Assembly (NCBI GenBank): GCA_964350885.1
Contig: CAYGKV010000003.1
Location: 15,444 to 79,443 of the forward strand
Reading direction: 5' to 3'
Length of the DNA: 64,000 bases
Source: an uncultured Candidatus Saccharibacteria bacterium
Lineage (GTDB): Bacteria > Patescibacteriota > Minisyncoccia > Phycocordibacterales > UBA2100
The stretch's first letter is position 1, and each line of letters starts with the position of its first letter. A program made the position numbers and the translations under genes. The notes under the pieces are model-generated. The model saw only the letters and a program-made list of their open reading frames with translations, was not told where the DNA came from and ran no database searches. Shown here one piece after another: positions 1 through 64,000 of the stretch.

Positions 1-264
1 GGGGCTGCTGCCTACATAGCACTTGCTGCTATTGGTCCCATTACATTCGCGTCGACGACCTTTTCGGTGTTGACGCGCGGATTTATCGGAGGAGCGTGTG
101 GCATCGGAGCCGCGGCGTTCATCTACTGGCTGCTCGGCAACAGAGAGTTTGCGGAAAACGCAACCGCAATCCATGATCGTTTGTGGCGCGATCGAATAGC
201 GATGTCACCGAAGGTTGCCGTTGTTGCGTCGACCGAAGAGAGTAATCCTGCGAACCCTCAATAA
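1..264 (+). CDS. C-terminal fragment of a hydrophobic (membrane) protein, 5'-truncated by the window edge
   Basis: The open frame runs from base 1 to the stop at 262-264 and is hydrophobic (GAAYIALAAIGPITFA...GIGAAAFIYWLLG); no start codon is needed because it continues upstream. Confidence 0.3.
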   Translation, partial: GAAAYIALAAIGPITFASTTFSVLTRGFIGGACGIGAAAFIYWLLGNREFAENATAIHDRLWRDRIAMSPKVAVVASTEESNPANPQ

Positions 265-271
265 AAATACT

Positions 272-2053
272 ATGGCATCTCACATACGGAATTTCAGCAT
301 CATTGCCCATATTGATCACGGTAAGTCGACGCTTGCGGATCGGATGCTTGAGCTTACGGGTACGATTGAATCCCGTCGCATGCAGGATCAGGTCTTGGAT
401 CGTATGGATTTGGAGCGCGAGCGCGGGATCACCATCAAGATGGCACCCGTTCGGATGAATTGGAAGAAGGGTGGAGAAGAATACGTCTTGAATCTCATCG
501 ATACCCCCGGGCACGTAGATTTTTCGTACGAAGTTTCGCGCGCGCTCACGGCTGTCGAGGGTGTCATTTTGCTTGTTGACGCTACACAGGGCGTGGAGGC
601 ACAGACACTCTCGGTCCTCGGTGTCGCACGGCAATTGAATCGCGTGATCATCCCCATTGTGTCAAAGATTGACGCTCCCAATGCGCGTGTTGAGGACATC
701 AAGAGCGAGCTCGCACTTCTCTTAAAAGTCGATGAATCCACTATTCTTGGGGTTTCTGGCAAAACTGGCGAAGGCGTGGAGGCGCTTCTTGATCGTGTCG
801 TCGAGCTTGTCCCACCACCACAGCATACGGACAAACCGCAGGGACTCATTTTTGATTTCGGATATTCGGATCATCGAGGCATCATTGTGTATTTGCGGGT
901 ATTCGGCGGCTCATTTGCGAAAGGGGATACATTGCGTTTCGTCGCGGCTGATGCGGATTTTACCGCTCTCGAAGTCGGCACACTCTCACCAGAAGAGGTC
1001 CCTCGGCCGGAGCTTCTCGAGGGGGAGATCGGCTATATCGTGACCGGTATCAAAAAGCCTGGAATCGCATCGGTGGGCGATACCGTGACGAGCGTGAAGC
1101 GTCCCGCTCCGGCCCTCGCGGGCTACATGGCACCAACTCCTGTGATCTGGGCGAGCGTGTATCCCGAAAGTCAGGACGACCTCCCGGTCTTGCGGCAATC
1201 GCTCGAAAAGCTGCGCCTCTCGGATTCCTCGCTCTCGTATGAAGAAGAATCGTCAGGAATCATGGGTCGTGGTTTCCGATGCGGTTTCTTGGGGATGTTG
1301 CACCTCGAAATTATAATCGAGCGCTTACGGCGTGAATTCAATCTGGCCCTCGTCGTTACTCAGCCTACCACCGTGTACGAGATCACGAAGATGAACGGTA
1401 CGATCGAGGAAATATATTCACCCGCGAAATTTCCAGATGACGGAACCGCGAAGCTCGTGCGTGAGATATGGGCTGACGTAACGCTCATGACACCGACTGC
1501 GTATATGGGTGGGATTTCGCAGCTCCTCTACGATCACGAAGCCAAGGTGGGCAATACCGAGACAATGCCTGATGGCAAGATAGAGCTCAAGGCGGAGATG
1601 CCGCTCCGGGAGCTTATGCGTGGATTTTTCGACAAACTCAAAAGCGTGTCCTCGGGCTTTGCTTCGCTCTCGTATGAATTGAAAGGAATGCGCCCAGCCG
1701 ATGTAGTGCGACTCGACATTCTTGTCGCCGAAGAGGCCGTGCCGGCATTTGCCCGTATTGTTTCAAAACGTCGCGTACAACATGAAGCCGAGCAATTGGT
1801 GGAAAAGCTAGAGGATCTTTTGCCGCGACAAATGTTTGACCTCAAAATCCAAGCGGTCACTCAGGGCAGGATCATAGCCTCACGCAGGAAATCCGCCATG
1901 CGCAAGGACGTGACAGGCTACTTGTACGGCGGCGACATCACGCGCAAAATGAAATTGCTCGAGAAACAAAAGAAGGGGAAGAAAAAGATGCTCGCCCGCG
2001 GCAAGATCGACATTCCGCACGAAGTGTTTCTGAAAGTCGTCCGAGACAATTGA
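272..2053 (+). CDS. lepA: Elongation factor 4 (LepA), translational GTPase
   Basis: N-terminus MASHIRNFSIIAHIDHGKSTLADR with the G1 motif, DTPGHVDF G3 motif, and a conserved LepA C-terminal domain; 593 aa from the internal ATG at 272. Confidence 0.9.
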   Translation: MASHIRNFSIIAHIDHGKSTLADRMLELTGTIESRRMQDQVLDRMDLERERGITIKMAPVRMNWKKGGEEYVLNLIDTPGHVDFSYEVSRALTAVEGVILLVDATQGVEAQTLSVLGVARQLNRVIIPIVSKIDAPNARVEDIKSELALLLKVDESTILGVSGKTGEGVEALLDRVVELVPPPQHTDKPQGLIFDFGYSDHRGIIVYLRVFGGSFAKGDTLRFVAADADFTALEVGTLSPEEVPRPELLEGEIGYIVTGIKKPGIASVGDTVTSVKRPAPALAGYMAPTPVIWASVYPESQDDLPVLRQSLEKLRLSDSSLSYEEESSGIMGRGFRCGFLGMLHLEIIIERLRREFNLALVVTQPTTVYEITKMNGTIEEIYSPAKFPDDGTAKLVREIWADVTLMTPTAYMGGISQLLYDHEAKVGNTETMPDGKIELKAEMPLRELMRGFFDKLKSVSSGFASLSYELKGMRPADVVRLDILVAEEAVPAFARIVSKRRVQHEAEQLVEKLEDLLPRQMFDLKIQAVTQGRIIASRRKSAMRKDVTGYLYGGDITRKMKLLEKQKKGKKKMLARGKIDIPHEVFLKVVRDN

Positions 2054-2077
2054 TGCGGATTCGCCTCGCCTTTGTCT

Positions 2078-2206
2078 CTACGAAGCGAAGATGTTTACGA
2101 CACCGGGAGCGAAGAAGACAACCATGCCGAGTATTATGATGACGGCGGCGATACTCCAAATGACGCGGAGGGCTTTTTTGGTGCGTTTGTCAAAAAGAAA
2201 GCTCAT
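2078..2206 (-). CDS. Putative 42-aa small membrane protein (not in the ORF track because it is under 60 aa)
   Basis: Minus-strand ORF MSFLFDKRTKKALRVIWSIAAVIIILGMVVFFAPGVVNIFAS: basic N-terminus followed by a single hydrophobic helix. It sits in the lepA-ftsB gap opposite a low-complexity acidic plus-strand ORF. Confidence 0.3.
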   Translation of the reverse strand: MSFLFDKRTKKALRVIWSIAAVIIILGMVVFFAPGVVNIFAS

Positions 2207-2234
2207 CCCATAAATATAATGCTAGGATTGAAAT

Positions 2235-2606
2235 ATGGCAATACGGCAACGGAATAGCGCCGTCCGACTCTTCGGGAGAAGACTCCTTATTCTCGGGCTC
2301 TTTGTTTTGATTCTTGCGATTGCGTGGGGAGACTGGGGTGCATATAAAAAAGAGCGTGAGTCGAGGCTTTTGCGAGCAGAAGCAGAACGGCAGTTACATG
2401 ACATCGCGCAACGACAGACACAGCTATCTAATGACATCCAGAGTCTCCAGACGAGCCGGGGGATGGAGGAGGTGTTGCGCGAGCAATATGCACTCGGTGC
2501 CCCGGGGGAGGACCTTATCGTGATCGTCGAGCAGCCGTCCGTGGAATCAGCTCCCGCGACGACGACGATGTTTGAGACACTTAAAAAAGCGTTCTTCTGG
2601 TGGTAA
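2235..2606 (+). CDS. Septum formation initiator-like (FtsB/DivIC family) membrane protein
   Basis: N-terminal TM helix (LLILGLFVLILAIAW) followed by a coiled-coil (LRAEAERQLHDIAQRQTQLSNDIQSLQ) and the conserved ...EEVLREQYALGAPGEDLIVI tail. Confidence 0.5.
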   Translation: MAIRQRNSAVRLFGRRLLILGLFVLILAIAWGDWGAYKKERESRLLRAEAERQLHDIAQRQTQLSNDIQSLQTSRGMEEVLREQYALGAPGEDLIVIVEQPSVESAPATTTMFETLKKAFFWW

Positions 2607-2617
2607 AGTAGCCAGGC

Positions 2618-2688
2618 GCGGGCGTAGTTCAGTGGTAGAATGAATGCTTCCCAAGCATTAGATGCGGGTTCGATTCCCGCCGCCCGCA
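2618..2688 (+). tRNA. tRNA-Gly (anticodon CCC)
   Basis: Cloverleaf folded by hand: acceptor GCGGGCG/CGCCCGC, D-stem GTTC.., anticodon stem AATGC/GCATT with loop TTCCCAA (U33, CCC, A37), T-arm GCGGG-TTCGATT-CCCGC. Confidence 0.85.
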
Positions 2689-2841
2689 CTGAGTGAACGT
2701 AGTGAATGAAAGCGAGTGGAGCAGAGTGCCTGCGCACTCTGCGTCGGGAATCGAAAAGCGGAGCGATGTCGAGCCAGCAGGCGAGGCCGCGAGCTAGGGT
2801 CGTGCGTCGGCGCAAGTGACGACGAGCGCCGCCCGCCTGAC

Positions 2842-2860
2842 CGATTCCCGCCGCCCGCAC
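2842..2860 (+). repeat. 19-bp exact direct repeat of the tRNA-Gly 3' end (cgattcccgccgcccgcac); putative att-site scar
   Basis: Bases 2671-2689, which cover the tRNA T-loop and acceptor 3' strand, are repeated exactly at 2842-2860. The motif cgccgcccgc also recurs at 2826-2835. Confidence 0.6.
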
Positions 2861-2919
2861 ACTGTGGATAAGTACCTATGATATACTAATCGTCCTTTAT
2901 ACATTTCATAAACAGATTT

Positions 2920-3162
2920 ATGGCAACGAAAGAACCAGTTACTATTTATTCAACTCCGACATGCCACTTCTGCCACATGGCAAAAGATTTTTTCACCGCA
3001 AATAAAATTGCGTTTACTGATTACAATGTCGGTACTGATCTAGCGAAGCGCAAAGAGATGATCGAGAAAAGCGGGCAAATGGGCGTGCCGGTCATTACCA
3101 TCGGTGACAAGCTCATCGTTGGCTTCGACGAGTCGCAACTGCGCGAGCTTCTCGCTGTATAG
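2920..3162 (+). CDS. Glutaredoxin-like protein (NrdH/YruB-type thioredoxin fold)
   Basis: 80 aa with a CHFC active site near the N-terminus (VTIYSTPTCHFCHMAKDFF), a GVPVITIGDKLIVGFD motif and a glutaredoxin-like C-terminus. Confidence 0.7.
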   Translation: MATKEPVTIYSTPTCHFCHMAKDFFTANKIAFTDYNVGTDLAKRKEMIEKSGQMGVPVITIGDKLIVGFDESQLRELLAV

Positions 3163-3270
3163 CTCGTTATTTCGATGGTGTGCTAGAGTTTTGGCACGTC
3201 CTCGTAAGCGAAGCTTACGAGGTCGTCGCTCAGGAAATATGAAAGCGGACTTTCATCTTCTCCCTCGCTA

Positions 3271-3342
3271 GCCCTCGTAGCACAATGGATAGTGCAGACC
3301 CGTCCTAAGGGTACGATTTCGGTCCGATTCCGGACGAGGGCA
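3271..3342 (+). tRNA. tRNA-Arg (anticodon CCT)
   Basis: Acceptor GCCCTCG/CGAGGGC, D-stem GCAC/GTGC, anticodon loop GTCCTAA (U33, CCT, A37), T-arm TTCGG-TCCGATT-CCGGA, discriminator A. Confidence 0.8.
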
Positions 3343-3350
3343 TCTGCTTT

Positions 3351-4085
3351 TTGTCGAGATATAATATATTCATGGAATATCTGGTCGGCACGCTCATGGC
3401 GGGTTTCATCTGGCTTGCTTGTTTTCTGTGGCGAAAAGACCTCCGGCATCAAATGCTTTGGGCGGGCACTCTGTACACTGTAATAATGACGGTCGGTTTT
3501 TTCGCGAGCAAACTGCTGCGTGATGTGCCGGAATATCAAACGATTAATCCGGGGTACTGGTCACCCGAGACGCTCTTTAATCTAAATGCCATAACCGGCG
3601 GTTTTAGCATTGAGGACGTCCTCTTCATGATTTTCTTCGGCGGTATCGCGGGTGTTATGTATGAGTTAGTCGCCAAAACATCGCCCCCGAATGTTCCGGT
3701 TAAACAAGGTATAAAGCTCGCAATACCACTTGCGATTGTCGCTGCAGCTCTCATTTCTCGGACCGGTGTGAATTTGATGTACTCAATAATCATTTTCGGA
3801 TTTGCTGGAGCGTTCGTGATTTGGCTCCAGCGAGTTGATCTCGTATGGCGGTCTTTGGTCGGCGGATTCTCATTTCTCATTGTGTACGTCAGCGTTGGCC
3901 TACTCTTACTTTCTCTGTTTCCGCACTTTATCGAATTTAACTATCATCTTGAAAACGTAAGCGGGATCCTCTTGGTCGGTATTCCGCTCGAAGAATATCT
4001 GTTTGCTTTCGGTTTCGGGAGTATGTGGTCTGTGATTTATCCGTACACTAGCAGTGTAGGCTACAGAATAGATGTTAGAATTTAG
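3351..4085 (+). CDS. Polytopic membrane protein with two lycopene-cyclase-domain-like repeats (fused CrtYcd-like)
   Basis: About 7 predicted TM helices. Two repeats each carry the (I/L)E(D/E)xxF signature of heterodimeric lycopene cyclase domains (GGFSIEDVLFMIFFGG and GIPLEEYLFAFGFG). Confidence 0.4.
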   Translation: MSRYNIFMEYLVGTLMAGFIWLACFLWRKDLRHQMLWAGTLYTVIMTVGFFASKLLRDVPEYQTINPGYWSPETLFNLNAITGGFSIEDVLFMIFFGGIAGVMYELVAKTSPPNVPVKQGIKLAIPLAIVAAALISRTGVNLMYSIIIFGFAGAFVIWLQRVDLVWRSLVGGFSFLIVYVSVGLLLLSLFPHFIEFNYHLENVSGILLVGIPLEEYLFAFGFGSMWSVIYPYTSSVGYRIDVRI

Positions 4086-4087
4086 TT

Positions 4088-4405
4088 ATGGATCCATATC
4101 AAGGACAGCAAGCAGAAATATATAAGCTCGTGCGTGAGAACAACAAAATGCTCCACGCGATGCGACGCAACGCGTTTTGGGGTGGGCTTTTCAAAGTTGT
4201 TATCTACGGGTTCTTTTTGCTTGCTCCGCTGTGGTTCTACTACCAGTATCTATCGCCGGTCGTCAATGAAGCTCTAAAGACGGTAAATCAAATTCAAGGC
4301 ACGGGCGCGAAGGCGCAAGAGCAGCTCGGCGGTTTCCAAGAACTTTTGAAGCAATTGGAGGCAAAAATCCCGTCCTTTATGCGCCCGGGAGCTTCTGCAG
4401 AATAG
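4088..4405 (+). CDS. Hypothetical small membrane protein
   Basis: 105 aa with one or two TM helices (GGLFKVVIYGFFLLAPLWFYY) and a coiled-coil tail; 3 bp downstream of the previous gene. Confidence 0.4.
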   Translation: MDPYQGQQAEIYKLVRENNKMLHAMRRNAFWGGLFKVVIYGFFLLAPLWFYYQYLSPVVNEALKTVNQIQGTGAKAQEQLGGFQELLKQLEAKIPSFMRPGASAE

Positions 4406-4443
4406 TCGAAGAGATAAGTGTGTCGTGATATAGTAATCGCGCC

Positions 4444-4516
4444 GCCTGGGTAGCTCAGTTAGTAGAGCATTCCCCTGAAGAGGGAAGGGTCATCAGTGCA
4501 AATCTGATCCCAGGCA
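4444..4516 (+). tRNA. tRNA-Phe (anticodon GAA)
   Basis: Acceptor GCCTGGG/CCCAGGC, D-arm GCTC-AGTTAGTA-GAGC, anticodon stem TTCCC/GGGAA with loop CTGAAGA (GAA), T-arm ATCAG-TGCAAAT-CTGAT, discriminator A; 73 nt. Confidence 0.8.
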
Positions 4517-4533
4517 CAAATTAAAAAAATGGC

Positions 4534-4562
4534 CGGCCCGGACCTCAATCAGGGCCGGGCCG
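4534..4562 (-). terminator. Rho-independent terminator for the minus-strand gene ending at 4576
   Basis: 8-bp GC stem (ccggcccg/cgggccgg) with a 13-nt loop, followed on the minus strand by a T-run (rc of aaattaaaaaaat). Confidence 0.5.
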
Positions 4563-4575
4563 CAGGGCTAGGCTG

Positions 4576-5103
4576 CTATACATGGTGAGAATAGTTTCGC
4601 AGTGCCTTGACCATGTACCATAAGGAAATCCAAAGTAGTACATAGCCGAAGACAACAAACAACGTGACCTCAAACGCATGGCCGGCAAGTATGACAACCA
4701 CGCCGGTCATTTGTACGATTGTCTTCTTCTTCGCATCGCCGTTTGTGTCGACGTTGAGGAAGAGGGCACGAACGACGAGATAACCTCCGATCAGGAGAAT
4801 CAGCGGGAGGTTGTAGAAGGTATATCCCTCCACTCGCACAATTGCGTAGATGATCGCAATTGCAAATCCCCAATCGGTGTACTGGTCGTAACGGGCCCCA
4901 AACTTGGTAGGGCCGCGTAGCCTGGCGAGATAGCCGTCCGCCGCATCGCTGATTGCTCCAATTAGTGCAAGAACGAAGACGATTTTGCTGTCGTCAGCAT
5001 ATGCGAATATCCCCGCTACACAGAAAACGCGAACGGTTGTGAAGAGATTCGCCCACGTAAAGACCTCTCCACGCCAGGTGGGAGGCTTTTGGGTGTTTGT
5101 CAT
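4576..5103 (-). CDS. CDP-alcohol phosphatidyltransferase family protein (PgsA-like)
   Basis: Signature DGx2ARx8Gx3Dx3D present as DAADGYLARLRGPTKFGARYDQYTDW; multi-TM. Confidence 0.75.
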   Translation of the reverse strand: MTNTQKPPTWRGEVFTWANLFTTVRVFCVAGIFAYADDSKIVFVLALIGAISDAADGYLARLRGPTKFGARYDQYTDWGFAIAIIYAIVRVEGYTFYNLPLILLIGGYLVVRALFLNVDTNGDAKKKTIVQMTGVVVILAGHAFEVTLFVVFGYVLLWISLWYMVKALRNYSHHV

Positions 5104-5184
5104 GATGCCTCCGTTTGGTTGGTTTTTGCAGGATCATTCCCGCCAGCACTTAGCCTAGCGGGCACTCAGACGATGGTCAAGTTT

Positions 5185-5760
5185 CTACAATCCAAGCGTG
5201 TACGTCATCGCGCCGCCGCTTTCCGCGAGCCACTTTGATGTATCGAGCTTCACTTCACGAGATTTTCCCAACTCTTTGTATTTAATCGAATTGTTTTTGA
5301 GCGCGTAGTCGAAGATGTTTTTTGTTATTTCCACATCTTTGAGACAGTACGCGCGGACTTTCTCTATTTCACCGGCTCGCCACCATTGGAGAGATTGTGC
5401 TCCGCTTGCGCTCTTATTTTCTCCGAGTGTCGCTTCAGCGATCGAGTCGAGCTTGAGTCGGCGCCCGAGCGAAGTATGCACCTCTTTCATAATGTCGAGG
5501 CTCTTGATGCGGGTGAGATCGCCCGGGTAGTATTTATTCAAGAGCGGAATGTCGAAATGATCAGAATTGTAGCCGACAAGAATATCGGTGCGCTCGAGAA
5601 TATTCCACAACCGGTGGAGTTCATGTTCGAGATAGCTGGAATATATATTTGTCTCCGAATCGTGAATACCTACAAGAGCGATGGTGAGGTCAGCAGGGTT
5701 TGACGAGCCGATATCGCTCATCCAATTAGCGGTCTCGATATCAAAAACGACGGTTCTCAT
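5185..5760 (-). CDS. RNase H-like 3'-5' exonuclease superfamily protein (PolB-exonuclease-related, COG3298-like)
   Basis: VVFDIETANW with the catalytic DxE, followed by LVGYNSDHFDIPLL (an Exo II-like motif); 191 aa. Confidence 0.5.
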   Translation of the reverse strand: MRTVVFDIETANWMSDIGSSNPADLTIALVGIHDSETNIYSSYLEHELHRLWNILERTDILVGYNSDHFDIPLLNKYYPGDLTRIKSLDIMKEVHTSLGRRLKLDSIAEATLGENKSASGAQSLQWWRAGEIEKVRAYCLKDVEITKNIFDYALKNNSIKYKELGKSREVKLDTSKWLAESGGAMTYTLGL

Positions 5761-5786
5761 ATGGTGCGGTGAGCGCGCGCTCTATA

Positions 5787-7049
5787 TTACCCGAGAGAAG
5801 AAAACAAGTGCTCGGCGATGCGGTCGGCGGGAAGAGTGATCTCGTGGCCGCTTGAGAGATTTTTGATCGTGTAGCGACCCGAATCCCGCTCTTTTGCCCC
5901 GACAGCGATCATAAAGGGGATCTTCATTTTGTCGGCTTGTCGAATCTGATCTCCGACTCGTTTTCCAGAAAAGTTGACGGCGACGGTCACGTCTTCACGC
6001 CGCAGACTCTGTGCGAGCTGTATCGCGTGCGATGTTGCATCTCCCTCTACGACGCAGATCATGAGTTCGGTCGAGGGAGAGTACGCGGGCATGAGGTTGT
6101 GGGTCTCTAGGAAGTCGCGCGCGGTCACATCTCCCATGGCGAAGCCAACGGCAGGAATAGGGTCACCTCCGAAGAGGGAGAGAAGACTGTCGTATCGGCC
6201 ACCTCCGAAGAGTGATCGGCGATTTTTCTCGTCGGTATCGTATACCTCAAAGACCATGCCGGTATAGTAATCGAAGCCACGCGTGATTTTTGTGTCCACC
6301 ACCATGTTGCGCACCCCCATGTGCTCGAGCGTCGTGCGCAATTCCTCGAGGTATGCGGTGGAAGTCGTGAGATCCAATTGCTCGATAATTCTTGACGCCA
6401 TATTAGAACTTCCGACTGAGCGTTCGAGCTGCTTTTCAAAATCCTCAATCTTTGCGCGGCGATCCAAAAGTCGTGTCGTTTCCGCACGGGAAGCGGAGGG
6501 AACGCCGACCGTATCGTAAATCGCGTCGAGGATGCGCCGGTCCGATACTCGTATCTCAAAATTGCGCTCGTCGGCACCGAGACTACGCAAGATGCCGTGC
6601 GCAACGGCGATTACCTCGGCATCTGCTTCCACGCCGGGTATGCCCACGATGTCGGCGTTTAGTTGCCAGTGCTCGCGGAGTCGCCCGTGTTGGGGGCGTT
6701 CGTACCGAAAGACGTTTGGAATCGAGTACCAACGGGCAGGTAGGGGAATTTCTCGTTGTTTGGCCGCGATCATACGCGCAAACGTTGGCGTCATCTCCGG
6801 GCGCAGCGTTACTTCGCGATTACCGCGGTCGGTGAAAGTGTACGTCTGTTCATTCACAATCTCCTCAGACGTCTTGCTCCGGTAAAGCTCTGCCGGCTCC
6901 AAGAGCGATGCGTTGTACTCTTCGTAGCCGAATAGCTCGCAAATTCGCTCCATGTGTTCAAATATATATCGCTGGACGAATTGATCTTCGGGATAAAAAT
7001 CGCGGACCCCCTTGTAGCTCTCGGTAGAAAGCGCATCGCGTTTTGTCAT
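5787..7049 (-). CDS. hisS: Histidine--tRNA ligase
   Basis: Class II aaRS motifs: GVRDFYPED, TFTDRGNREVTLRPEMTPTFARM, the HisRS-specific RWYSIPNVFRYERPQHGRLREHWQ, and a C-terminal anticodon-binding domain. Confidence 0.9.
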   Translation of the reverse strand: MTKRDALSTESYKGVRDFYPEDQFVQRYIFEHMERICELFGYEEYNASLLEPAELYRSKTSEEIVNEQTYTFTDRGNREVTLRPEMTPTFARMIAAKQREIPLPARWYSIPNVFRYERPQHGRLREHWQLNADIVGIPGVEADAEVIAVAHGILRSLGADERNFEIRVSDRRILDAIYDTVGVPSASRAETTRLLDRRAKIEDFEKQLERSVGSSNMASRIIEQLDLTTSTAYLEELRTTLEHMGVRNMVVDTKITRGFDYYTGMVFEVYDTDEKNRRSLFGGGRYDSLLSLFGGDPIPAVGFAMGDVTARDFLETHNLMPAYSPSTELMICVVEGDATSHAIQLAQSLRREDVTVAVNFSGKRVGDQIRQADKMKIPFMIAVGAKERDSGRYTIKNLSSGHEITLPADRIAEHLFSSLG

Positions 7050-7072
7050 AGTGAGTATTATACTCGGCAGAC

Positions 7073-7492
7073 ATGAAAACGGTAGGAGCAGATGTAGAAA
7101 TCAGGCGTTCGAGCCAAGAGACGGGGGACGGGCTTTTCGCGGCAACCGACCTAGAGAAGGGAGATTTCATTGCCGAATACACAGGCGCAAAGATCTCGAC
7201 CGAGCTCGCGGACGCTTCAAAATCTCGGTATCTATTCGAAATCGATAGCGAGTGGACGATAGACGGGGAGGCGAGCTCGAATATCGCGCGCTACATCAAC
7301 CATGCATGCGAGCCGAATGCGGAAGCAGAAATTCACGACGACCATATTCTCATCTCCACCACCCGCGACATCAAAGCGGGAGAGGAAATCACCATTGACT
7401 ACGGAGAGGAATATTTTACCGAATTCATCCGGCCCATGGGGTGCAAGTGCGCGCGGTGTACACGAGATACTGGATTGATCAGAGCGAGCTGA
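7073..7492 (+). CDS. SET-domain protein (putative lysine methyltransferase)
   Basis: NHACEPNAEAE...GEEITIDYGEEYF core followed by a post-SET cysteine cluster CKCARC; 139 aa. Confidence 0.7.
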   Translation: MKTVGADVEIRRSSQETGDGLFAATDLEKGDFIAEYTGAKISTELADASKSRYLFEIDSEWTIDGEASSNIARYINHACEPNAEAEIHDDHILISTTRDIKAGEEITIDYGEEYFTEFIRPMGCKCARCTRDTGLIRAS

Positions 7493-8018
7493 TGATCGTA
7501 TGGACGTATGAGCCGAGTCCGTAGGCAATCGCAGCTGCAACGCCGCCCACGGCAAGCATCTCAAGACCGGCGATAAAAGCATTTTTCTTGATGACGAGTG
7601 AGCGAGCGGATCCGACGAGGAAGAGCGTCACGGCCGTGGCGATTGAGGATACGAGGAAGGTGTGTTCGTCGAAACTCTGTACGAAGAAGGGGATGAGTGG
7701 CAGTGCGCCAATGATGACAAAGGAGATAAAGGTGACTAGCCCGTCCGTGAAGGGTTTGCGCGTTTCAGAACGCGCCGTTTCGAGCGATTGCTCTGATTGG
7801 AGTGAAAGGTATTTGGATGCACCCATCGAGAAGCCGTCCGCAATCAGGTTGGCGATGCCGAGCACGATGATGATCGTTGCGGGGAAGCCCGCTCCGGCCG
7901 CGCCCGAAATAACCGCAAAGGTCGTGATGATACCATCGTTTGCTCCGTAGACGATGTCGCCGATGTAGTAAGCGAGGAGTGTTCTTAACTTGGGTACCAT
8001 CGTGAAAGCGTACCACAC
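7479..8018 (-). CDS. VIT1/CCC1 family membrane protein (putative Fe/Mn transporter)
   Basis: Conserved VYGANDGIITTFAVISG motif and 5 TM helices. Confidence 0.65.
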   Translation of the reverse strand: MWYAFTMVPKLRTLLAYYIGDIVYGANDGIITTFAVISGAAGAGFPATIIIVLGIANLIADGFSMGASKYLSLQSEQSLETARSETRKPFTDGLVTFISFVIIGALPLIPFFVQSFDEHTFLVSSIATAVTLFLVGSARSLVIKKNAFIAGLEMLAVGGVAAAIAYGLGSYVHTIISSL

Positions 8019-8073
8019 GTGACCCCCCCACCCTATGTCTTGCGCGTTTTGGCGCGTGTTCTATACTGCACGC

Positions 8074-8454
8074 ATGAAAAAGGGAGTAATAATTTTCTGG
8101 CTCATCCTCGCCGCCCTCATCGTCGGGGGTTTCGGTGCGTCGACATTTGTACAGGCGCAGCCGGGCAAGCTCGATACATTCGCGCAGTGCTTGAAAGATA
8201 AGGGCGCCGTCTTCTACGGCGCATTTTGGTGCCCGCATTGTCAGAAGACGAAAGCGATGTTTGGTAAGTCCGCCAAGCTCTTGCCGTATGTGGAATGCTC
8301 GACTCCGGATGGTAAGAGTCAGTTACAGATCTGCAAAGATAAAGGGGTTGAAAGTTACCCTACGTGGACGTTCCCGAATGCAACTACGACGCTGACCGGA
8401 GAGCGAACGTTGCAAGATTTGTCACAAGCGAGCGGATGTCCACTCCCGCAGTGA
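8074..8454 (+). CDS. Secreted thioredoxin-fold protein (DsbA/BdbD-like oxidoreductase partner of DsbB)
   Basis: Signal/anchor MKKGVIIFWLILAALIVG, a CPHC active site (FYGAFWCPHCQKTK) and a C-terminal YPTWTF cis-Pro region. It lies immediately upstream of the dsbB-like gene. Confidence 0.55.
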   Translation: MKKGVIIFWLILAALIVGGFGASTFVQAQPGKLDTFAQCLKDKGAVFYGAFWCPHCQKTKAMFGKSAKLLPYVECSTPDGKSQLQICKDKGVESYPTWTFPNATTTLTGERTLQDLSQASGCPLPQ

Positions 8455-8457
8455 GTC

Positions 8458-9006
8458 ATGCCGCTTGAGACGATCAACTACTGGTTGGCGCTCGCGACAC
8501 TCTCGATGCAGGTCGCTGGGGCAGCATTGCTCGCGTTGTATTTTCTCAGAAAGAAATTTGCCGACCTCGAAGACATCGCAGGGCTTCTCTTCACATGGGG
8601 ATTGTGGATTGGATTCCTCGTATCGCTTGCGGCAAGTAGCGTGACAGTCATTCATTCGAGCATTTTTGGTTTGCCGCCGTGCCCACTATGTTGGTGGCAG
8701 CGCGCATTCTTGTATCCCCAAGTGGTTTTATTTGCGCTCGCGCTTTGGAAACGAGATAGAAGCATTGCCGACTACTCAATTGCGTTGTCAGTCGTCGGCC
8801 TCGGGATCGCAATCTACCATCACATACTCCAGATGTTTCCCATGGGCTCACTGCCATGCCCATCGGAAGGGGAAATTAGCTGCGCGCAAATTCTCTTTCT
8901 CGAATTTGGTTACATCACCTATCCAATGATGGCAATCTCGGCATTCGCTTTCCTTATCGTACTTATGCTTTTCGTGCGTGACTCCGCGAAAAACCCCAAA
9001 GCTTGA
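8458..9006 (+). CDS. Disulfide bond formation protein B (BdbC/DsbB family)
   Basis: Four TM helices; first periplasmic Cys pair LPPCPLCWWQRAFLYP (BdbC-like PCxLCWYQR) and a second pair in a later loop (SLPCPSEGEISC). Confidence 0.65.
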   Translation: MPLETINYWLALATLSMQVAGAALLALYFLRKKFADLEDIAGLLFTWGLWIGFLVSLAASSVTVIHSSIFGLPPCPLCWWQRAFLYPQVVLFALALWKRDRSIADYSIALSVVGLGIAIYHHILQMFPMGSLPCPSEGEISCAQILFLEFGYITYPMMAISAFAFLIVLMLFVRDSAKNPKA

Positions 9007-9014
9007 TGTGGTTT

Positions 9015-10139
9015 TTAGAGCACAGGCTCTCGGCCATGTTTCTTGAAGAAATATCCTTCGAGTGAATAGCGGTCATAGCCGTGGAGGAAGAGGGTAATCG
9101 CGAGGCCAAAGAGGATGCCGTGCGGCCATATCAATTCTTGGAAATACAAGAGCGAAAGCGTGAGCCAAAACGCAAGGAAGAGTAGTGTCCAACGGATCGC
9201 AACGCCAAAAATGAGCATGAGGCCGATGATGAATTCAATGATGAGGGCCCCCAAGACGATGAAGAGGGGATCGAACGGGAAAAATCGTACAAGGTCGTGC
9301 TGGATGACCACTTCGAGCGCGAGTTGGCTGTACATGTACTTAGCGTATATTGAAGCGAAGAGCACACCCCATCCCAAGCAAATGCGGAGGAAGGGAAATG
9401 CGTACGGTTGAAGCGTATGAATAAAGCCTGGAGCCCGCACGCTGCGCATTGAATCGAGCGACCATATGCCGCCGCCGAGTATGGCGGTGAGTGCGAACGC
9501 TCCGAGAAAGTCGGTGTAGGTGAATGCGTATATGCCAAGCGTGAAGGCGCTGTAGGCGTAGAGCGCGAGGAGGGCGTACGACACGGGGCGGGTAAAGAGG
9601 CCCACCGTAAGGAGGATCCCGACGACACCGAGCGCATACTGGAAGAGTGTTGTCATGCTCCCAAAGAAGGACGACAAGAATAATTCAGAGCCGTAGATAT
9701 TGCCTGCATACGCAAAAGCGATAACGCAGAGGCCGGTTGTAATGCGGGCGACGGGAAGCGCATAGCGCTTCATCGCAAAGAGCATCGGGTCGAGGCGTTT
9801 CTCCAAGACATGGAAGAACGATGCGGTGATGACGGTCGAGAATACGACGAACGACACGAAGCCCCAGAAGAGAAACTCAAATTCGTTGCCGATGATCGCG
9901 GTGAAGGGGTTGGGCGAGGTCATACTCATCGCCCGAGTGATCGTTGCTGTGTCCAAAACATACACTTCGTGCGCTGAGGCAATAAGTGGAAGGAAGGCGC
10001 CGCTTAGTCCGAGGAACAGTACCCGAGCGAGCGGATGCGTTCTTCGCCGTGTCTCGCAGTGCGTCGGCACGAGAGTCAGCGCTGCGCGAGTACGCGCAGA
10101 CAGCGACGGCGAAGAATGTATCCCGAGCCACTTACCCAT
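9015..10139 (-). CDS. Hypothetical polytopic membrane protein (at least 8 TM); start uncertain
   Basis: Long hydrophobic ORF adjacent to the dsbB pair; no motif I can assign confidently. Confidence 0.35.
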   Translation of the reverse strand: MGKWLGIHSSPSLSARTRAALTLVPTHCETRRRTHPLARVLFLGLSGAFLPLIASAHEVYVLDTATITRAMSMTSPNPFTAIIGNEFEFLFWGFVSFVVFSTVITASFFHVLEKRLDPMLFAMKRYALPVARITTGLCVIAFAYAGNIYGSELFLSSFFGSMTTLFQYALGVVGILLTVGLFTRPVSYALLALYAYSAFTLGIYAFTYTDFLGAFALTAILGGGIWSLDSMRSVRAPGFIHTLQPYAFPFLRICLGWGVLFASIYAKYMYSQLALEVVIQHDLVRFFPFDPLFIVLGALIIEFIIGLMLIFGVAIRWTLLFLAFWLTLSLLYFQELIWPHGILFGLAITLFLHGYDRYSLEGYFFKKHGREPVL

Positions 10140-11781
10140 GTTTGATCATATATTTTTCTATGTCTTCTATTGTACCGCCTACTTTTTTCCCGGGGTTGAG
10201 TATCCCCAGGGGATCGAATATCTTTTTCACCTCGGCGAAGAGCGAGCAGATTTTTTCTCCGTACATAAGGGGGAGGTACGGCGTGCGGATGATGCCATCG
10301 TTGTGTTCCCCTGTAATGGATCCGTGATACTTACCCACGAGCTCGTACACTTTTGGTGAAAGTTCGAGAATTTCTTTGTGATCGTAGGCCCGCCCGAGAT
10401 TCATGAGGGGAATGATGTGGAAATTGCCATCGCCAATGTGTCCGGCAATAGTGTAGAGAAGCTTGTATTTAGAAAGTAGTGATTCCAGCTCGGGGAGAAA
10501 GCGTGGGTAATCGCTCGGATGTACCACAATGTCGTCAATGAAAGGTGCGGCGTAAAGGCCTTTGAGATTTTTTCTCAGAAGTGCAAAACTCTCGCGGCGG
10601 ATGGTCCAGTATTTTGCAGCGGCCGCTTCCGAACGAGCGATTTTTGTGCGTACGGCCAAGCCCTCAAGCGCATCCCGCGTCTCTTCGGCTTTCTGCAGCG
10701 CTTCGTAGGCGGTGTCTTCTGCAAACTCCGCCATCAAGACGAGTTTGGGGACTTTGGACGTGGCGACCAGCCACATTTCGGGAATGAAAGCGAGACCGAG
10801 TTTGATCATCTGAATAATGCCGAAGTGACCGATAATCTGCGGGATGAAACGCACCGCGAGTTTGAATGTCTGGTCGTCGTACGATTCAAACGATTCAGGT
10901 TTGAATTTCAACACCCGTTCTACGATCGTGGGGAGTATGCCGATGTCGGAAAGGAAGACGACAAGCATCGCCCGGTGCTCTTTGGTTTTCACGAGCCCTA
11001 GCTTTGCCTTTGTCACAAGCGCGAGCGTGCCCTGGGAGCCGACGATGAGTTGAGAGAGATCAAATGTATTGTGTTTTTTATTGAACACATCCCACAGAGC
11101 GTATCCGGCGGAATTTTTCGTCACATTGGGTCGTGCCGCTTCTATCTCGCTCGTATGCGCCTGTATGAGCGCATGTGTCTCGCGGTAAATCTTCCCCTCG
11201 AGAGTTTGTTGCGCCTCTTTTGCCGCGAGTTCATGCATCGTGATGGGTTTAAAAGTAGTCTGGCTACCATCGGAGAGTACGACATCGAGTTCGCGTACAT
11301 ACTGGTTGGTTTTGCCATACAGGAGTGTCAGTTCGCCACCGGAATTATTAGCGACCATGCCACCGATGGCACATATGCCACGCGAGGCAGGGTAAGAGGG
11401 CATGATCATGCCGCGCTTTTCGAGCGTGGCTTTTTCAAAGTCGCGGTAATACACGCCGGGCTCGGAGACCGCATAGTCGTCGCCGATTTCGCCAATGCGG
11501 TTCATGTGTTTTGCGAAGACGAGGGAGATGGAATCTGTAAGCGGCCCCCCGGTCATGTCGGTGCCAGCCGAGCGGGCGGCGATAGAAAGGCCAGCTTCTT
11601 TCGATTTATTCTCGCTCACATATTTCACAACTGCCGAGACGTCATCCGCATCCTTGGGGAACACGACAATTGCGGGCTTTCGCTCGAAAATACTTGTGTC
11701 ACGGCTGTACTTCGCACGCACGTTGGCGTCGTCGGAGACGTCACCTTTGATGACGTGCGCAATATCCTCCCACAAATTCAT
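10132..11781 (-). CDS. FAD-linked oxidase (GlcD / D-lactate dehydrogenase family)
   Basis: FAD-binding PCMH-domain motifs (GAGTDMTGGPL, GMVANNSGGELTLLYGKT) and a C-terminal FAD-oxidase domain; 549 aa. Confidence 0.8.
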   Translation of the reverse strand: MNLWEDIAHVIKGDVSDDANVRAKYSRDTSIFERKPAIVVFPKDADDVSAVVKYVSENKSKEAGLSIAARSAGTDMTGGPLTDSISLVFAKHMNRIGEIGDDYAVSEPGVYYRDFEKATLEKRGMIMPSYPASRGICAIGGMVANNSGGELTLLYGKTNQYVRELDVVLSDGSQTTFKPITMHELAAKEAQQTLEGKIYRETHALIQAHTSEIEAARPNVTKNSAGYALWDVFNKKHNTFDLSQLIVGSQGTLALVTKAKLGLVKTKEHRAMLVVFLSDIGILPTIVERVLKFKPESFESYDDQTFKLAVRFIPQIIGHFGIIQMIKLGLAFIPEMWLVATSKVPKLVLMAEFAEDTAYEALQKAEETRDALEGLAVRTKIARSEAAAAKYWTIRRESFALLRKNLKGLYAAPFIDDIVVHPSDYPRFLPELESLLSKYKLLYTIAGHIGDGNFHIIPLMNLGRAYDHKEILELSPKVYELVGKYHGSITGEHNDGIIRTPYLPLMYGEKICSLFAEVKKIFDPLGILNPGKKVGGTIEDIEKYMIKHG

Positions 11782-11808
11782 CCCGCAATTATATCAGTAT
11801 AAAAGAAG

Positions 11809-11831
11809 CGGGCCGCCCGAAAGGCGGCCCG
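11809..11831 (-). terminator. GC hairpin; putative terminator of the minus-strand gene ending at 11852
   Basis: gcgggccgcc-cgaaa-ggcggcccg perfect 9-bp stem; a partial T-run follows on the minus strand. Confidence 0.4.
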
Positions 11832-11851
11832 TAGGTAAAAGCTTATGGAGT

Positions 11852-12320
11852 TCATTCAAACCCCATGCTCCGGAAAAGCGCACGGAGATCAAAGACAAAC
11901 GTGTACCCGGTGGTGCCGAGCTCCGCGTGGCGGGAAATTGCACACCGTGCCACTTCCCGCAGGTTCGTGGTGTCCTTGCCGGGGTTTTCCTCGGCAAGGT
12001 GCGCAATCCAAGCATCCATCGCCTCCGACACAGCCGCACCGTCGGGGGTTTCGCTCCACTGCTTGTCCCACGCCTTCACGAAGGCACACTCGCAGTAGTT
12101 CAGGGCCGGCGGAGGCCGAAAGATCCCAGGATTTCTCGGGGGCCGTTCTTTCGAGGGGTTTACGACAGGCATCTCGCTTCCTTTCTGTGGCTCCGTTTGT
12201 GGGCCACCAGCCCTCACAATCCCACGAACCTTCATTGAAGTCAAAATTCAGGATCTGCGGGAGATTGTGAAGGAGCACTTGTACACATTTTGTGAACATG
12301 ATGTGCACCGTTTCTTTCAT
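11852..12320 (-). pseudogene. Hypothetical gene apparently split across two reading frames (possible frameshift or sequencing error)
   Basis: A protein-like N-half from the ATG at 12320 (MKETVHIMFTKCVQVLLHNLPQILNFDFNEGSWDCEGWWPTNG...) continues in another frame as ...PALNYCECAFVKAWDKQWSETPDG...HLAEENPGKD...FVFDLRALFRSMGFE and ends at 11852. A hairpin lies downstream. Confidence 0.3.
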
Positions 12321-12498
12321 TGACGCTTCATGAGGGAAGTGTAGTGTTGCAGATGGAAATTTGGCGGCGAAACCTCGAATTCCGCTGATTTCGCTGGCTC
12401 TTGACAGAGAAACGGTCCTCATGTATAGATGAGGCCGCATTCGATCTTGCTAAAAGGTCATTATTTAACAGGTTTAGCCATAAAAGCATTAGAAAAGT

Positions 12499-15400
12499 AT
12501 GAATATTAGTATCTTTGGTCGCACGCAGTCCTTGCTCGGTAAGGCGGGATCTATCGTTGTCATATTGACGCTCGCTGTAACTCCTCTTTCACAAGCGTTC
12601 CCTCTCGTGGCGAATGCGTTGGATACGGGCTTCAATTCTCCCAGCGCAACACACACACCGAATTCCTGGGTGAACGGGCTCAACGCAACGTCAAGTAACA
12701 ACATTTATGCAACATCAACAGCAAATGGTAGCGAACAAGGGTATGCCACTTTCGGCATCCCGGCCATCGCTATAGGATCAACGATTGATGGCATTGAAGT
12801 ATCTATTGATGCAAAGGCCGACGACAACGATTGTGATATTGGGGTCAGGCTCTCGTGGGACGGTGGCGCTACCTGGAGTTCTCAGATCGTAAATACGACG
12901 ATAGGAACAAATGAGGATTCCGAGACTTTCGGTGGCCCCTCAAGTCAGTGGGGTCGTGCCTGGGTGGAGGGCGATTTCACAAACTCTAACTTTGTTGTAA
13001 AAATCCAAGCTATCGACGGCGATGGAGCCGCCAATGGATCTAGCGACTGTCAGGCGGCAAGCGATAAGCTGTACGCAGATGTAGTCCAAGCGAAGGTATA
13101 CTATTCTGCACCGGTACTCAATCCCGGCACATCCGTTGTCATCAACACGATTTCCGATCCTATCAGCGGAACGTATACAGCTCCGTTCCCAACGTTCTCT
13201 TGTCCGGCAAACCCGCTCTACAACCCGGTAAGCATCACGGGGAGTGGCACAGGTTCGGCACCTCCAGGCAACATCAGTCAGTACAAAGTACAGATTGATT
13301 GGGGAGATGGGATCATCGAAAACACCGCAACCTCGACATTTACCCCGAATGCCGGGCAGGGGAACTTCTCTTTCGTATTTAATGGTCAGCATACTTATAC
13401 AACCAATGGGAACATGGTGATAAAGGCTCGCCTCTACCACTCGCAGCCACCGGGGGGCGACAACCAGGCTGATGCTGTGATCTCGATCACGACCTGTATC
13501 TTCGTCCCTCCTGCAAATACTGCGGTAGTACTTGTAAACAAAGTCGTGAACGGTGGCCCTGCTGTACCGAGCGACTTCACGCTCAATGTCACCAATGCTA
13601 GCTCAACGCCGAGCTCCTTCAATCCATCAACAGCGACCACGACCGTCGTCATTACTCCAGGCGCGTATTCGATTACCGAGGCTCCAGCAGCGAACTACAC
13701 ACCGACGTATTCGTCTGGATGTTCCGGTACGTTGACGATTGGCTCGACGACGAAATGTCTCGTCACCAATACTTACGTTCCTCCTACCACTGGTATGCTC
13801 ACGCTCGTAAAGCAGGTCACCAATAACAACGGCGGGACAGCTGCTGCAGGCGCATGGACGCTTGCCGCTTCGAGCACCTCGGGCACCACGGTTATTTCTG
13901 GGGTTACGGGCGCGGGTGCGGTAACAAACGCTACGGTCGCTCCGGCCGCATACGACCTCTCAGAGTCAGGCGGACCTTCTGGCTACACAGCTTCTGCATG
14001 GGTCTGCACAGGAACTGGTACACAAAATGATGGAGATACGGTTACACTCGCAGCTGGCCAAAGCGCGACCTGTACCATCACCAACGACGATGTGGCTCCG
14101 GTGCTCACACTCATCAAGAACCTCATCCAAGACGAGGGAGGCGCAGCATTCCATGTCCTTGCTGATTGGCTCCTTTCCGCAAGCAGCACCTCCAACAACA
14201 CACTCACGGCGTTTTCAGGTGCGTCCGGTGTGACGAGCGATAGTACTTTCAAGGCTGGTGTGTACACGCTTGCAGAGTCTGGTCCTTCTGGATACACCGC
14301 GAGCGGCTGGGTATGCCCAAGCGGCAACCTCTCGGGAGCTTCTCTCACCATCGGTCTTGGCGAAAACATCACCTGCACAATCACCAACGACGACATCGCT
14401 CCGACGTTGACTCTCGAAAAGACAGTCGTGAATCTCGACGGTGGTACTGCAGGCGAGTCCGATTTCCAAGGAAAAATTGACGGCTCTGATGTTGCATGGG
14501 ACACACCGATTACACTTACTGCGGGGGCTCACACAGCATCTGAAGCTAGTGGCGTTTCTGGATACTCTGCTTCCGCATGGGGCGGAGATTGTGCTGAAGA
14601 TGGGACGATCACGCTTTCTCCAGGGCAAGATGCGGTCTGTACCATCACCAACGACGACATCGCGCCGGGGCTTACCATTAAGAAAGTAGTCACGACCGAC
14701 AATGGCGGCAATGAGACCTCTGCCGCTTTCCAAGGATATGTAGAAGGCAATCCAGTCGCTTGGAATGACGCGCAGGTACTCGAAGCGGGGACATACACAT
14801 TGAGCGAAGACGCTGTTGCCGGCTATCAGCAATCGGCATGGGTCTGCGTAGGGGGATCTCAAAGCGGAAGCGACATAACGATAGGTGTAGGAGAGACGGT
14901 TGAGTGTACTATCACCAACGATGACATCGCTCCTTCAATCACGCTTATCAAAGAGGTTACCAACGACAACGGTGGTACTGCCGGAGCAAATGATTTCGGT
15001 CTTTCCATTGGTGGTACTTCGGTTGAGTCGGGGGAGACGCTCGCGGTTGATTCCAACGAAGCAATTTCTATCGATGAGCTTGGGCTCGCGGACTACGCTT
15101 TCGCTTCAATTACCGGGGATGAAGGATGTCCATCAGAACTCGGTGGCACAGTAATGCTGGACGAAGGTGAAGACATCACCTGCACTATCATCAACGACGA
15201 CATCGCACCGTCTCTTACACTCAATAAGATTCGCATTAACGATGATGGCGGCACACAAGCGGAGAGCGCATGGACATTGACAGCAACAGGTAATCAAGAG
15301 CCTCCGGTAGTTCTCTCTGGTCCCGGCGCGGCTGGTTCGACAGATGTCGTTTCCGGTGCGACGTTCAAGGCTGGCACATACACGCTCTCCGAGAGCGGTC

Positions 15401-16629
15401 CCGAAGGCTATGCGGCTTCAGCATGGAGCTGTGTCAAGAATGATGGCGACCCTGTCGAGGGAAGCTCGATAGCGCTTGCGATTGGAGACGAAGCTACATG
15501 TACCATCACCAATGACGACAGCGAGGCGGTGCTCAAGATTGTTAAGAACACAATCGGCGGCAACGGCACGTTCGGATTCGACGTCTCAGGAGGCAACGAC
15601 TTTGCCACCACGACGAGCGTCACGACGGTCGAAAATACTGGTTCTGTCGACATCGCGCTCGAAGCCGGCACATATGACGTATCAGAAAACGTCCCTGCCA
15701 ATTGGGATCTCACGAATATGGTCTGTAATGAATCGGGGATTGAGGTCAACAACACTGATTCCGAAGTAATGCTTGGGGTCGGCGATACCGTGACCTGTAC
15801 CTTCACCAACGCATCCACACTCGCCAATGTTTCAGTAGAGAAATCTGTCGACGATGCGTCTCCAGACGCTGGCCAGCAGGTAACCTTCACACTCACAGTT
15901 ACGAACAGTGGTCCGGCTACTGCTACGGATGTTGAAGTTACCGATGTCTTGCCTTCAGGCTTGACCTACGTTTCTGACAACGGCGCGGGTGCTTACGCCA
16001 CTTCAACTGGAATCTGGACAATCGGCACGCTCCTGAGCGGTTCGTCTACGGCCCTGAGTATCGTAGCGACCGTCAACGCGTCGGCCGGACAAACGGTAAC
16101 GAATACCGCATCCGTTACGACCGAGAACACAGATTCTGACACTGAAAACAACACCGACGGTGTGTCTATAACAGTCAATACTCCTCCAGCTCCTCCTTCG
16201 GGTGGTGGCGGTGGCGGCGGAGGCGGAGGTGGTGGCCTAAACAATCCTATCTACGGTGTACCAGGGCAAGTCTTGGGCGCAGCGACATCAACGCTTCCCG
16301 AGCTCCCTGCAGGTTGTTCAGCACTTCTCAACACCTACATGCGCATGAATAAGAGCAATAACTCCGCATCTGAAGTCGCGAAACTCCAGCAATTCTTGAA
16401 CGACACCATGAAGGCGGGGCTTCCTGTCACGGGCTTCTTCGGATCCGCGACCGATAAGGCGGTACGCGCATTCCAAACGGCAAATTCCGAGCAAGTTCTC
16501 GCACCGTGGGGATTGAAAGCGCCGACAGGATTCGTGTACAAGACGACTCAGCGCTGGATCAACCTCCTCCACTGCCAGTCGCTCAACATTCCAATGCCCA
16601 CGGATCTCACCCCGTACCGAGGCGAATAA
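12499..16629 (+). CDS. Giant cell-surface adhesin-like protein: signal peptide, ~9 tandem prealbumin-like (SpaA/SdrD-B-type) repeats, DUF11 domain, poly-Gly linker, C-terminal peptidoglycan-binding (PG_binding_1) domain
   Basis: 1376 aa. The signal is MNISIFGRTQSLLGKAGSIVVILTLAVTPLSQA. A unit containing G.YTLSE.GP.GY.AS.W.C...TCTITNDDIAP recurs every ~90-105 aa. DUF11 is recognised by NVSVEKSVDDASPDAGQQVTFTLTVTNSGPATATDVEVTDVLPSGLTYV. A G12 run follows, then LQQFLN...GLPVTGFFGSATDKAVRAFQ. Confidence 0.8.
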   Translation: MNISIFGRTQSLLGKAGSIVVILTLAVTPLSQAFPLVANALDTGFNSPSATHTPNSWVNGLNATSSNNIYATSTANGSEQGYATFGIPAIAIGSTIDGIEVSIDAKADDNDCDIGVRLSWDGGATWSSQIVNTTIGTNEDSETFGGPSSQWGRAWVEGDFTNSNFVVKIQAIDGDGAANGSSDCQAASDKLYADVVQAKVYYSAPVLNPGTSVVINTISDPISGTYTAPFPTFSCPANPLYNPVSITGSGTGSAPPGNISQYKVQIDWGDGIIENTATSTFTPNAGQGNFSFVFNGQHTYTTNGNMVIKARLYHSQPPGGDNQADAVISITTCIFVPPANTAVVLVNKVVNGGPAVPSDFTLNVTNASSTPSSFNPSTATTTVVITPGAYSITEAPAANYTPTYSSGCSGTLTIGSTTKCLVTNTYVPPTTGMLTLVKQVTNNNGGTAAAGAWTLAASSTSGTTVISGVTGAGAVTNATVAPAAYDLSESGGPSGYTASAWVCTGTGTQNDGDTVTLAAGQSATCTITNDDVAPVLTLIKNLIQDEGGAAFHVLADWLLSASSTSNNTLTAFSGASGVTSDSTFKAGVYTLAESGPSGYTASGWVCPSGNLSGASLTIGLGENITCTITNDDIAPTLTLEKTVVNLDGGTAGESDFQGKIDGSDVAWDTPITLTAGAHTASEASGVSGYSASAWGGDCAEDGTITLSPGQDAVCTITNDDIAPGLTIKKVVTTDNGGNETSAAFQGYVEGNPVAWNDAQVLEAGTYTLSEDAVAGYQQSAWVCVGGSQSGSDITIGVGETVECTITNDDIAPSITLIKEVTNDNGGTAGANDFGLSIGGTSVESGETLAVDSNEAISIDELGLADYAFASITGDEGCPSELGGTVMLDEGEDITCTIINDDIAPSLTLNKIRINDDGGTQAESAWTLTATGNQEPPVVLSGPGAAGSTDVVSGATFKAGTYTLSESGPEGYAASAWSCVKNDGDPVEGSSIALAIGDEATCTITNDDSEAVLKIVKNTIGGNGTFGFDVSGGNDFATTTSVTTVENTGSVDIALEAGTYDVSENVPANWDLTNMVCNESGIEVNNTDSEVMLGVGDTVTCTFTNASTLANVSVEKSVDDASPDAGQQVTFTLTVTNSGPATATDVEVTDVLPSGLTYVSDNGAGAYATSTGIWTIGTLLSGSSTALSIVATVNASAGQTVTNTASVTTENTDSDTENNTDGVSITVNTPPAPPSGGGGGGGGGGGGLNNPIYGVPGQVLGAATSTLPELPAGCSALLNTYMRMNKSNNSASEVAKLQQFLNDTMKAGLPVTGFFGSATDKAVRAFQTANSEQVLAPWGLKAPTGFVYKTTQRWINLLHCQSLNIPMPTDLTPYRGE
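13500..15820 (+). repeat. Intragenic tandem repeats (~265-320 bp period, about 9 units) inside the adhesin gene
   Basis: The codon block acctg(t/c)ac(c/a)atcaccaacgacgacatcgc(t/g)ccg (TCTITNDDIAP) recurs at 14071, 14371, 14635, 14902, 15178 and 15496, with degenerate copies at about 13760 and 15790. Confidence 0.8.
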
Positions 16630-16645
16630 GTGACGCGTCTCTCGC

Positions 16646-16676
16646 AAAAAACCGCCCTCCACAGAGGGCGGTTTTG
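16646..16676 (+). terminator. Rho-independent terminator after the adhesin gene
   Basis: aaaaaccgccctc-cacaga-gggcggtttt hairpin followed by a T-run. Confidence 0.6.
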
Positions 16677-16705
16677 CGTGTGGAGAGGTGTGAGAGAATG
16701 GAGAG

Positions 16706-17797
16706 GTGAGAAAAAAGAACCGAAACGTTTCTCGGCTCCGTTCGTTGTTGCCTCGTGGTAAGCGGGAGCGCAGACGTATAGAGCTTTTAGGCGGACTCGC
16801 GATGGGTGTTTTCTCGGCGCTCGTTGTATCCATCTTCGTAGCCTCTTCCATCGATCGCTATCTCGTCAGCTCGAATCAGTATGCATCCGTGATCGCGGGA
16901 GTGCTCGTAGATCTGACGAACGGAGACAGGGCGCAGAATAATTTACACACGCTTACGATGAGTACGGCGCTTGTTGCAGTCGCTCAAGCGAAGGCAAATG
17001 ACATGGCGGCGAAGAGCTATTTCGCGCATGTCTCTCCCGAGGGGCTCGACCCGTGGCACTGGTTTAAGCAGGCAGACTACGCTTTTGATTACGCGGGAGA
17101 AAATCTCGCAGTCGACTTCTCCGATTCGGTCGACGTGGAGCGGGCGTGGATGAATTCGCCGACACACCGCGAAAACATTCTCAACCCGAAATTCACCGAG
17201 ATCGGCATCGCTACCGCTGAGGGGATATTTCAAGGGCGCTCCACGACCTTCGTGGTGCAGGCATTTGGCACGCCATCAGAATCTGGTATCCAGCGTACAG
17301 TTATTGCCGTCAGTATTCCTGAGAGTCCAAACGAAACGGCGCTCGCCACCTCAGCTCCCCCGACGGTTCTCGGTGAGACACAGCAGCCTACGACTCCGGC
17401 CCCGATAGAGAAAAAATTAGTGCAGACGATTCAACCGAAAGAGGTCGAAGTTCTCGGGACTACGATCGAGACGAATACGCCCACGCCCAGCGCACCCACG
17501 CTCGCTGCGAGTGTAGAATCCTCGCCCGATTATGCGCCGATCTGGGCGCACCTTGCGACCTCACCGCGGAGCATGTTGCAGTACGCGTATTGGATACTCG
17601 CATTTTTGATAGTTGTCGCACTCGGGATTGCAACAGGGTTTGAATTGCACATCCACCATATTCGCAAAGCAACCTCCGCGGGCATCATGCTTTCTTTCAT
17701 GCTAGTGATGTTTCTTGCTGCCAATGTATTCGTCTTTACGAGCCCCACCCTCACGCCACAGGCGAGCATGGCCGCGGCTGCCGCGGGAGCGCATTAA
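16706..17797 (+). CDS. CAP/SCP (PR-1-like, YkwD-type) domain protein with N- and C-terminal TM segments
   Basis: CAP signatures AKSYFAHVSPEG...AGENLAV...VERAWMNSPTHRENIL.PKFTEIGIA; a Thr/Pro-rich linker; a C-terminal hydrophobic helix (YWILAFLIVVALGIATG). The true start is possibly the ATG at 16802. Confidence 0.7.
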   Translation: MRKKNRNVSRLRSLLPRGKRERRRIELLGGLAMGVFSALVVSIFVASSIDRYLVSSNQYASVIAGVLVDLTNGDRAQNNLHTLTMSTALVAVAQAKANDMAAKSYFAHVSPEGLDPWHWFKQADYAFDYAGENLAVDFSDSVDVERAWMNSPTHRENILNPKFTEIGIATAEGIFQGRSTTFVVQAFGTPSESGIQRTVIAVSIPESPNETALATSAPPTVLGETQQPTTPAPIEKKLVQTIQPKEVEVLGTTIETNTPTPSAPTLAASVESSPDYAPIWAHLATSPRSMLQYAYWILAFLIVVALGIATGFELHIHHIRKATSAGIMLSFMLVMFLAANVFVFTSPTLTPQASMAAAAAGAH

Positions 17798-17830
17798 CCC
17801 GCCTTGACGGGGGAGGGGGGAAGACGTACC

Positions 17831-18658
17831 ATGAAAGCGTTAATCGTAATCTCTTTTGCTATGAATAATGTCATTCGCACAGCACTTCCAACCGCCATCT
17901 TGGGCGCCGTCCTCCTCTTTGGTGTAGCAATCGCAGAAGCGAGTCATTCATGGGGGAGCTACCATTGGGCACGTCAATCGAATCCATTCACTCTCAAGCT
18001 CGGCGATAATGTATCGTCCGCGTGGGATTCGTATCTCACCACGACGTCAACCGAGTGGAGTCTTTCGAGCGTTCTCGATACGACCATTGTCACGGGGCTT
18101 GCCGGTAGGAATTGCAAAGCGACTACGGGACGCGTCGAGGTGTGCAACAGTAGATACGGCCAAAATGGCTGGCTTGGGCTCGCTCAGATTTGGATTTCTG
18201 GGACGCATATCACCAAGGGCTTGGCAAAGATGAATGACACCTATTTCAGTATGGCGCAGTACAACAACGCCGATGAAAAGCTTCATGTAATGTGCCAGGA
18301 AGTCGGCCACACCTTTGGTCTTGGTCACACGAGCGAAGATGGCACCTCGCAAGGGACGTGCATGGACTATTCGGATAGCCCGAGTAGCACGCTTCCAAAC
18401 CAGCACGACTACGACCAACTTGCGGCCATCTACGCGCATCTCGATTCCTTCAACTCTTTTAGCAGCGCCTTCTCTAGCGTGCGTGGCGCATCTGCCGAAG
18501 CACAGAGCGGAGATTTCGAGGACGCATCGGAGTGGGGTAAAGAGATCCATCGTTCAGCTAACGGTCGCTCGTCCGTGTTTGAGCGCGATCTTGGTAATGG
18601 CAACAGGCTCCTGACGCACATCTACTGGGCCGAGCCGCGCGGGCACCATCACGAATAG
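17831..18658 (+). CDS. Secreted metzincin-like protein (M43/cytophagalysin-like) with atypical QExxHxxGxxH site
   Basis: Signal peptide MKALIVISFAMNNVIRTALPTAILGAVLLFGVAIAEA; LHVMCQEVGHTFGLGHTSEDG (Gln where the first zinc-binding His is expected); a downstream Met-turn candidate GTCMDYSD. Confidence 0.55.
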   Translation: MKALIVISFAMNNVIRTALPTAILGAVLLFGVAIAEASHSWGSYHWARQSNPFTLKLGDNVSSAWDSYLTTTSTEWSLSSVLDTTIVTGLAGRNCKATTGRVEVCNSRYGQNGWLGLAQIWISGTHITKGLAKMNDTYFSMAQYNNADEKLHVMCQEVGHTFGLGHTSEDGTSQGTCMDYSDSPSSTLPNQHDYDQLAAIYAHLDSFNSFSSAFSSVRGASAEAQSGDFEDASEWGKEIHRSANGRSSVFERDLGNGNRLLTHIYWAEPRGHHHE

Positions 18659-18739
18659 TCGCATGTAAGGTTTGCGCCATTCACTCTGTTTTCTCTCGGA
18701 GTCTGTTTTTGTTGGTTGGCCCGCCAAGGTCGAGAATTC

Positions 18740-18785
18740 GAAGGTTCAACCTTCAACGAACAGTCCCGTTGAAGGTTGAGCCTTC
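18740..18785. repeat. Nested palindrome / 19-bp inverted repeat
   Basis: gaaggttcaaccttcaacg-(8 nt)-cgttgaaggttgagccttc, with each arm itself palindromic (gaaggtt.aaccttc). Confidence 0.5.
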
Positions 18786-18985
18786 TACCGCTCCATAACA
18801 TCTCTCGCTCGTGCCGCAGTGGGGGCACTCCTTAACGCCTCTGCGCTCAACTCAAGTCTTGAAGTAGCCGACGTGATCTCGATCTTCAACGCAGCAAATC
18901 CCTCAGGCGACTTCGAGGCGGCCAAGGCGCAGTACACGTTCCCAGAGAACTGCCCACTCAATTAACAACTAACAATTATTAGTCC

Positions 18986-19012
18986 AAAAACCGCTCAACA
19001 GAGCGGTTTTTG
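18986..19012 (+). terminator. Rho-independent terminator with no annotated upstream gene (orphan, possibly an sRNA end)
   Basis: aaaaaccgctc-aaca-gagcggttttt. Confidence 0.55.
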
Positions 19013-19144
19013 GGTGTAAGGGGATATGCACAGGTAATCCACTATTACAGCACGCCATCCACATGCAATTTTCATGTAAGCGGAGTAAACTTCACGATGG
19101 AATTATCAATATTTATTAGTGCGCAATAATAGAAAATAATATTT

Positions 19145-20620
19145 ATGAAAAAAACACTTACAAAGTTTGCTCTCGCGACAGCGCTCTTGGTCCCGTTCGC
19201 GTTCGCTGCGCCCGCCTCGGCCGCAACGGTCTGGGATACAACGGGAAGTTATGTAGTGGGGTTCCAGCTCACCGGTGACCCGACAGTTTACGCTCACGAC
19301 GCCGTTCTTTCACAGGACGCGTTCGATGCCGTAACGGGGTCCGGCGGGTATCCTGCAGGTGGACCATATGGGTACGCATGGACTATTACCGGCGGCACGG
19401 TCGTGGATGACACCATAAGTCTTGCCATGTCGTATACGCTTGGCGCTGTCTGCGATATGACGATGATCGGTACGATTGCACTGGATGGGTCTATGAGTGG
19501 AACGTGGTCAGATAATTGCGGAGGCCCGCGCACGGGTACATGGTCAACCACAAGTGGGGCCGCAGTCAGCACAAGTCCTGAAGTGCATATCTTCAAGTAT
19601 GTTGATGGCGTTCAGGCCACTGCGGCCAATGCCGATAGTTCCGCGTTTCCGATGCTGACGACTTTCAACTCCAGCGTGTATGGCCTTGTCACGGACGCTC
19701 CGTTCACCCTAAGTCCGACCGGATGGGCAGTTAGCGACGATCCGTACGAAGCCTCGTACCTTGGCGGAGCTGCGGGTGACGATTACGCGACACGCGAAGT
19801 CCTTACGACTTCGATTGTAGGCGCATCGTGTGACGGCTCGAAAGACTTCAGACTAATCGGGTATTCAACTGGTGGCTCGCTCGCCGCGGCTGAGGCGGCA
19901 GGCCCCAGCGCTACCGAGCCAAGCTTCACTAATCTCCAGAGTGACAAGTACGTTATCGTGTGGAACAGCAAATGTGTTCCAAGCGTGCCGGTAATTACGT
20001 CGCCATCGAACAACATGTGCGTAACCTCCGCTAATCAGCAGTTGATTGACTGGACAAATTCTACCGGAGGTGTAAATCCTATTACCTACCAGTATCAGGC
20101 GTTCTCTGATTCTGCTTATACCGCCTCTGTTTATGACAGCGGTATGACCTTGGCCTCATCACAGATTCCAACCCCAGGCACTCCAGCCGGAACCTACTAC
20201 ATCAGGGTTAGGGCACAGGATGGCAATGGAACCCTCAGCGATTGGAGCAATGGGTCATCAAATCCGTACAAAATCGTTGTAGGCCCCGACACCTTCACAT
20301 GGAGTCAGCTGCTGTCCCCGCTGAACATTTCTGGTAAGACATACAATACCGGAAGTACCATCCCCGTTAAGGTCCAGATAAAAGACGGGTGCGGCGTCGG
20401 AGTAAACAAGGGATTGCCGACACTAACGATAAAAGACAGTTCGTCGGCGACGGTGTCAACCGGCCCCTTTAGGTTCGATTCTTCGGCAGGACAGTATATC
20501 TTCAACTGGAGCACTAAAGTCCCCACGATGCTCCCAACGGGAACTTATACGATCACCGTTGACTCTCTTGCCGGCGTTACCGATCCGGCACCCACAACTG
20601 CAGCTATCCTGGTTAAGTAA
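19145..20620 (+). CDS. Secreted hypothetical protein (491 aa) whose C-terminal ~100-aa domain is shared with the LCAT-like lipase
   Basis: Sec signal MKKTLTKFALATALLVPFAFAAPASA. The C-terminus ...GSTIPVKVQIKD...SSAGQYIFNWSTKVPTMLPTGTYTITV parallels ...GSTVPVKFQLKN...GTSQQYIYNWSTKGLMPGYWYRIYAQL at the C-terminus of the 30346..33282 ORF. Confidence 0.6.
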   Translation: MKKTLTKFALATALLVPFAFAAPASAATVWDTTGSYVVGFQLTGDPTVYAHDAVLSQDAFDAVTGSGGYPAGGPYGYAWTITGGTVVDDTISLAMSYTLGAVCDMTMIGTIALDGSMSGTWSDNCGGPRTGTWSTTSGAAVSTSPEVHIFKYVDGVQATAANADSSAFPMLTTFNSSVYGLVTDAPFTLSPTGWAVSDDPYEASYLGGAAGDDYATREVLTTSIVGASCDGSKDFRLIGYSTGGSLAAAEAAGPSATEPSFTNLQSDKYVIVWNSKCVPSVPVITSPSNNMCVTSANQQLIDWTNSTGGVNPITYQYQAFSDSAYTASVYDSGMTLASSQIPTPGTPAGTYYIRVRAQDGNGTLSDWSNGSSNPYKIVVGPDTFTWSQLLSPLNISGKTYNTGSTIPVKVQIKDGCGVGVNKGLPTLTIKDSSSATVSTGPFRFDSSAGQYIFNWSTKVPTMLPTGTYTITVDSLAGVTDPAPTTAAILVK

Positions 20621-20632
20621 GGAACAATTATC

Positions 20633-20668
20633 AGCCCAAAACCCCGCCCATGTGGCGGGGTTTTGGGT
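20633..20668 (+). terminator. Rho-independent terminator
   Basis: cccaaaaccccgccc-atgt-ggcggggttttggg. Confidence 0.6.
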
Positions 20669-20755
20669 TGGGGACAGCTGCGTAGGAGGGAAGGGAGAGC
20701 GGCGGTACTATTCAAGCAGTAGTCTTATTATGTTTCCTATTATTTTTATAACCAT

Positions 20756-21292
20756 ATGAACAAATGGGTACTCGGTGCGATAGCTTTGGTGGTGATCGGT
20801 GGAGGGTTTGCGGTTCTTAATCAGAACGGTTCAAGCATCGACTCTCTGGCAGCAGCCGGTGGCGCGTTTGATCAGTACGGCTACAACGACAAGGCGCGCA
20901 TTTTTAATGGCCTTGCAGACGGAGTGGACAGGAATCTTGATGGCATGGTATGGGGGAGTCCGACCTATGCGAAGGACAGACTCGTAATGAAGTGGAACGC
21001 TGCATGGGACGCCTGCAACGCCGCAGGCAACAACTCCGAGAGCGCATGCTCGACGGCGTGGCTGGACAACGAATGGAATGGCGCTGCGGGCGGCTCGGGC
21101 GAGGTCTGGCACTACAAAATAATCTGGGTCGGCCCAGACGGACCTGCAAGTAAGTACTGGAAGCCGGGCGGATACTCGGTGTGGGGTAATTATGAGGTCT
21201 TGATGGATCAGGGGGTCGTTCTCGGAGACAGCGGCGCGGTGCATACGTGGTTTACGCGCTCGACACCCAACGGCTACGGTGCCAAGAAATAA
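20756..21292 (+). CDS. Membrane-anchored extracytoplasmic hypothetical protein
   Basis: N-terminal anchor MNKWVLGAIALVVIGGGFAV followed by a Trp/Gly-rich soluble domain; a terminator hairpin lies at 21329-21352. Confidence 0.5.
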   Translation: MNKWVLGAIALVVIGGGFAVLNQNGSSIDSLAAAGGAFDQYGYNDKARIFNGLADGVDRNLDGMVWGSPTYAKDRLVMKWNAAWDACNAAGNNSESACSTAWLDNEWNGAAGGSGEVWHYKIIWVGPDGPASKYWKPGGYSVWGNYEVLMDQGVVLGDSGAVHTWFTRSTPNGYGAKK

Positions 21293-21465
21293 GACTGTTT
21301 CGTTTCTCTCTGATCGGATAGTCCGAGACCCCGCCAAAAGGCGGGGTTTTGGTGCTAGAATGTCGGATCGGCGGTAGGTGTAAGGAAAGTCTGGGCGGGT
21401 CGTCTTATCTTTGTGCCCAAATTAGTCGTTTATTAATTATTAGACCACAAAACTATTCATTAACT

Positions 21466-22695
21466 ATGTCAAAATTCAACAAGACAATAGCGATGGTGCT
21501 CGTAATGAGCGTCATGGTGCCGAGCCTCGCGTTCGCCCAGACCACATCCACCAGCAGCATCCAGGCGCTTCTCGATCAGATGAAGGCGCTTCAAGCGCAG
21601 ATCATTGGGTTGCAGCAGCAGCAAAAGACTCTCGTCCAGCAACAGCAGACGAATATCCAGAATCTCGTCCAGACGCTCAGACAGGGCGACAGGGGAGAGA
21701 ACGTGAGAATTCTTCAGCAGCTTCTCGCGCAGGATCCGACCATCTTCCCTGAAGGTACGGTATCAGGCTTCTTTGGCCCGCTCACTGAAAAGGCCGTCAA
21801 GCGATTCCAGCAAAAGCACGGTATTGAGCAGGCGGGCAACGTCGGCCCCAAGACCCTGAAGAAGCTCAACGAACTCTTCTTCGGCAAGTCCGGTAAAAGT
21901 CACGATGATAATAAAGGCAAGGGTAATGAAGACGACGACGACGAGGAGAACGACCACGGTAGCGGCTCTATCGTGATCTGTCACTTCTCACGTGGTGATT
22001 CTTCTTCAAAGACGATCAGCGTCGGGGGCAAGGCATATGCTGCGCACCTGAAGCACGGCGACGTACTCGGAACTTGTACGGGAGGTGGCAATCCTTCGAC
22101 ACCCGACACGATTGCACCGATCATCTCGAATGCAGTGATCTCAGCGATCACCAGCACGAGCGCTTCTGTATCGTGGAATACCAACGAACAAGCAACGAGC
22201 AAGGTCTACTACTCGACGACCACGCCGGTCAACCTCGCGACCGCACTCACCGTGAACAACGGATCTCGTGTAATGAATCGTACGCTCTCGCTCACCGGTC
22301 TTATCCCGAGCACGACGTACTTCTACGTTCTCGAGTCCAAGGACTACGCCAACAACACGGCGACGACCTCGACCGCGAGCTTCACGACGGCCGCAGCTCC
22401 CGACACAACTGCTCCGGTAATTTCCGGAACATCAGTCTCGGCTATCGCTACCACCACCGCAACGGTGTCGTGGACGACCAACGAAGCAGCGACAGGGAAG
22501 GTCTACTACTCGACTACTTCGCCAGTCAACCTCGGGACCGCGCTCACCATGAGCAACGGCTCCCTCACGACGGGCCACACGTTTGTTCTCACGAGCCTCG
22601 CAGGAGCGACGACGTATTACTACGTCCTCGAGTCCAAGGATGCTGCCAACAACACGGCAACGACCTCGACCGCGAGCTTCGTAACGACGAACTAA
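21466..22695 (+). CDS. Secreted protein: Q-rich coiled-coil, PG_binding_1 domain, acidic linker, two fibronectin-III-like repeats
   Basis: Signal MSKFNKTIAMVLVMSVMVPSLAFA; a QQQ-rich segment; GDRGENVRILQQLLAQ...GFFGPLTEKAVKRFQQKHG; DDDDEEND; then two ~99-aa repeats (...SVSWNTNEQATSKVYYSTT.PVNL.TAL...YFYVLESKD.ANNTATTSTASF). Confidence 0.6.
   Translation: MSKFNKTIAMVLVMSVMVPSLAFAQTTSTSSIQALLDQMKALQAQIIGLQQQQKTLVQQQQTNIQNLVQTLRQGDRGENVRILQQLLAQDPTIFPEGTVSGFFGPLTEKAVKRFQQKHGIEQAGNVGPKTLKKLNELFFGKSGKSHDDNKGKGNEDDDDEENDHGSGSIVICHFSRGDSSSKTISVGGKAYAAHLKHGDVLGTCTGGGNPSTPDTIAPIISNAVISAITSTSASVSWNTNEQATSKVYYSTTTPVNLATALTVNNGSRVMNRTLSLTGLIPSTTYFYVLESKDYANNTATTSTASFTTAAAPDTTAPVISGTSVSAIATTTATVSWTTNEAATGKVYYSTTSPVNLGTALTMSNGSLTTGHTFVLTSLAGATTYYYVLESKDAANNTATTSTASFVTTN
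22106..22692 (+). repeat. Two tandem ~297-bp intragenic repeats encoding FN3-like modules
   Basis: The protein repeats DT(I/T)AP(I/V)IS...ASF(T/V)T are nearly identical twice. Confidence 0.7.
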
Positions 22696-22826
22696 TCGTC
22701 CAAAAATCGTAGCAGGGAAGCGCCGCGCTAGTCGCGGCGCTTTCTGTTGCCATTTTCAGGGTTTTATCGTACTATGCGGATTCGCCCACGGTACCGTAGA
22801 ATCCCTTCATTTGAGCCATAAAAACC

Positions 22827-24164
22827 ATGAAATTCAGCGATATTCGCATCAAGAGGGTCGCTTCGGCCGCGCAATCTGTGGCCTCCCATGCTGTGGCAGC
22901 GGGTACCGTTGCCGCTGAGACCGTTGCGAGCGCTGCATACATAACCTTTCCTGACGGCGACGTGCTCGGGCAAGAGTTGCGGAAAGGCGCTTCGCTCTCC
23001 GTTATAAAACTTGTCGATGCACTTATTCAGTGTGCGTATAGCGCGCGTGCATCTGATGTGCATCTCGATCCGCGGGCGGATGGTGTTACTGTCCGATTGC
23101 GTGTAGACGGCGTCTTGAAGGACGTGCAAAAAATCCCAACGCATATTCACAGCGAAGTTATTTCGCGCCTCAAGATCCTCTGCGGATTGCGTACCGACGA
23201 GCACCAAGCGGCGCAAGACGGGCGCTTCAAGGTATCGCTCGAAGATGGGGCAAGTGTCGATGTGCGTACCTCCATCGTGCCGACGTACTACGGTGAGAAT
23301 GCTGTGTTGCGTCTTCTCTCCGATCAGGCTGAGGAATTTACGCTCGATACGCTCGGATTTACACCGGAAAATCGTGCGAAGATCTTGCACGCCATCCAGA
23401 GACCTTTTGGTATGATACTTGCGACCGGCCCCACGGGAAGCGGGAAGACCACGACGCTCTACACACTTGTGAAAATGCTCAATAAGCCGGACGTATCGGT
23501 CATCACCATCGAAGATCCTATTGAGTACTCTGTTTCCGGGATCAATCAGATACAGGTCAACAACCGCACCGGGCTCACGTTTGCCAACGGCTTGCGCTCG
23601 CTCCTCCGCCAAGATCCCAACGTCATCATGGTCGGCGAGATCCGCGATATGGAGACGGCAGGCCTTGCGGTCAATACCGCACTTACCGGCCACCTTATTC
23701 TCTCCACCTTGCACACCAACGATGCGCCGACGACATTGCCACGTCTGCTCGACATGAAAGTCGAACCGTACCTCATCGCTTCCACCGTGAACATCGCGAT
23801 AGGTCAGCGGCTCGTGAGGAAAATTTGTACTCACTGCAAAGAGGAACACAAACTCTCTGAGGCAGAAGCAAAAAGCCTCTCCGAGGTCATGCCCAAAGAT
23901 CTTCTGGCACAGCACTCCACATTCTATTCGGGCAAGGGGTGCGACGCGTGCGGCAACACGGGCTACAAGGGCCGCGCAGGCTTGCACGAGGTCATGGTCA
24001 TTGATGCCCCCATCCGCGAAGCGATACTCCGCAAAGCCTCGGCGTCTGAGATCCGCGACATCGCGCTCCAACAGGGGATGAAATCGATCGTGGTGGATGG
24101 TTTTTACAAAGCGGCACACGGTATCACGACCATTGAAGAAGTGCTGCGCATGCGCTATGAGTAA
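22827..24164 (+). CDS. pilB: Type IV pilus assembly ATPase PilB / GspE family
   Basis: Walker A ILATGPTGSGKTTTLY, Asp and His boxes, and a tetracysteine motif CTHCKEEH...CDACGNTG. Confidence 0.85.
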   Translation: MKFSDIRIKRVASAAQSVASHAVAAGTVAAETVASAAYITFPDGDVLGQELRKGASLSVIKLVDALIQCAYSARASDVHLDPRADGVTVRLRVDGVLKDVQKIPTHIHSEVISRLKILCGLRTDEHQAAQDGRFKVSLEDGASVDVRTSIVPTYYGENAVLRLLSDQAEEFTLDTLGFTPENRAKILHAIQRPFGMILATGPTGSGKTTTLYTLVKMLNKPDVSVITIEDPIEYSVSGINQIQVNNRTGLTFANGLRSLLRQDPNVIMVGEIRDMETAGLAVNTALTGHLILSTLHTNDAPTTLPRLLDMKVEPYLIASTVNIAIGQRLVRKICTHCKEEHKLSEAEAKSLSEVMPKDLLAQHSTFYSGKGCDACGNTGYKGRAGLHEVMVIDAPIREAILRKASASEIRDIALQQGMKSIVVDGFYKAAHGITTIEEVLRMRYE

Positions 24165-25365
24165 GTACACAAAAATCCGTGATGCCGCCGACGCGCGCCT
24201 CCTCAAAATGTTGCGGCCCTTCGCGAAGATTTCCTCGAAGCGCCCGGCAGAAGGGAAGTCGCGTACCACGCGCATCCACAAGGACTCCGTTCCCGAAAAG
24301 AAGCGTCCCTCGATGTTGCGTTTCCCGATACAGGACCAGATCTTTTTCGCCAAGCGATTGGGGATGATATTGCGCGCTGGCATGCCGATTATGGAAGGGC
24401 TCCACATGCTCGGGAGCGAGACACGCACGGGCTCGGCGAAATACATATTCCAGAGCCTTATCATCGATGTATCCAACGGCCAGCCGCTCTCCTCGGGGCT
24501 TGGTAAGTTCCAGCGCATTTTCGGAGAATTTTGCATCAATATCGTGAAAGTGGGGGAGAGCTCGGGCACTCTGCACGAAAATCTCGACTACCTTGCCGAA
24601 GAACTCAAAAAGAAACAGACGTTGAGGCGCAAGGTCATCGGCGCTCTCATGTATCCCGCGGTCATCGTCTTTGCGACGGTCGGCATCACGGTCATGCTCA
24701 CGGTCTATATCTTCCCCAAGATAATTCCCATTTTCCAAAGCGTGAAAGCCACGCTCCCGCTCTCGACGCGCATGCTCATCGTCATTTCCAGTTTTTTGAG
24801 CACCTGGGGCTGGTGGCTTCTTGGCGGACTGTTTGTATTTGTGATCGGATTCGTTGTGCTGATGAGAATGGTTCCGCTCTTCCACCTGTGGATGGACGTG
24901 ATTCTCTTGCGCATCCCGCTTTTGGGAAAATTATCTTCATATTACAATCTCGCCAACAGCGCGCGCACGCTCTCGCTACTTCTCAAGAGCGATGTGGGGG
25001 TGGTGCCCGCGATGGAGCTCGTAGCGGCAAGTACACGCAATCACGTGTATCGTCGAGCTCTGTACAAGGCCGCGGAGCACATCACTAAGGGACAAAAAAT
25101 CTCTTTGCAACTGCAGAGTTCACCGCGTCTCTTTCCACCCCTCATGACACAAATGGTCTTGGTAGGTGAATCAACTGGCAATCTCAGCGGCTCGCTCATG
25201 TTTCTTTCTGACATGTACGAAGAGCAGATAGATGAACTCACCAAGAACCTAACGACTCTTATCGAGCCAGTTCTCATGATCGTGATGGGGCTTCTCGTCG
25301 GATTTATCGCAATTTCTATCATTACCCCCATCTACTCCATCACGCAAAGCCTCACGCCACAATGA
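24157..25365 (+). CDS. pilC: Type IV pilus inner-membrane platform protein PilC / GspF family
   Basis: Two T2SS-F domains and 3 TM helices; the start ATG at 24157 overlaps the pilB stop (ATGAGTAA). Confidence 0.85.
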   Translation: MSKYTKIRDAADARLLKMLRPFAKISSKRPAEGKSRTTRIHKDSVPEKKRPSMLRFPIQDQIFFAKRLGMILRAGMPIMEGLHMLGSETRTGSAKYIFQSLIIDVSNGQPLSSGLGKFQRIFGEFCINIVKVGESSGTLHENLDYLAEELKKKQTLRRKVIGALMYPAVIVFATVGITVMLTVYIFPKIIPIFQSVKATLPLSTRMLIVISSFLSTWGWWLLGGLFVFVIGFVVLMRMVPLFHLWMDVILLRIPLLGKLSSYYNLANSARTLSLLLKSDVGVVPAMELVAASTRNHVYRRALYKAAEHITKGQKISLQLQSSPRLFPPLMTQMVLVGESTGNLSGSLMFLSDMYEEQIDELTKNLTTLIEPVLMIVMGLLVGFIAISIITPIYSITQSLTPQ

Positions 25366-25865
25366 TGCATATGAATGTAATGGGAAGACAAAGGGGGGTA
25401 ACTTTTTTTGAAGTACTCATTGTTATGGGCATCTTTGCGCTGGTTAGTAGTTTCGCTCTTCTGGTCAGTATGCAAAGTTATCGAAGCGCAAATTTTCGTT
25501 CCGACCGCAATCTTCTGGTCGCAGCGCTCCAGCGTGCTCGCGCACAATCCATGAACAACGTGTGCCTCGGCACTGTCTGCACTGATGGAAAAGCGCACGG
25601 TGTCGCCATCCAGCCAATCGATCACCTGGATTCTTTCGTCGTATTTCAGACTTCAAGTGGAGGTGGGTACACAGGGCGGGCTTCTTCCGACATAGCGCAT
25701 GACGCGATATTTCCTGTAAACCCGAATTCCGTCATCACGCAAACCACGATCGTATTTACGCAACTTTCTGGTACTGCTCCCGCATCCGTTATAGAAATCG
25801 ACCAAGCGGGATATGATTCTGACGTCCACGTCGAAACGAATGGCCGGATTTGGTGGACAATTTAA
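25362..25865 (+). CDS. Prepilin-type N-terminal cleavage/methylation domain protein (minor pilin)
   Basis: RG|VTFFEVLIVMGIFALV: Gly at -1, Glu at +5, followed by a hydrophobic helix. Confidence 0.6.
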   Translation: MMHMNVMGRQRGVTFFEVLIVMGIFALVSSFALLVSMQSYRSANFRSDRNLLVAALQRARAQSMNNVCLGTVCTDGKAHGVAIQPIDHLDSFVVFQTSSGGGYTGRASSDIAHDAIFPVNPNSVITQTTIVFTQLSGTAPASVIEIDQAGYDSDVHVETNGRIWWTI

Positions 25866-25868
25866 TGT

Positions 25869-27383
25869 ATGAATCGCGGATTTTCCATTATTGAACTCCT
25901 CATCGCGATGTCGTTGGCCACGATAGTCATGAGCGGTGTTGTGGTCGGCACGGTGGGAAGCGTCGGGAGCTTCGGCTCTGCGATAGGGGGTAAGCAGACA
26001 GTCGTGAGCGATGGTGAGATCAACACCATGGCACTCCACAAAGCGCAGGATCTCATCGAAGGGGCTGCTGCAGTAGCGCGTACAAATTATTCCGCGGTCA
26101 TTCCGACGACCGCCGTCGATTCCTCGGGAGGCCTAACATATACGAAGACACTCACCATTCCCACGGCATATGCCACACAGTGTTCGCAGAGTATCGCGAG
26201 CACCGTGTCTTGGAGCGCCACCTACGGCCGCACGCTCTGGGTCGGCGCGACAACCACCATTACAAATATTCCTGAGATGCTCGCACTCGGGGGTGATTGC
26301 GCGATCACACCACCACCCATCGGCGGATGGAATCCACCTCATATCTATGCGTACGACACTTTTTCTGGCAAACCAACTGCACTGGACGCGCTGGAGCATA
26401 TAGCATATATGGGCGAAGATAACTCACCCTGGCTACGTATTGCCGATGCGCGCACTGTACCTCTTCCAATTCCGCACAACGGCGATTTATTTATTCCTCT
26501 TCCATACGCCAATAACTTCAACTCGACTGGCAAAGTCCTCGATCAGATAAATGATGTTGACGTGTATAAACATGAAGCTAGTGGGAAAGTGTACGCATTT
26601 GTCGCCACAGCAAGCACGACAGCGCAACTTGTGGTGATTGACGTTACAGATATTCAGAATCCCACCATTGCCGTTAACGGTACCGGTATTCTTGCCAAAC
26701 GGAACCTTACCGATGTTACCGCAACTGATTCAACAGCGTGGGGTTGGCGCGTTTATTACTACAACGGAAAGCTATATATAACTGCACGAGAGACGGCGGG
26801 CCCCGAACTACATATCTTCGATGTCACGGATCCAAGAGACCCGACGGAAATTGGACGGAAAGAATTAAATACTACCGTAAATGACTTTGTGATAAGCAAT
26901 GGCCTCGGATATTTTGCGGTTCAAAGCGATGCGACAGGTCCGCTGCGGGTTTATAACGTGGCTACTCCGACGGGTATCACCGAAGTCGTTGGTGCGCGGG
27001 GCAACATTGCTGGAACTGAGAATGGGTTATCGATATTTTTGATCGGTCCTCGCCTCTATTTCGGCCGTCAAAAAAATTCCGGCCCTGAATTTTATATGTT
27101 AGACGCAAGTAGCCCTCTCACGGCATCAGGAGGGTTGCCGATTCTCGCATCGAAAGAGATTGGAGACGACGTAACTGATTTGCGAGTTGTTGGTCCGTTT
27201 GCATTTGCAGCCGTTAAGCACGCAAACGAAGAGTTTCAAGTATGGCCTTCGGACCTTTCGGGGCCCGCTATCAACATCTACAACTTCGGAAACGTCATCA
27301 ACGCAGGATTTGATTATAATAATGAGTGGTTTTTTGTCACTGGCGGATCGACTCCTAATTTTAAAATACTTTACAGTCCTTGA
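25869..27383 (+). CDS. Pilin-like protein fused to an LVIVD-repeat beta-propeller (candidate pilus tip adhesin)
   Basis: N-terminus MNRG|FSIIELLIAMSLATIV (class III signal). The C-terminal ~330 aa carry repeated LVVIDVTDIQNP / LHIFDVTDPRDP / LRVYNVATP / FYMLDASSP motifs. Confidence 0.6.
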   Translation: MNRGFSIIELLIAMSLATIVMSGVVVGTVGSVGSFGSAIGGKQTVVSDGEINTMALHKAQDLIEGAAAVARTNYSAVIPTTAVDSSGGLTYTKTLTIPTAYATQCSQSIASTVSWSATYGRTLWVGATTTITNIPEMLALGGDCAITPPPIGGWNPPHIYAYDTFSGKPTALDALEHIAYMGEDNSPWLRIADARTVPLPIPHNGDLFIPLPYANNFNSTGKVLDQINDVDVYKHEASGKVYAFVATASTTAQLVVIDVTDIQNPTIAVNGTGILAKRNLTDVTATDSTAWGWRVYYYNGKLYITARETAGPELHIFDVTDPRDPTEIGRKELNTTVNDFVISNGLGYFAVQSDATGPLRVYNVATPTGITEVVGARGNIAGTENGLSIFLIGPRLYFGRQKNSGPEFYMLDASSPLTASGGLPILASKEIGDDVTDLRVVGPFAFAAVKHANEEFQVWPSDLSGPAINIYNFGNVINAGFDYNNEWFFVTGGSTPNFKILYSP

Positions 27384-27384
27384 T

Positions 27385-27867
27385 ATGAACCGCGGATTCA
27401 CGCTCATCGAGACGCTCGTCTACCTCGCGCTCTTCGCGCTTATTATCGGCGGCTTGGTTGTTACCACCTACCTTCTCTTCCAAACGAGCGATCGCTACCA
27501 GACCCGTGCGACGATGCAAGAAGAGAAAAATTTTATACTCGCGAAAATCACGTGGGCCCTCTCACAAGCTCGGTCTGTGTGTGATCCAGCAGCTAATACC
27601 TCGGGCACGACGCTCTCTGTCGTTACTCTCGGTGGGACGTGCTCTCCTCCAGACATCACGGTCGCTCTTTCGGGGTCAGATGTACAGTGGGGAGGCGTGG
27701 CGCTCAACAATGCGAGCGTGCGCGTGGATCGTCTTCTATTCATTCACACCTACGCAGGAGGTAGCAATCCCGATAGTGTCGAGGTAGGGCTTACGATAAG
27801 CGCCAACACCCCGACAGGCATGCAGATTTCTGAGAGAGCTTCGACGACGCGCTACATACGAAAATGA
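27385..27867 (+). CDS. Prepilin-type pseudopilin
   Basis: MNRG|FTLIETLVYLALFALIIGG. Confidence 0.6.
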   Translation: MNRGFTLIETLVYLALFALIIGGLVVTTYLLFQTSDRYQTRATMQEEKNFILAKITWALSQARSVCDPAANTSGTTLSVVTLGGTCSPPDITVALSGSDVQWGGVALNNASVRVDRLLFIHTYAGGSNPDSVEVGLTISANTPTGMQISERASTTRYIRK

Positions 27868-28331
27868 AACGCCAAGAACACGAGAGAGGGTTTATTGCGC
27901 TGATGTCGGTCATGGTCATTTCAGCTGTTTTGTTGGTGCTCTTGTTTACTCTCGGCGCGTCCTCGTTCCTGAATCGTTTTGATGTGCTTGATTCCCAAAA
28001 CAAACGGGTGAGCCTCGCACTCGCGGAAGCATGCGTGAATATGGCAATGATCAATATCGCACAAGATTCTGATTACGGTATCACGCCATCGTTACCATCT
28101 GCTGGTGAATGCGTGGGGGTGTCGGACGCATGTGTCTCTGGATCAAAAAAGATCTGCAAAATCTGCCAAGTTACGATTGTGGGCAGCGAAAAAGAAATTA
28201 TTACTCGTGCCGCCTATGGAGGCACGTACACCAATCTCAGAATACGAGGCACCCTTGGCTCCACCAACTTTTCAGTGAGCCGGTGGGAGGAATTTACCCC
28301 TTATTCTGGGTCATGTACTACAACACCGTAA
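27864..28331 (+). CDS. Pilin-like protein lacking Glu+5 (PilX/GspK-like minor pilin)
   Basis: ERG|FIALMSVMVISAVLLVLLF with Met at position +5; overlaps the upstream stop by 4 bp. Confidence 0.5.
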   Translation: MKRQEHERGFIALMSVMVISAVLLVLLFTLGASSFLNRFDVLDSQNKRVSLALAEACVNMAMINIAQDSDYGITPSLPSAGECVGVSDACVSGSKKICKICQVTIVGSEKEIITRAAYGGTYTNLRIRGTLGSTNFSVSRWEEFTPYSGSCTTTP

Positions 28332-28407
28332 GCCCTTGCGCGCCCCTGGGGAGCATGGTATAAAGCACGTCTTACGAGCAGATTAATAATTTAAGCGCTC
28401 ATAACCT

Positions 28408-28875
28408 ATGTTTAATAACAAGTCAAAGGTGGGTAATAAAGGGTTTACCCTCATCGAAATCCTCGTGGTTATCGCAATAATCGCGATACTTGCTGCAATC
28501 GTACTCGTGGCTATCAATCCAGCCAAACGCTTCGAAGACGCGCGCAACAGCCAGCGAAAGGCCAATGTCGAGGCAATCTTGAGTGCTATTCAGCAAAATA
28601 TGGTTGATAACATCGGCATAACAACCTGTACGACGATCACAGCCACTCCACAGAACATCGCGTCATCAGGTGGTGTAGATCTTACTGGTTGCTTGGCTCC
28701 GTACCTCGCAGTCTTACCAGTCGACCCAAAGACTGGTACTTGGAATGCAGGACCACCACTAGTCTACGACACAAAATACTCAGTGTCGCAGAACGCCACT
28801 ACCAAGCAGATTACCGTTACAGCCCCAGCTGCTGTTACTGATGGTGTACCAGCGGGAATCTCAATCACTCGCTAA
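28408..28875 (+). CDS. Type IV major pilin (PilA-like)
   Basis: KG|FTLIEILVVIAIIAILAAIVLVAINP, the canonical N-terminus; 155 aa; followed by a strong terminator. Confidence 0.75.
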   Translation: MFNNKSKVGNKGFTLIEILVVIAIIAILAAIVLVAINPAKRFEDARNSQRKANVEAILSAIQQNMVDNIGITTCTTITATPQNIASSGGVDLTGCLAPYLAVLPVDPKTGTWNAGPPLVYDTKYSVSQNATTKQITVTAPAAVTDGVPAGISITR

Positions 28876-28895
28876 ATTCTCTCAGCGACGACCCA

Positions 28896-28931
28896 CAAAA
28901 ACCCCGCTCCGCAAGGACGGGGTTTTTGTTT
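28896..28931 (+). terminator. Rho-independent terminator of the pilus operon
   Basis: cacaaaaaccccg-ctccgcaagga-cggggtttttgtttt. Confidence 0.6.
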
Positions 28932-28960
28932 TCCCCCACATCCGATTTATACCCCCCCTT

Positions 28961-29000
28961 CATACACACAACCCCCACGGTCGTAGGTCTCGTATGTAGG
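28961..29000. repeat. Conserved hairpin repeat, copy 1 (core ACAACCCCCACGGTCGTAGG)
   Basis: catacacacaacccccacggtcgtaggtctcgtatgtagg: the core is shared with the copies at 29101 and 29765; the arms are imperfectly complementary. Confidence 0.55.
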
Positions 29001-29006
29001 CAGAAT

Positions 29007-29070
29007 AAAAGGGGAAAAATGAAAAGAAGAGGGAGAGAATAGAAAAGAGGGGCGAAAGGTGAAGGAAGAA
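29007..29070 (+). repeat. Polypurine (A/G) tract, about 64 nt and over 90% purine
   Basis: aaaaggggaaaaatgaaaagaagagggagagaatagaaaagaggggcgaaaggtgaaggaagaa. Confidence 0.5.
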
Positions 29071-29100
29071 TGTTGGAGGGCCTCAATATGTCCTCCAGCA

Positions 29101-29150
29101 AAATACACACAACCCCCACGGTCGTAGGAGTTGTATGTATTTTGTGTGAT
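29101..29150. repeat. Conserved hairpin repeat, copy 2, 12 bp upstream of the regulator start
   Basis: aaatacacacaac-ccccacggtcgtaggA-gttgtatgtattttgtg: a 10-bp stem at 9/10 with a 16-nt loop containing the conserved core. Confidence 0.6.
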
Positions 29151-29161
29151 ACGATTTTGGC

Positions 29162-29752
29162 ATGGGAACTCTTGAAAAAGAGGCGTACGCCATTCGTCGC
29201 CGTGGATACTTGCAGAATGCAGTACTCGCAACCGTCGGCATTGCGGGTATCTTGGCAGTCGCTGTGGTGGCGCCCAATACGCTACAGCTTCTCGGAAAGT
29301 TTGGGCCTCTAAAAAGATTTAATGAACAAGCGCGCTCGACGGCAAGCCGTCTCGCGCGCAAAGGATTTATCACGTTTGTCGAGATCAACGGCAGGAAATG
29401 CCTGCGGATTACGGAGGCAGGGAAGCGCGAGCTGGAGAGGGTGGAAAGAGAAGCGCTGTTGCGCGCCGGCCCCATAAGGCCGAAGCGGTGGGATCGTCGC
29501 TGGCGTATGGTCGTTTTCGATATTCCAGAAAAACGTCGTCGCACACGCGACAGGCTTCGAGAGATGGTATCTTCGTATGGCTTTTTGAGATTGCAGGATA
29601 GTGTGTGGGTGCACCCCTACGATTGCGAAGACGTCATCACACTCTTAAAGGCTGATCTCGGGGTGGGGAAGGACGTGCTGTACGCTATTGTGGAGAAAAT
29701 AGAAAACGACACGTGGATCCGTAAGCACTTCAAACTCCCTCTCTCTTCGTAA
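29162..29752 (+). CDS. Membrane-tethered winged-helix regulator with a PaaX-middle-domain / Cas2-like fold C-terminus
   Basis: A TM helix (LQNAVLATVGIAGILAVAVVAP); a wHTH (LARKGFITFVEINGRKCLRITEAGKREL); then WDRRWRMVVFDIPEKRRRTRDRLREMVSSYGFLRLQDSVWVHP, which aligns with E. coli PaaX WDGKWLLLLSEG...QLIWQGFGALAPSLMASP and with the Cas2 VxxYDV..KRR..L pattern. This call rests on recalled sequences, not a search. Confidence 0.55.
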   Translation: MGTLEKEAYAIRRRGYLQNAVLATVGIAGILAVAVVAPNTLQLLGKFGPLKRFNEQARSTASRLARKGFITFVEINGRKCLRITEAGKRELERVEREALLRAGPIRPKRWDRRWRMVVFDIPEKRRRTRDRLREMVSSYGFLRLQDSVWVHPYDCEDVITLLKADLGVGKDVLYAIVEKIENDTWIRKHFKLPLSS

Positions 29753-29764
29753 CCCCTCCCGCAT

Positions 29765-29812
29765 CACACATACATACAACCCACACGGTCGTAGGTCTTG
29801 TGTGTATGTGTG
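29765..29812. repeat. Conserved hairpin repeat, copy 3, 13 bp downstream of the regulator stop
   Basis: cacacatacatacaaccc-acacggtcgtagg-tcttgtgtgtatgtgtg. Confidence 0.6.
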
Positions 29813-29907
29813 AATTTTCTCAATCCAAACAACTGTCCAAGCAGGAGTCCAAGAAAACGGATGACTATCTGTTTCGCAGGCGGTGCCATATCCTGGAGAG
29901 GACTCCT

Positions 29908-30336
29908 TCAGTGGCTGGAACGGAAAAAAGCTTTCACGACAATAAAAAGCGAGATTAGAAAATAGACGGCAAACAAAATGCCGATAAAAAGAGCTATTAG
30001 CGAACTCCCCATCGCGCTTGCAATGCCCAAACTACTCCCGCCAGTCTCGTTTGTAAGCCAGAGTACCACAGCTATCATTGAGGGTATCCACCATCTTGAA
30101 AAACGAAACCAAGTTAGAAAAACGGGATTTGGTAGAAAGAAAAAGATAGGCGTTAGAAGGACTAAGGGAAGCAAGGGAGACAGTCCGAGGACAGTATATT
30201 GACAAAGATTAATCGGGTACCCGCTCTCAAGTCGGTAGAGACAAGAGTATCCCGGACGCATTTCAAAGAGAATTATAAGAACGATCGTTATGAGAGCGGC
30301 AATGCCAACCAGAAAGACAGTTCTCTTGCTTAGCAT
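29908..30336 (-). CDS. Hypothetical membrane protein (4 TM)
   Basis: 142-aa hydrophobic ORF with hydrophobicity-consistent codon usage. Confidence 0.4.
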   Translation of the reverse strand: MLSKRTVFLVGIAALITIVLIILFEMRPGYSCLYRLESGYPINLCQYTVLGLSPLLPLVLLTPIFFFLPNPVFLTWFRFSRWWIPSMIAVVLWLTNETGGSSLGIASAMGSSLIALFIGILFAVYFLISLFIVVKAFFRSSH

Positions 30337-30345
30337 ACTTCCATT

Positions 30346-33282
30346 TCATCTTAACCCAATTATGACTGAATAAGTCTTACCATCCTCCAACTGTGCATAA
30401 ATACGATACCAGTACCCGGGCATTAAACCCTTTGTGCTCCAGTTATAAATGTACTGCTGGCTCGTGCCGTCCCATCGGTACGAAGTGCCACTCGTGCCGG
30501 CAACTGCGTACACGGGCTCGTCCACGGGTGCGTTCAGTGGCGAGAGTCTGACTGGAGTTATCCAAACGGGTGAAGCTGATGATTGAATAGGAGTGCCAGC
30601 GGTATTTTTGAGTTGAAACTTCACAGGTACGGTACTGCCGCCCTTAAACACGCTCGGCGTGAGTGCGGGGTTAATCGTAGGGTCATCGATGGGCTGTAGG
30701 AATCCGGTCCACAGATATTCTATTTTGAGCGTTCCTGCCACAAACTCCGTGAATTCGTAGTCATGTGAGGTAAGAGTGCCGATAGTGCATGTGATGGGGT
30801 AGATTCCAACCAGGCTCGCGCTGGTCGCCGTCGTTGAGCAACGCGCGCTTCCCGCGACGTCGTTGCTTGAGGGTGTGTCATCGCCGACGAATCCGCTCAG
30901 TGTCCACGTGAGAGGTGGAATTACTCCACCGATCATCATCGTCTTGTTGGCAGTCGTTAGAGTTAGTTTCGGTTTTGGTAGCACTACGGTGTCGTCCAGC
31001 TTAGGCACCACAATGTGCTCAACAATGCCGTCGCCGTTTTTGTCGATGAGGAGTGGATTTTCTTCAGACAGATCGATCGATGTCTCTATCGAGACGATGG
31101 TGTCGGGCGTCGTTGGCATATCTTTCCATGTGCTGCTTGCAACGACCGTATCACCTCGGAGCTGCTCAGCGCGGAAGGTGAAGGTGCCTGTCTCGTAGCC
31201 ATCCATCGTGATATGAAGCGAGGAGGTGGCATCTGTGAAAAGATATTTCACGTCACCGAACTCTGTGTAATACGTGCCGGGGATTTGTTCTTCCACCTGG
31301 CCGGTAGTCGTTGAAATGCCAGTGTGACGGCCCTGATTGTCGAATAGATCGAGCGTGAGCGGGGAGTGAAGGGAGTAGCGGAGGCGAGTGCCAGGGAACG
31401 AGGGCGATTCAGTGGTCAGGTATGAGTAATTTGAAATCGGCGACAGCTCATTTGTAACTGTATCGGAAATAAATGACAGCAGTTCCTGTATCTCGAGAAT
31501 ATCTGCATGACCGAAAGAGAGGAGGCCACCGAGTGTGGCAATCGGATGATGTTTGTTGTAGTCGTAGATGTTTGCCCAATAATTCACCGCACCTGCGGCA
31601 GCGCTCCACAAAGCGCTTGGCACAACCACGGTGCCATCGCCATCAATTGTGAAATTTGCTTCGGGCTTCACGCCCGCACCTTTTTGTTTGTATGTAATTC
31701 CGCTCACGGTCGTTGGCACGCCCCATCCGGCTATTTGGATCAAGTCTATTCCTGTTGGAGGAACCCAGTTGTCGAGATTGGCATGCAACGTTTCCGCTGC
31801 CGACAGGAGCGAATCGCTCATCTGGATGGGCTGATCTTTGTCACCCGTCTGGGAGTCGCCTCTCCCATAGGTATCGGTGAGAAATTGATGCAATGCGGGT
31901 CCTGAGTGGATTTCGTTTCCATACCTTGCTATCCAATCTGTCAGTGATGCATCGAATGTAACGACTGGATCATCCACATATGTGAAGTAATTGGCGGATG
32001 GTAGTAATTGATAGAACATTGGGGACGTACTTGCAAAAGTACGCACTGTCTCTTCAGAAAGAATGAACGAAATCACATCGGCAGGGAGCCCTTGATCATA
32101 TCCATGCAGTCCGGCAGCCACGGCCATCGGTGTACCTGCCTGCGGCACGGCCACAAAAATCATTTTGTCGATGAGGTCAGAAGCTTCTGCGCCAAGTACT
32201 TCGGTGAGTTGTTTGGCAAGTAATCCGCCGTTGGAGTGCGCTATGACTGTTACCTTCCCAGATTTTGAAGAGCCAGCGAGTCTCCGCAATTCCTGAATGA
32301 CGTACGGAGTGGATGTGGCGCGTTGGTTACCGGAATAATACAGCTTTCCACCCACCTCGTTTCCATACGCGAGGATGTCGTCGAGGGAGAGCCGCCAGTC
32401 GTAGGCCATGGGTTGCCAATCGTTTATATGGCCCTGATCTTTCAAGTCATCCATTTTTGAGATAAAGGACAGGTATATATTTTTGCCGGTCGGGAGTTCA
32501 TCAAGCACGTCGCCGATCTTTGTGTAGATCTCGGGATGGGCACTCGAACCGTCAGCGCTCATGAAGAGGTCTTGCACGTCGCCATTGTTGAGTGGCTCCC
32601 ACAGCTTTTGTTCAGGAACTTCGACTACCTGCGGTCGATACAAGCGGCTCGATTCGATACCGGGCAAGAAGAGCACGTTGGAAAAACAGTTTTGTGTGCA
32701 GAGCATTGGGGCCGGGCCGGGTTGGCCAGAAACCACGAAGTACCCCATCGTGGATGTCCCGTAGAAGGTTACGCCCGAACCCCCAACTTTCGATATCCGT
32801 AATGACGCGTGATCATAGACCAGGGGCAACGTCGTCGAAGCCGCTGCAGCAGCAGGGTTTCCTGCATCATCAGCTTGTCGGTAATTAAACAGACGGGGAG
32901 TAATTCCGGTAAATGGCGGAACGGCTACGGTCGTTTGGTACTGCTGTCCGGGTACACTCCAATTGTTGGTATTGGGGCAGGGCTTCGTCTCGGCCGCGTC
33001 AAGCCAACACAGAAGTCGGAGGCCTGCACGGTTAAACGGTGCAAAGAACGGGAATGTCCGATCGTCAAGGGCTATAATTTCGACGGTGTCTACTCGTGAA
33101 CCTCCGAGCGTGTTTGGGAGTGCAATTTGCCAGTAATTTCCAGTAGTGGTGATGGTTGTATAGATCTGTGAGCGATCTGTTTGCGAGAGTAGAACGTCGG
33201 CAAATGTATCGAGGGGGGATGCGAGCAGAACAAAAATTGTACCGAGGAGAGGGGAGGCGATACGCGACTGCGCGAGTCTCAT
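30346..33282 (-). CDS. Large secreted LCAT-like (lecithin:cholesterol acyltransferase / PF02450-type) alpha/beta-hydrolase lipase with shared C-terminal domain
   Basis: Signal MRLAQSRIASPLLGTIFVLLASPLDTFA; an LCAT N-motif VLFLPGIESSRL; the YDWRLS hallmark; a nucleophile elbow VTVIAHSNGGLLA (AHSxG as in Bacillus LipA); and the shared C-terminal domain ending ...QQYIYNWSTKG... Confidence 0.65.
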   Translation of the reverse strand: MRLAQSRIASPLLGTIFVLLASPLDTFADVLLSQTDRSQIYTTITTTGNYWQIALPNTLGGSRVDTVEIIALDDRTFPFFAPFNRAGLRLLCWLDAAETKPCPNTNNWSVPGQQYQTTVAVPPFTGITPRLFNYRQADDAGNPAAAAASTTLPLVYDHASLRISKVGGSGVTFYGTSTMGYFVVSGQPGPAPMLCTQNCFSNVLFLPGIESSRLYRPQVVEVPEQKLWEPLNNGDVQDLFMSADGSSAHPEIYTKIGDVLDELPTGKNIYLSFISKMDDLKDQGHINDWQPMAYDWRLSLDDILAYGNEVGGKLYYSGNQRATSTPYVIQELRRLAGSSKSGKVTVIAHSNGGLLAKQLTEVLGAEASDLIDKMIFVAVPQAGTPMAVAAGLHGYDQGLPADVISFILSEETVRTFASTSPMFYQLLPSANYFTYVDDPVVTFDASLTDWIARYGNEIHSGPALHQFLTDTYGRGDSQTGDKDQPIQMSDSLLSAAETLHANLDNWVPPTGIDLIQIAGWGVPTTVSGITYKQKGAGVKPEANFTIDGDGTVVVPSALWSAAAGAVNYWANIYDYNKHHPIATLGGLLSFGHADILEIQELLSFISDTVTNELSPISNYSYLTTESPSFPGTRLRYSLHSPLTLDLFDNQGRHTGISTTTGQVEEQIPGTYYTEFGDVKYLFTDATSSLHITMDGYETGTFTFRAEQLRGDTVVASSTWKDMPTTPDTIVSIETSIDLSEENPLLIDKNGDGIVEHIVVPKLDDTVVLPKPKLTLTTANKTMMIGGVIPPLTWTLSGFVGDDTPSSNDVAGSARCSTTATSASLVGIYPITCTIGTLTSHDYEFTEFVAGTLKIEYLWTGFLQPIDDPTINPALTPSVFKGGSTVPVKFQLKNTAGTPIQSSASPVWITPVRLSPLNAPVDEPVYAVAGTSGTSYRWDGTSQQYIYNWSTKGLMPGYWYRIYAQLEDGKTYSVIIGLR

Positions 33283-33396
33283 ACGGCATGTATACCACAC
33301 CGACGTTTTTCGGTGCTCGTGTCCCTGTGGATTGCCGACGTACACACCGAACCTACGCTATAGCGTAGGTTCGGTGTTTTCATTGCACAGGAATAA

Positions 33397-34155
33397 TTAT
33401 GTGGCGCACGCGAGGAGAAGATCGTTGATTACTTTGAGGGTTTCGGACGGACCGGAGACCTCGTGCGTCTGGATGCCAGTTTTGATAACGACCTCGTCGT
33501 TGCCGCCGGGGTAGAGCGCATCGCCTACATAGAGCATTTCGGAAGTCGGGATGCCAAGCTTTTTCGAGAACCAGTTTACTCCATACGCTTTGTTGATTCC
33601 CTTGTGCGTGATGTCTATCGTGGTCATGCCGCCCATCAGTATTTCAAACTGCGGGATCTTCTTTTCGAGGACGACTTTGAGTTTTTTTCGTTTTTCTTGG
33701 TCGGGATCCCATGCCGCTTTTTCTTCATACGATGCCTGTAGTCCAATAGTAGCAAGCGCTATCTGCGCATCGCGGTCGATGATTTCGGGCGCGTGTTCGG
33801 GATGTTTTCCAAGGACGCCGGTCTCCGCGAGCGCCTCGTTGATCGCGGTGCGTATCGTCGCGCGATCGCTCACGGAAAGCCCGAGACTGTATGCGATGCT
33901 CCAGGCGCCGTTCTCCCAGGTGTAGCACTCGGCGGTGCTGTTGGGGAAAATATAGAATTGAGAAATGTGCGGAGAGTGTTCAAGGTAGGAGATAAATTGA
34001 TCTTTAATGCGCGGAAAACCGGCGGCGCTCATGATGGCAATCGGTATGAGCTCCAGTAGTTTTCCAAGCCTGTCTACCATCTCCGGCTTGGGCGGTTGAA
34101 AGCTCTCTGCCAGTGTGTCGTCGAGGTCGAATATGGCGACACGGGGACAATTCAT
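33397..34155 (-). CDS. HAD-IIB family hydrolase (eukaryotic phosphomannomutase-like)
   Basis: DxD motif VAIFDLDDTLA and the HAD motif IV YVGDALYPGGNDE; 252 aa. Confidence 0.7.
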   Translation of the reverse strand: MNCPRVAIFDLDDTLAESFQPPKPEMVDRLGKLLELIPIAIMSAAGFPRIKDQFISYLEHSPHISQFYIFPNSTAECYTWENGAWSIAYSLGLSVSDRATIRTAINEALAETGVLGKHPEHAPEIIDRDAQIALATIGLQASYEEKAAWDPDQEKRKKLKVVLEKKIPQFEILMGGMTTIDITHKGINKAYGVNWFSKKLGIPTSEMLYVGDALYPGGNDEVVIKTGIQTHEVSGPSETLKVINDLLLACAT

Positions 34156-34193
34156 CCAGAGAGCGTACCACGAACGTGATAAAATAATAGTAC

Positions 34194-35396
34194 GTGAAAA
34201 CGCGCATTCTCATGTTTGGGTGGGAGTTTCCTCCGTACAACAGCGGAGGTTTGGGCGTTGCGTGTTTGGGGCTTACCAAAGCACTCTCCGATATCGGCAT
34301 CCAGGTGATTTTTGTCATGCCGAAAAAGCTCGACATCCAAACGCCGTGGGCGCGCATGATATTTGCTGAGACGGGCATAGAAGGTCATGCGGTCAATTCG
34401 ATTTTGAAACCATATCTTACGAGCGGAAGCTACGGTCGGGAGAAGGAGGGAATCTACGGCGAGAATCTATTGAGTGAAGTGCGTCGGTATGCCAGCCTCG
34501 CTGTCGACATCGCCCGCGAGGAGCACTACGATGTTATTTATGCCCACGACTGGCTTTCTTTTGGCGCAGGAATCGAAGCTAAGCGCGTTACCCATAAGCC
34601 GCTCATCGTGCATGTGCACGCGACAGAGTTTGATCGCTGCGGGGGGATGGGGGGAATAAATCCCGACGTGTTTGCAATCGAGAAAGAGGGGATGGAAGCG
34701 GCAGATTGCGTCATCGCCGTCTCTGAACTCACCAAGAATATTATTGTAAAAGAGTATGGCATCCCCGCCCAGAAAGTGCGCGTGGTATACAACGGCATCG
34801 ACGATACTACGGCCCCCTCGGGCAGCGGATCGTTGTCACGTTTGCGATCGCTGAAGGCGTCGGGGTACCGGCTCGTCCTCTTCATCGGTCGTATAACTCT
34901 TCAGAAAGGTCCGGATTATTTCTTGCGCGCGGCGAAGCGGGTGCTCGAACACAACTCGCAGGTTCTCTTCATTCTTTCGGGTACTGGTGACATGGAGAAT
35001 GAGGCAATGCATCTTGCCGCGGAACTGGGAATCGCTGGGCAGGTATTTTTCACTGGTTTTCTTGAGGGATACGAACGGCATGAGGTGTACAAAGCGGCAG
35101 ATCTTTTCGTGATGCCTTCGGTTTCCGAGCCGTTTGGCATCACCGCGCTTGAAGCGATGCGATTGGGGACACCAGTGCTCATGTCTAAGCAGTCGGGAGT
35201 CTCGGAAGTCGTGCGGCATGCACTCAAGGTTGATTTTTGGGATGTTGATGAGATGGCCAACAAAATTCTCTCTGTGGTCGGTCATCCGGGATTGCGCGAA
35301 GCGCTCGCACAAAACGCAGCCAAAGAAGCCGAACGACTCACATGGTCAGACGCTGCGCAAAAAGTGGGGGGAATTGTGCAAGAGCTAGTCGGTTAG
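34194..35396 (+). CDS. GT4-family glycosyltransferase (glycogen synthase-like)
   Basis: N-terminus MFGWEFPPYNSGGLGVACLGL; the GT-B C-terminal domain LVLFIGRITLQKG...FVMPSVSEPFGITALEAM (EX7E). Confidence 0.8.
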   Translation: MKTRILMFGWEFPPYNSGGLGVACLGLTKALSDIGIQVIFVMPKKLDIQTPWARMIFAETGIEGHAVNSILKPYLTSGSYGREKEGIYGENLLSEVRRYASLAVDIAREEHYDVIYAHDWLSFGAGIEAKRVTHKPLIVHVHATEFDRCGGMGGINPDVFAIEKEGMEAADCVIAVSELTKNIIVKEYGIPAQKVRVVYNGIDDTTAPSGSGSLSRLRSLKASGYRLVLFIGRITLQKGPDYFLRAAKRVLEHNSQVLFILSGTGDMENEAMHLAAELGIAGQVFFTGFLEGYERHEVYKAADLFVMPSVSEPFGITALEAMRLGTPVLMSKQSGVSEVVRHALKVDFWDVDEMANKILSVVGHPGLREALAQNAAKEAERLTWSDAAQKVGGIVQELVG

Positions 35397-35421
35397 GTGG
35401 TAGAATAATGGCATTAACCGC

Positions 35422-36618
35422 ATGAAATCGGTCTGCTTTTATTTTCAAGTGCATCAGCCGTATCGCGTGAAGCGGTATCGGATTTTTGACGTGGGGAATG
35501 ATCCGGAATATTTCAATGATCGCGGTGAGAGTAATCTCAACAACAGGAAAATCATCGAGAAAGTAGCCCGCAAATCATACATTCCGACGACGGCGCTCAT
35601 CTTGGAGCTCTTGAAGCGGCACCCGGAGTTTCGCGTGAGCTTCTCCTTTTCCGGTATTGCGCTCGAGCAGCTCGAACGGTACGCGCCTGAGGCGATATCA
35701 CTCTTCAAGCAGGTGATCGATACCGGACAAGCGGAGGTCTTGGGTGAGACGTACTATCACACGCTCGCTTTTTTCTACTCACCTATAGAATTCGAGCAAC
35801 AAGTTACTAAGCATCGAGAAATCATACGCCGCTTGTTTGGTGTGCGGCCGCGCGTCTTCCGCAACACAGAACTCTCGTATCGCAATGATGTAGGCGAATG
35901 GGCAGATCGGAGTGGCTACGCAGGCGTGATCGCCGAAGGGTGGGATCCAGTGCTCGGGTGGCGCAGCCCCAACTACGTGTACAAGGCGAAGGGGGCGCAG
36001 AATACGCGCTTACTTCTCAAAAATTACAGACTCTCCGATGACGTAGCGTTTCGTTTTTCTTCACGCGATTGGTCCGAGTGGCCGCTCACAGCGGAGAAGT
36101 TTGGTGCGTGGCTCGGTGGTGCCGAGGGCGATACGGTGAATCTCTTTATGGATTATGAGACGTTTGGAGAACACCAGTGGGAGGAGACCGGCATCTTTGA
36201 ATTTTTGGAAAAACTTCCCGCAGAACTCGCAAAAAATCCTGGCGTGGATTGGAAGACCCCCTCGGAAGTCATCACGAGTTATGAGTCGCATGATGAGGTG
36301 GATGTGCCACACATCCTTACCTGGGCAGATACCGATCGCGATTTGACGGCATGGGTGGGGAATCCGATGCAGAAGGCAGCTATAGAAAACATCTACGCGC
36401 TTGAAAATGATGTGCGGGCGGGGAACGATCACAAACTCCTTGAAGATTGGCGGAAGCTCCAGACATCGGATCATTTCTACTATATGTGCACGAAATGGTT
36501 TGCCGACGGCGATGTGCACGCCTACTTCTCGCCGTACGAATCCCCGTACGATGCCTACATCGCATACATGAACGCGCTTTCTGATTTGCGTTTGCGCGTT
36601 GGGCAGCGAAAAGGCTGA
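35422..36618 (+). CDS. Glycoside hydrolase family 57 protein
   Basis: GH57 N-terminal signature CFYFQVHQPYR, and catalytic-region conservation (GETYYHTLAFFYSP). Confidence 0.8.
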   Translation: MKSVCFYFQVHQPYRVKRYRIFDVGNDPEYFNDRGESNLNNRKIIEKVARKSYIPTTALILELLKRHPEFRVSFSFSGIALEQLERYAPEAISLFKQVIDTGQAEVLGETYYHTLAFFYSPIEFEQQVTKHREIIRRLFGVRPRVFRNTELSYRNDVGEWADRSGYAGVIAEGWDPVLGWRSPNYVYKAKGAQNTRLLLKNYRLSDDVAFRFSSRDWSEWPLTAEKFGAWLGGAEGDTVNLFMDYETFGEHQWEETGIFEFLEKLPAELAKNPGVDWKTPSEVITSYESHDEVDVPHILTWADTDRDLTAWVGNPMQKAAIENIYALENDVRAGNDHKLLEDWRKLQTSDHFYYMCTKWFADGDVHAYFSPYESPYDAYIAYMNALSDLRLRVGQRKG

Positions 36619-36620
36619 GT

Positions 36621-38606
36621 ATGTCGCGCTCTATTGTCTTGTCGAACGGTGAGCTATGCGTTGCGCTCGACAACTTCGCCGAAGTGCGAGATATCTATTA
36701 CCCGCACGTGGGGCTCGAAGATCATGTGCGTGGGCACTATGTGCATCGCGTGGGGGTCTGGGTGGATGGGCGCGTGAGTTGGCTCTCGGGTGACTCTGCA
36801 TGGGAGATCAGCGTCTCATGTGAAGAGGATGCGCTTGCGGCGGTTATTCATGCGCGAAATTCACAACTTGGTGTAGAGCTTGCGTTTACCGATGTGGTGT
36901 ACAACGAACGCCCGATTTTTATCCGACGGGTGCGGATTACCAACACATCGGATCAGAATCGCGAGATAAAGTTGTATTTTGCGCACGAATTTGAGATATA
37001 CAAATCACACGGGAGTGACACCGCGTATTTTGATCCCCAGTCGCATACGATAATCCATTACAAAGGCGAGCGTGCTTTTCTCATCGGTGCCACGCTCGAC
37101 AGTTTTCCGTTCGATGACTACACGACAGGCCGCGTAAATTTTCACGGTCTTGAAGGTTCCTTCCGCGATGCCGAAGATGGAGTTCTCTCGAAAAATCCGA
37201 TTGAGCACGGACCGGCCGACTCGGTCATCGGGCTCGGTGCTTTGTACCAGGCGGGTCAATCTCGGACTTGTTACTACTCAATCGTGGCAGCCAAATCCAT
37301 CGAGAGCGCCCACGATTTGCATCAGTTTTTAATCAAGAAAACGCCAGAACACCTCATCCAATCGACGACGAGTTTTTGGAATGCCTGGGTGCATTCGTAT
37401 GATTGGCATTTTTATGGACTTTCGAAAGAGCATGTCGCGTTGTTTCGGCGCTCCCTCATGTATATGCGCGCGCACGTCGATATAGACGGCGGTGTCATCG
37501 CTTCGACCGATTCCGACATGCTGCAATATGGATTAGACACCTACTGCTACGTCTGGCCGCGCGATGGCGCGTTTGTAGCGATGTCGCTCGATGCTGCAGG
37601 ACAGAGTAATTCTTCGCGGCGTTTTTTTGAGTTTTGTAAGGGAGTGATAACGAGGGAGGGGTATTTCATGCACAAATACCTGCCAGACAAATCTCTCGGA
37701 TCGTCTTGGCATCCGTGGATTCGGGATGGACAGCAACAGCTCCCCATACAGGAGGATGAGACAGCGCTCGTGATTTACGCGCTCTACGAACACTACAAAC
37801 GCAGTCACGATTTGGAATTCGTCGAGTCTGTCTACAGCATGCTCGTCGAAAAACCGGCGAATTTTCTTGTTGAATATCGGGATACCGCGACCAAGCTTCC
37901 TAAGCCCTCGTACGATCTCTGGGAGCGTTTGCGCGGATGCTCCACATTTACTGCGGCGAGCGTCTATGGCGCGCTTGTCGCCGCTGCGGAACTTTCAAAA
38001 GTATTGGGCAAAAACTCTCATGAGGTGCGGTACCGTAAGGCTGCTTCTGAAGTACGCGAGGCGATCATAAAGTATTTGTGGGACGAAAAGAGCGGGTCGT
38101 TTGTGAAGTTGGTGAATTGGGGGGACAAGGGATTGGAGTATGACAGGACGCTCGACATTTCAAGCGTCTACGGAATCTTCATGTTTGACATACTGCCGGC
38201 AGGTGACAAAAAACTCGCTCGCGCATTTGAAAATACTGTTCGCGTGCTCACTCACGGTGTCTCGGTGGGCGGTGTAGCTCGGTTTGAAAATGATGATTAC
38301 TATCGCGTCGCGGGCCCTTCGCCCGGGAATCCCTGGGTTATCACAACCCTGTGGTGGGCAGAATATCTGATTGCGAATGCGCGTACTGAGGCGGATTTGA
38401 ATCGCGTGCGCGAGATTTTCTCGTGGGTGGTGCGGTACGCGCAGCCCTCGGGCGTGCTTTCGGAGCAACTCAATCCGCAAACTGGTGAGCAGGTCTGCGC
38501 CGCACCTCTTACATGGGCGCACGCCTCGTATGTCGCCGTCGTTCTCAAATATCTCGATAAGGTAGAAAAATTGGGTTTTTGTAAGGACTGCAATCCCGCT
38601 CCATAA
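36621..38606 (+). CDS. Glycoside hydrolase family 15 (glucoamylase/glucodextranase-like)
   Basis: Archaeal/bacterial GH15 layout: an N-terminal beta-sandwich and an (alpha/alpha)6 domain with WPRDGAF and LWER.RG motifs; 661 aa. Confidence 0.8.
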   Translation: MSRSIVLSNGELCVALDNFAEVRDIYYPHVGLEDHVRGHYVHRVGVWVDGRVSWLSGDSAWEISVSCEEDALAAVIHARNSQLGVELAFTDVVYNERPIFIRRVRITNTSDQNREIKLYFAHEFEIYKSHGSDTAYFDPQSHTIIHYKGERAFLIGATLDSFPFDDYTTGRVNFHGLEGSFRDAEDGVLSKNPIEHGPADSVIGLGALYQAGQSRTCYYSIVAAKSIESAHDLHQFLIKKTPEHLIQSTTSFWNAWVHSYDWHFYGLSKEHVALFRRSLMYMRAHVDIDGGVIASTDSDMLQYGLDTYCYVWPRDGAFVAMSLDAAGQSNSSRRFFEFCKGVITREGYFMHKYLPDKSLGSSWHPWIRDGQQQLPIQEDETALVIYALYEHYKRSHDLEFVESVYSMLVEKPANFLVEYRDTATKLPKPSYDLWERLRGCSTFTAASVYGALVAAAELSKVLGKNSHEVRYRKAASEVREAIIKYLWDEKSGSFVKLVNWGDKGLEYDRTLDISSVYGIFMFDILPAGDKKLARAFENTVRVLTHGVSVGGVARFENDDYYRVAGPSPGNPWVITTLWWAEYLIANARTEADLNRVREIFSWVVRYAQPSGVLSEQLNPQTGEQVCAAPLTWAHASYVAVVLKYLDKVEKLGFCKDCNPAP

Positions 38607-38624
38607 AATGATACAATCTCGAAT

Positions 38625-39212
38625 ATGACATTCGAACCGTTCGCCTCGCGATCACACAAAAAGATGCAAGAGGTGCTTATGGACCCTGCAGCCTCGGGGC
38701 CGGCAATCCACTACTACATGATCCGCGGTGGCAAAAAGAAGCGCAACATCACGGTGTGGGAAGCAGGGACGGTCGGCGGTGAATACATCAAAACATATGG
38801 CCACTACCATGTGGGCGAATTGGACGAGACGTACTGGATCGTGCAAGGCGAAGGCATCGCGCTCTTGCAAAAGATGGTCGTGGAGAATGGCGTGTCGCAG
38901 CCAGAAAAAATAGAGGAATTTAAGGCTATCAAAGTGAATGCAGGGGATTCCGTGTACATGCCGACTGGGTACGGTCATCTCGTCGTAAACACTGGCGCAG
39001 AGTGGCTTGTGACCGCAGATGATAGCCCCGTAGAGGGGGCGGGTGATTCAGCTTCGATGCCCGGTCATGCGGATTATGAGGCGGTCAAAAAGATGCGTGG
39101 CTTTGCATACTATGTCGTTGAAAAAAACGGCGGGCCGACGCTCATACGAAACCCACTGTACAAAGAGATACAAAAAACTGATTTTGGTGGCGTTGCTGTT
39201 GCCAGCGCATAA
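38625..39212 (+). CDS. Cupin-type glucose-6-phosphate isomerase (archaeal cPGI-like)
   Basis: A cupin metal site GHYHVGELDETYW...GDSVYMPTGYGHLVVNTG resembling Pyrococcus cPGI; sits in the sugar cluster. Confidence 0.6.
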   Translation: MTFEPFASRSHKKMQEVLMDPAASGPAIHYYMIRGGKKKRNITVWEAGTVGGEYIKTYGHYHVGELDETYWIVQGEGIALLQKMVVENGVSQPEKIEEFKAIKVNAGDSVYMPTGYGHLVVNTGAEWLVTADDSPVEGAGDSASMPGHADYEAVKKMRGFAYYVVEKNGGPTLIRNPLYKEIQKTDFGGVAVASA

Positions 39213-39221
39213 TTTTTTACG

Positions 39222-40004
39222 ATGTTCATCGTCACAGATATCGGAGGGACCAACATGCGTGTTGCCGCGACCTCGGCCAACTCGTTGGATGAAATAAAGA
39301 AAGTCCCGACGCCTCAGGATCTTACTGATGGGATCACAGCGCTCGTTGCGCTCGCCCGTGAATGTGCCGGAGGAGAGAAAATCACGGCGCTTGCGGGTTG
39401 TGTGGCGGGGAGCGTGAGTGATGAGGGTGTTATGTCAGACGCGCGCAATCTACGCGCTTGGGAGGGCGCAAATATTGTAAAGAAACTTTCGGAAGAGTTT
39501 GGTGTTTCTGTGCGTATCGTAAACGACGCGGCGCTTGCGGGTCTCGGCGAGGCATTTGCGGGGGCGGGCAAGGGCGCGACACGCCTCGCGTATATCACCG
39601 TCTCGACAGGTGTAGGAGGCGGGCTGATCGTTGATGGGAAAATTGCCGCTGCGGGTGGCATCGCCGGCATCAAAGTCGGTGGCGTGGACCTTGAAGACCT
39701 TGTCTCCGGCACGGCCGTGACAAAGAAATTCGGAATTCACCCCAAAGACCTTAATTCACTTGAAGAGCGCAATAAACTTGCAAATACCCTTGCGGAAGGG
39801 CTTCGAATTCTCGTCGAGAAGTGGGCACCGGACACCATTGTCCTCGGCGGATCGATGATTGTAGGCGTGAACCCCATCCCGATTTCACGTGTACAAGAAT
39901 CACTCGGCAAACTTCTTCAGAATCCACCGGTCATGAAAATGGCAGAGCTTGGCGATAATGGCGGTCTCTGGGGTGGCCTCGCTCTTCTCAGGCAACAGGA
40001 GTAG
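39222..40004 (+). CDS. ROK/BadF-type sugar kinase (putative glucokinase)
   Basis: ASKHA N-terminus FIVTDIGGTNMRVA with GVGGGLIVDG and a glycine-rich C-terminus. Confidence 0.6.
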   Translation: MFIVTDIGGTNMRVAATSANSLDEIKKVPTPQDLTDGITALVALARECAGGEKITALAGCVAGSVSDEGVMSDARNLRAWEGANIVKKLSEEFGVSVRIVNDAALAGLGEAFAGAGKGATRLAYITVSTGVGGGLIVDGKIAAAGGIAGIKVGGVDLEDLVSGTAVTKKFGIHPKDLNSLEERNKLANTLAEGLRILVEKWAPDTIVLGGSMIVGVNPIPISRVQESLGKLLQNPPVMKMAELGDNGGLWGGLALLRQQE

Positions 40005-40605
40005 TGCTTTTTCGTTGTTTGGAAAATTCGAGTATCAATGGCACACAGGTAGCGATAATGATGAGAATGATAATTGGGGTTAAATATTTTTCGATGCCAG
40101 GGATTTTCTCTCCCAAATAGTAGCCGAGAAACGTAACTCCTGAGCCCCATGCGAGAGCGCCGGCGATGTTGTATACGATGAACGTTCGGTAATTCATACC
40201 GACGATGCCCGCCACGATCGGCGTGAAGGTGCGAACGATAGGTACGAACCTCGCGAGGACGATTGCGAGTACTCCGTGTCGCTCATAAAATATTCTTGCC
40301 CGCTCCAGATGTTCTTTATGGAAGAATTTAGAATTTTGCCACTCAAAGAGCCGCACGCCGACTTTTGCGCCAAACCAGTAGCCTACGTTGTCCCCGAGAA
40401 TCGCCGCAATAGTGAGAAGAGGAATAAGGATCCACACGTTGAATATCCCTTGCGAGGCGAGTAGTCCGGCCGTGAAGAGCATTGAGGCTCCGGGGAGGAA
40501 AAAGCCAAAGGGCACGCCTGACTCAAGGAACACCGCGGAAAACAGGCCGGGGTAACCGACAAACTGTATCAAGCTAACAAGCGAAAATTCAGGCATTCCG
40601 AGCAT
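39988..40605 (-). CDS. DedA/SNARE-associated (VTT-domain) membrane protein
   Basis: LESGVPFGFFLPGASMLFTAG...ILARFVPIVRTFTPIVAG, the typical DedA core. Confidence 0.8.
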   Translation of the reverse strand: MLGMPEFSLVSLIQFVGYPGLFSAVFLESGVPFGFFLPGASMLFTAGLLASQGIFNVWILIPLLTIAAILGDNVGYWFGAKVGVRLFEWQNSKFFHKEHLERARIFYERHGVLAIVLARFVPIVRTFTPIVAGIVGMNYRTFIVYNIAGALAWGSGVTFLGYYLGEKIPGIEKYLTPIIILIIIATCVPLILEFSKQRKSTTPVA

Positions 40606-40696
40606 TATAGCCTAGCGAAGCGAGCGAAACGAGAGCTTGCTCTCGTTTCCGAGCGAGCGACGGCTAAACGAGCAAAGCGAGTATACAGTAGTTGGT

Positions 40697-42016
40697 TTAC
40701 ACAAACGATTCGGGAATGGGGAACTTGGCGCACATGGTGCGGATTTCTTCACGAATTAGAGCGAGCTTCTTTGCGTCGCTTTTGTTTTTCATTACGTCCA
40801 CCATAAGCTCCGCGACACGCGCGCTTTCTTTCTCTGTAAACTTGCGGGTCGTGATCGCTGGAGTACCGAATCGGATACCCGAAGGGTCCATCGGCTTGCG
40901 TGTGTCATCCGCAATCGAATTTTTATTGAGTGTAATGCCCGCGTGATCGAGTAGGGTCTCGGCCTCTTGCCCCGGAATGCCGAGCGAGCCGAATACATCA
41001 GCGAGGATGAGGTGATTGCTCGTGCCACCGGTAAGCATTCGGATGTTGTTGGCTTTGAATACGGCTTCCATCGCTTTTGCGTTCTTCAAGATTTGTGCGG
41101 CATACGTCTTAAATTCTGGCTGGAGCGCTTCACCGAATGCGATGGCCTTGCCGGCGATGTTGTTCATATGCGGACCGCCCTGGAGACCGGGAAAAACCAT
41201 CTTGTCGATCTTCTTTCCTATCTCCTCGCTTTCGCGCGTGAGTATGAGGCCGCCGCGCGGGCCGCGGAGCGTCTTGTGGGTGGTCGAGGTCATTACATCG
41301 AAGCCGAAATCAAACGGACTCTTCACTGCTTTCCCTGCGATTAGTCCCGCAATGTGCGCGATGTCCATCACGGCGTACGCTCCGACTTCCCGAGCGATCT
41401 CGACAAATTTTGCATAGTTGAGTTCGCGCGGATAGGCCGAGAATCCTGCGAGCACGATCTTTGGTTTATTCTCCTTGGCAACGCGCAACATCTCGTCGTA
41501 ATCAATTTCGCCAGTCTCTACATCTTTCATCTTGTAGCGAACGAAATTGAATATTTTGGTGAGATAAGTGACGGGGTGGCCGTGCGTGAGGTGGCCGCCA
41601 TGCGAGAGATCCATGCCAAGCACGGTGTCGCCGGGATTCAGGAGTGCAAAATACATGGCGATGTTGGCATTCGCTCCGCCGAGTGTCTGCACATTGGCGT
41701 AAGCGCAATTGAAAAGCTTCTTGGCGCGCTCGATCGCAAGCGTCTCTACCTCGTCGGTGTACGTCTGGCCGCCATAGTAGCGCTTACCCGGGTATCCTTC
41801 GGAATATTTATTGGTGAGGCACGAGCCGTTGGCTTCGCGCACAGCTTTCGAGACATAATTTTCAGACGGAATGAGCTCGAGCCCTTCCGCTTCGCGTTTC
41901 TCTTCGCCTTCGAGAGCTGCAAATATTTCCGGATCTTGTTTTTGTATGTGTGAATAGTCCATAGGGGGTTTATAAAGAGAATAATGGGTTGCGTAGTGAC
42001 TTAGATCATACGTCAA
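40697..42016 (-). CDS. glyA: Serine hydroxymethyltransferase
   Basis: LIPSENYVSKAVREA, the PLP-lysine motif STTHKTLRGPRGG, and a GFSAYPR motif. The start may be the internal ATG at 41962. Confidence 0.9.
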   Translation of the reverse strand: MTYDLSHYATHYSLYKPPMDYSHIQKQDPEIFAALEGEEKREAEGLELIPSENYVSKAVREANGSCLTNKYSEGYPGKRYYGGQTYTDEVETLAIERAKKLFNCAYANVQTLGGANANIAMYFALLNPGDTVLGMDLSHGGHLTHGHPVTYLTKIFNFVRYKMKDVETGEIDYDEMLRVAKENKPKIVLAGFSAYPRELNYAKFVEIAREVGAYAVMDIAHIAGLIAGKAVKSPFDFGFDVMTSTTHKTLRGPRGGLILTRESEEIGKKIDKMVFPGLQGGPHMNNIAGKAIAFGEALQPEFKTYAAQILKNAKAMEAVFKANNIRMLTGGTSNHLILADVFGSLGIPGQEAETLLDHAGITLNKNSIADDTRKPMDPSGIRFGTPAITTRKFTEKESARVAELMVDVMKNKSDAKKLALIREEIRTMCAKFPIPESFV

Positions 42017-42630
42017 TTAGATAGCATCGATTGTACGGCATTCTGGACCTGCGTCCAGACCTCTTCAAGCGGCTTGTCGGCATCGATGATAAAAGGAGTG
42101 CCGAATTCGTTGATGTGTTTTCGGAGGCCTTCTCTCACGCGCGTGTGAAAATCGAGTGTCTCGTTGTCGAAACGAGTGGGCTCTTCGGGGCGCGAGTGTA
42201 CGCGCGCAATTCCGATTTCGGGCGATACATCAAGGAGGATGCAGGCATCGGGCACGCACCCCTGCAAAATTTCCTTTGAAACAGCATTATAGAGTTGCAG
42301 AAGCTCAGGATGCTCGCGCCCATATATCTGGTAGGCGATAGAGGAGAGGCCGAATCGATTGGAAATCACCATTTTTCCGGCCTCGAGGGCGGGACGTATC
42401 ACCTCATTCACAAGTTCTGCTCGCCCTGCGAGAAAGAGCAGAAGTTCTGCGCGTACGTCGATGCCTTTCGTCTCATTGGACATCAGCAGCACCCGTATAC
42501 GCTCACCAAGCGGTGTGCCTCCTGGGTCTTGTGTGTAGACTGCGCCAGGGAATTGTACCTTGAGTCGTTCTCCGACCGTCGTCTTTCCCGAACCCTCGCC
42601 GCCCTCAAGTGCAATGAATTTTCCGCGCAT
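42013..42630 (-). CDS. tmk: Thymidylate kinase
   Basis: P-loop GKFIALEGGEGSGKTT with DRY-like and lid regions. Confidence 0.85.
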   Translation of the reverse strand: MRGKFIALEGGEGSGKTTVGERLKVQFPGAVYTQDPGGTPLGERIRVLLMSNETKGIDVRAELLLFLAGRAELVNEVIRPALEAGKMVISNRFGLSSIAYQIYGREHPELLQLYNAVSKEILQGCVPDACILLDVSPEIGIARVHSRPEEPTRFDNETLDFHTRVREGLRKHINEFGTPFIIDADKPLEEVWTQVQNAVQSMLSN

Positions 42631-42633
42631 ACT

Positions 42634-43134
42634 TCATTCTACATCGGCAAACTGCTCTCCGATTATGTTGTCGGGACTAGATTTGTTGAAAAGTCTTTCG
42701 CTATCTTTGAGTAAATACACGTTTTCTACTCCCGCTTCGATAATTGCATTCCAACAGGGCTCGCAGCACCACCAATGGCCCCAGAGGTAGAGATCGGACC
42801 CGAGGGTTTCGTGGTTGTGTTTGAGTGCATCGGCGATTGCCCGCGGCTCGCTATGGTTTTTTGGGTGGCAGCCCTCACAGAGCTCGTAGCCGTGCCCGGT
42901 CGGGATTCCACGCTTCACGCGCTCGCAGCCGTGTTCGGTGTGGTAGGTGCTTCCATTCGCGCCGCGTCCGATTATCTCGCCGTTTGTAACGAGCACAGAG
43001 CCTGTTTTTACCGCATCGTCCAAGGAGTGTTTTTGAGCATGGTTTTTTGCCTCCAGCATGAATGAATTGTCCAGCTCAACGTATGTGAACTTGCGGCCAA
43101 TAGGGAGGTAGGGGTACTCAATACTAGTCGACAT
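42634..43134 (-). CDS. dCMP deaminase (ComEB-like cytidine/deoxycytidylate deaminase)
   Basis: Zinc motifs H(S)E...PCxxC: HSEPRAIADA and CCEPCWNAI. Confidence 0.8.
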   Translation of the reverse strand: MSTSIEYPYLPIGRKFTYVELDNSFMLEAKNHAQKHSLDDAVKTGSVLVTNGEIIGRGANGSTYHTEHGCERVKRGIPTGHGYELCEGCHPKNHSEPRAIADALKHNHETLGSDLYLWGHWWCCEPCWNAIIEAGVENVYLLKDSERLFNKSSPDNIIGEQFADVE

Positions 43135-43169
43135 GGCACAAATGTATCACACCGCTATAATGCATCCCT

Positions 43170-44006
43170 ATGACCCGCTTTGATGAGACATACCAAGGAT
43201 TACTGAAGGAGATTCTTGCAGAGGGAATAGAGCAGACGAGCGCTCGCAACAGCCATGCGACGATCGCGGTGCCGGGCCTTCACTTCTCGCACGACATCGG
43301 GAAAGACGGTTTCCCACTCCTCACGCTCCGCAAAATTCCCGTCAAGATGTTTGTTGCCGAACAGGTATGGTTTATCGCCGGCTTGCGCAAGCCCGCGGAT
43401 TTTTTGGGCGACTACACCAAGATTTGGGATAGCTTCACAAATCCTGGAGGAGTCGTTACGGTGGCATATGGGTATCGGTGGCGCAAACATTTTGGCCGCG
43501 ATCAGCTTGGGCTACTGGTCAAGCTGTTGAAAGAAGATCCAAGCTCTCGACACGGAGTCGTTGTCACGTGGGATCCGACAGAAGATGGATTGGGCGGCAC
43601 GAAGAAAGCAAACGTTCCGTGTCCCTACACGTTTACCGTGAATATCATCGGTGGTCGGCTGCATCTCCACAACATGGTTCGTTCCAACGACATGGTGCTC
43701 GGATTTCCATCGGACGTTGCGGGATTTGCGCTCCTGCAAATCATCCTTGCGCAGAAACTCGGGGTTGAGCCGGGCATCTATTCGCACTCGATATCCAACG
43801 CACACATTTGGGACAATCAGTACGATGCGGCGCGTGAGCTCGTGAGCCGCACCAACGCGCATAAGCCGATCCGCATCGCCCTCCCCAAAAACGTCTTTGA
43901 TCGCGCGGAGAAGAAAGATAGAAAGTTGGTGGATGAAATAACAAACCCTATTGCTGCGCAATACAATCCGCTTCCGCAAATCGCGGGAATGCAAATCGTG
44001 TTGTAG
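43170..44006 (+). CDS. thyA: Thymidylate synthase (ThyA)
   Basis: FPLLTLRKIP, the active-site Cys in VPCPYTFTVNI, DMVLGFPSDVAGFALLQ, and a typical C-terminus. Confidence 0.9.
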   Translation: MTRFDETYQGLLKEILAEGIEQTSARNSHATIAVPGLHFSHDIGKDGFPLLTLRKIPVKMFVAEQVWFIAGLRKPADFLGDYTKIWDSFTNPGGVVTVAYGYRWRKHFGRDQLGLLVKLLKEDPSSRHGVVVTWDPTEDGLGGTKKANVPCPYTFTVNIIGGRLHLHNMVRSNDMVLGFPSDVAGFALLQIILAQKLGVEPGIYSHSISNAHIWDNQYDAARELVSRTNAHKPIRIALPKNVFDRAEKKDRKLVDEITNPIAAQYNPLPQIAGMQIVL

Positions 44007-44018
44007 ACTGTACGACCT

Positions 44019-44654
44019 ATGTCCATCCTCACCAAGGACGAGATTCTCGCGCGAGTCAAAACGGGCAACATCGCTTTTCTACCCGGCCTCGATCGATTTC
44101 AGCTACAGATGCACGCCGTTGATCTACGACTCGGCTTCACATTTCTCATTCCCAAGGTCTGGAAGATGACGCCGAAGGGGAGACAAGCCCTGAGCATTGA
44201 TCCACTGAAGGATCATGGGCCGGAGTATTTTGATGTGATCGAGCTTGAGCAGGGCCAATGCTTTGAGCTCTTGCCGCAAGAATATGTTCTTGTCTCCACG
44301 TTTGAGACGATCAAGGTGCCAAACGACTTGATGGCTGTCTTGTATCCGCGCTCATCGGTCAATCGCAAAGGACTTTCCGTCGATCTCACGGGCATTATTG
44401 ATTCCGGATACGAAGGGCCTCTTACGCTTCCCATACGCAACAATACACGCTCCCAGACCATCCAACTCCACCCCGGTGAGCGATTTTGCCAGCTCGTCTT
44501 TGAAGAGCTTGCACACAAAGTCGAGCCGCGGAAATCGAGATGGCACCAAAAAGATGTCGTAGAGAAAGGAAAAAAAGAAAAGGGTGCCGAAATGAAACTC
44601 GTGTTTAGCGGTGAACTCAAAAAATTGAAAAAAGATTTCTCAGCTCTCGAATAA
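44019..44654 (+). CDS. dcd: dCTP deaminase / dUTPase-superfamily protein
   Basis: Dcd-type N-terminus ILTKDEI and the dUTPase-like motif LTGIIDSGYEGPLTLPIRN. Confidence 0.8.
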   Translation: MSILTKDEILARVKTGNIAFLPGLDRFQLQMHAVDLRLGFTFLIPKVWKMTPKGRQALSIDPLKDHGPEYFDVIELEQGQCFELLPQEYVLVSTFETIKVPNDLMAVLYPRSSVNRKGLSVDLTGIIDSGYEGPLTLPIRNNTRSQTIQLHPGERFCQLVFEELAHKVEPRKSRWHQKDVVEKGKKEKGAEMKLVFSGELKKLKKDFSALE

Positions 44655-44656
44655 TT

Positions 44657-45151
44657 ATGGCAAAGGTTTGCGCGGTTGTGGCAATCGGGAAGAAGCGAGA
44701 GATTGGGAAAGAGGGGAAGCTGCTGTGGCATATTCCGGACGACCTGAGACGCTTTAAGCGATTGACGCTTGGGCATCCGATTATTTTGGGTCGTAAGACT
44801 TTTGAATCGATCGTCGAGTATTTGGGCAAGCCTCTTCCGGATCGCACAAATATTGTAGTAACGCGCGATCCGAAGTGGGGCTATGAAGGAGTTATCGCCG
44901 TCCCTTCACTAGAAGAGGCAATAAAGAAGGCGAGAGAGCTCGATTCGATAGAGATTCATATTGGCGGAGGTGCAGAGATTTACAAGCAAGCACTACCGCT
45001 GATCGACAAGCTGTATCTCACGCTCATCGACGCTGAAGGCGAAGCCGATACCTTTTTTCCACCCTATGAGACCGAGTTCACAAAAAAAGTATTTGAAGAG
45101 ACGCACGAATGGAACGGCTTGAAATACCGATGGGTGGATCTTGAACGGTAA
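44657..45151 (+). CDS. folA: Dihydrofolate reductase
   Basis: AIGKKREIGKEGKLLWHIPDDLRRFKRLTLGHPIILGRKTFESI, the canonical DHFR motifs. Confidence 0.85.
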   Translation: MAKVCAVVAIGKKREIGKEGKLLWHIPDDLRRFKRLTLGHPIILGRKTFESIVEYLGKPLPDRTNIVVTRDPKWGYEGVIAVPSLEEAIKKARELDSIEIHIGGGAEIYKQALPLIDKLYLTLIDAEGEADTFFPPYETEFTKKVFEETHEWNGLKYRWVDLER

Positions 45152-45153
45152 AC

Positions 45154-46581
45154 TCACGGCAATCCTGCTTCTCGGAACTTTTTTTCCAGGGCAAGGAAGT
45201 GCTCTTTGAGTGTAGGGAATAATTGCAGAATCGGCTCCGCTTTTTTTCGCACATCTTCGCGATGCATCACATTCATATGTGACAATTTGCTTCGGGTTTC
45301 TGGATCATAAATGTAAAGCTGTGCCTCAAACATGTCGAGCCCTTTTATGAACCATGAATTTCCTATGAATGGTAGCCGCTCCCGGTCTTCTTCGTATTTT
45401 GTTAGTCTTCGTTCGAACATTTTGTTGAAACCGCCTGCGCGCGGCGCGTAATCATAAGCAATATCTATTCCTGCGTCCCACTCTTCTTGGGCATGTTTCT
45501 CTGTCTTCATCGAAGTGATCGTATCGCTCGTTATGGCTTCCGGAGCATCATGAGCCAAAATTGTTTCGTCTCCTTCTCGAGAATCAAGTATTCGTGGGTT
45601 TGTTCGTGCTCGTGATACGGAAAGTGTTTGTTGAGCGAAGTCTTTTTTGACTGCGCCTAGGAGGTAACGTTTGAGAAAAAGGAGCGCCGACGTGTGCTCG
45701 GTCACGGTATCGTGGTGGTCATCTTGTGGTTTGGGAGCTTGCCCGAAGCGCAACTTTCGTTTAAGACTCTGGAGCCGTAAGAGCCGCACGTTCTCGTCGT
45801 TTACATCTATTTTGGAAGGATCTCCGAAGTCGGGTGCGTTTTGAATAAAGATATTTTGCATCGTCTCAGGTCTCGTGATTTCATTGGTATACACTCGGGA
45901 TGGTGCGAAATATTCTTTTCTGTGGAATAGCCGTTCTATTCGATCGTAAAATTCCCGAACCGGAGGAAATTCTCGACAAAAGGTAGATACACGTTCTCGG
46001 TAGTCTTCGATCGCGTACCCTTTTCCAGCCACCAATTCTTTGCGCAGATGAGGTGGTCGGGAAAGAACATACAACATGGTTTCAAGTCCGTTTAAGGCAT
46101 TCACAAAACGTGCTTCAGGCGTCTCTTGTCCTAAGTATTCAGCGTAGGCATTGAAGAGCTCGCTGTTAAAGGAATTTCGGCGCGGAAGTTCCCCAAAGAT
46201 CTTTGCAGTATCAATAATCTCGTCTCGTTTTTGTCCAGGAGTTCTTTGGATCGGTGGAACGGAAGAGAAATTACTTATGTGGCCGATGTCGTGTGCGAGG
46301 ACCATATCAGAAACGCGTTCGTAGTCGAGTTTTGTCCCTTGTTGATCAATGAGCGGGAGGAAGTAGTGCGTTAGATATGCCGTCATCGCGATATGATCGC
46401 CGACGGATTCGCTTGTATTTTCAGGCAACTTGTCGACATCTTCTGGATTATTGGGATCTTTTGCGCGCAAGCGGCGCGTGAGTTCATATATGCCAAGCAC
46501 AGCCTTTATTTCTTCTGCCAAAGGAATCTTTTCTCGAGACTCTATATCGCGAAAGGGCTGCTTAGGCATTTCTTGTGACAT
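45154..46581 (-). CDS. Tandem HD-domain hydrolase (two YfbR-like 5'-deoxynucleotidase-type domains)
   Basis: Two HD signatures: LAHDIGHISNF and ILAHDAPEAITSDTI (HDxxE). The start was chosen at MSQEMPKQ (46581) rather than the Arg-rich upstream extension. Confidence 0.55.
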   Translation of the reverse strand: MSQEMPKQPFRDIESREKIPLAEEIKAVLGIYELTRRLRAKDPNNPEDVDKLPENTSESVGDHIAMTAYLTHYFLPLIDQQGTKLDYERVSDMVLAHDIGHISNFSSVPPIQRTPGQKRDEIIDTAKIFGELPRRNSFNSELFNAYAEYLGQETPEARFVNALNGLETMLYVLSRPPHLRKELVAGKGYAIEDYRERVSTFCREFPPVREFYDRIERLFHRKEYFAPSRVYTNEITRPETMQNIFIQNAPDFGDPSKIDVNDENVRLLRLQSLKRKLRFGQAPKPQDDHHDTVTEHTSALLFLKRYLLGAVKKDFAQQTLSVSRARTNPRILDSREGDETILAHDAPEAITSDTITSMKTEKHAQEEWDAGIDIAYDYAPRAGGFNKMFERRLTKYEEDRERLPFIGNSWFIKGLDMFEAQLYIYDPETRSKLSHMNVMHREDVRKKAEPILQLFPTLKEHFLALEKKFREAGLP

Positions 46582-46589
46582 AGATTTTA

Positions 46590-47681
46590 TTATTGTGCCA
46601 TACTTTTCAGCACTTTGAGATATAGATTTTCCACTATTTTTTGTTGAGCTTTGCCGCCTTTGACATAGTGATCGAGGCCGGGGGCGGCGTTGATTTCGAG
46701 TATCCAGTATGTGCGAGGTTTTTCGTGGATATCGCCGTCTACCATAAGATCCACTCCACACAAGCGAAGGCCCATATCTTTCGTGAGCTTGATCGCGATC
46801 TTTTTGAATGCAGGGTGGATGTGTTTCGTCACATCGATCGAATCGCCGCCGGAAGAGAGATTTGCGTTGTCCAAAAGGAATATTCGCTCGCCGCGTTTTG
46901 GAATCGTCGTCAAGGCCCGGCCTTGGTGTTTGAGCTTGTTTACGATACGCGGGTCATTAATTTTGATGCGTGTATCACGACTTGAGGCAATAAACGCGCG
47001 GGCTTTTTTCGCGAGAAGTTGTCGAATGGTCGAGCGGCCATCGCCCACTACATTGAGTGGGATGCGTTCATATGCGGAGATGATCTCATTGTCCAAGACG
47101 ACGACGCGGTAATCCTTGCCCCGAACGGCTTGTTGGACCAAAGCTACTTTGTCGTTCTTGAAAATGGACCGAAGTGCGCGGAAGAATTCTTGCTTGCTGT
47201 GAACGAGAGAAACACCAACGCCCTGGCTCCCGCTATTTGGTTTTACTATGACCGGAAATCCATTCTTTTTTGCGTAGCGGTATGCCGCACCAATGTCACG
47301 CTTTGAGCCTATCGCAGCGCACCACTCATCAGAATAGAAAGATTTGCCAGGAATGGTTGGGTACCCCATGCGGCGCATGAAGAACGTTGCATAGTCTTTG
47401 TCCTTTGAAATATCTGCAGAGCCGACGGGGTTCAGATCGAGTGTGTTGTAGCGGAAGTATCGATTTTTGCCGTTTTTATAGTGTATCTGTCCCGCGATGT
47501 TCCATTCCGGTTCGAGTACGACCCTTGCTCCAATTTTGGGCGCAAGACGCTGGAGCATTTTTGCGAGGACAAGACTTTCGGGCTTTCTCTTCATGTGCGG
47601 TATCATGGCACAATCGGACATATTGCCTGTATTGACAATCCGTACGAAAGTAGTATCATGAACCATGGTAAATCGAATCAT
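46590..47681 (-). CDS. ATP-grasp domain protein (RimK / cyanophycin-synthetase-N-like)
   Basis: ATP-grasp core FPVIVKPNSGSQGVGVSLV...RVVVLDNEII...YWILEINAAPGL; its start region overlaps the purL start divergently. Confidence 0.6.
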   Translation of the reverse strand: MIRFTMVHDTTFVRIVNTGNMSDCAMIPHMKRKPESLVLAKMLQRLAPKIGARVVLEPEWNIAGQIHYKNGKNRYFRYNTLDLNPVGSADISKDKDYATFFMRRMGYPTIPGKSFYSDEWCAAIGSKRDIGAAYRYAKKNGFPVIVKPNSGSQGVGVSLVHSKQEFFRALRSIFKNDKVALVQQAVRGKDYRVVVLDNEIISAYERIPLNVVGDGRSTIRQLLAKKARAFIASSRDTRIKINDPRIVNKLKHQGRALTTIPKRGERIFLLDNANLSSGGDSIDVTKHIHPAFKKIAIKLTKDMGLRLCGVDLMVDGDIHEKPRTYWILEINAAPGLDHYVKGGKAQQKIVENLYLKVLKSMAQ

Positions 47682-50613
47682 CGTCTCCTCAAAGATTCCC
47701 GATGCCAGAGCACAGAGCTACCTCCACACTCTGCAGACCAGGTTTCCTGAAAGCGGCTTGAAGGCCGCTTCTCTCATACAAGTCTATACAGTCGATGCGC
47801 GATGCTCTACCGCTGAACTGGAAAAAGCTGCCCAGCGACTTGCAAATCCGATCACCGAACGCTACATACTCGGTAATATTCTTGAGCCGGAATCATACGC
47901 CTTCGCGATCGAGATCGGGTATCTACCCGGCGTTACCGACAATGTAGGAAGGACTGCGCAAGAGACCATCGAGGATTCGATCGACAGGAAATTTGCAGAA
48001 GGCGAACATGTGTATGCATCGGTCATCTTGTTTCTCGAAGGTGATATGCGGGAAGGTGAGGCCGCCCGGTTTGCGCGTGAGCTTCACAACCCCCTTATCG
48101 AACGAGCCAAGATTTTTTCATACGAACACAACGAGTTTCCAATAGAGGTCCCCAAAGTGACGCTCCAGAAAGCCAAAATCGGCACTATCGAAGTGGATTT
48201 GAATGTTCCCGACGAAGAACTCATGAAGATTGGCAAGCAGGGGATTGCGAACATCAATGGCACACGCCGCGGTCCGCTCGCGCTCTCGCTTCGCCAGCTC
48301 AAAGTAATACGGGATCATTTCATAAGACAAAAAAGGAGTCCGACCGATATCGAATTGGAATCGCTTGCCCAGGCATGGTCGGAGCACTGCAAACACACGA
48401 TCTTTGCCGATCCCTTGGACGAAGTGAAAGAGGGGATTTACAAACGCTACATAAAAGGCGCGACGGAAAAGATACGGAAACAAAAAGGCAAAAAGGATTT
48501 TTGCGTGTCGGTGTTTAAAGACAACTCCGGCGCGATTGCGTTTGACGAAAAATACCTTGTCACGCACAAAGTAGAAACCCACAATTCTCCTTCAGGACTC
48601 GATCCTTTTGGTGGATCGGTGACCGCGATCGTTGGTGTGAATCGTGATTGTCTGGGGTTTGGGCTTGGTGCGAAACCAATCGCCAACGTCTACGGTTTTT
48701 GTGTTGCCGATCCAAATGATTCTACCGAGCTGTACCGCGATATTGGCAAAACGCAGCCACTCTTGCCCGCCCGGCGGATTCTCGAAGGAGTGATTCACGG
48801 TGTGAATGCAGGTGGCAACCAAAGCGGGATCCCCACCCCACTCGGATTTATCGCGGTGGACCCGAGCTACCGTGGCAAGCCACTCGTTTTTGGCGGCACG
48901 GTCGGTCTCGTTCCCCGAAAGAAAGGTTCGAAGAAATTGTATGAGAAAAAGGCGAAGCCAGGAGATTACATCGTGATGCTCGGTGGTCGCGTCGGGCTCG
49001 ACGGCATTCATGGGGCAACCTTCTCTTCCGAGTCTCTCTCGGGGGGCTCTCCCGCTACCGCAGTACAAATCGGGGATCCTATTACGCAAAAGAAGCTCTC
49101 GGATGTGCTTATCCGCGAGGCGCGCGACAAGGGACTCTATTCGAGCATCACCGACGATGGCGCGGGCGGACTTTCGGGTTCGGTGGGCGAAATGGCGCGC
49201 GAGAGCGGCGGGGCGGCTGTCGACATCGAGAAAGTCCCGCTGAAATATCCGGGCCTCGCCCCGTGGCAAATATGGATCTCCGAATCACAGGAGCGCATGA
49301 CGCTCGCAGTACCCAAGGTGAAGTGGGTGGCATTCAAGAAGATTTGTGATCGGCACGATGTGGAGGCGACGCGCATCGGGGAATTCACGAAATCAAAGCG
49401 ATGTATCGTCCGTTCCAACAAAAAGAACATTTTGGATATTTCACTCGACTTTTTGCACGAAGGTCGACCTATCGAACAGCAAAAGAGTATCGAACCAAAA
49501 CGCATTCCATTAGCCGCGAAGGATATCTCGGAAGAGTCAGCGCAGGCGCTTCTGCGCATGCTTTCGGGGCCAAATGTGGGTTCCATCGCTTTTGTATCCC
49601 AGCAATACGATCACGAGGTGCAGGGCACATCGGTCACAAAGCCGCTGCATGGTCGCGGTCGGGTGAATGCAGATGCGGCAGTTTTGCAACCATTGCCGGA
49701 TTCAGAAAAGGGGATCGTGCTCTCGCATGGGTACACACCGTGGTACTCGGTGATCGATACATACGCGATGGCTGCAGCGGCGATCGACACGGCAGTGCGC
49801 AACTCGATCGCCGCAGGTGCATCGCGCGATTACCTCGCAATTCTCGACAACTTCTGCTGGTCGTCTTCGGAGACACCCGAGCGTTTGTATGAGTTGAAAC
49901 GGGCAGCAAAGGCCTGTTACGACGTAGCAGTCGCGTACGGCACCCCTTTTATTTCAGGCAAGGATAGTATGTTCAACGATTTCCGCGGATACACTGAGGA
50001 TGGAAAGCTTATTCACATCGCGGCACTTCCCACACTTCTCGTTTCTGCGATCGGTGTTATTCCCGATGTCGAGGAATCTATGACCATTGATTTCAAGTGT
50101 GTCGGTGATTTGGTCTACGTCATTGGCGAGACCCACGACGAGCTTGGTGCATCCGAGTACTTCCAGATATCGGGATTTACGAAATCCCGATATGGAAAAG
50201 TGCCGGTCGTTGATATAAAAAAGAACGCAAAGGTCTACGACGCGGTGTCTAGGGCAATACAAAAGGGTTTTGTCGCATCTGCGATCGGTGTTGGCCGCGG
50301 CGGACTCGCCGTGGCGCTTTCAAAGTCGGCTATCGCAGGACAGCTAGGCACACAAGTCGATCTCACAAAGCTTCCCGGCAACGCGGAAACCCCAGAAGCG
50401 ATTCTTTTTTCTGAAAGTCAGGGCCGTTTCGTCGTTTCTGTACCTCGGAGCGTGCAGAAAGAATTCGAGAACATGTTCAAAGGCATAGCACTCTCGAACG
50501 TCGGGGAAGTCGTACAGGCGGCGTCTGTCTCCATCGCACTGCCGCAGGAAAAGGTTGAGCTTTCGCTTTCCACGTTGACCGAGAGCTATAGGTCGTTCTT
50601 CAAGAATTGGTAA
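47665..50613 (+). CDS. purL: Phosphoribosylformylglycinamidine synthase PurL with an N-terminal PurS-like extension (PurS-PurL fusion)
   Basis: 982 aa. The PurL AIRS-like domains are present (GIPTPLGFIAVDP, SITDDGAGGLS). The ~200-aa N-terminal extension resembles PurS / the lgPurL N-domain. Confidence 0.8.
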   Translation: MVNRIIVSSKIPDARAQSYLHTLQTRFPESGLKAASLIQVYTVDARCSTAELEKAAQRLANPITERYILGNILEPESYAFAIEIGYLPGVTDNVGRTAQETIEDSIDRKFAEGEHVYASVILFLEGDMREGEAARFARELHNPLIERAKIFSYEHNEFPIEVPKVTLQKAKIGTIEVDLNVPDEELMKIGKQGIANINGTRRGPLALSLRQLKVIRDHFIRQKRSPTDIELESLAQAWSEHCKHTIFADPLDEVKEGIYKRYIKGATEKIRKQKGKKDFCVSVFKDNSGAIAFDEKYLVTHKVETHNSPSGLDPFGGSVTAIVGVNRDCLGFGLGAKPIANVYGFCVADPNDSTELYRDIGKTQPLLPARRILEGVIHGVNAGGNQSGIPTPLGFIAVDPSYRGKPLVFGGTVGLVPRKKGSKKLYEKKAKPGDYIVMLGGRVGLDGIHGATFSSESLSGGSPATAVQIGDPITQKKLSDVLIREARDKGLYSSITDDGAGGLSGSVGEMARESGGAAVDIEKVPLKYPGLAPWQIWISESQERMTLAVPKVKWVAFKKICDRHDVEATRIGEFTKSKRCIVRSNKKNILDISLDFLHEGRPIEQQKSIEPKRIPLAAKDISEESAQALLRMLSGPNVGSIAFVSQQYDHEVQGTSVTKPLHGRGRVNADAAVLQPLPDSEKGIVLSHGYTPWYSVIDTYAMAAAAIDTAVRNSIAAGASRDYLAILDNFCWSSSETPERLYELKRAAKACYDVAVAYGTPFISGKDSMFNDFRGYTEDGKLIHIAALPTLLVSAIGVIPDVEESMTIDFKCVGDLVYVIGETHDELGASEYFQISGFTKSRYGKVPVVDIKKNAKVYDAVSRAIQKGFVASAIGVGRGGLAVALSKSAIAGQLGTQVDLTKLPGNAETPEAILFSESQGRFVVSVPRSVQKEFENMFKGIALSNVGEVVQAASVSIALPQEKVELSLSTLTESYRSFFKNW

Positions 50614-50614
50614 T

Positions 50615-51388
50615 ATGAAAAAGAAACCACATGTAATTATATTTTCCGGCTATGGCCTCAACACCGAGGACGAGACGAAGTCTGTGTTTGAGAAAGCGGG
50701 TGCCACCGCCGAGATTATTCATCTCAATGACATAATCGCTAACCCATCGGTTCTCAAGAAAGCGCAGATACTGGTCTTCGGAGGTGGTTTCGCATATGGC
50801 GATGATACTGGCGCTGGCAAAGCGTACGGCAACAGGGTGAAGCAGCATCTTGGAAAAGAGATCGAGCAATTTCTCGCGCGCGACACGCTCCTCCTCGGCA
50901 TTTGTAACGGTTTCCAGATCATTACGAACGCCGGTATTTTGCCAGGCGCACTTATCGCAAACGATATCCCGCGATACAACGCTCGGTGGGTGGACCTTGA
51001 AGTTACGGGAGAGAGTCCGTGGCTCAGAGGGATTAAGGCACTGAGTATCCCGATTGCTCACGGCGAGGGAAAGTATTACGCGCCCGAAGAAACCCTATCC
51101 AAGCTCAAATCTGACGGTGGAGTTGCGCTCAAGTATGTGGAGGGGGAAACATCGAGACATTTCGACATGTCCGCAAACCCGAATGGTTCTCTTGAGAATA
51201 TCGCGGGCATTACCGGGTACAAGGGCCGCGTCCTTGGGCTCATGCCGCATCCCGAACGCGCCGTGCGCTTCACCCAGCTTCCGCATTGGACGCTCCTTCG
51301 CGAAGAGTACTCACGGCAAGGTAAGCCTTTGCCGCAGGAAGGGCCGGGTCTGCAATTATTCAGAAATGCGGTGCAATACTTTTTATGA
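50615..51388 (+). CDS. purQ: FGAM synthase glutaminase subunit PurQ
   Basis: Class I glutamine amidotransferase with Cys in LLLGICNGFQII and a His/Glu near the C-terminus. Confidence 0.85.
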   Translation: MKKKPHVIIFSGYGLNTEDETKSVFEKAGATAEIIHLNDIIANPSVLKKAQILVFGGGFAYGDDTGAGKAYGNRVKQHLGKEIEQFLARDTLLLGICNGFQIITNAGILPGALIANDIPRYNARWVDLEVTGESPWLRGIKALSIPIAHGEGKYYAPEETLSKLKSDGGVALKYVEGETSRHFDMSANPNGSLENIAGITGYKGRVLGLMPHPERAVRFTQLPHWTLLREEYSRQGKPLPQEGPGLQLFRNAVQYFL

Positions 51389-52488
51389 TGAAAACTGTTG
51401 GCATCGTGGGTGGGGGGCAGCTTGGCAAAATGCTTGCCGAAGCCGCGAAGCCTCTTGGGCTTCGGATGGTCGTCCTTGATCCCACACCAAATTGTCCCGC
51501 TGCACAGGTGGCGGACAAGCACGTCGTTGGAGATTTCAGGGATCACGATACTGTCGTTGCCTTTGCAAAAGAGGCCGACGTCCTCACGTTTGAAATCGAA
51601 TCCGCCAATGCGCAAGCCTTGGAAGAGCTTGTCTCGCGCGGGTTTCCCGTGCATCCGACACCGACTACGCTCGCGATCATTAAAGACAAGTTAAGGCAGA
51701 AAAGATTTCTCACAGAACACGGAATTTCGGTCGCACCTTTTGCACAAGTAGATGATGCAGAGACGCTCGGGTATCCATACATACTCAAGGCACGCTCAGG
51801 AGGTTTCGACGGTCGCGGCAATGCGTTGGTAGAAAAGAAGGAAGATCTTCCAGCGGCATGGGAAAAGATAGGAAATGTGCCCGCATATGCCGAAGGCCTC
51901 GTGTCGTTCGATAAAGAACTCGCGATTGTCGCCGCTCGCACAACATCTGGCGAGATACAGGTCTATCCACTCGTCGAAACCATACACAAAGATCACATCT
52001 GCCACATGGTGCTGGCACCCGCTCCGGTCAACGAGAGTATTGTACGGAAAGCACATGCGGTCGCGGAGAAAGTCCTCCAGGCGTTCGATGGCGCTGGAGT
52101 CTTCGGTATCGAGATGTTCTTGGTGGGTGGAGATGTGTTGGTGAACGAGATCGCGCCGCGCGTTCACAATAGCGGTCACTTCTCTATTGAGGGGAGTATC
52201 ACCTCGCAATTCGAGAATCATATGCGCGCGGTAGCAGGGCTACCGCTTGGAAGTACCGACATGAAGGCTCCGGCGGCCGTCATGATAAATATACTGGGGG
52301 GACGAAATGGGCCGGCTACGCCGAGTGGTGTCGAGGAAGCGCAAAAGATTCCGGGTGTGGGCGTGCACATGTATGGTAAAGTTGAGACGCGCATCGGTCG
52401 CAAAATGGGCCATCTGACAGCGGTCGGTAATACGCTCGAAGAGGCAAAAGCGGCGGCCGAACAAGCATTTACATTAATTTCAATATGA
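51385..52488 (+). CDS. purK: N5-carboxyaminoimidazole ribonucleotide synthase PurK
   Basis: ATP-grasp with the N-terminus [14 protein letters not shown]. Confidence 0.85.
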
Positions 52489-53057
52489 ACACACCGCTCG
52501 TTGGCACATTCGAATCTGGTGATCTCAGTACCTCCTCACCTGCGCTCGTCGGCATCATCATGGGCTCGGATTCGGATCTCGCTGTCATGCAGGAGGCGGC
52601 GAAGATTCTTGAAGAATTTGGAGTATCTCACGAGATCACTGTCGTTTCCGCACACCGCACACCCGACAGGCTCTCTGAATACGCGAAAAATGCAGAGGGG
52701 CGCGGACTCAAGGTCATCATCGCTGGTGCTGGAGGTGCTGCACATTTGCCCGGTATGGCAGCCGCGTACTGTGCACTCCCCGTGATCGGTGTGCCAATTT
52801 CCACAAAAGCTCTGAAGGGTATTGATTCGCTCCTCTCTATCGCGCAAATGCCGCCGGGGGTTCCCGTTGCGACCGTTGCCATTAACGGTGCCAGGAACGC
52901 TGGAATTCTCGCCGCTGAGATCCTCGGCGCACACGATATGGATATTCGTGCGAAAGTGCGCGCATACAAAATGAAGATGGAAGCAGATGTGTTGGAGAAG
53001 GTCACCAAGCTCGAAGAAATGGGTTACGAGAAGTATCTTGGAGGCGGATCAGTATGA
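52485..53057 (+). CDS. purE: N5-CAIR mutase PurE
   Basis: [11 protein letters not shown]...[24 protein letters not shown]. Confidence 0.9.
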
Positions 53058-54097
53058 CCGATAAGAAACTATCGTATAAGACCGCCGGTGTAGACATTGA
53101 CGCGGCAAATGATACGAAGCGAGAGATGGTCTCCATACTTGAAAGCGCTGACGCGCGCGTCATGAACAGGCTCGGTGCGTTCGCGACACTTTTCGACGGT
53201 TCATTTCCCGACTACAAACATCCGGTGCTAGTGTTTAAGACTGAAGAACCTGGTTCGAAACAAAAGCTTGCTCTGCAAAACGAAAGCGTCGAGACAATTT
53301 GTTATGATCTCATCAACCATTTGGTGAACGACGCCATAGTGATGGGCGCCAAACCGCTTTCGGTACAAGATTGCATCGTTTGCGGGAAAATGGAAAAGGA
53401 AACCATTCTGAAAATAGTGTCGGCCCTTTCCGCAGCATGCAAAAAGAACGAGTGCGTCCTTACCGGCGGCGAGACATCCGAACAGCCCGGCGTCGTCGAG
53501 GAGGGAACGTATATTTTGACCGCGAGTATCGTCGGCGTTGTGGATAAAGAAAACATTATCGATGGTTCGAAGATACAGGAAGGGGACGCTGTCTTGGCAC
53601 TCGCTTCGAGCGGGATACATACCAATGGATTTTCCCTCGTGCGGAAGATTCTAAAAGAATCTCCGGCGATTATGAATGAGGAAGTGGAGGGCATGCCTTT
53701 TATGAAAAATATATTGACGCCGCACCGGGCTTACTACGCGTGCTTGAAAGATGTATTCAGAAATGCGGGGCTCGTCGGGTTGGCACATATTACCGGAGGG
53801 GGAATACAAGAAAATCTCAACCGAGTACTCCCAAATACCTTAAACGCCGAGATTGATCTCGGGAAAATTAGAATACTTCCGATATTCAAGATACTTAAAA
53901 AATTCGGTGATTTGAGCGACTCGGACATGCTCAGAACTTTCAATATGGGCGTTGGCATGGCGGTTGTCGTGAAGCCTGACTTTGCCGAAGAGGCGATTGC
54001 GCACTTCAGGCATTCAGGCGTCCCCGCATACTCTATAGGCTCTATTACGAAGGGTGAAAAGAGCGTTGATTTCGTAGGTGGTCTGCAGTGGGGTTGA
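53054..54097 (+). CDS. purM: Phosphoribosylformylglycinamidine cyclo-ligase PurM
   Basis: [13 protein letters not shown]-terminus and the AIRS N/C domains. Confidence 0.85.
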
Positions 54098-54127
54098 CAA
54101 GACATCTTGGGGGGTGTATAATACACT

Positions 54128-55063
54128 ATGAATGAAGTACTAAAAGAAACACATTTTTCGTCCCTCGGCGAGAAGAAAATAGGAAAGGTGCGCGATATCT
54201 ACATTCAGCCCGAGCGGCTGATTTTGGTTACAACAGATCGCCATTCCTCCTTTGACCGTATCATTGCGCACATACCGTGGAAGGGACAGGTATTGAATCA
54301 GATAAGTGCGTGGTGGTTTGAGCAGACGAAGGATATTGTGCCGAATCATGTACTCGCAGTGCCCGATCCAAATGTTACTGTCGCGAAAAGGATGAAAATA
54401 GTGCCAATAGAAGCCGTGGTGCGAGGTTATCTCACAGGAGTGACGGATACAGCGATTTGGACACGATACCAAAACGGTGTGCGCACGTTTGGCAATATGG
54501 CGTTGGCTGATGGCTTGAAGAAGAACATCAAACTACCGCATCCCGTATTTGACCCCACGACCAAAGAGGATACGCATGATAGGACAATTTCTCAAGAACA
54601 GATGGTTGCAGAACGGCTCATTTCCGCAGAGCTTCTCGAAAAAGTAAAACATACGGCGACGGCACTCTTTTTGCGAGGTCAGAAGGTGGCGGCTAAGCGT
54701 GGTCTTATTCTCGTCGACACGAAGTATGAATTTGGCACGGACGAAAAAGGAAATCTTGTTTTGATAGACGAAATACACACGCCCGATTCTTCGCGTTACT
54801 GGCAAATCGAAGGGTACGAAGAGAGTCTCGCCAAGGGCAGTGAGCCCAAAAGTTTCGACAAAGAATTTTTACGTCTGTGGTTTAAGGAGCACTGCGATCC
54901 GTACAAAGATGCGGTATTGCCAGAAGCACCTCAGGAGCTTGTGGAAGAGCTCTCGCGGCGGTACATTCAGATGTATGAACAAATTACCGGTACACAATTC
55001 ATACCCGGCGAGACGCCCGTGCTTTCGCGCATGGAGCGCAATTTAAAATCATATGCCGCTTGA
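54128..55063 (+). CDS. purC: SAICAR synthetase PurC (long form)
   Basis: GKVRDIY...LILVDTKYEFG...DTPDSSRYW. Confidence 0.85.
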   Translation: MNEVLKETHFSSLGEKKIGKVRDIYIQPERLILVTTDRHSSFDRIIAHIPWKGQVLNQISAWWFEQTKDIVPNHVLAVPDPNVTVAKRMKIVPIEAVVRGYLTGVTDTAIWTRYQNGVRTFGNMALADGLKKNIKLPHPVFDPTTKEDTHDRTISQEQMVAERLISAELLEKVKHTATALFLRGQKVAAKRGLILVDTKYEFGTDEKGNLVLIDEIHTPDSSRYWQIEGYEESLAKGSEPKSFDKEFLRLWFKEHCDPYKDAVLPEAPQELVEELSRRYIQMYEQITGTQFIPGETPVLSRMERNLKSYAA

Positions 55064-56447
55064 AGCACTTACCGCAATCACATCTGTAGACGGTCGGTAC
55101 CGTGGAATGGTGGAGGGGTTGGCGGAATATTTTAGCGAGTACGCACTCATTCGTGCCCGTGTGCGTGTCGAGTGCGCGTATCTCGTCGCGCTGTCGGAGA
55201 ATCCAGGTACGGGGATGAGGCAGCTTACCGCAGAGGAGCGAGGCATGTTGGAAAATATCGCGACGGTCTCCTTAGAGGATGCGCACATAGTGAAGAAAAT
55301 AGAAAAAGAGGGCTACGACGGGATAGCGGCGACCAATCATGACGTGAAGGCGGTGGAATATTTCATTAAGGGAAAGTTGGCGAAGACGTCGCTCGCGAAC
55401 GTTTCCGAGTGGACGCATTTTGCGCTTACCTCAGAAGACATAAACAGCGTCGCGTACGGATTGCTTTTGCGAGACGCTTTGGAAAAGGTCGTCTTGCCCG
55501 CACTTGCCGATATCCGCACACATCTGGACGCACTCGCACGCGAGCATGCTATAACGCCTATGCTTGCACGCACGCACGGCCAGCCTGCTTCACCGACTAC
55601 GTTTGGAAAGGAAATGAGAGTCTTTGAAGCGCGTATCGCGCGGCAACTTGTGGGACTTACGAAATCCCACATCTTAGTGAAATTTGGCGGAGCGACAGGT
55701 AACTACAACGCGCACATGGTTGCGGTTCCGGATGTTGATTGGCAAGCGTTTGCACAGAAGTTTATTGTGGGTCTCAGTGGCGAAAATACTATCTCTATCG
55801 AATTGAATCCGGTCACAACGCAGAGCGAGCCGCACGACACCTATGCGGAGCTTTTCGACAATCTTCGCCGCATCAATACGATTCTCGTCGATCTTTCTCA
55901 AGATATGTGGCGCTACATCAGCGATGGGTGGCTTTCTCAGAAGACGAAAGAAGGAGAAGTGGGATCTTCGGCAATGCCGCACAAGGTCAATCCTATTGAT
56001 TTTGAAAATGCGGAGGGGAATCTAGGTGTTGCGAATGCATTGTTTGGACATTTCTCACTCAAGCTCCCGATTTCACGCTTGCAGCGCGACCTCTCGGACT
56101 CGACTGTACTGCGCACGTTTGGCACTGCATTTGCCCACTCACTTATCGGTTATCAAGCGCTTTCCCGAGGCCTGGGGAAGGTGAGTGTCAACACGGAGAC
56201 AATGTTAGAAGCGCTCCAATCACATCCCGAGGTAATCGCGGAGGCAATACAGACTGTCCTCCGGAAAGAAGGGGTTGAAGTGCCCTACGAGCAACTCAAG
56301 ATGCTTACGCGCGGAAGGAAAGTATCGCTAGAAGATTTCGCAAAGTTTATTGACGGTCTCGACATCGATGAGAAAGTGAAGATGCACCTAAAAGGAATCC
56401 GACCAGAAAACTACATCGGCCTTGCGTCAGAAATTGCTGGGAAATAG
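55053..56447 (+). CDS. purB: Adenylosuccinate lyase PurB
   Basis: SPLDGRY-like N-terminus (TSVDGRY) and the fumarate-lyase signature GSSAMPHKVNP. Confidence 0.9.
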   Translation: MPLEALTAITSVDGRYRGMVEGLAEYFSEYALIRARVRVECAYLVALSENPGTGMRQLTAEERGMLENIATVSLEDAHIVKKIEKEGYDGIAATNHDVKAVEYFIKGKLAKTSLANVSEWTHFALTSEDINSVAYGLLLRDALEKVVLPALADIRTHLDALAREHAITPMLARTHGQPASPTTFGKEMRVFEARIARQLVGLTKSHILVKFGGATGNYNAHMVAVPDVDWQAFAQKFIVGLSGENTISIELNPVTTQSEPHDTYAELFDNLRRINTILVDLSQDMWRYISDGWLSQKTKEGEVGSSAMPHKVNPIDFENAEGNLGVANALFGHFSLKLPISRLQRDLSDSTVLRTFGTAFAHSLIGYQALSRGLGKVSVNTETMLEALQSHPEVIAEAIQTVLRKEGVEVPYEQLKMLTRGRKVSLEDFAKFIDGLDIDEKVKMHLKGIRPENYIGLASEIAGK

Positions 56448-56454
56448 TAGTGCG

Positions 56455-56703
56455 CTACTCGGTTGACTCGTCTTTCAATAGACCTCGTTCTTTTAGATAA
56501 AATTCTGCTGCGAAGAAGCAGAAGCTCGGATTCTCGATCCAGTTTTGTGGGCCTTCAAACCAATCTCGATACATATCAAGTGGCACCGTTCCTTTACCAC
56601 GTTCAAAAATTCTACGCGCTGTTGCCTTTTCTTCATCTGACATACTCACCACCCGTGGATGGTCATGTAGCGATTTGTAGGTTTCTCGTACAATTCCGTC
56701 CAA
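56455..56703 (-). CDS. Hypothetical small protein (82 aa)
   Basis: A compact ORF with balanced composition downstream of the poly-C tract. Confidence 0.35.
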   Translation of the reverse strand: MDGIVRETYKSLHDHPRVVSMSDEEKATARRIFERGKGTVPLDMYRDWFEGPQNWIENPSFCFFAAEFYLKERGLLKDESTE

Positions 56704-56765
56704 CTTTTCTAGACGTTTTTCAGCCTTGATTGTCTCCGACGTTCGAAACTTTATTATGTTGCTTT

Positions 56766-56775
56766 CCCCCCCCCC
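56766..56775. repeat. Homopolymeric C10 tract (G10 on the minus strand) in an intergenic/promoter region
   Basis: gctttCCCCCCCCCCtctcctcc lies between the ABC permease 3' end and the start of the small minus-strand ORF. Confidence 0.7.
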
Positions 56776-56807
56776 TCTCCTCCTTCACTGCTCATGTTTC
56801 TATAATA

Positions 56808-57584
56808 TCATTGCCGCAGTCCTAGGCCAGTGCGGATGAGGTACCATGCAAAGGCGACGAGGGCGGCAATGAGGCTGAAGAGTACCGCGATACAGATGGC
56901 GAGCGGGACATCAGAAATGCCCATGAATCCGTAACGGAATCCGTTGACGAGGTAAAAGATCGGGTCGGCATAGGTGAGCGTGCCCCAGAAACCGGGAAGT
57001 GAATGCGCTGAATAAAAGACACCCCCCAGGTATACGAGTGGCGTGAGGACGAATGTGGGAAAGATGGTAATGCCGTCGAAATTCTTCGCATAGATGCCAT
57101 TTACCAACCCCGCGAGTGAAAACAAGACGCTCGAGAGGACGAGGAAGAGAGCGATGACGAAAATGTTGGTGAGCGGTGGTACAGCAAAGAACATCGAGAC
57201 GAGAAGCACAAGGCTTCCAATGATGGTGCCGCGCACGACACCTCCTGCGACGAAGCCCGCTATCAGGACCCACGGGGGAGTGGGGGAGACGAGAATCTCG
57301 TCGATGTTGCGCGAGAAAAATTTTGCTTGGAAGAATGTGGTAGCGACGTTGGTAAATGAATTTGTAACGACCGCCAGCATCACGAGGCCCGGGACGACGA
57401 ACTGGATGTATGAGAAGCCATTGATCTCACCAATCTGTTCGCCCAAAACCTTTCCAAAGACGAGAAAGTACAGCACCGATGTAATGATGGATGGCAAAAA
57501 CGTCTGGGGCCAGATACGGAAAATACGCACGACATCCTTGCGCAGGATGGTGTAAAACGATGTCCACATTTCTGCAGAATTCAT
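56808..57584 (-). CDS. ABC-2 type transporter permease
   Basis: A 6-TM ABC-2 family pattern, translationally coupled to the upstream ATPase. Confidence 0.75.
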   Translation of the reverse strand: MNSAEMWTSFYTILRKDVVRIFRIWPQTFLPSIITSVLYFLVFGKVLGEQIGEINGFSYIQFVVPGLVMLAVVTNSFTNVATTFFQAKFFSRNIDEILVSPTPPWVLIAGFVAGGVVRGTIIGSLVLLVSMFFAVPPLTNIFVIALFLVLSSVLFSLAGLVNGIYAKNFDGITIFPTFVLTPLVYLGGVFYSAHSLPGFWGTLTYADPIFYLVNGFRYGFMGISDVPLAICIAVLFSLIAALVAFAWYLIRTGLGLRQ

Positions 57585-57585
57585 A

Positions 57586-58350
57586 TTATGTATTTTTTTC
57601 TGAGGTAAGCCTCACAAACACTTCTTCCAGCCGTCCTCCGCGATAACCGTCTGCTGGTGCCGTGCCATCATGGAGCGCGAGCACTTCATCCATCGTGCCT
57701 TTGGCAACGATCTCACCTTTGTTGATGATCGCGACATGCTTGCATAGTTGCTCGGCTTCTTCGAGGTAGTGCGTCGTGAGGAGGATGGTGACGCCCTTCG
57801 CATTGATTCCGCGCAGATAATCCCACATGCCGCGGCGTAACTCGACATCCACGCCCGCGGTCGGCTCGTCGAGTATGAGAAAGCGCGGCTCGTGCACCAA
57901 GGCACGCGCGATCATAAGCCTGCGCTTCATGCCGCCGGAGAGCGTTATTGATCTCATGTTTCGTTTGTCTCCGATGCCTAAGTCCTGCAAAAGCTTATCA
58001 GCGCGTGGGAGTGCCTCGCTACGGGGAATACCATAATATCCGGCTTGATTCACTACGATATCTATACATTTCTCAAACGGATTGAAATTGACTTCTTGCT
58101 GCACGACACCGATGTGCGCCTTCACGCCGTCGGGGTTTTCCTCGATGTTTTCGCCGAAGATCTCGACCGTGCCGCCCGTCTTATTCACAAGACCGACAAC
58201 GACTCCAATAATCGTCGTTTTCCCGGCACCATTGGGGCCGAGGAGTGCAAAAAAGTCTCCCTGTTGCACCTCAAGTGATGCCCCCTTGAGCGCCACCGTA
58301 CCGTTGCTGTACGTTTTTGTGAGGTTGTTGATTGAGAGCGCTGATTGCAT
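57586..58350 (-). CDS. ABC transporter ATP-binding protein
   Basis: Walker A GPNGAGKTT, the signature LSGGMKRRL, and Walker B ILDEPT. Confidence 0.85.
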   Translation of the reverse strand: MQSALSINNLTKTYSNGTVALKGASLEVQQGDFFALLGPNGAGKTTIIGVVVGLVNKTGGTVEIFGENIEENPDGVKAHIGVVQQEVNFNPFEKCIDIVVNQAGYYGIPRSEALPRADKLLQDLGIGDKRNMRSITLSGGMKRRLMIARALVHEPRFLILDEPTAGVDVELRRGMWDYLRGINAKGVTILLTTHYLEEAEQLCKHVAIINKGEIVAKGTMDEVLALHDGTAPADGYRGGRLEEVFVRLTSEKNT

Positions 58351-58361
58351 GGCGTTGCGTA

Positions 58362-59102
58362 CTATACCAGATTGCCTTGGATAAAATCGAACGCCTCATC
58401 TGGATTTTTTACCGCATGGATCGGGATTATGTCGATCACCGTCTCGTCGTTGCCGCCGTGGAATAGCGCGTCGCCCACATACACGCAATCTTCTTTTCTC
58501 CATCCTTCTTTTTCGATCAGGCGCGTAACATTGAAGCCTTTGTGTTTGCCGGCGATTGTAAAGTCAAAGGTGGTTGTACCACCGGGGCGCACGTCAACAC
58601 CAATTCCTCGGAGATGAGCCACATCTTCTTTGTGTCGAGCTAGGATCTCAAGCCGTTTTTTCGCCCCTGGATCAAACGCTTCCTTCTTGCTTACGTCTTC
58701 ATGATGTCCGAGCAAACTGTAGGAAACCTGACTCCCACGATCTTCAACAAGATCGTTTTCATCTTTGACCAACAAAGCCACTTCATCATGAATGGCGCGA
58801 ACGAAAGAGAGAATCGCCGTTTTTTGTTCGGACGAAAATTGTTCGGCCCAGAGCACCTCGCCGCTTTTGGAGATCGCATAGTTTCCTGATTGAGACAAGA
58901 CGAAATACTTGCCATCAAAATGCGGCGGTATTTGCTTCTTGATTTGCGAAAGTTGGCCGCCTGTGATTACCGCGACGTCTTTTTTGTCACATAGCATCGC
59001 GAATAATTTCTGATGGTCTTCCGCCATGAGCGTACGGCTGCGCGTGAGCGTGCCATCGAGATCAAAAAAGAAATGCTTTGGCGTCATGTTCGATTCTCCC
59101 AA
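58362..59102 (-). CDS. HAD-IIB hydrolase (phosphomannomutase-like), paralog of 33397..34155
   Basis: FFFDLDGTLT, motif IV YVGDALFHGGNDE. Confidence 0.7.
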   Translation of the reverse strand: MGESNMTPKHFFFDLDGTLTRSRTLMAEDHQKLFAMLCDKKDVAVITGGQLSQIKKQIPPHFDGKYFVLSQSGNYAISKSGEVLWAEQFSSEQKTAILSFVRAIHDEVALLVKDENDLVEDRGSQVSYSLLGHHEDVSKKEAFDPGAKKRLEILARHKEDVAHLRGIGVDVRPGGTTTFDFTIAGKHKGFNVTRLIEKEGWRKEDCVYVGDALFHGGNDETVIDIIPIHAVKNPDEAFDFIQGNLV

Positions 59103-59659
59103 TACGCCGCCGACGCGCTGATGTAATCGGCGACGCGGCGCTCGGCAGCCGCTACAAAACGAGTGACAAGTGGTTCACGCTCGTTTTCATCGGATCCGTT
59201 TTTCAGCCATGTTTCCAGCAATTCAATCTGTGATTGGTCTGAAAGTACAAGTCTTCGGCCTTTGGCCGCCGCACGCAAAAGCGTAGGGCCGCCGATATCC
59301 GTTTTCTCAATGACGGCCGCCGGAGTTGAGAGTGGGTCGGCGATTGTTTTCTCGAGCGGATAGAGCGTTACGTATACCAGATCAATGGGAGTAATGTTGA
59401 GTTTCTGTAATTCCTCAAAATCTGCAGGTGTGGCGGCAAGGAGGCCGGCATGAAGTTCGCGCGAGAGCGTAACGACGCGGTGGCCGAGAATGGGCGGCCC
59501 GACGATTTCGGCGACATCGCGGCAGGGGACGTTGTTCTCGTTCAAGTATTTTGCAGTACCCGCCGAGCCGAGGAGCGCCCATCCACTGTCGCTAAGAAGC
59601 TTACCCAGCCTCAACAGCGCCTCGTCTTTTTCGTAGGATGCCAAAAGGGCTGTTTTCAT
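59084..59659 (-). CDS. Stand-alone IMP cyclohydrolase (PurH N-terminal MGS-like domain) protein
   Basis: ALLASYEKDEALLRLGKLLSDSGWALLGSAGTAKYL...ILGHRVVTLSRELHAGLLA parallels the PurH IMPCH domain (ALLSVSDK...STGGTAK...MDGRVKTLHP...GGIL). No AICAR transformylase domain follows. Confidence 0.55.
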   Translation of the reverse strand: MKTALLASYEKDEALLRLGKLLSDSGWALLGSAGTAKYLNENNVPCRDVAEIVGPPILGHRVVTLSRELHAGLLAATPADFEELQKLNITPIDLVYVTLYPLEKTIADPLSTPAAVIEKTDIGGPTLLRAAAKGRRLVLSDQSQIELLETWLKNGSDENEREPLVTRFVAAAERRVADYISASAAYWENRT

Positions 59660-59710
59660 GGATGGATTCTATCACACCGTCCTATTTTTTATGCTATTCT
59701 TGTGGTTATT

Positions 59711-60151
59711 ATGAGAGATGGGAAGAAAGTGGGAATTACTGCGGGGGCCTTCGATTTGTGCCACGCGGGGCACATGCTGATGTTTAAGGAGGCGAAGACT
59801 GTGTGCGATTATCTCATAGTTGCGCTCCACTCCGATCCAGCGATTGATCGGCCTGACACCAAAAACAAGCCGATCATGTCTATCGATGAGCGAAGAATCA
59901 TTCTGGAGGGGATCAAATACATCGACGAGATCATCGTCTATGACACGGAGGCAGACCTACTGAAAATCTTAAGCGACAACAAGATCGGCATCGACATCCG
60001 CATTTTGGGTGAGGAATACAAAGACAAGCAATTCACCGGCCGCGACCTACCTTTGCCAGTGTATTTCAATTCCCGCGATCACGGTTATTCCACGACCGAA
60101 CTGCGTGATCGAGTCTACGAAGCTGAGCTCAAGAAGCGTTCGGAGGTGTAA
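59711..60151 (+). CDS. Cytidylyltransferase-like nucleotidyltransferase (TagD / RfaE-domain-II-like)
   Basis: The (H/T)xGH motif in GITAGAFDLCHAGHMLMFKEA; 146 aa. Confidence 0.7.
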   Translation: MRDGKKVGITAGAFDLCHAGHMLMFKEAKTVCDYLIVALHSDPAIDRPDTKNKPIMSIDERRIILEGIKYIDEIIVYDTEADLLKILSDNKIGIDIRILGEEYKDKQFTGRDLPLPVYFNSRDHGYSTTELRDRVYEAELKKRSEV

Positions 60152-60310
60152 AACGAGCGAGCCAAATAGCCGTTTTTTTGGCGGGAAAGGTGGTGGTGGA
60201 TAACTCACTGGCGTAGTTTGAGGGGAGGTACATACTGCAGGGGTGTAATCTATCAAAAGGTCGAGCCTGCCCGCGAAGGCAGGTTTACTAGCCAATTTCT
60301 CTTCAAAAAT

Positions 60311-60544
60311 ATGAAAAATTTGCACATGGTAAGCTGGATCCTCGTCATGGTAGGAGCTGTAAACTGGGGTCTCGTAGGTCTCGGAGGCTTCATGGGAGGC
60401 GAGTGGAACGTTGTGGGTATGCTACTCGGTGCCTGGCCTCAGGTTGAGTGGCTTGTCTACGTCCTTGTAGGCGCTGCTGCAGTGTACGAGATTGTGAAGC
60501 ACAAGGGTATATGTAAGGATTGCGGTTCAGGCGGAGCGATGTAA
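60311..60544 (+). CDS. DUF378-family small membrane protein
   Basis: ILVMVGAVNWGLVGLGGF..., the characteristic DUF378 (YuzA-like) motif; a GC hairpin lies at 60575-60597. Confidence 0.6.
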   Translation: MKNLHMVSWILVMVGAVNWGLVGLGGFMGGEWNVVGMLLGAWPQVEWLVYVLVGAAAVYEIVKHKGICKDCGSGGAM

Positions 60545-60672
60545 ATCGCGTTTCTAGAGAGCTTGGGGTCGCCACGCCCTTGCGTGGCGACCCCTCTGGC
60601 TGTGCCACACGAGGAGATGGCGCTATTTATGGGGAGGGGTATACTAAAAGGCATACTAGTAATCAATAATCT

Positions 60673-60930
60673 ATGGTCAGAAAAGCAAATCCTGCATTAT
60701 TAAAGCCGATGAATCTCTCTGCAGAGCTTGAGGCGGTCACAGGGAAGGGGCCTATGGCTCGGGGCCAGGTTGTGAAGAAGCTTTGGGAATACATCAAGAA
60801 GCACGATCTTCAGAATCCGAAGAATAAGCGCAACATCTTGGCTGATGACAAGCTGAAGCCGATTTTTGGTGGAAAGGGTGAGGTTACGATGTTTGAGATG
60901 ACCAAGCTCGTCTCCGCGCACTTGAAGTAG
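60673..60930 (+). CDS. SWIB/MDM2-domain protein
   Basis: LSAELEAVTGKGPMARGQVVKKLWEYIKKHDLQNPKNKRNILADDKLKPIFG, the canonical SWIB motif; a terminator lies at 60953-60985. Confidence 0.7.
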   Translation: MVRKANPALLKPMNLSAELEAVTGKGPMARGQVVKKLWEYIKKHDLQNPKNKRNILADDKLKPIFGGKGEVTMFEMTKLVSAHLK

Positions 60931-60978
60931 TTGATACCAAATTGTTGGAAGGAAACGCCGGCTTAGAGCCGGCGGTTT

Positions 60979-61662
60979 TCATTTTCCCAAACGCCGCTCG
61001 CGTGTACCATACTCGCGAACGACAGTCTCGAGGTCTTCCTTGGTGAATTCGGGCCAGTATTTCTTCACAAAAAACAACTCGCTGTACGCGCCCTGCCACA
61101 GAAGGAAGTTGGAGATTCGCTGATCGCCCCCCGTCCGGATGATGAGATCGGGATCCGGCATATCCTGCGTCCACAAGTGTTTTGAAAGAGATTCTTCCGT
61201 TATAGGGCCATCGGTGGTCGCCGCTTGTGCCGCATGCACGATTTCTGCTTTGCTTCCGTATGAAATGCAGATCCACAATGTGTGTGCGGGGTTCTCCGGA
61301 CTGTTTTTCTCTGCCTCGTGCATTGCCTCTTGCAAAGACAGAGGGCAGCGTTCTCTTTGTCCAACAAAATGCACAGCGACGTTCATCCTCTTGAATTTTG
61401 CAAGACCTTCGCGTGCCATGTTCTCAAAAATCTTCATCAAGTATCCCACTTCTTCTTGCGATCGTTCCCAATTCTCCGTGGAGAACGCATAGATAACCAT
61501 GTGCTGAATGCCAAGGTCTTTTGCAGCGCGCGCGATGGTCTCCACGTTATCCATACCTCTCTTGTGGCCCTCGAATGTGGAAAGTCCGTTTTCTTTTGCC
61601 CACCGACGGTTGCCGTCGAGGATGATCGCTATGCATTTTGGGACATTGTGCACATCGATCAT
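60979..61662 (-). CDS. uppS: Isoprenyl transferase (undecaprenyl diphosphate synthase)
   Basis: HIAIILDGNRRWA-like CIAIILDGNRRWAKE, FSTENWERS, and the C-terminal RERRLG. Confidence 0.9.
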   Translation of the reverse strand: MIDVHNVPKCIAIILDGNRRWAKENGLSTFEGHKRGMDNVETIARAAKDLGIQHMVIYAFSTENWERSQEEVGYLMKIFENMAREGLAKFKRMNVAVHFVGQRERCPLSLQEAMHEAEKNSPENPAHTLWICISYGSKAEIVHAAQAATTDGPITEESLSKHLWTQDMPDPDLIIRTGGDQRISNFLLWQGAYSELFFVKKYWPEFTKEDLETVVREYGTRERRLGK

Positions 61663-61668
61663 AAAAAA

Positions 61669-61941
61669 TTAGTAGGCAATCTTGAAACCATCGAATGTCT
61701 TGGTGCGGTCACGCCATTCATGTTCCACGCCATCGACGCGTGAGAGGATCGATCCGCGATGGAGTGTCTCAAGAAATTTCTCGAGAGCGTTTCTCTCACC
61801 TTGGGCCACCACCTCGACCGCCCCATCGGGTCGGTTGTACACAAACCCCGTGAGGCCGAGCTTACGCGCGGTGCGCCGAGTGAAATCCCTGAACATAACA
61901 AGCTGTACGCGGCCTCGGACGATTGCATGAAGCTCGCTCAT
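61669..61941 (-). CDS. acyP: Acylphosphatase
   Basis: VRGRVQLVMFRDFTRRTARKLGLTGFVYNRPDGAVEV, the two acylphosphatase signatures. Confidence 0.85.
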   Translation of the reverse strand: MSELHAIVRGRVQLVMFRDFTRRTARKLGLTGFVYNRPDGAVEVVAQGERNALEKFLETLHRGSILSRVDGVEHEWRDRTKTFDGFKIAY

Positions 61942-61986
61942 CGCGCAACAATACCACTTTCTTCCGACGACGTGTATTCTGAAGGT

Positions 61987-62820
61987 ATGAGCTGCTTTGC
62001 GCCCGGCAAGATCATCCTATCCGGCGAATACGCCGTGCTTTTTGGGTATGCGGGCATCGCGATTCCTTCGTCTCTAGGGGTCGAGGCTGTATTTGAGATC
62101 GATCCGGCTTGCGAGCGGGTCGAGATACTCGCTGAAGGGCGTGACGCACGATCAATCTCGTATACAGAGAAGATCGCCACTCTCGCGCAGAAAGATGCCG
62201 ATCTTCGCGGACGACTCACGGTCCATTCCGATCTTCCGCTTGGGAAGGGAATGGGATCTTCGACCGCGCTCATTATTGCCGTCGTGCGCGCGCTTCTCGG
62301 TGATGATGCACGCGAAGTGGCACTCCAGATCGAAGATACATTAAATCCTGGGCATAGCGGTCTGGATTTTGCGACTATCTGGGGAAACGCCCCCCTCCTT
62401 TTTCGTAAAGGAGATGTCCCACACAAGATAAGGTTGCAATCAGATCTATTGCGAGAATCGGTGCTTATTGATACAGGATTTCCGAGCGAATCCACCACAG
62501 AGCTTGTGGCGTGGGTGCGTGGTCGTGAATCGGAGATCCGAGAGCCGCTGAAAATCATCGGGGAATGCACACAGCGGCTCGCCTCCGGCGAGCCGCTCCT
62601 CGACGTGATGCGAGATCATCACAAAGCACAGGTGGCGCTCGGTGTCGTACCGGAGAGCGTGCAGGAGTTAGTCGCTGCGATAGAAAAAATCGGCGGCTCT
62701 GCTAAAGTCATTGGTGCTGGCGGCCGCACCGGCGGCGCGGGGATGGTCTTGGCGCTTGGGAATCAGCAAAAAATAATGGAAATTGCAAATCAAAGGCGTA
62801 TGCCCGCAAGTATTCTCTAA
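61987..62820 (+). CDS. mvk: Mevalonate kinase (GHMP kinase)
   Basis: APGKIILSGEYAVLFG and the GHMP motif LPLGKGMGSSTA. The start was chosen at MSCFAPGK to avoid overlapping acyP. Confidence 0.75.
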   Translation: MSCFAPGKIILSGEYAVLFGYAGIAIPSSLGVEAVFEIDPACERVEILAEGRDARSISYTEKIATLAQKDADLRGRLTVHSDLPLGKGMGSSTALIIAVVRALLGDDAREVALQIEDTLNPGHSGLDFATIWGNAPLLFRKGDVPHKIRLQSDLLRESVLIDTGFPSESTTELVAWVRGRESEIREPLKIIGECTQRLASGEPLLDVMRDHHKAQVALGVVPESVQELVAAIEKIGGSAKVIGAGGRTGGAGMVLALGNQQKIMEIANQRRMPASIL

Positions 62821-62823
62821 AAT

Positions 62824-63819
62824 ATGTCTATTCGCGCCTTCTCCGCACCAAACATCGCTCTCATAAAATACTGGGGTAATCGTAATGAAGAATTGCGTCT
62901 CCCTGCTGCTGATTCACTCTCGATTACCCTTGATCAGCCGGGAGTTGAGGTAGCGGTCGGCCACTCCGAGCGTTTTTCCGCGCGTAGTATACAGGCTGAT
63001 GGTATTGAACGAACACTCTCGGAGAAGGAGAGTAGGAGACTAGAGAATCATTTTCTTCTCACAAAGAAATATCTTGCCGACATCGGCCCCCACCAGGTGT
63101 TCCCAGACTCTGTTTCGATCGAAATTTGCTCGAAGATTCCTTCTGGCATTGGTCTCGCATCATCTTCCGCAGTCTTTAGCGCTCTTGCGGAGGCGTATGC
63201 AGGGTTTGTAAAAGAAATCTCTCGGCGTGACGTGAGTATTATTGCTCGTCTCGGATCCGGGTCGGCAAGCCGGGGCGTTTTTGGCGGATTCGTGGCAATT
63301 ATCGCGGGAGATGGAGTGGGCATCAACACTTCGTATGCTGAACAGGTAGCACCAGAGGATCACTGGAAATTATGGGATGTCATTATTGTGCCGTCGCGTG
63401 CGGAGAAAGAGACAGGGTCCACTGAAGGTCATGCTCTTGCGCACACGAGCCCGCTTTTTGAGGCGCGCCTTCGCGAGATCCCGGTGCGCCAAGAGGCGTG
63501 CAGAGATGCAATTCTGAAGAAAGATTTTGAGAAACTTCAAAGAGTTTCCGAAGAGGATTGTCTCGACATGCATGCGGTCATGGCCTCAAGCTCTCCACCA
63601 CTCCGGTATCTTTCGGAGGAAACGCATCGCATCGTTCGCGAGATCAAAGAGCTTCGAACCAGTGAGCATTTGGCTGTTCTCTACACTATGGATGCTGGCC
63701 CTACGGTGCATCTGATCTGCGAAGAAAGCGCCCTGCCGTCCGTGCGCGCATATGCCAACAATCAGTCGGGCTGCACGGTCTTTGAGGCTAGAATAGGAGG
63801 CGGAAGTCATTTGATTTAG
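62824..63819 (+). CDS. mvaD: Diphosphomevalonate decarboxylase
   Basis: APNIALIKYWGNRNEELRLPAADSLS and the GHMP motif PSGIGLASSSA. Confidence 0.85.
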   Translation: MSIRAFSAPNIALIKYWGNRNEELRLPAADSLSITLDQPGVEVAVGHSERFSARSIQADGIERTLSEKESRRLENHFLLTKKYLADIGPHQVFPDSVSIEICSKIPSGIGLASSSAVFSALAEAYAGFVKEISRRDVSIIARLGSGSASRGVFGGFVAIIAGDGVGINTSYAEQVAPEDHWKLWDVIIVPSRAEKETGSTEGHALAHTSPLFEARLREIPVRQEACRDAILKKDFEKLQRVSEEDCLDMHAVMASSSPPLRYLSEETHRIVREIKELRTSEHLAVLYTMDAGPTVHLICEESALPSVRAYANNQSGCTVFEARIGGGSHLI

Positions 63820-63836
63820 TATTTGCATATGAACCT

Positions 63837-64000
63837 TCGTGATGTATCTCCAGACATGAATCCGCTTGATCGGGTACAGGAGCGTCGCGATCGGATTGAA
63901 AAAGAGTTGGGGGTCGCTCTTGATTACGTTGCTGTTAGATCAGAACAAATTGGTACGGCGGACGAAAAAAACTGCGAGCAGATGTTTGGGGCGATACCCG
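63837..64000 (+). CDS. 5' fragment of a gene continuing past the window (in the mevalonate operon context)
   Basis: MNLRDVSPDMNPLDRVQERRDRIEKELG...; too short to assign. Confidence 0.3.

What the first reader, a model, noticed from the sequence alone, without database searches (positions are those of the whole stretch)
30346..33282. 979-aa secreted LCAT-like phospholipase/acyltransferase in a putatively lipid-auxotrophic lineage
Seen: a Sec signal, an LCAT-family N-motif (VLFLPGIESSRL), the diagnostic YDWRLS, a nucleophile elbow AHSNGG, then about 600 aa of extra beta-rich sequence ending in the shared C-terminal domain. Established: PF02450 enzymes transfer or hydrolyse glycerophospholipid acyl chains. 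Inference: next to a pilus/adhesin island in a small genome with (apparently) limited lipid biosynthesis, this is a candidate for harvesting host-membrane lipids.
Basis: partly seen in the sequence, partly recalled or inferred. Interest (0 to 1): 0.55.

Follow-up and report, generated by a model that had tools for sequence, protein, structure and literature searches.

The report
Exported LCAT-like lipase with membrane partner
This gene from a tiny, host-dependent bacterium (Patescibacteria) encodes an exported lipase built like human LCAT and lysosomal phospholipase A2. It is almost always followed by a small, unnamed membrane-protein gene, which makes the pair a concrete candidate for how these bacteria attack or harvest neighbours' membrane lipids.

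Summary
The ORF on the minus strand at 30346-33282 (978 aa) has an N-terminal export signal and all the quoted motifs. A high-confidence structure model of aa 195-620 matches LPLA2 and LCAT best, with a wide gap to ordinary lipases. Profile alignment maps Ser350, Asp549 and His592 onto the LPLA2 triad S165/D327/H359, and all three are invariant in the 75-sequence alignment.

- The catalytic domain runs to about aa 612, so the "extra" sequence is about 360 aa, not 600. It consists of a family-conserved beta-sandwich, an MBG domain and a PxKF domain.
- There is also a variable 165-aa N-terminal module.
- The LCAT-type membrane-binding subdomain and its disulfide are missing.
- The pilus adjacency is not conserved in relatives.

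New finding: the 142-aa, four-helix membrane protein 9 nt downstream (29908-30336) is an almost invariable operon partner. It follows 65 of 66 related lipase genes, sometimes as arrays of several copies, and has no Pfam or NCBIfam family.

Best reading: an exported phospholipase A or transacylase aimed at foreign membranes, paired with a self-protection (immunity-like) or docking protein. Lipid scavenging is plausible but untested. No paper describing the module turned up in four literature searches.

The parts
30346..33282 (-). Lipase gene, 978 aa plus stop. Multidomain exported LCAT/LPLA2-fold alpha/beta hydrolase.
   Evidence: ORF list. Pfam LCAT, MBG_2 and DUF7379. NCBIfam PxKF. An identical protein occurs on a 102-kb metagenome contig.
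33199..33282 (-). Predicted Sec signal peptide, aa 1-28 (MRLAQSRIASPLLGTIFVLLASPLDTFA). There is no lipobox Cys.
   Evidence: Hydropathy and n-h-c layout. 106 of 116 homologs have an equivalent N-terminal hydrophobic segment. Not run through SignalP.
32701..33198 (-). Variable N-terminal module, aa 29-194. Not conserved across the family; relatives carry beta-helix, DUF5011, Big-like or other modules here.
   Evidence: Low occupancy and conservation in the 120-sequence alignment. No Pfam hit. Variable Pfam decorations in homologs.
31447..32700 (-). Catalytic LCAT/LPLA2-like alpha/beta-hydrolase plus cap domain, aa 195-612. Contains VLFLPGIESSRL (203-214), YDWRLS (294-299), nucleophile elbow AHSNGG (348-353), DGDGTV (547-552) and GHADIL (591-596).
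   Evidence: AF2 pLDDT 93.7, pTM 0.93. Foldseek top hits LPLA2/LCAT, then Tle4. hhalign probability 96.3%, E 1.5e-9.
32233..32235 (-). Codon of the catalytic nucleophile Ser350.
   Evidence: Invariant in 75 sequences. Aligned to LPLA2 S165. PDB 4x92 is the S165A mutant at that position. Codon checked.
31636..31638 (-). Codon of the catalytic acid Asp549, in DGDGTV.
   Evidence: Invariant. Aligned to LPLA2 D327 in DGDGTV.
31507..31509 (-). Codon of the catalytic base His592.
   Evidence: Invariant. Aligned to LPLA2 H359, FGHADIL to SEHIEML, in the C-terminal sub-alignment hhalign, probability 90%.
30973..31446 (-). Family-conserved beta-sandwich domain, aa 613-770. Has an invariant LHSPL (638-642) and ends in a dockerin/EF-hand-like DKNGDG loop (747-752). 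Conserved as strongly as the catalytic domain.
   Evidence: Conservation. AF2 pLDDT 89.9, all-beta. No significant PDB fold match, best E 9e-3. No Pfam hit. The Ca-loop resemblance comes from my own knowledge.
30727..30966 (-). MBG_2 domain (PF18676), aa 773-852. Present only in a subset of relatives.
   Evidence: Pfam E 1.5e-13, 51.5 bits against a cutoff of 25. Variable among homologs.
30349..30708 (-). C-terminal PxKF domain (NCBIfam NF038114 'rightmost'), aa 859-978. Present only in a subset of relatives.
   Evidence: NCBIfam E 1.5e-30, 105.8 bits against a cutoff of 35.
29908..30336 (-). Conserved operon partner, 142 aa. Predicted four TM helices with the N-terminus inside. The first outside loop carries two conserved Cys, and there is a W.RF..WWIP motif. 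It starts 9 nt after the lipase stop, preceded by GGAAG.
   Evidence: Sequence and hydropathy. Homologs sit directly downstream of 65 of 66 related lipase genes, median gap 9 bp. No Pfam or NCBIfam family. 1830 representative clusters in the exhaustive search.
33344..33377 (.). Perfect 15-bp-stem palindrome between the upstream HAD/PMM-like gene and the lipase gene. Probably the boundary of the transcription unit.
   Evidence: Terminator-like scan and sequence.
29770..29806 (.). 37-nt hairpin-forming repeat copy between the convergent partner gene and the PaaX-like gene. Probably the 3' boundary of the lipase-partner operon.
   Evidence: the repeat finder and pattern search: 3 copies against 0.02 expected.

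Best explanation
The locus is a self-contained two-gene module found across many Patescibacteria lineages.

Gene 1 encodes a Sec-exported, multidomain serine lipase. Its catalytic core has the LCAT/LPLA2 fold (alpha/beta hydrolase plus cap) and a Ser350-Asp549-His592 triad. By analogy with LPLA2, LCAT and the bacterial effector Tle4, it most likely deacylates glycerophospholipids (phospholipase A activity). It may also transfer the acyl chain to an acceptor other than water.

The swappable N- and C-terminal modules (here an unknown N-module, MBG and PxKF) probably target or tether the enzyme to a cell surface.

Gene 2, translationally coupled 9 nt downstream, encodes a small four-helix membrane protein of the producer. 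I think it most likely shields the producer's own membrane, which is built from the same kind of lipids, from the enzyme. That would make it an immunity-like protein. Less likely, it docks or activates the enzyme.

The products, free fatty acids and lysolipids from a host or neighbour membrane, would damage that cell and supply acyl lipids to an organism whose lineage is reported to lack complete known lipid biosynthesis.

Shown: fold, triad, export-type N-terminus, family distribution, gene pairing and partner arrays.
Inferred: substrate, direction of attack, immunity role, nutritional use.
For: Fold and active site:
- AF2 model pLDDT 93.7.
- Foldseek puts LPLA2 and LCAT first (E 4e-14 to 1e-10, TM 0.6-0.68) and the T6SS phospholipase Tle4 seventh (E 3e-11). 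The next lipase class follows at 1e-5.
- hhalign against LPLA2+LCAT gives 96% probability. YDWR, AHS*NGG and DGD*GTV are in register, and His592 aligns to H359.
- The triad is invariant in 75 sequences.

Export:
- Signal-like N-terminus, shared by 91% of homologs.
- No other TM segment.
- Paired cysteines, and a DsbB gene in the window.

Module:
- The partner lies directly downstream in 65 of 66 loci, median gap 9 bp.
- It is the only conserved neighbour among 76 loci.
- Pairing holds whether or not MBG/PxKF are present.

Immunity-like pattern:
- Partner paralog arrays next to a single lipase: L057 has 4 copies, L088 has at least 4, and five further loci have 2.
- Tle-family lipases are encoded with cognate immunity genes (10.1101/2023.03.28.534661, PMC9860674).

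Lineage need:
- CPR bacteria lack complete lipid synthesis and are enriched in lysolipids, and phospholipase A is named as a possible source (PMC7242380).
Against: - There is no biochemical or expression data.
- Substrate specificity cannot be read from the fold. The LCAT/LPLA2 membrane-binding subdomain and its disulfide are absent: LPLA2 residues 20-69 correspond to only about 22 residues with no Cys. How the enzyme engages a bilayer is therefore unknown.
- Known Tli immunity proteins are soluble or lipoprotein inhibitors, not four-helix membrane proteins.
- The partner's most conserved stretch (W76/F79/P85) is predicted to sit at the cytoplasmic face of the membrane. That is not where an extracellular enzyme would be bound. 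The topology is only a hydropathy prediction.
- Partner arrays are present in only about 10% of loci.
- The genome's lipid pathways could not be checked beyond 64 kb, and the window does encode a CDP-alcohol phosphatidyltransferase.
Confidence: 0.45

Rival explanations
1. Docking or activation rather than immunity. The small membrane protein is the cell-surface receptor, or an activator, that holds the otherwise anchorless exported lipase on the producer's membrane through the conserved beta-sandwich. The enzyme would then work at the contact zone with the host. There is no toxin-immunity logic.
For: - The mature lipase has no TM segment, lipobox or sortase signal.
- The putative anchoring C-terminal domains vary, whereas the beta-sandwich (aa 613-770) and the partner are both universal.
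- A Tli immunity protein has been reported to activate its Tle lipase (10.1101/2023.03.28.534661).
- Lipase-plus-membrane-helper operons exist, for example LipA:LipB (PDB 9g8u, listed).
Against: - Arrays of 2 to 4+ partner paralogs beside one lipase gene are unusual for a stoichiometric anchor.
- The predicted outside loops of the partner are tiny, about 20 aa and 8-14 aa.
Confidence: 0.25
2. Self-membrane remodelling. The enzyme acts on the outer leaflet of the producer's own membrane, as a phospholipase A or LCAT-like transacylase. It would generate the lysolipids reported to be enriched in CPR cells, or re-tailor scavenged lipids, with the partner as its membrane-embedded regulator or substrate presenter.
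For: - Lysolipids are enriched in CPR-size fractions and were proposed to relieve curvature stress (PMC7242380).
- LCAT/LPLA2 enzymes are transacylases as well as hydrolases (PMC6277198 and established knowledge).
- The enzyme is tightly coupled to a membrane protein of the producer.
Against: - The variable, adhesin-like N- and C-terminal modules (beta-helix, DUF5011, MBG, PxKF) look like targeting devices for external surfaces, not housekeeping features.
- Multiple lipase copies per genome and tandem modules fit an offensive or polymorphic role better.
Confidence: 0.15
3. Not a phospholipase. It would be an LCAT-fold esterase acting on another ester substrate, such as neutral lipids, wax or polyesters, acylated cell-wall polymers or lipoproteins. 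In that case the lipid-scavenging story is wrong.
For: - Only 15-18% identity to LPLA2/LCAT.
- Sequence-only PDB searches do not reach them.
- The membrane-binding subdomain is missing.
- JGI pipelines label homologs 'pimeloyl-ACP methyl ester carboxylesterase'.
Against: - All the closest structural relatives, including bacterial Tle4, are phospholipid-acting enzymes, with a 6-log E-value gap to triacylglycerol lipases.
- The obligatory membrane-protein partner points to a membrane context.
Confidence: 0.1

Closest known systems
Lysosomal phospholipase A2 (PLA2G15; PDB 4x90-4x97) and LCAT (PDB 4xwg, 5txf, 5bv7, 6mvd); Pfam PF02450
   Same: - Best structural match over the whole domain (TM 0.6-0.68).
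- Alpha/beta hydrolase plus cap.
- Ser-Asp-His triad in register.
- Shared motifs: (V)LxxPG at strand 1, YDWR, AHSxG and DGDGTV.
- Both are exported enzymes.
   Different: - 15-18% identity.
- The Pfam model matches only profile positions 66-206 of 392.
- The membrane-binding domain region is shortened by about 28 residues and lacks the conserved disulfide.
- Bacterial origin, with added N-module, beta-sandwich, MBG and PxKF domains.
- An obligatory downstream membrane-protein gene.
- Activity unknown.
Tle4/TplE (P. aeruginosa PA1510; PDB 4r1d, Tle4-Tli4 complex), a T6SS antibacterial phospholipase effector
   Same: - Same fold group (Foldseek E 2.8e-11, rank 7).
- Profile-level motif matches VIFIPGIMGTNL and KVILVTHSMGGLVA.
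- A bacterial lipase encoded next to a cognate protective gene.
   Different: - Delivered by a type VI system into Gram-negative periplasm. Here there is a Sec signal, and no T6SS gene among the ORFs scanned in the window.
- Tli4 is a soluble periplasmic protein, not a four-helix membrane protein.
Secreted phospholipase proposed for host-lipid scavenging in the CPR predator Vampirococcus lugosii (Vamp_34_196; PMC8080830)
   Same: Same biological idea: a CPR bacterium without phospholipid synthesis exports a phospholipase that disrupts the host membrane and supplies lipids.
   Different: - The family of that gene was not compared here.
- That paper's phospholipase passage mentions no partner gene.
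- It concerns a different CPR lineage (Absconditabacteria, versus Parcubacteria/Paceibacterota-type here).
Small polytopic immunity proteins of membrane-acting bacteriocins, such as the 3-4 TM immunity proteins of pore-forming colicins (from my own knowledge)
   Same: About 110-180 aa, 3-4 TM helices, encoded immediately beside the toxin gene, sometimes in arrays. They protect the producer's membrane.
   Different: No sequence relationship was tested or known. Those toxins are pore formers, not lipases.
Lipase-foldase operons (LipA-LipB/Lif; PDB 9g8u)
   Same: A secreted lipase gene followed by a membrane-anchored helper gene.
   Different: Lif is a protein of about 340 aa with a single TM and a large periplasmic chaperone domain. 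The partner here is almost entirely membrane-embedded.

Membership tests
LCAT family (Pfam PF02450; LCAT/LPLA2/PDAT-like) | Match to the family HMM above the curated gathering score | tested here: met
   34.1 bits against GA 21, E 2.4e-8. Only aa 270-431 match, on profile positions 66-206 of 392. The C-terminal catalytic piece alone gives no Pfam hit.
LCAT family (Pfam PF02450; LCAT/LPLA2/PDAT-like) | Alpha/beta-hydrolase plus cap fold closest to LPLA2/LCAT | tested here: met
   Foldseek ranks 1-6 and 8-13 are LPLA2/LCAT (E 4e-14 to 1e-9, TM 0.52-0.68). The next lipase class is at 1e-5. Model pLDDT 93.7.
LCAT family (Pfam PF02450; LCAT/LPLA2/PDAT-like) | Ser-Asp-His triad at the positions of LPLA2 S165/D327/H359 | tested here: met
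   hhalign maps S350 to S165 and D549 to D327, and H592 to H359. All three are invariant in 75 sequences. The triad geometry in the model could not be measured, because no coordinates were available.
LCAT family (Pfam PF02450; LCAT/LPLA2/PDAT-like) | Membrane-binding domain with its conserved disulfide (LPLA2 C32-C56) | tested here: not met
   The profile alignment starts at LPLA2 residue 70. The stretch between the PG motif and that point is about 22 aa, against about 50 aa in LPLA2. It has no Cys; the target's Cys are at 92, 102, 195, 199, 815 and 832.
LCAT family (Pfam PF02450; LCAT/LPLA2/PDAT-like) | Phospholipase A or acyltransferase activity on glycerophospholipids | not testable with these tools
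   Needs enzyme assays.
Tle4 family of T6SS lipase effectors | Genetic linkage to T6SS components (VgrG/PAAR/Hcp) and delivery by T6SS | tested here: not met
   No T6SS domain was found in the roughly 50 window ORFs scanned against Pfam, nor in the relatives' called neighbours. The protein has a Sec-type N-terminus.
Tle4 family of T6SS lipase effectors | GxSxG lipase with an adjacent cognate immunity gene | tested here: inconclusive
   GxSxG (HSNGG) is present. There is an adjacent conserved gene (65 of 66), but its immunity function is untested and it is unrelated in type to Tli4.
PxKF domain proteins (NCBIfam NF038114) | C-terminal domain matching the model above its cutoff | tested here: met
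   105.8 bits against a cutoff of 35, aa 859-978, full profile 1-113.
MBG_2 domain (Pfam PF18676) | Match above the gathering score | tested here: met
   51.5 bits against 25, aa 773-852.

The most novel reading that the evidence does not exclude
The lipase-partner module is the missing lipid-acquisition device of Parcubacteria-type Patescibacteria. An exported LCAT-fold enzyme would take acyl chains from host phospholipids and, like LCAT, transfer them to an acceptor in the symbiont's own membrane, or release lysolipids that are taken up. The four-helix partner would act as the membrane-embedded acceptor site or gate, and at the same time protect the producer. This would explain both the lipid auxotrophy and the lysolipid-rich membranes of these bacteria.
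Probability: 0.15. Interest if true: 0.85.

Novelty: new variant of a known kind. Interest (0 to 1): 0.58.

Why it matters
How Patescibacteria obtain membrane lipids without complete known lipid biosynthesis pathways is an acknowledged open question. [quoted passage not shown]

This locus gives a specific, widespread and experimentally tractable candidate. The exported enzyme has a known mechanism class with defined catalytic residues, so S350A is an obvious control. It also comes with a previously unnamed, almost invariably co-encoded membrane protein.

The pair can be tested in surrogate hosts without culturing the organism, through toxicity and rescue, liposome assays and complex prediction.

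It also extends the LCAT/LPLA2 fold, best known from human lipoprotein and lysosomal biology, to a large bacterial clade with a different way of engaging membranes.

Tried and rejected
- **Sequence-only PDB searches.** Searches with the protein and with a 75-sequence profile did not reach LCAT/LPLA2. They found only nucleophile-elbow matches to 7x2p, Tle4 and Geobacillus lipases. The link needed the Pfam HMM, fold search and profile-profile alignment.
- **C-terminal catalytic fragment (aa 497-613).** Run alone, it gave no Pfam hit and only a chance PDB hit to alcohol dehydrogenase.
- **Conserved beta-sandwich (aa 612-772).** It modelled well but has no significant solved relative: best E 9e-3, to DUF4425 and generic Ig folds. 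No Pfam family either.
- **Single-sequence homolog search with the window's partner protein.** It found nothing. Only a profile built from loci worked.
- **Pilus/adhesin adjacency as functional context.** Rejected, because clustering the neighbours of 76 related loci shows only the partner is conserved.
- **T6SS effector membership.** Rejected, because there are no T6SS genes and the protein has a Sec signal.
- **GTG start at 33345 (999 aa).** Judged less likely, because it lies inside the upstream palindrome.
- **Whole-genome check for fab/pls genes.** Not possible. Only the 64-kb window and 10-kb flanks were accessible, and the source genome was not among the top 80 species-representative loci returned.
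- **Literature searches.** Searches for 'LCAT' with Patescibacteria and for 'PxKF' found nothing relevant.
Full report
**1. The observation**

The finding's coordinates hold a real gene on the minus strand. The ATG is at 33282 and the TGA at 30348-30346, giving 978 aa. A longer reading from GTG 33345 (999 aa) would start inside a perfect 15-bp-stem palindrome (33344-33377). That palindrome separates the gene from the upstream HAD/PMM-like gene, so ATG 33282 is the more likely start.

All quoted motifs are present:
- VLFLPGIESSRL, aa 203-214
- YDWRLS, aa 294-299
- AHSNGG, aa 348-353

The N-terminus (MRLAQSRIASPLLGTIFVLLASPLDTFA|DV) has a basic n-region, a 12-residue hydrophobic core and a small-residue c-region. 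There is no other TM-like segment and no lipobox. I could not run SignalP. Of 116 homologs that start with M, 106 have an equivalent N-terminal hydrophobic segment.

**2. Domain anatomy**

Database matches:
- Pfam: LCAT PF02450 at aa 270-431 (34.1 bits, gathering score 21, but only profile positions 66-206 of 392).
- Pfam: a sub-threshold DUF7379 hit on the nucleophile elbow.
- Pfam: MBG_2 at aa 773-852.
- NCBIfam: the PxKF 'rightmost' domain at aa 859-978 (105.8 bits).

An alignment of 120 homologs shows that the family-conserved core is aa ~195-760. The N-terminal ~165 aa and everything after ~770 vary. Relatives carry beta-helix, DUF5011, Big-like, PD40 or no extra modules.

- about 260 aa of cap plus the remaining catalytic domain
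- a conserved 150-aa beta-sandwich (aa 613-770, invariant LHSPL, ending in a DKNGDG loop)
- the variable MBG and PxKF domains

The PxKF domain recurs only weakly in one other window ORF, 19145-20620 (28 bits, below the cutoff).

**3. Is it LCAT-like, and is the triad there?**

AlphaFold2 of aa 195-620 with a 75-sequence alignment gave pLDDT 93.7 and pTM 0.93.

Foldseek against the PDB:

| Match | E-value | Note |
|---|---|---|
| Lysosomal phospholipase A2 (4x90-4x97) | 4e-14 to 2e-13 | TM 0.61/0.68 |
| LCAT (5bv7, 4xx1, 5txf, 6mvd, 4xwg) | 1e-12 to 1e-9 | |
| T6SS phospholipase effector Tle4 (4r1d) | 2.8e-11 | rank 7 |
| Geobacillus/Pseudomonas lipases | 1e-5 and weaker | next class |

Sequence-only searches of the PDB did not reach LCAT/LPLA2. 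I therefore recovered the true LPLA2 and LCAT chain sequences from the PDB search output, aligned them and ran profile-profile comparison. The numbering in that alignment reproduces the published S165/D327/H359.
- hhalign gave 96.3% probability, E 1.5e-9, over 256 columns. YDWRLS aligns to YDWRRA, AHS350NGG to AHS165MGN, and DGD549GTV to DGD327GTV.
- A separate alignment of the C-terminal parts gave 90% probability. It adds FGH592ADIL to SEH359IEML.

Ser350, Asp549 and His592 are invariant in 75 sequences. PDB 4x92 is the S165A mutant at exactly the aligned Ser.

One defining accessory is missing. LCAT and LPLA2 have a membrane-binding domain (PMC6277198). The LPLA2 stretch 20-69, which holds the invariant Cys32 and Cys56, corresponds here to only about 22 residues without cysteine. 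How this enzyme engages a bilayer must differ.

**4. Who has it**

The identical protein sits on a 102-kb metagenome contig. A serine hydroxymethyltransferase from the same contig falls in a 90% cluster that also holds a protein named 'Patescibacteria group bacterium'.

More than 800 homologs were found, at 42-69% identity over the core. Where named, they come from Kaiserbacteria, Paceibacterota, Moranbacteria, Lloydbacteria, Nomurabacteria, Minisyncoccia and 'Patescibacteria group'. A few MAG labels are other taxa: 'Bdellovibrionales' (4 loci) and 'Nitrospira' (1 locus). The 'Nitrospira' contig and two of the 'Bdellovibrionales' contigs are short, so these may be binning or labelling problems. 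I did not verify this.

At least 492 confirmed loci occur among species-representative genomes, and some genomes have two copies. NCBI's pipeline already names some of them 'lipase/acyltransferase domain-containing protein'. I found no paper describing the family.

**5. The partner gene (not part of the original finding)**

Nine nucleotides after the lipase stop, preceded by GGAAG, starts a 142-aa ORF at 30336-29908. From hydropathy it has four TM segments, a basic N-terminus and C-terminus, and two Cys in the first outside loop.

Evidence that it is a conserved partner:
- The same arrangement appeared in four distant relatives examined by their gene calls.
- A profile built from these detected a homolog starting within 300 bp downstream on the same strand in 65 of 66 related lipase genes that had at least 500 bp of downstream DNA. 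The median gap was 9 bp and several overlap by 4 bp. The remaining case has it 1.1 kb downstream.
- All-against-all clustering of neighbours in 76 loci shows it is the only conserved neighbour. Everything else, including pili and adhesins, varies.
- Pairing holds in relatives that lack MBG/PxKF, so it goes with the conserved core.
- Starting from the partner instead, two of four loci had a lipase upstream. In the other two, only a short truncated ORF lay between the partner and the contig end.

The family has no Pfam or NCBIfam model and no informative name. An exhaustive profile search finds 1830 representative clusters (1087 at E <= 1e-10). Almost all are stand-alone proteins of 125-150 aa, with a few tandem fusions.

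Conserved features: the Cys pair, a Y-x-M-R-x-E-V-F-x-A-W-x-R-F-A-x-W-W-x-P stretch between TM2 and TM3 with an invariant Trp, and a Ser in TM4.

Several loci carry arrays of partner paralogs next to one lipase:
- 4 copies in L057
- at least 4 in L088
- 2 each in L019, L037, L064, L079 and L084
- L071 has two tandem lipase-partner modules

**6. Mechanism**

Shown:
- an exported serine hydrolase of the LCAT/LPLA2/Tle4 fold with an intact triad
- swappable surface-type modules
- obligatory co-encoding with a small polytopic membrane protein
- occasional partner arrays

Established knowledge:
- LPLA2 and LCAT deacylate glycerophospholipids through an acyl-Ser intermediate. The acyl chain then passes to water or to a lipophilic alcohol.
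- Tle-type lipases kill bacteria by degrading membrane phospholipid, and are encoded with immunity genes (PMC6277198, PMC9860674, 10.1101/2023.03.28.534661).
- CPR bacteria lack complete lipid synthesis and are rich in lysolipids, and phospholipase A is explicitly mentioned as a possible source (PMC7242380).
- Secreted phospholipases have been proposed to breach host envelopes and supply lipids in other CPR lineages (PMC8080830, PMC11665869).

Inference: the enzyme attacks phospholipids of a host or neighbour membrane, and the partner keeps it from damaging the producer's own membrane. The arrays of partner paralogs and the autonomous, mobile two-gene layout favour an immunity-like role over a simple anchor. 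The evidence is indirect, though, and the partner's most conserved stretch is predicted at the cytoplasmic face.

My confidence levels:
- about 0.85-0.9 that this is an active LCAT-fold acyl-ester hydrolase or transferase
- about 0.45 for the composite explanation (external membrane target plus protective partner plus lipid gain)

Rivals are docking/activation, remodelling of the producer's own membrane, and a non-phospholipid substrate.

**7. The lipid-auxotrophy premise**

Only 64 kb could be inspected. About 50 of its ORFs were scanned against Pfam, and none matched a fatty-acid synthase, PlsX/Y/C or acyl-carrier-protein family. A CDP-alcohol phosphatidyltransferase (4576-5103) and a DedA-family protein (39988-40605) are present. 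Head-group chemistry and lipid flipping may therefore be retained. In one relative a FabH-like gene follows the module. The premise rests on the lineage and the literature, not on this genome.

**8. Verdict**

The scavenging interpretation is reasonable but untested, and the pilus argument should be dropped.

The added value is the near-universal lipase-partner module. It turns a generic 'secreted lipase' annotation into a defined, testable system bearing on an open question in Patescibacteria biology. It is a new variant of a known kind rather than a new kind. Interest: 0.58.

Noticed in passing
window 28962-28998, 29103-29139, 29770-29806: A 37-nt hairpin-forming repeat (ATACACACAACCCCCACGGTCGTAGG...) occurs three times, against 0.02 expected by chance. 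Two copies lie upstream and one downstream of the PaaX_M/Cas2-like gene (29162-29752), and it appears nowhere else in the window. It could be a REP-like element or a regulatory or terminator hairpin.
   Followed up: partly
window 47665-56447: A contiguous run of purine-biosynthesis-type domains. They look like purL (FGAM synthase), purQ, purK, purE, purM, purC and purB. Elsewhere there are thyA, folA, dcd, tmk, dCMP deaminase and SHMT (40697-45151). This is notable because Patescibacteria are usually described as lacking nucleotide synthesis.
   Followed up: no
window 33397-40004: A sugar and alpha-glucan-type gene cluster lies next to the lipase operon: HAD/PMM-like, GT4 glycosyltransferase, GH57, GH15, cupin-type glucose-6-phosphate isomerase and a ROK-family protein. 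GH57 also appears near the partner gene in two other contigs (L087, L090).
   Followed up: no
window 4576-5103 (-) and 39988-40605 (-): A CDP-alcohol phosphatidyltransferase (weakly PgsA/PssA-like) and a DedA/VTT-family membrane protein. Some phospholipid head-group and flipping functions may be retained, which qualifies the 'lipid auxotroph' label.
   Followed up: partly
L006 9063-10148; L005 9572-9967: In two relatives the gene right after the lipase-partner pair is lipid-related. One is a FabH-like ACP_syn_III/chalcone-synthase-like protein (L006). The other is a TspO/MBR protein (L005). Neither is conserved across loci.
   Followed up: no
L088 959-3262; L057 5215-10846: Tandem arrays of four or more paralogs of the small partner gene sit beside a single lipase gene. 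The exhaustive search also found a few fused double-length partner proteins (271-284 aa).
   Followed up: partly
window 12499-28875: A surface-protein island containing:
- a 1376-aa protein with SpaA-type prealbumin-like, DUF11 and peptidoglycan-binding domains
- a CAP/YkwD-like protein
- a metalloprotease-like protein
- a 491-aa protein with a weak PxKF tail
- a PG-binding/fn3 protein
- type IV pilus-type genes: a T2SSE ATPase (PilB-like) and a T2SSF protein (PilC-like), plus four ORFs with an N-terminal methylation (pilin) motif and one adjacent ORF without it

The 601-aa ORF at 22764-24569 (-) is antisense to the T2SSE gene, has no Pfam hit and looks spurious.
   Followed up: partly
window 8458-9006: A DsbB-like disulfide-formation protein. 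This is consistent with the paired cysteines in the exported lipase (92/102, 195/199, 815/832) and in the outside loop of the partner.
   Followed up: no
window 3271-3342: ARAGORN calls tRNA-Arg(CCT), but the Rfam tRNA model at gathering threshold did not report it. The neighbouring tRNA-Gly and tRNA-Phe were found by both.
   Followed up: no
loci L032, L033, L053, L066, L074: Some contigs carrying this Patescibacteria-type module are labelled 'Bdellovibrionales' or 'Nitrospira' in their records. Many are labelled 'uncultured Candidatus Saccharibacteria'. These are probably binning or automatic-labelling artefacts rather than true distribution.
   Followed up: no
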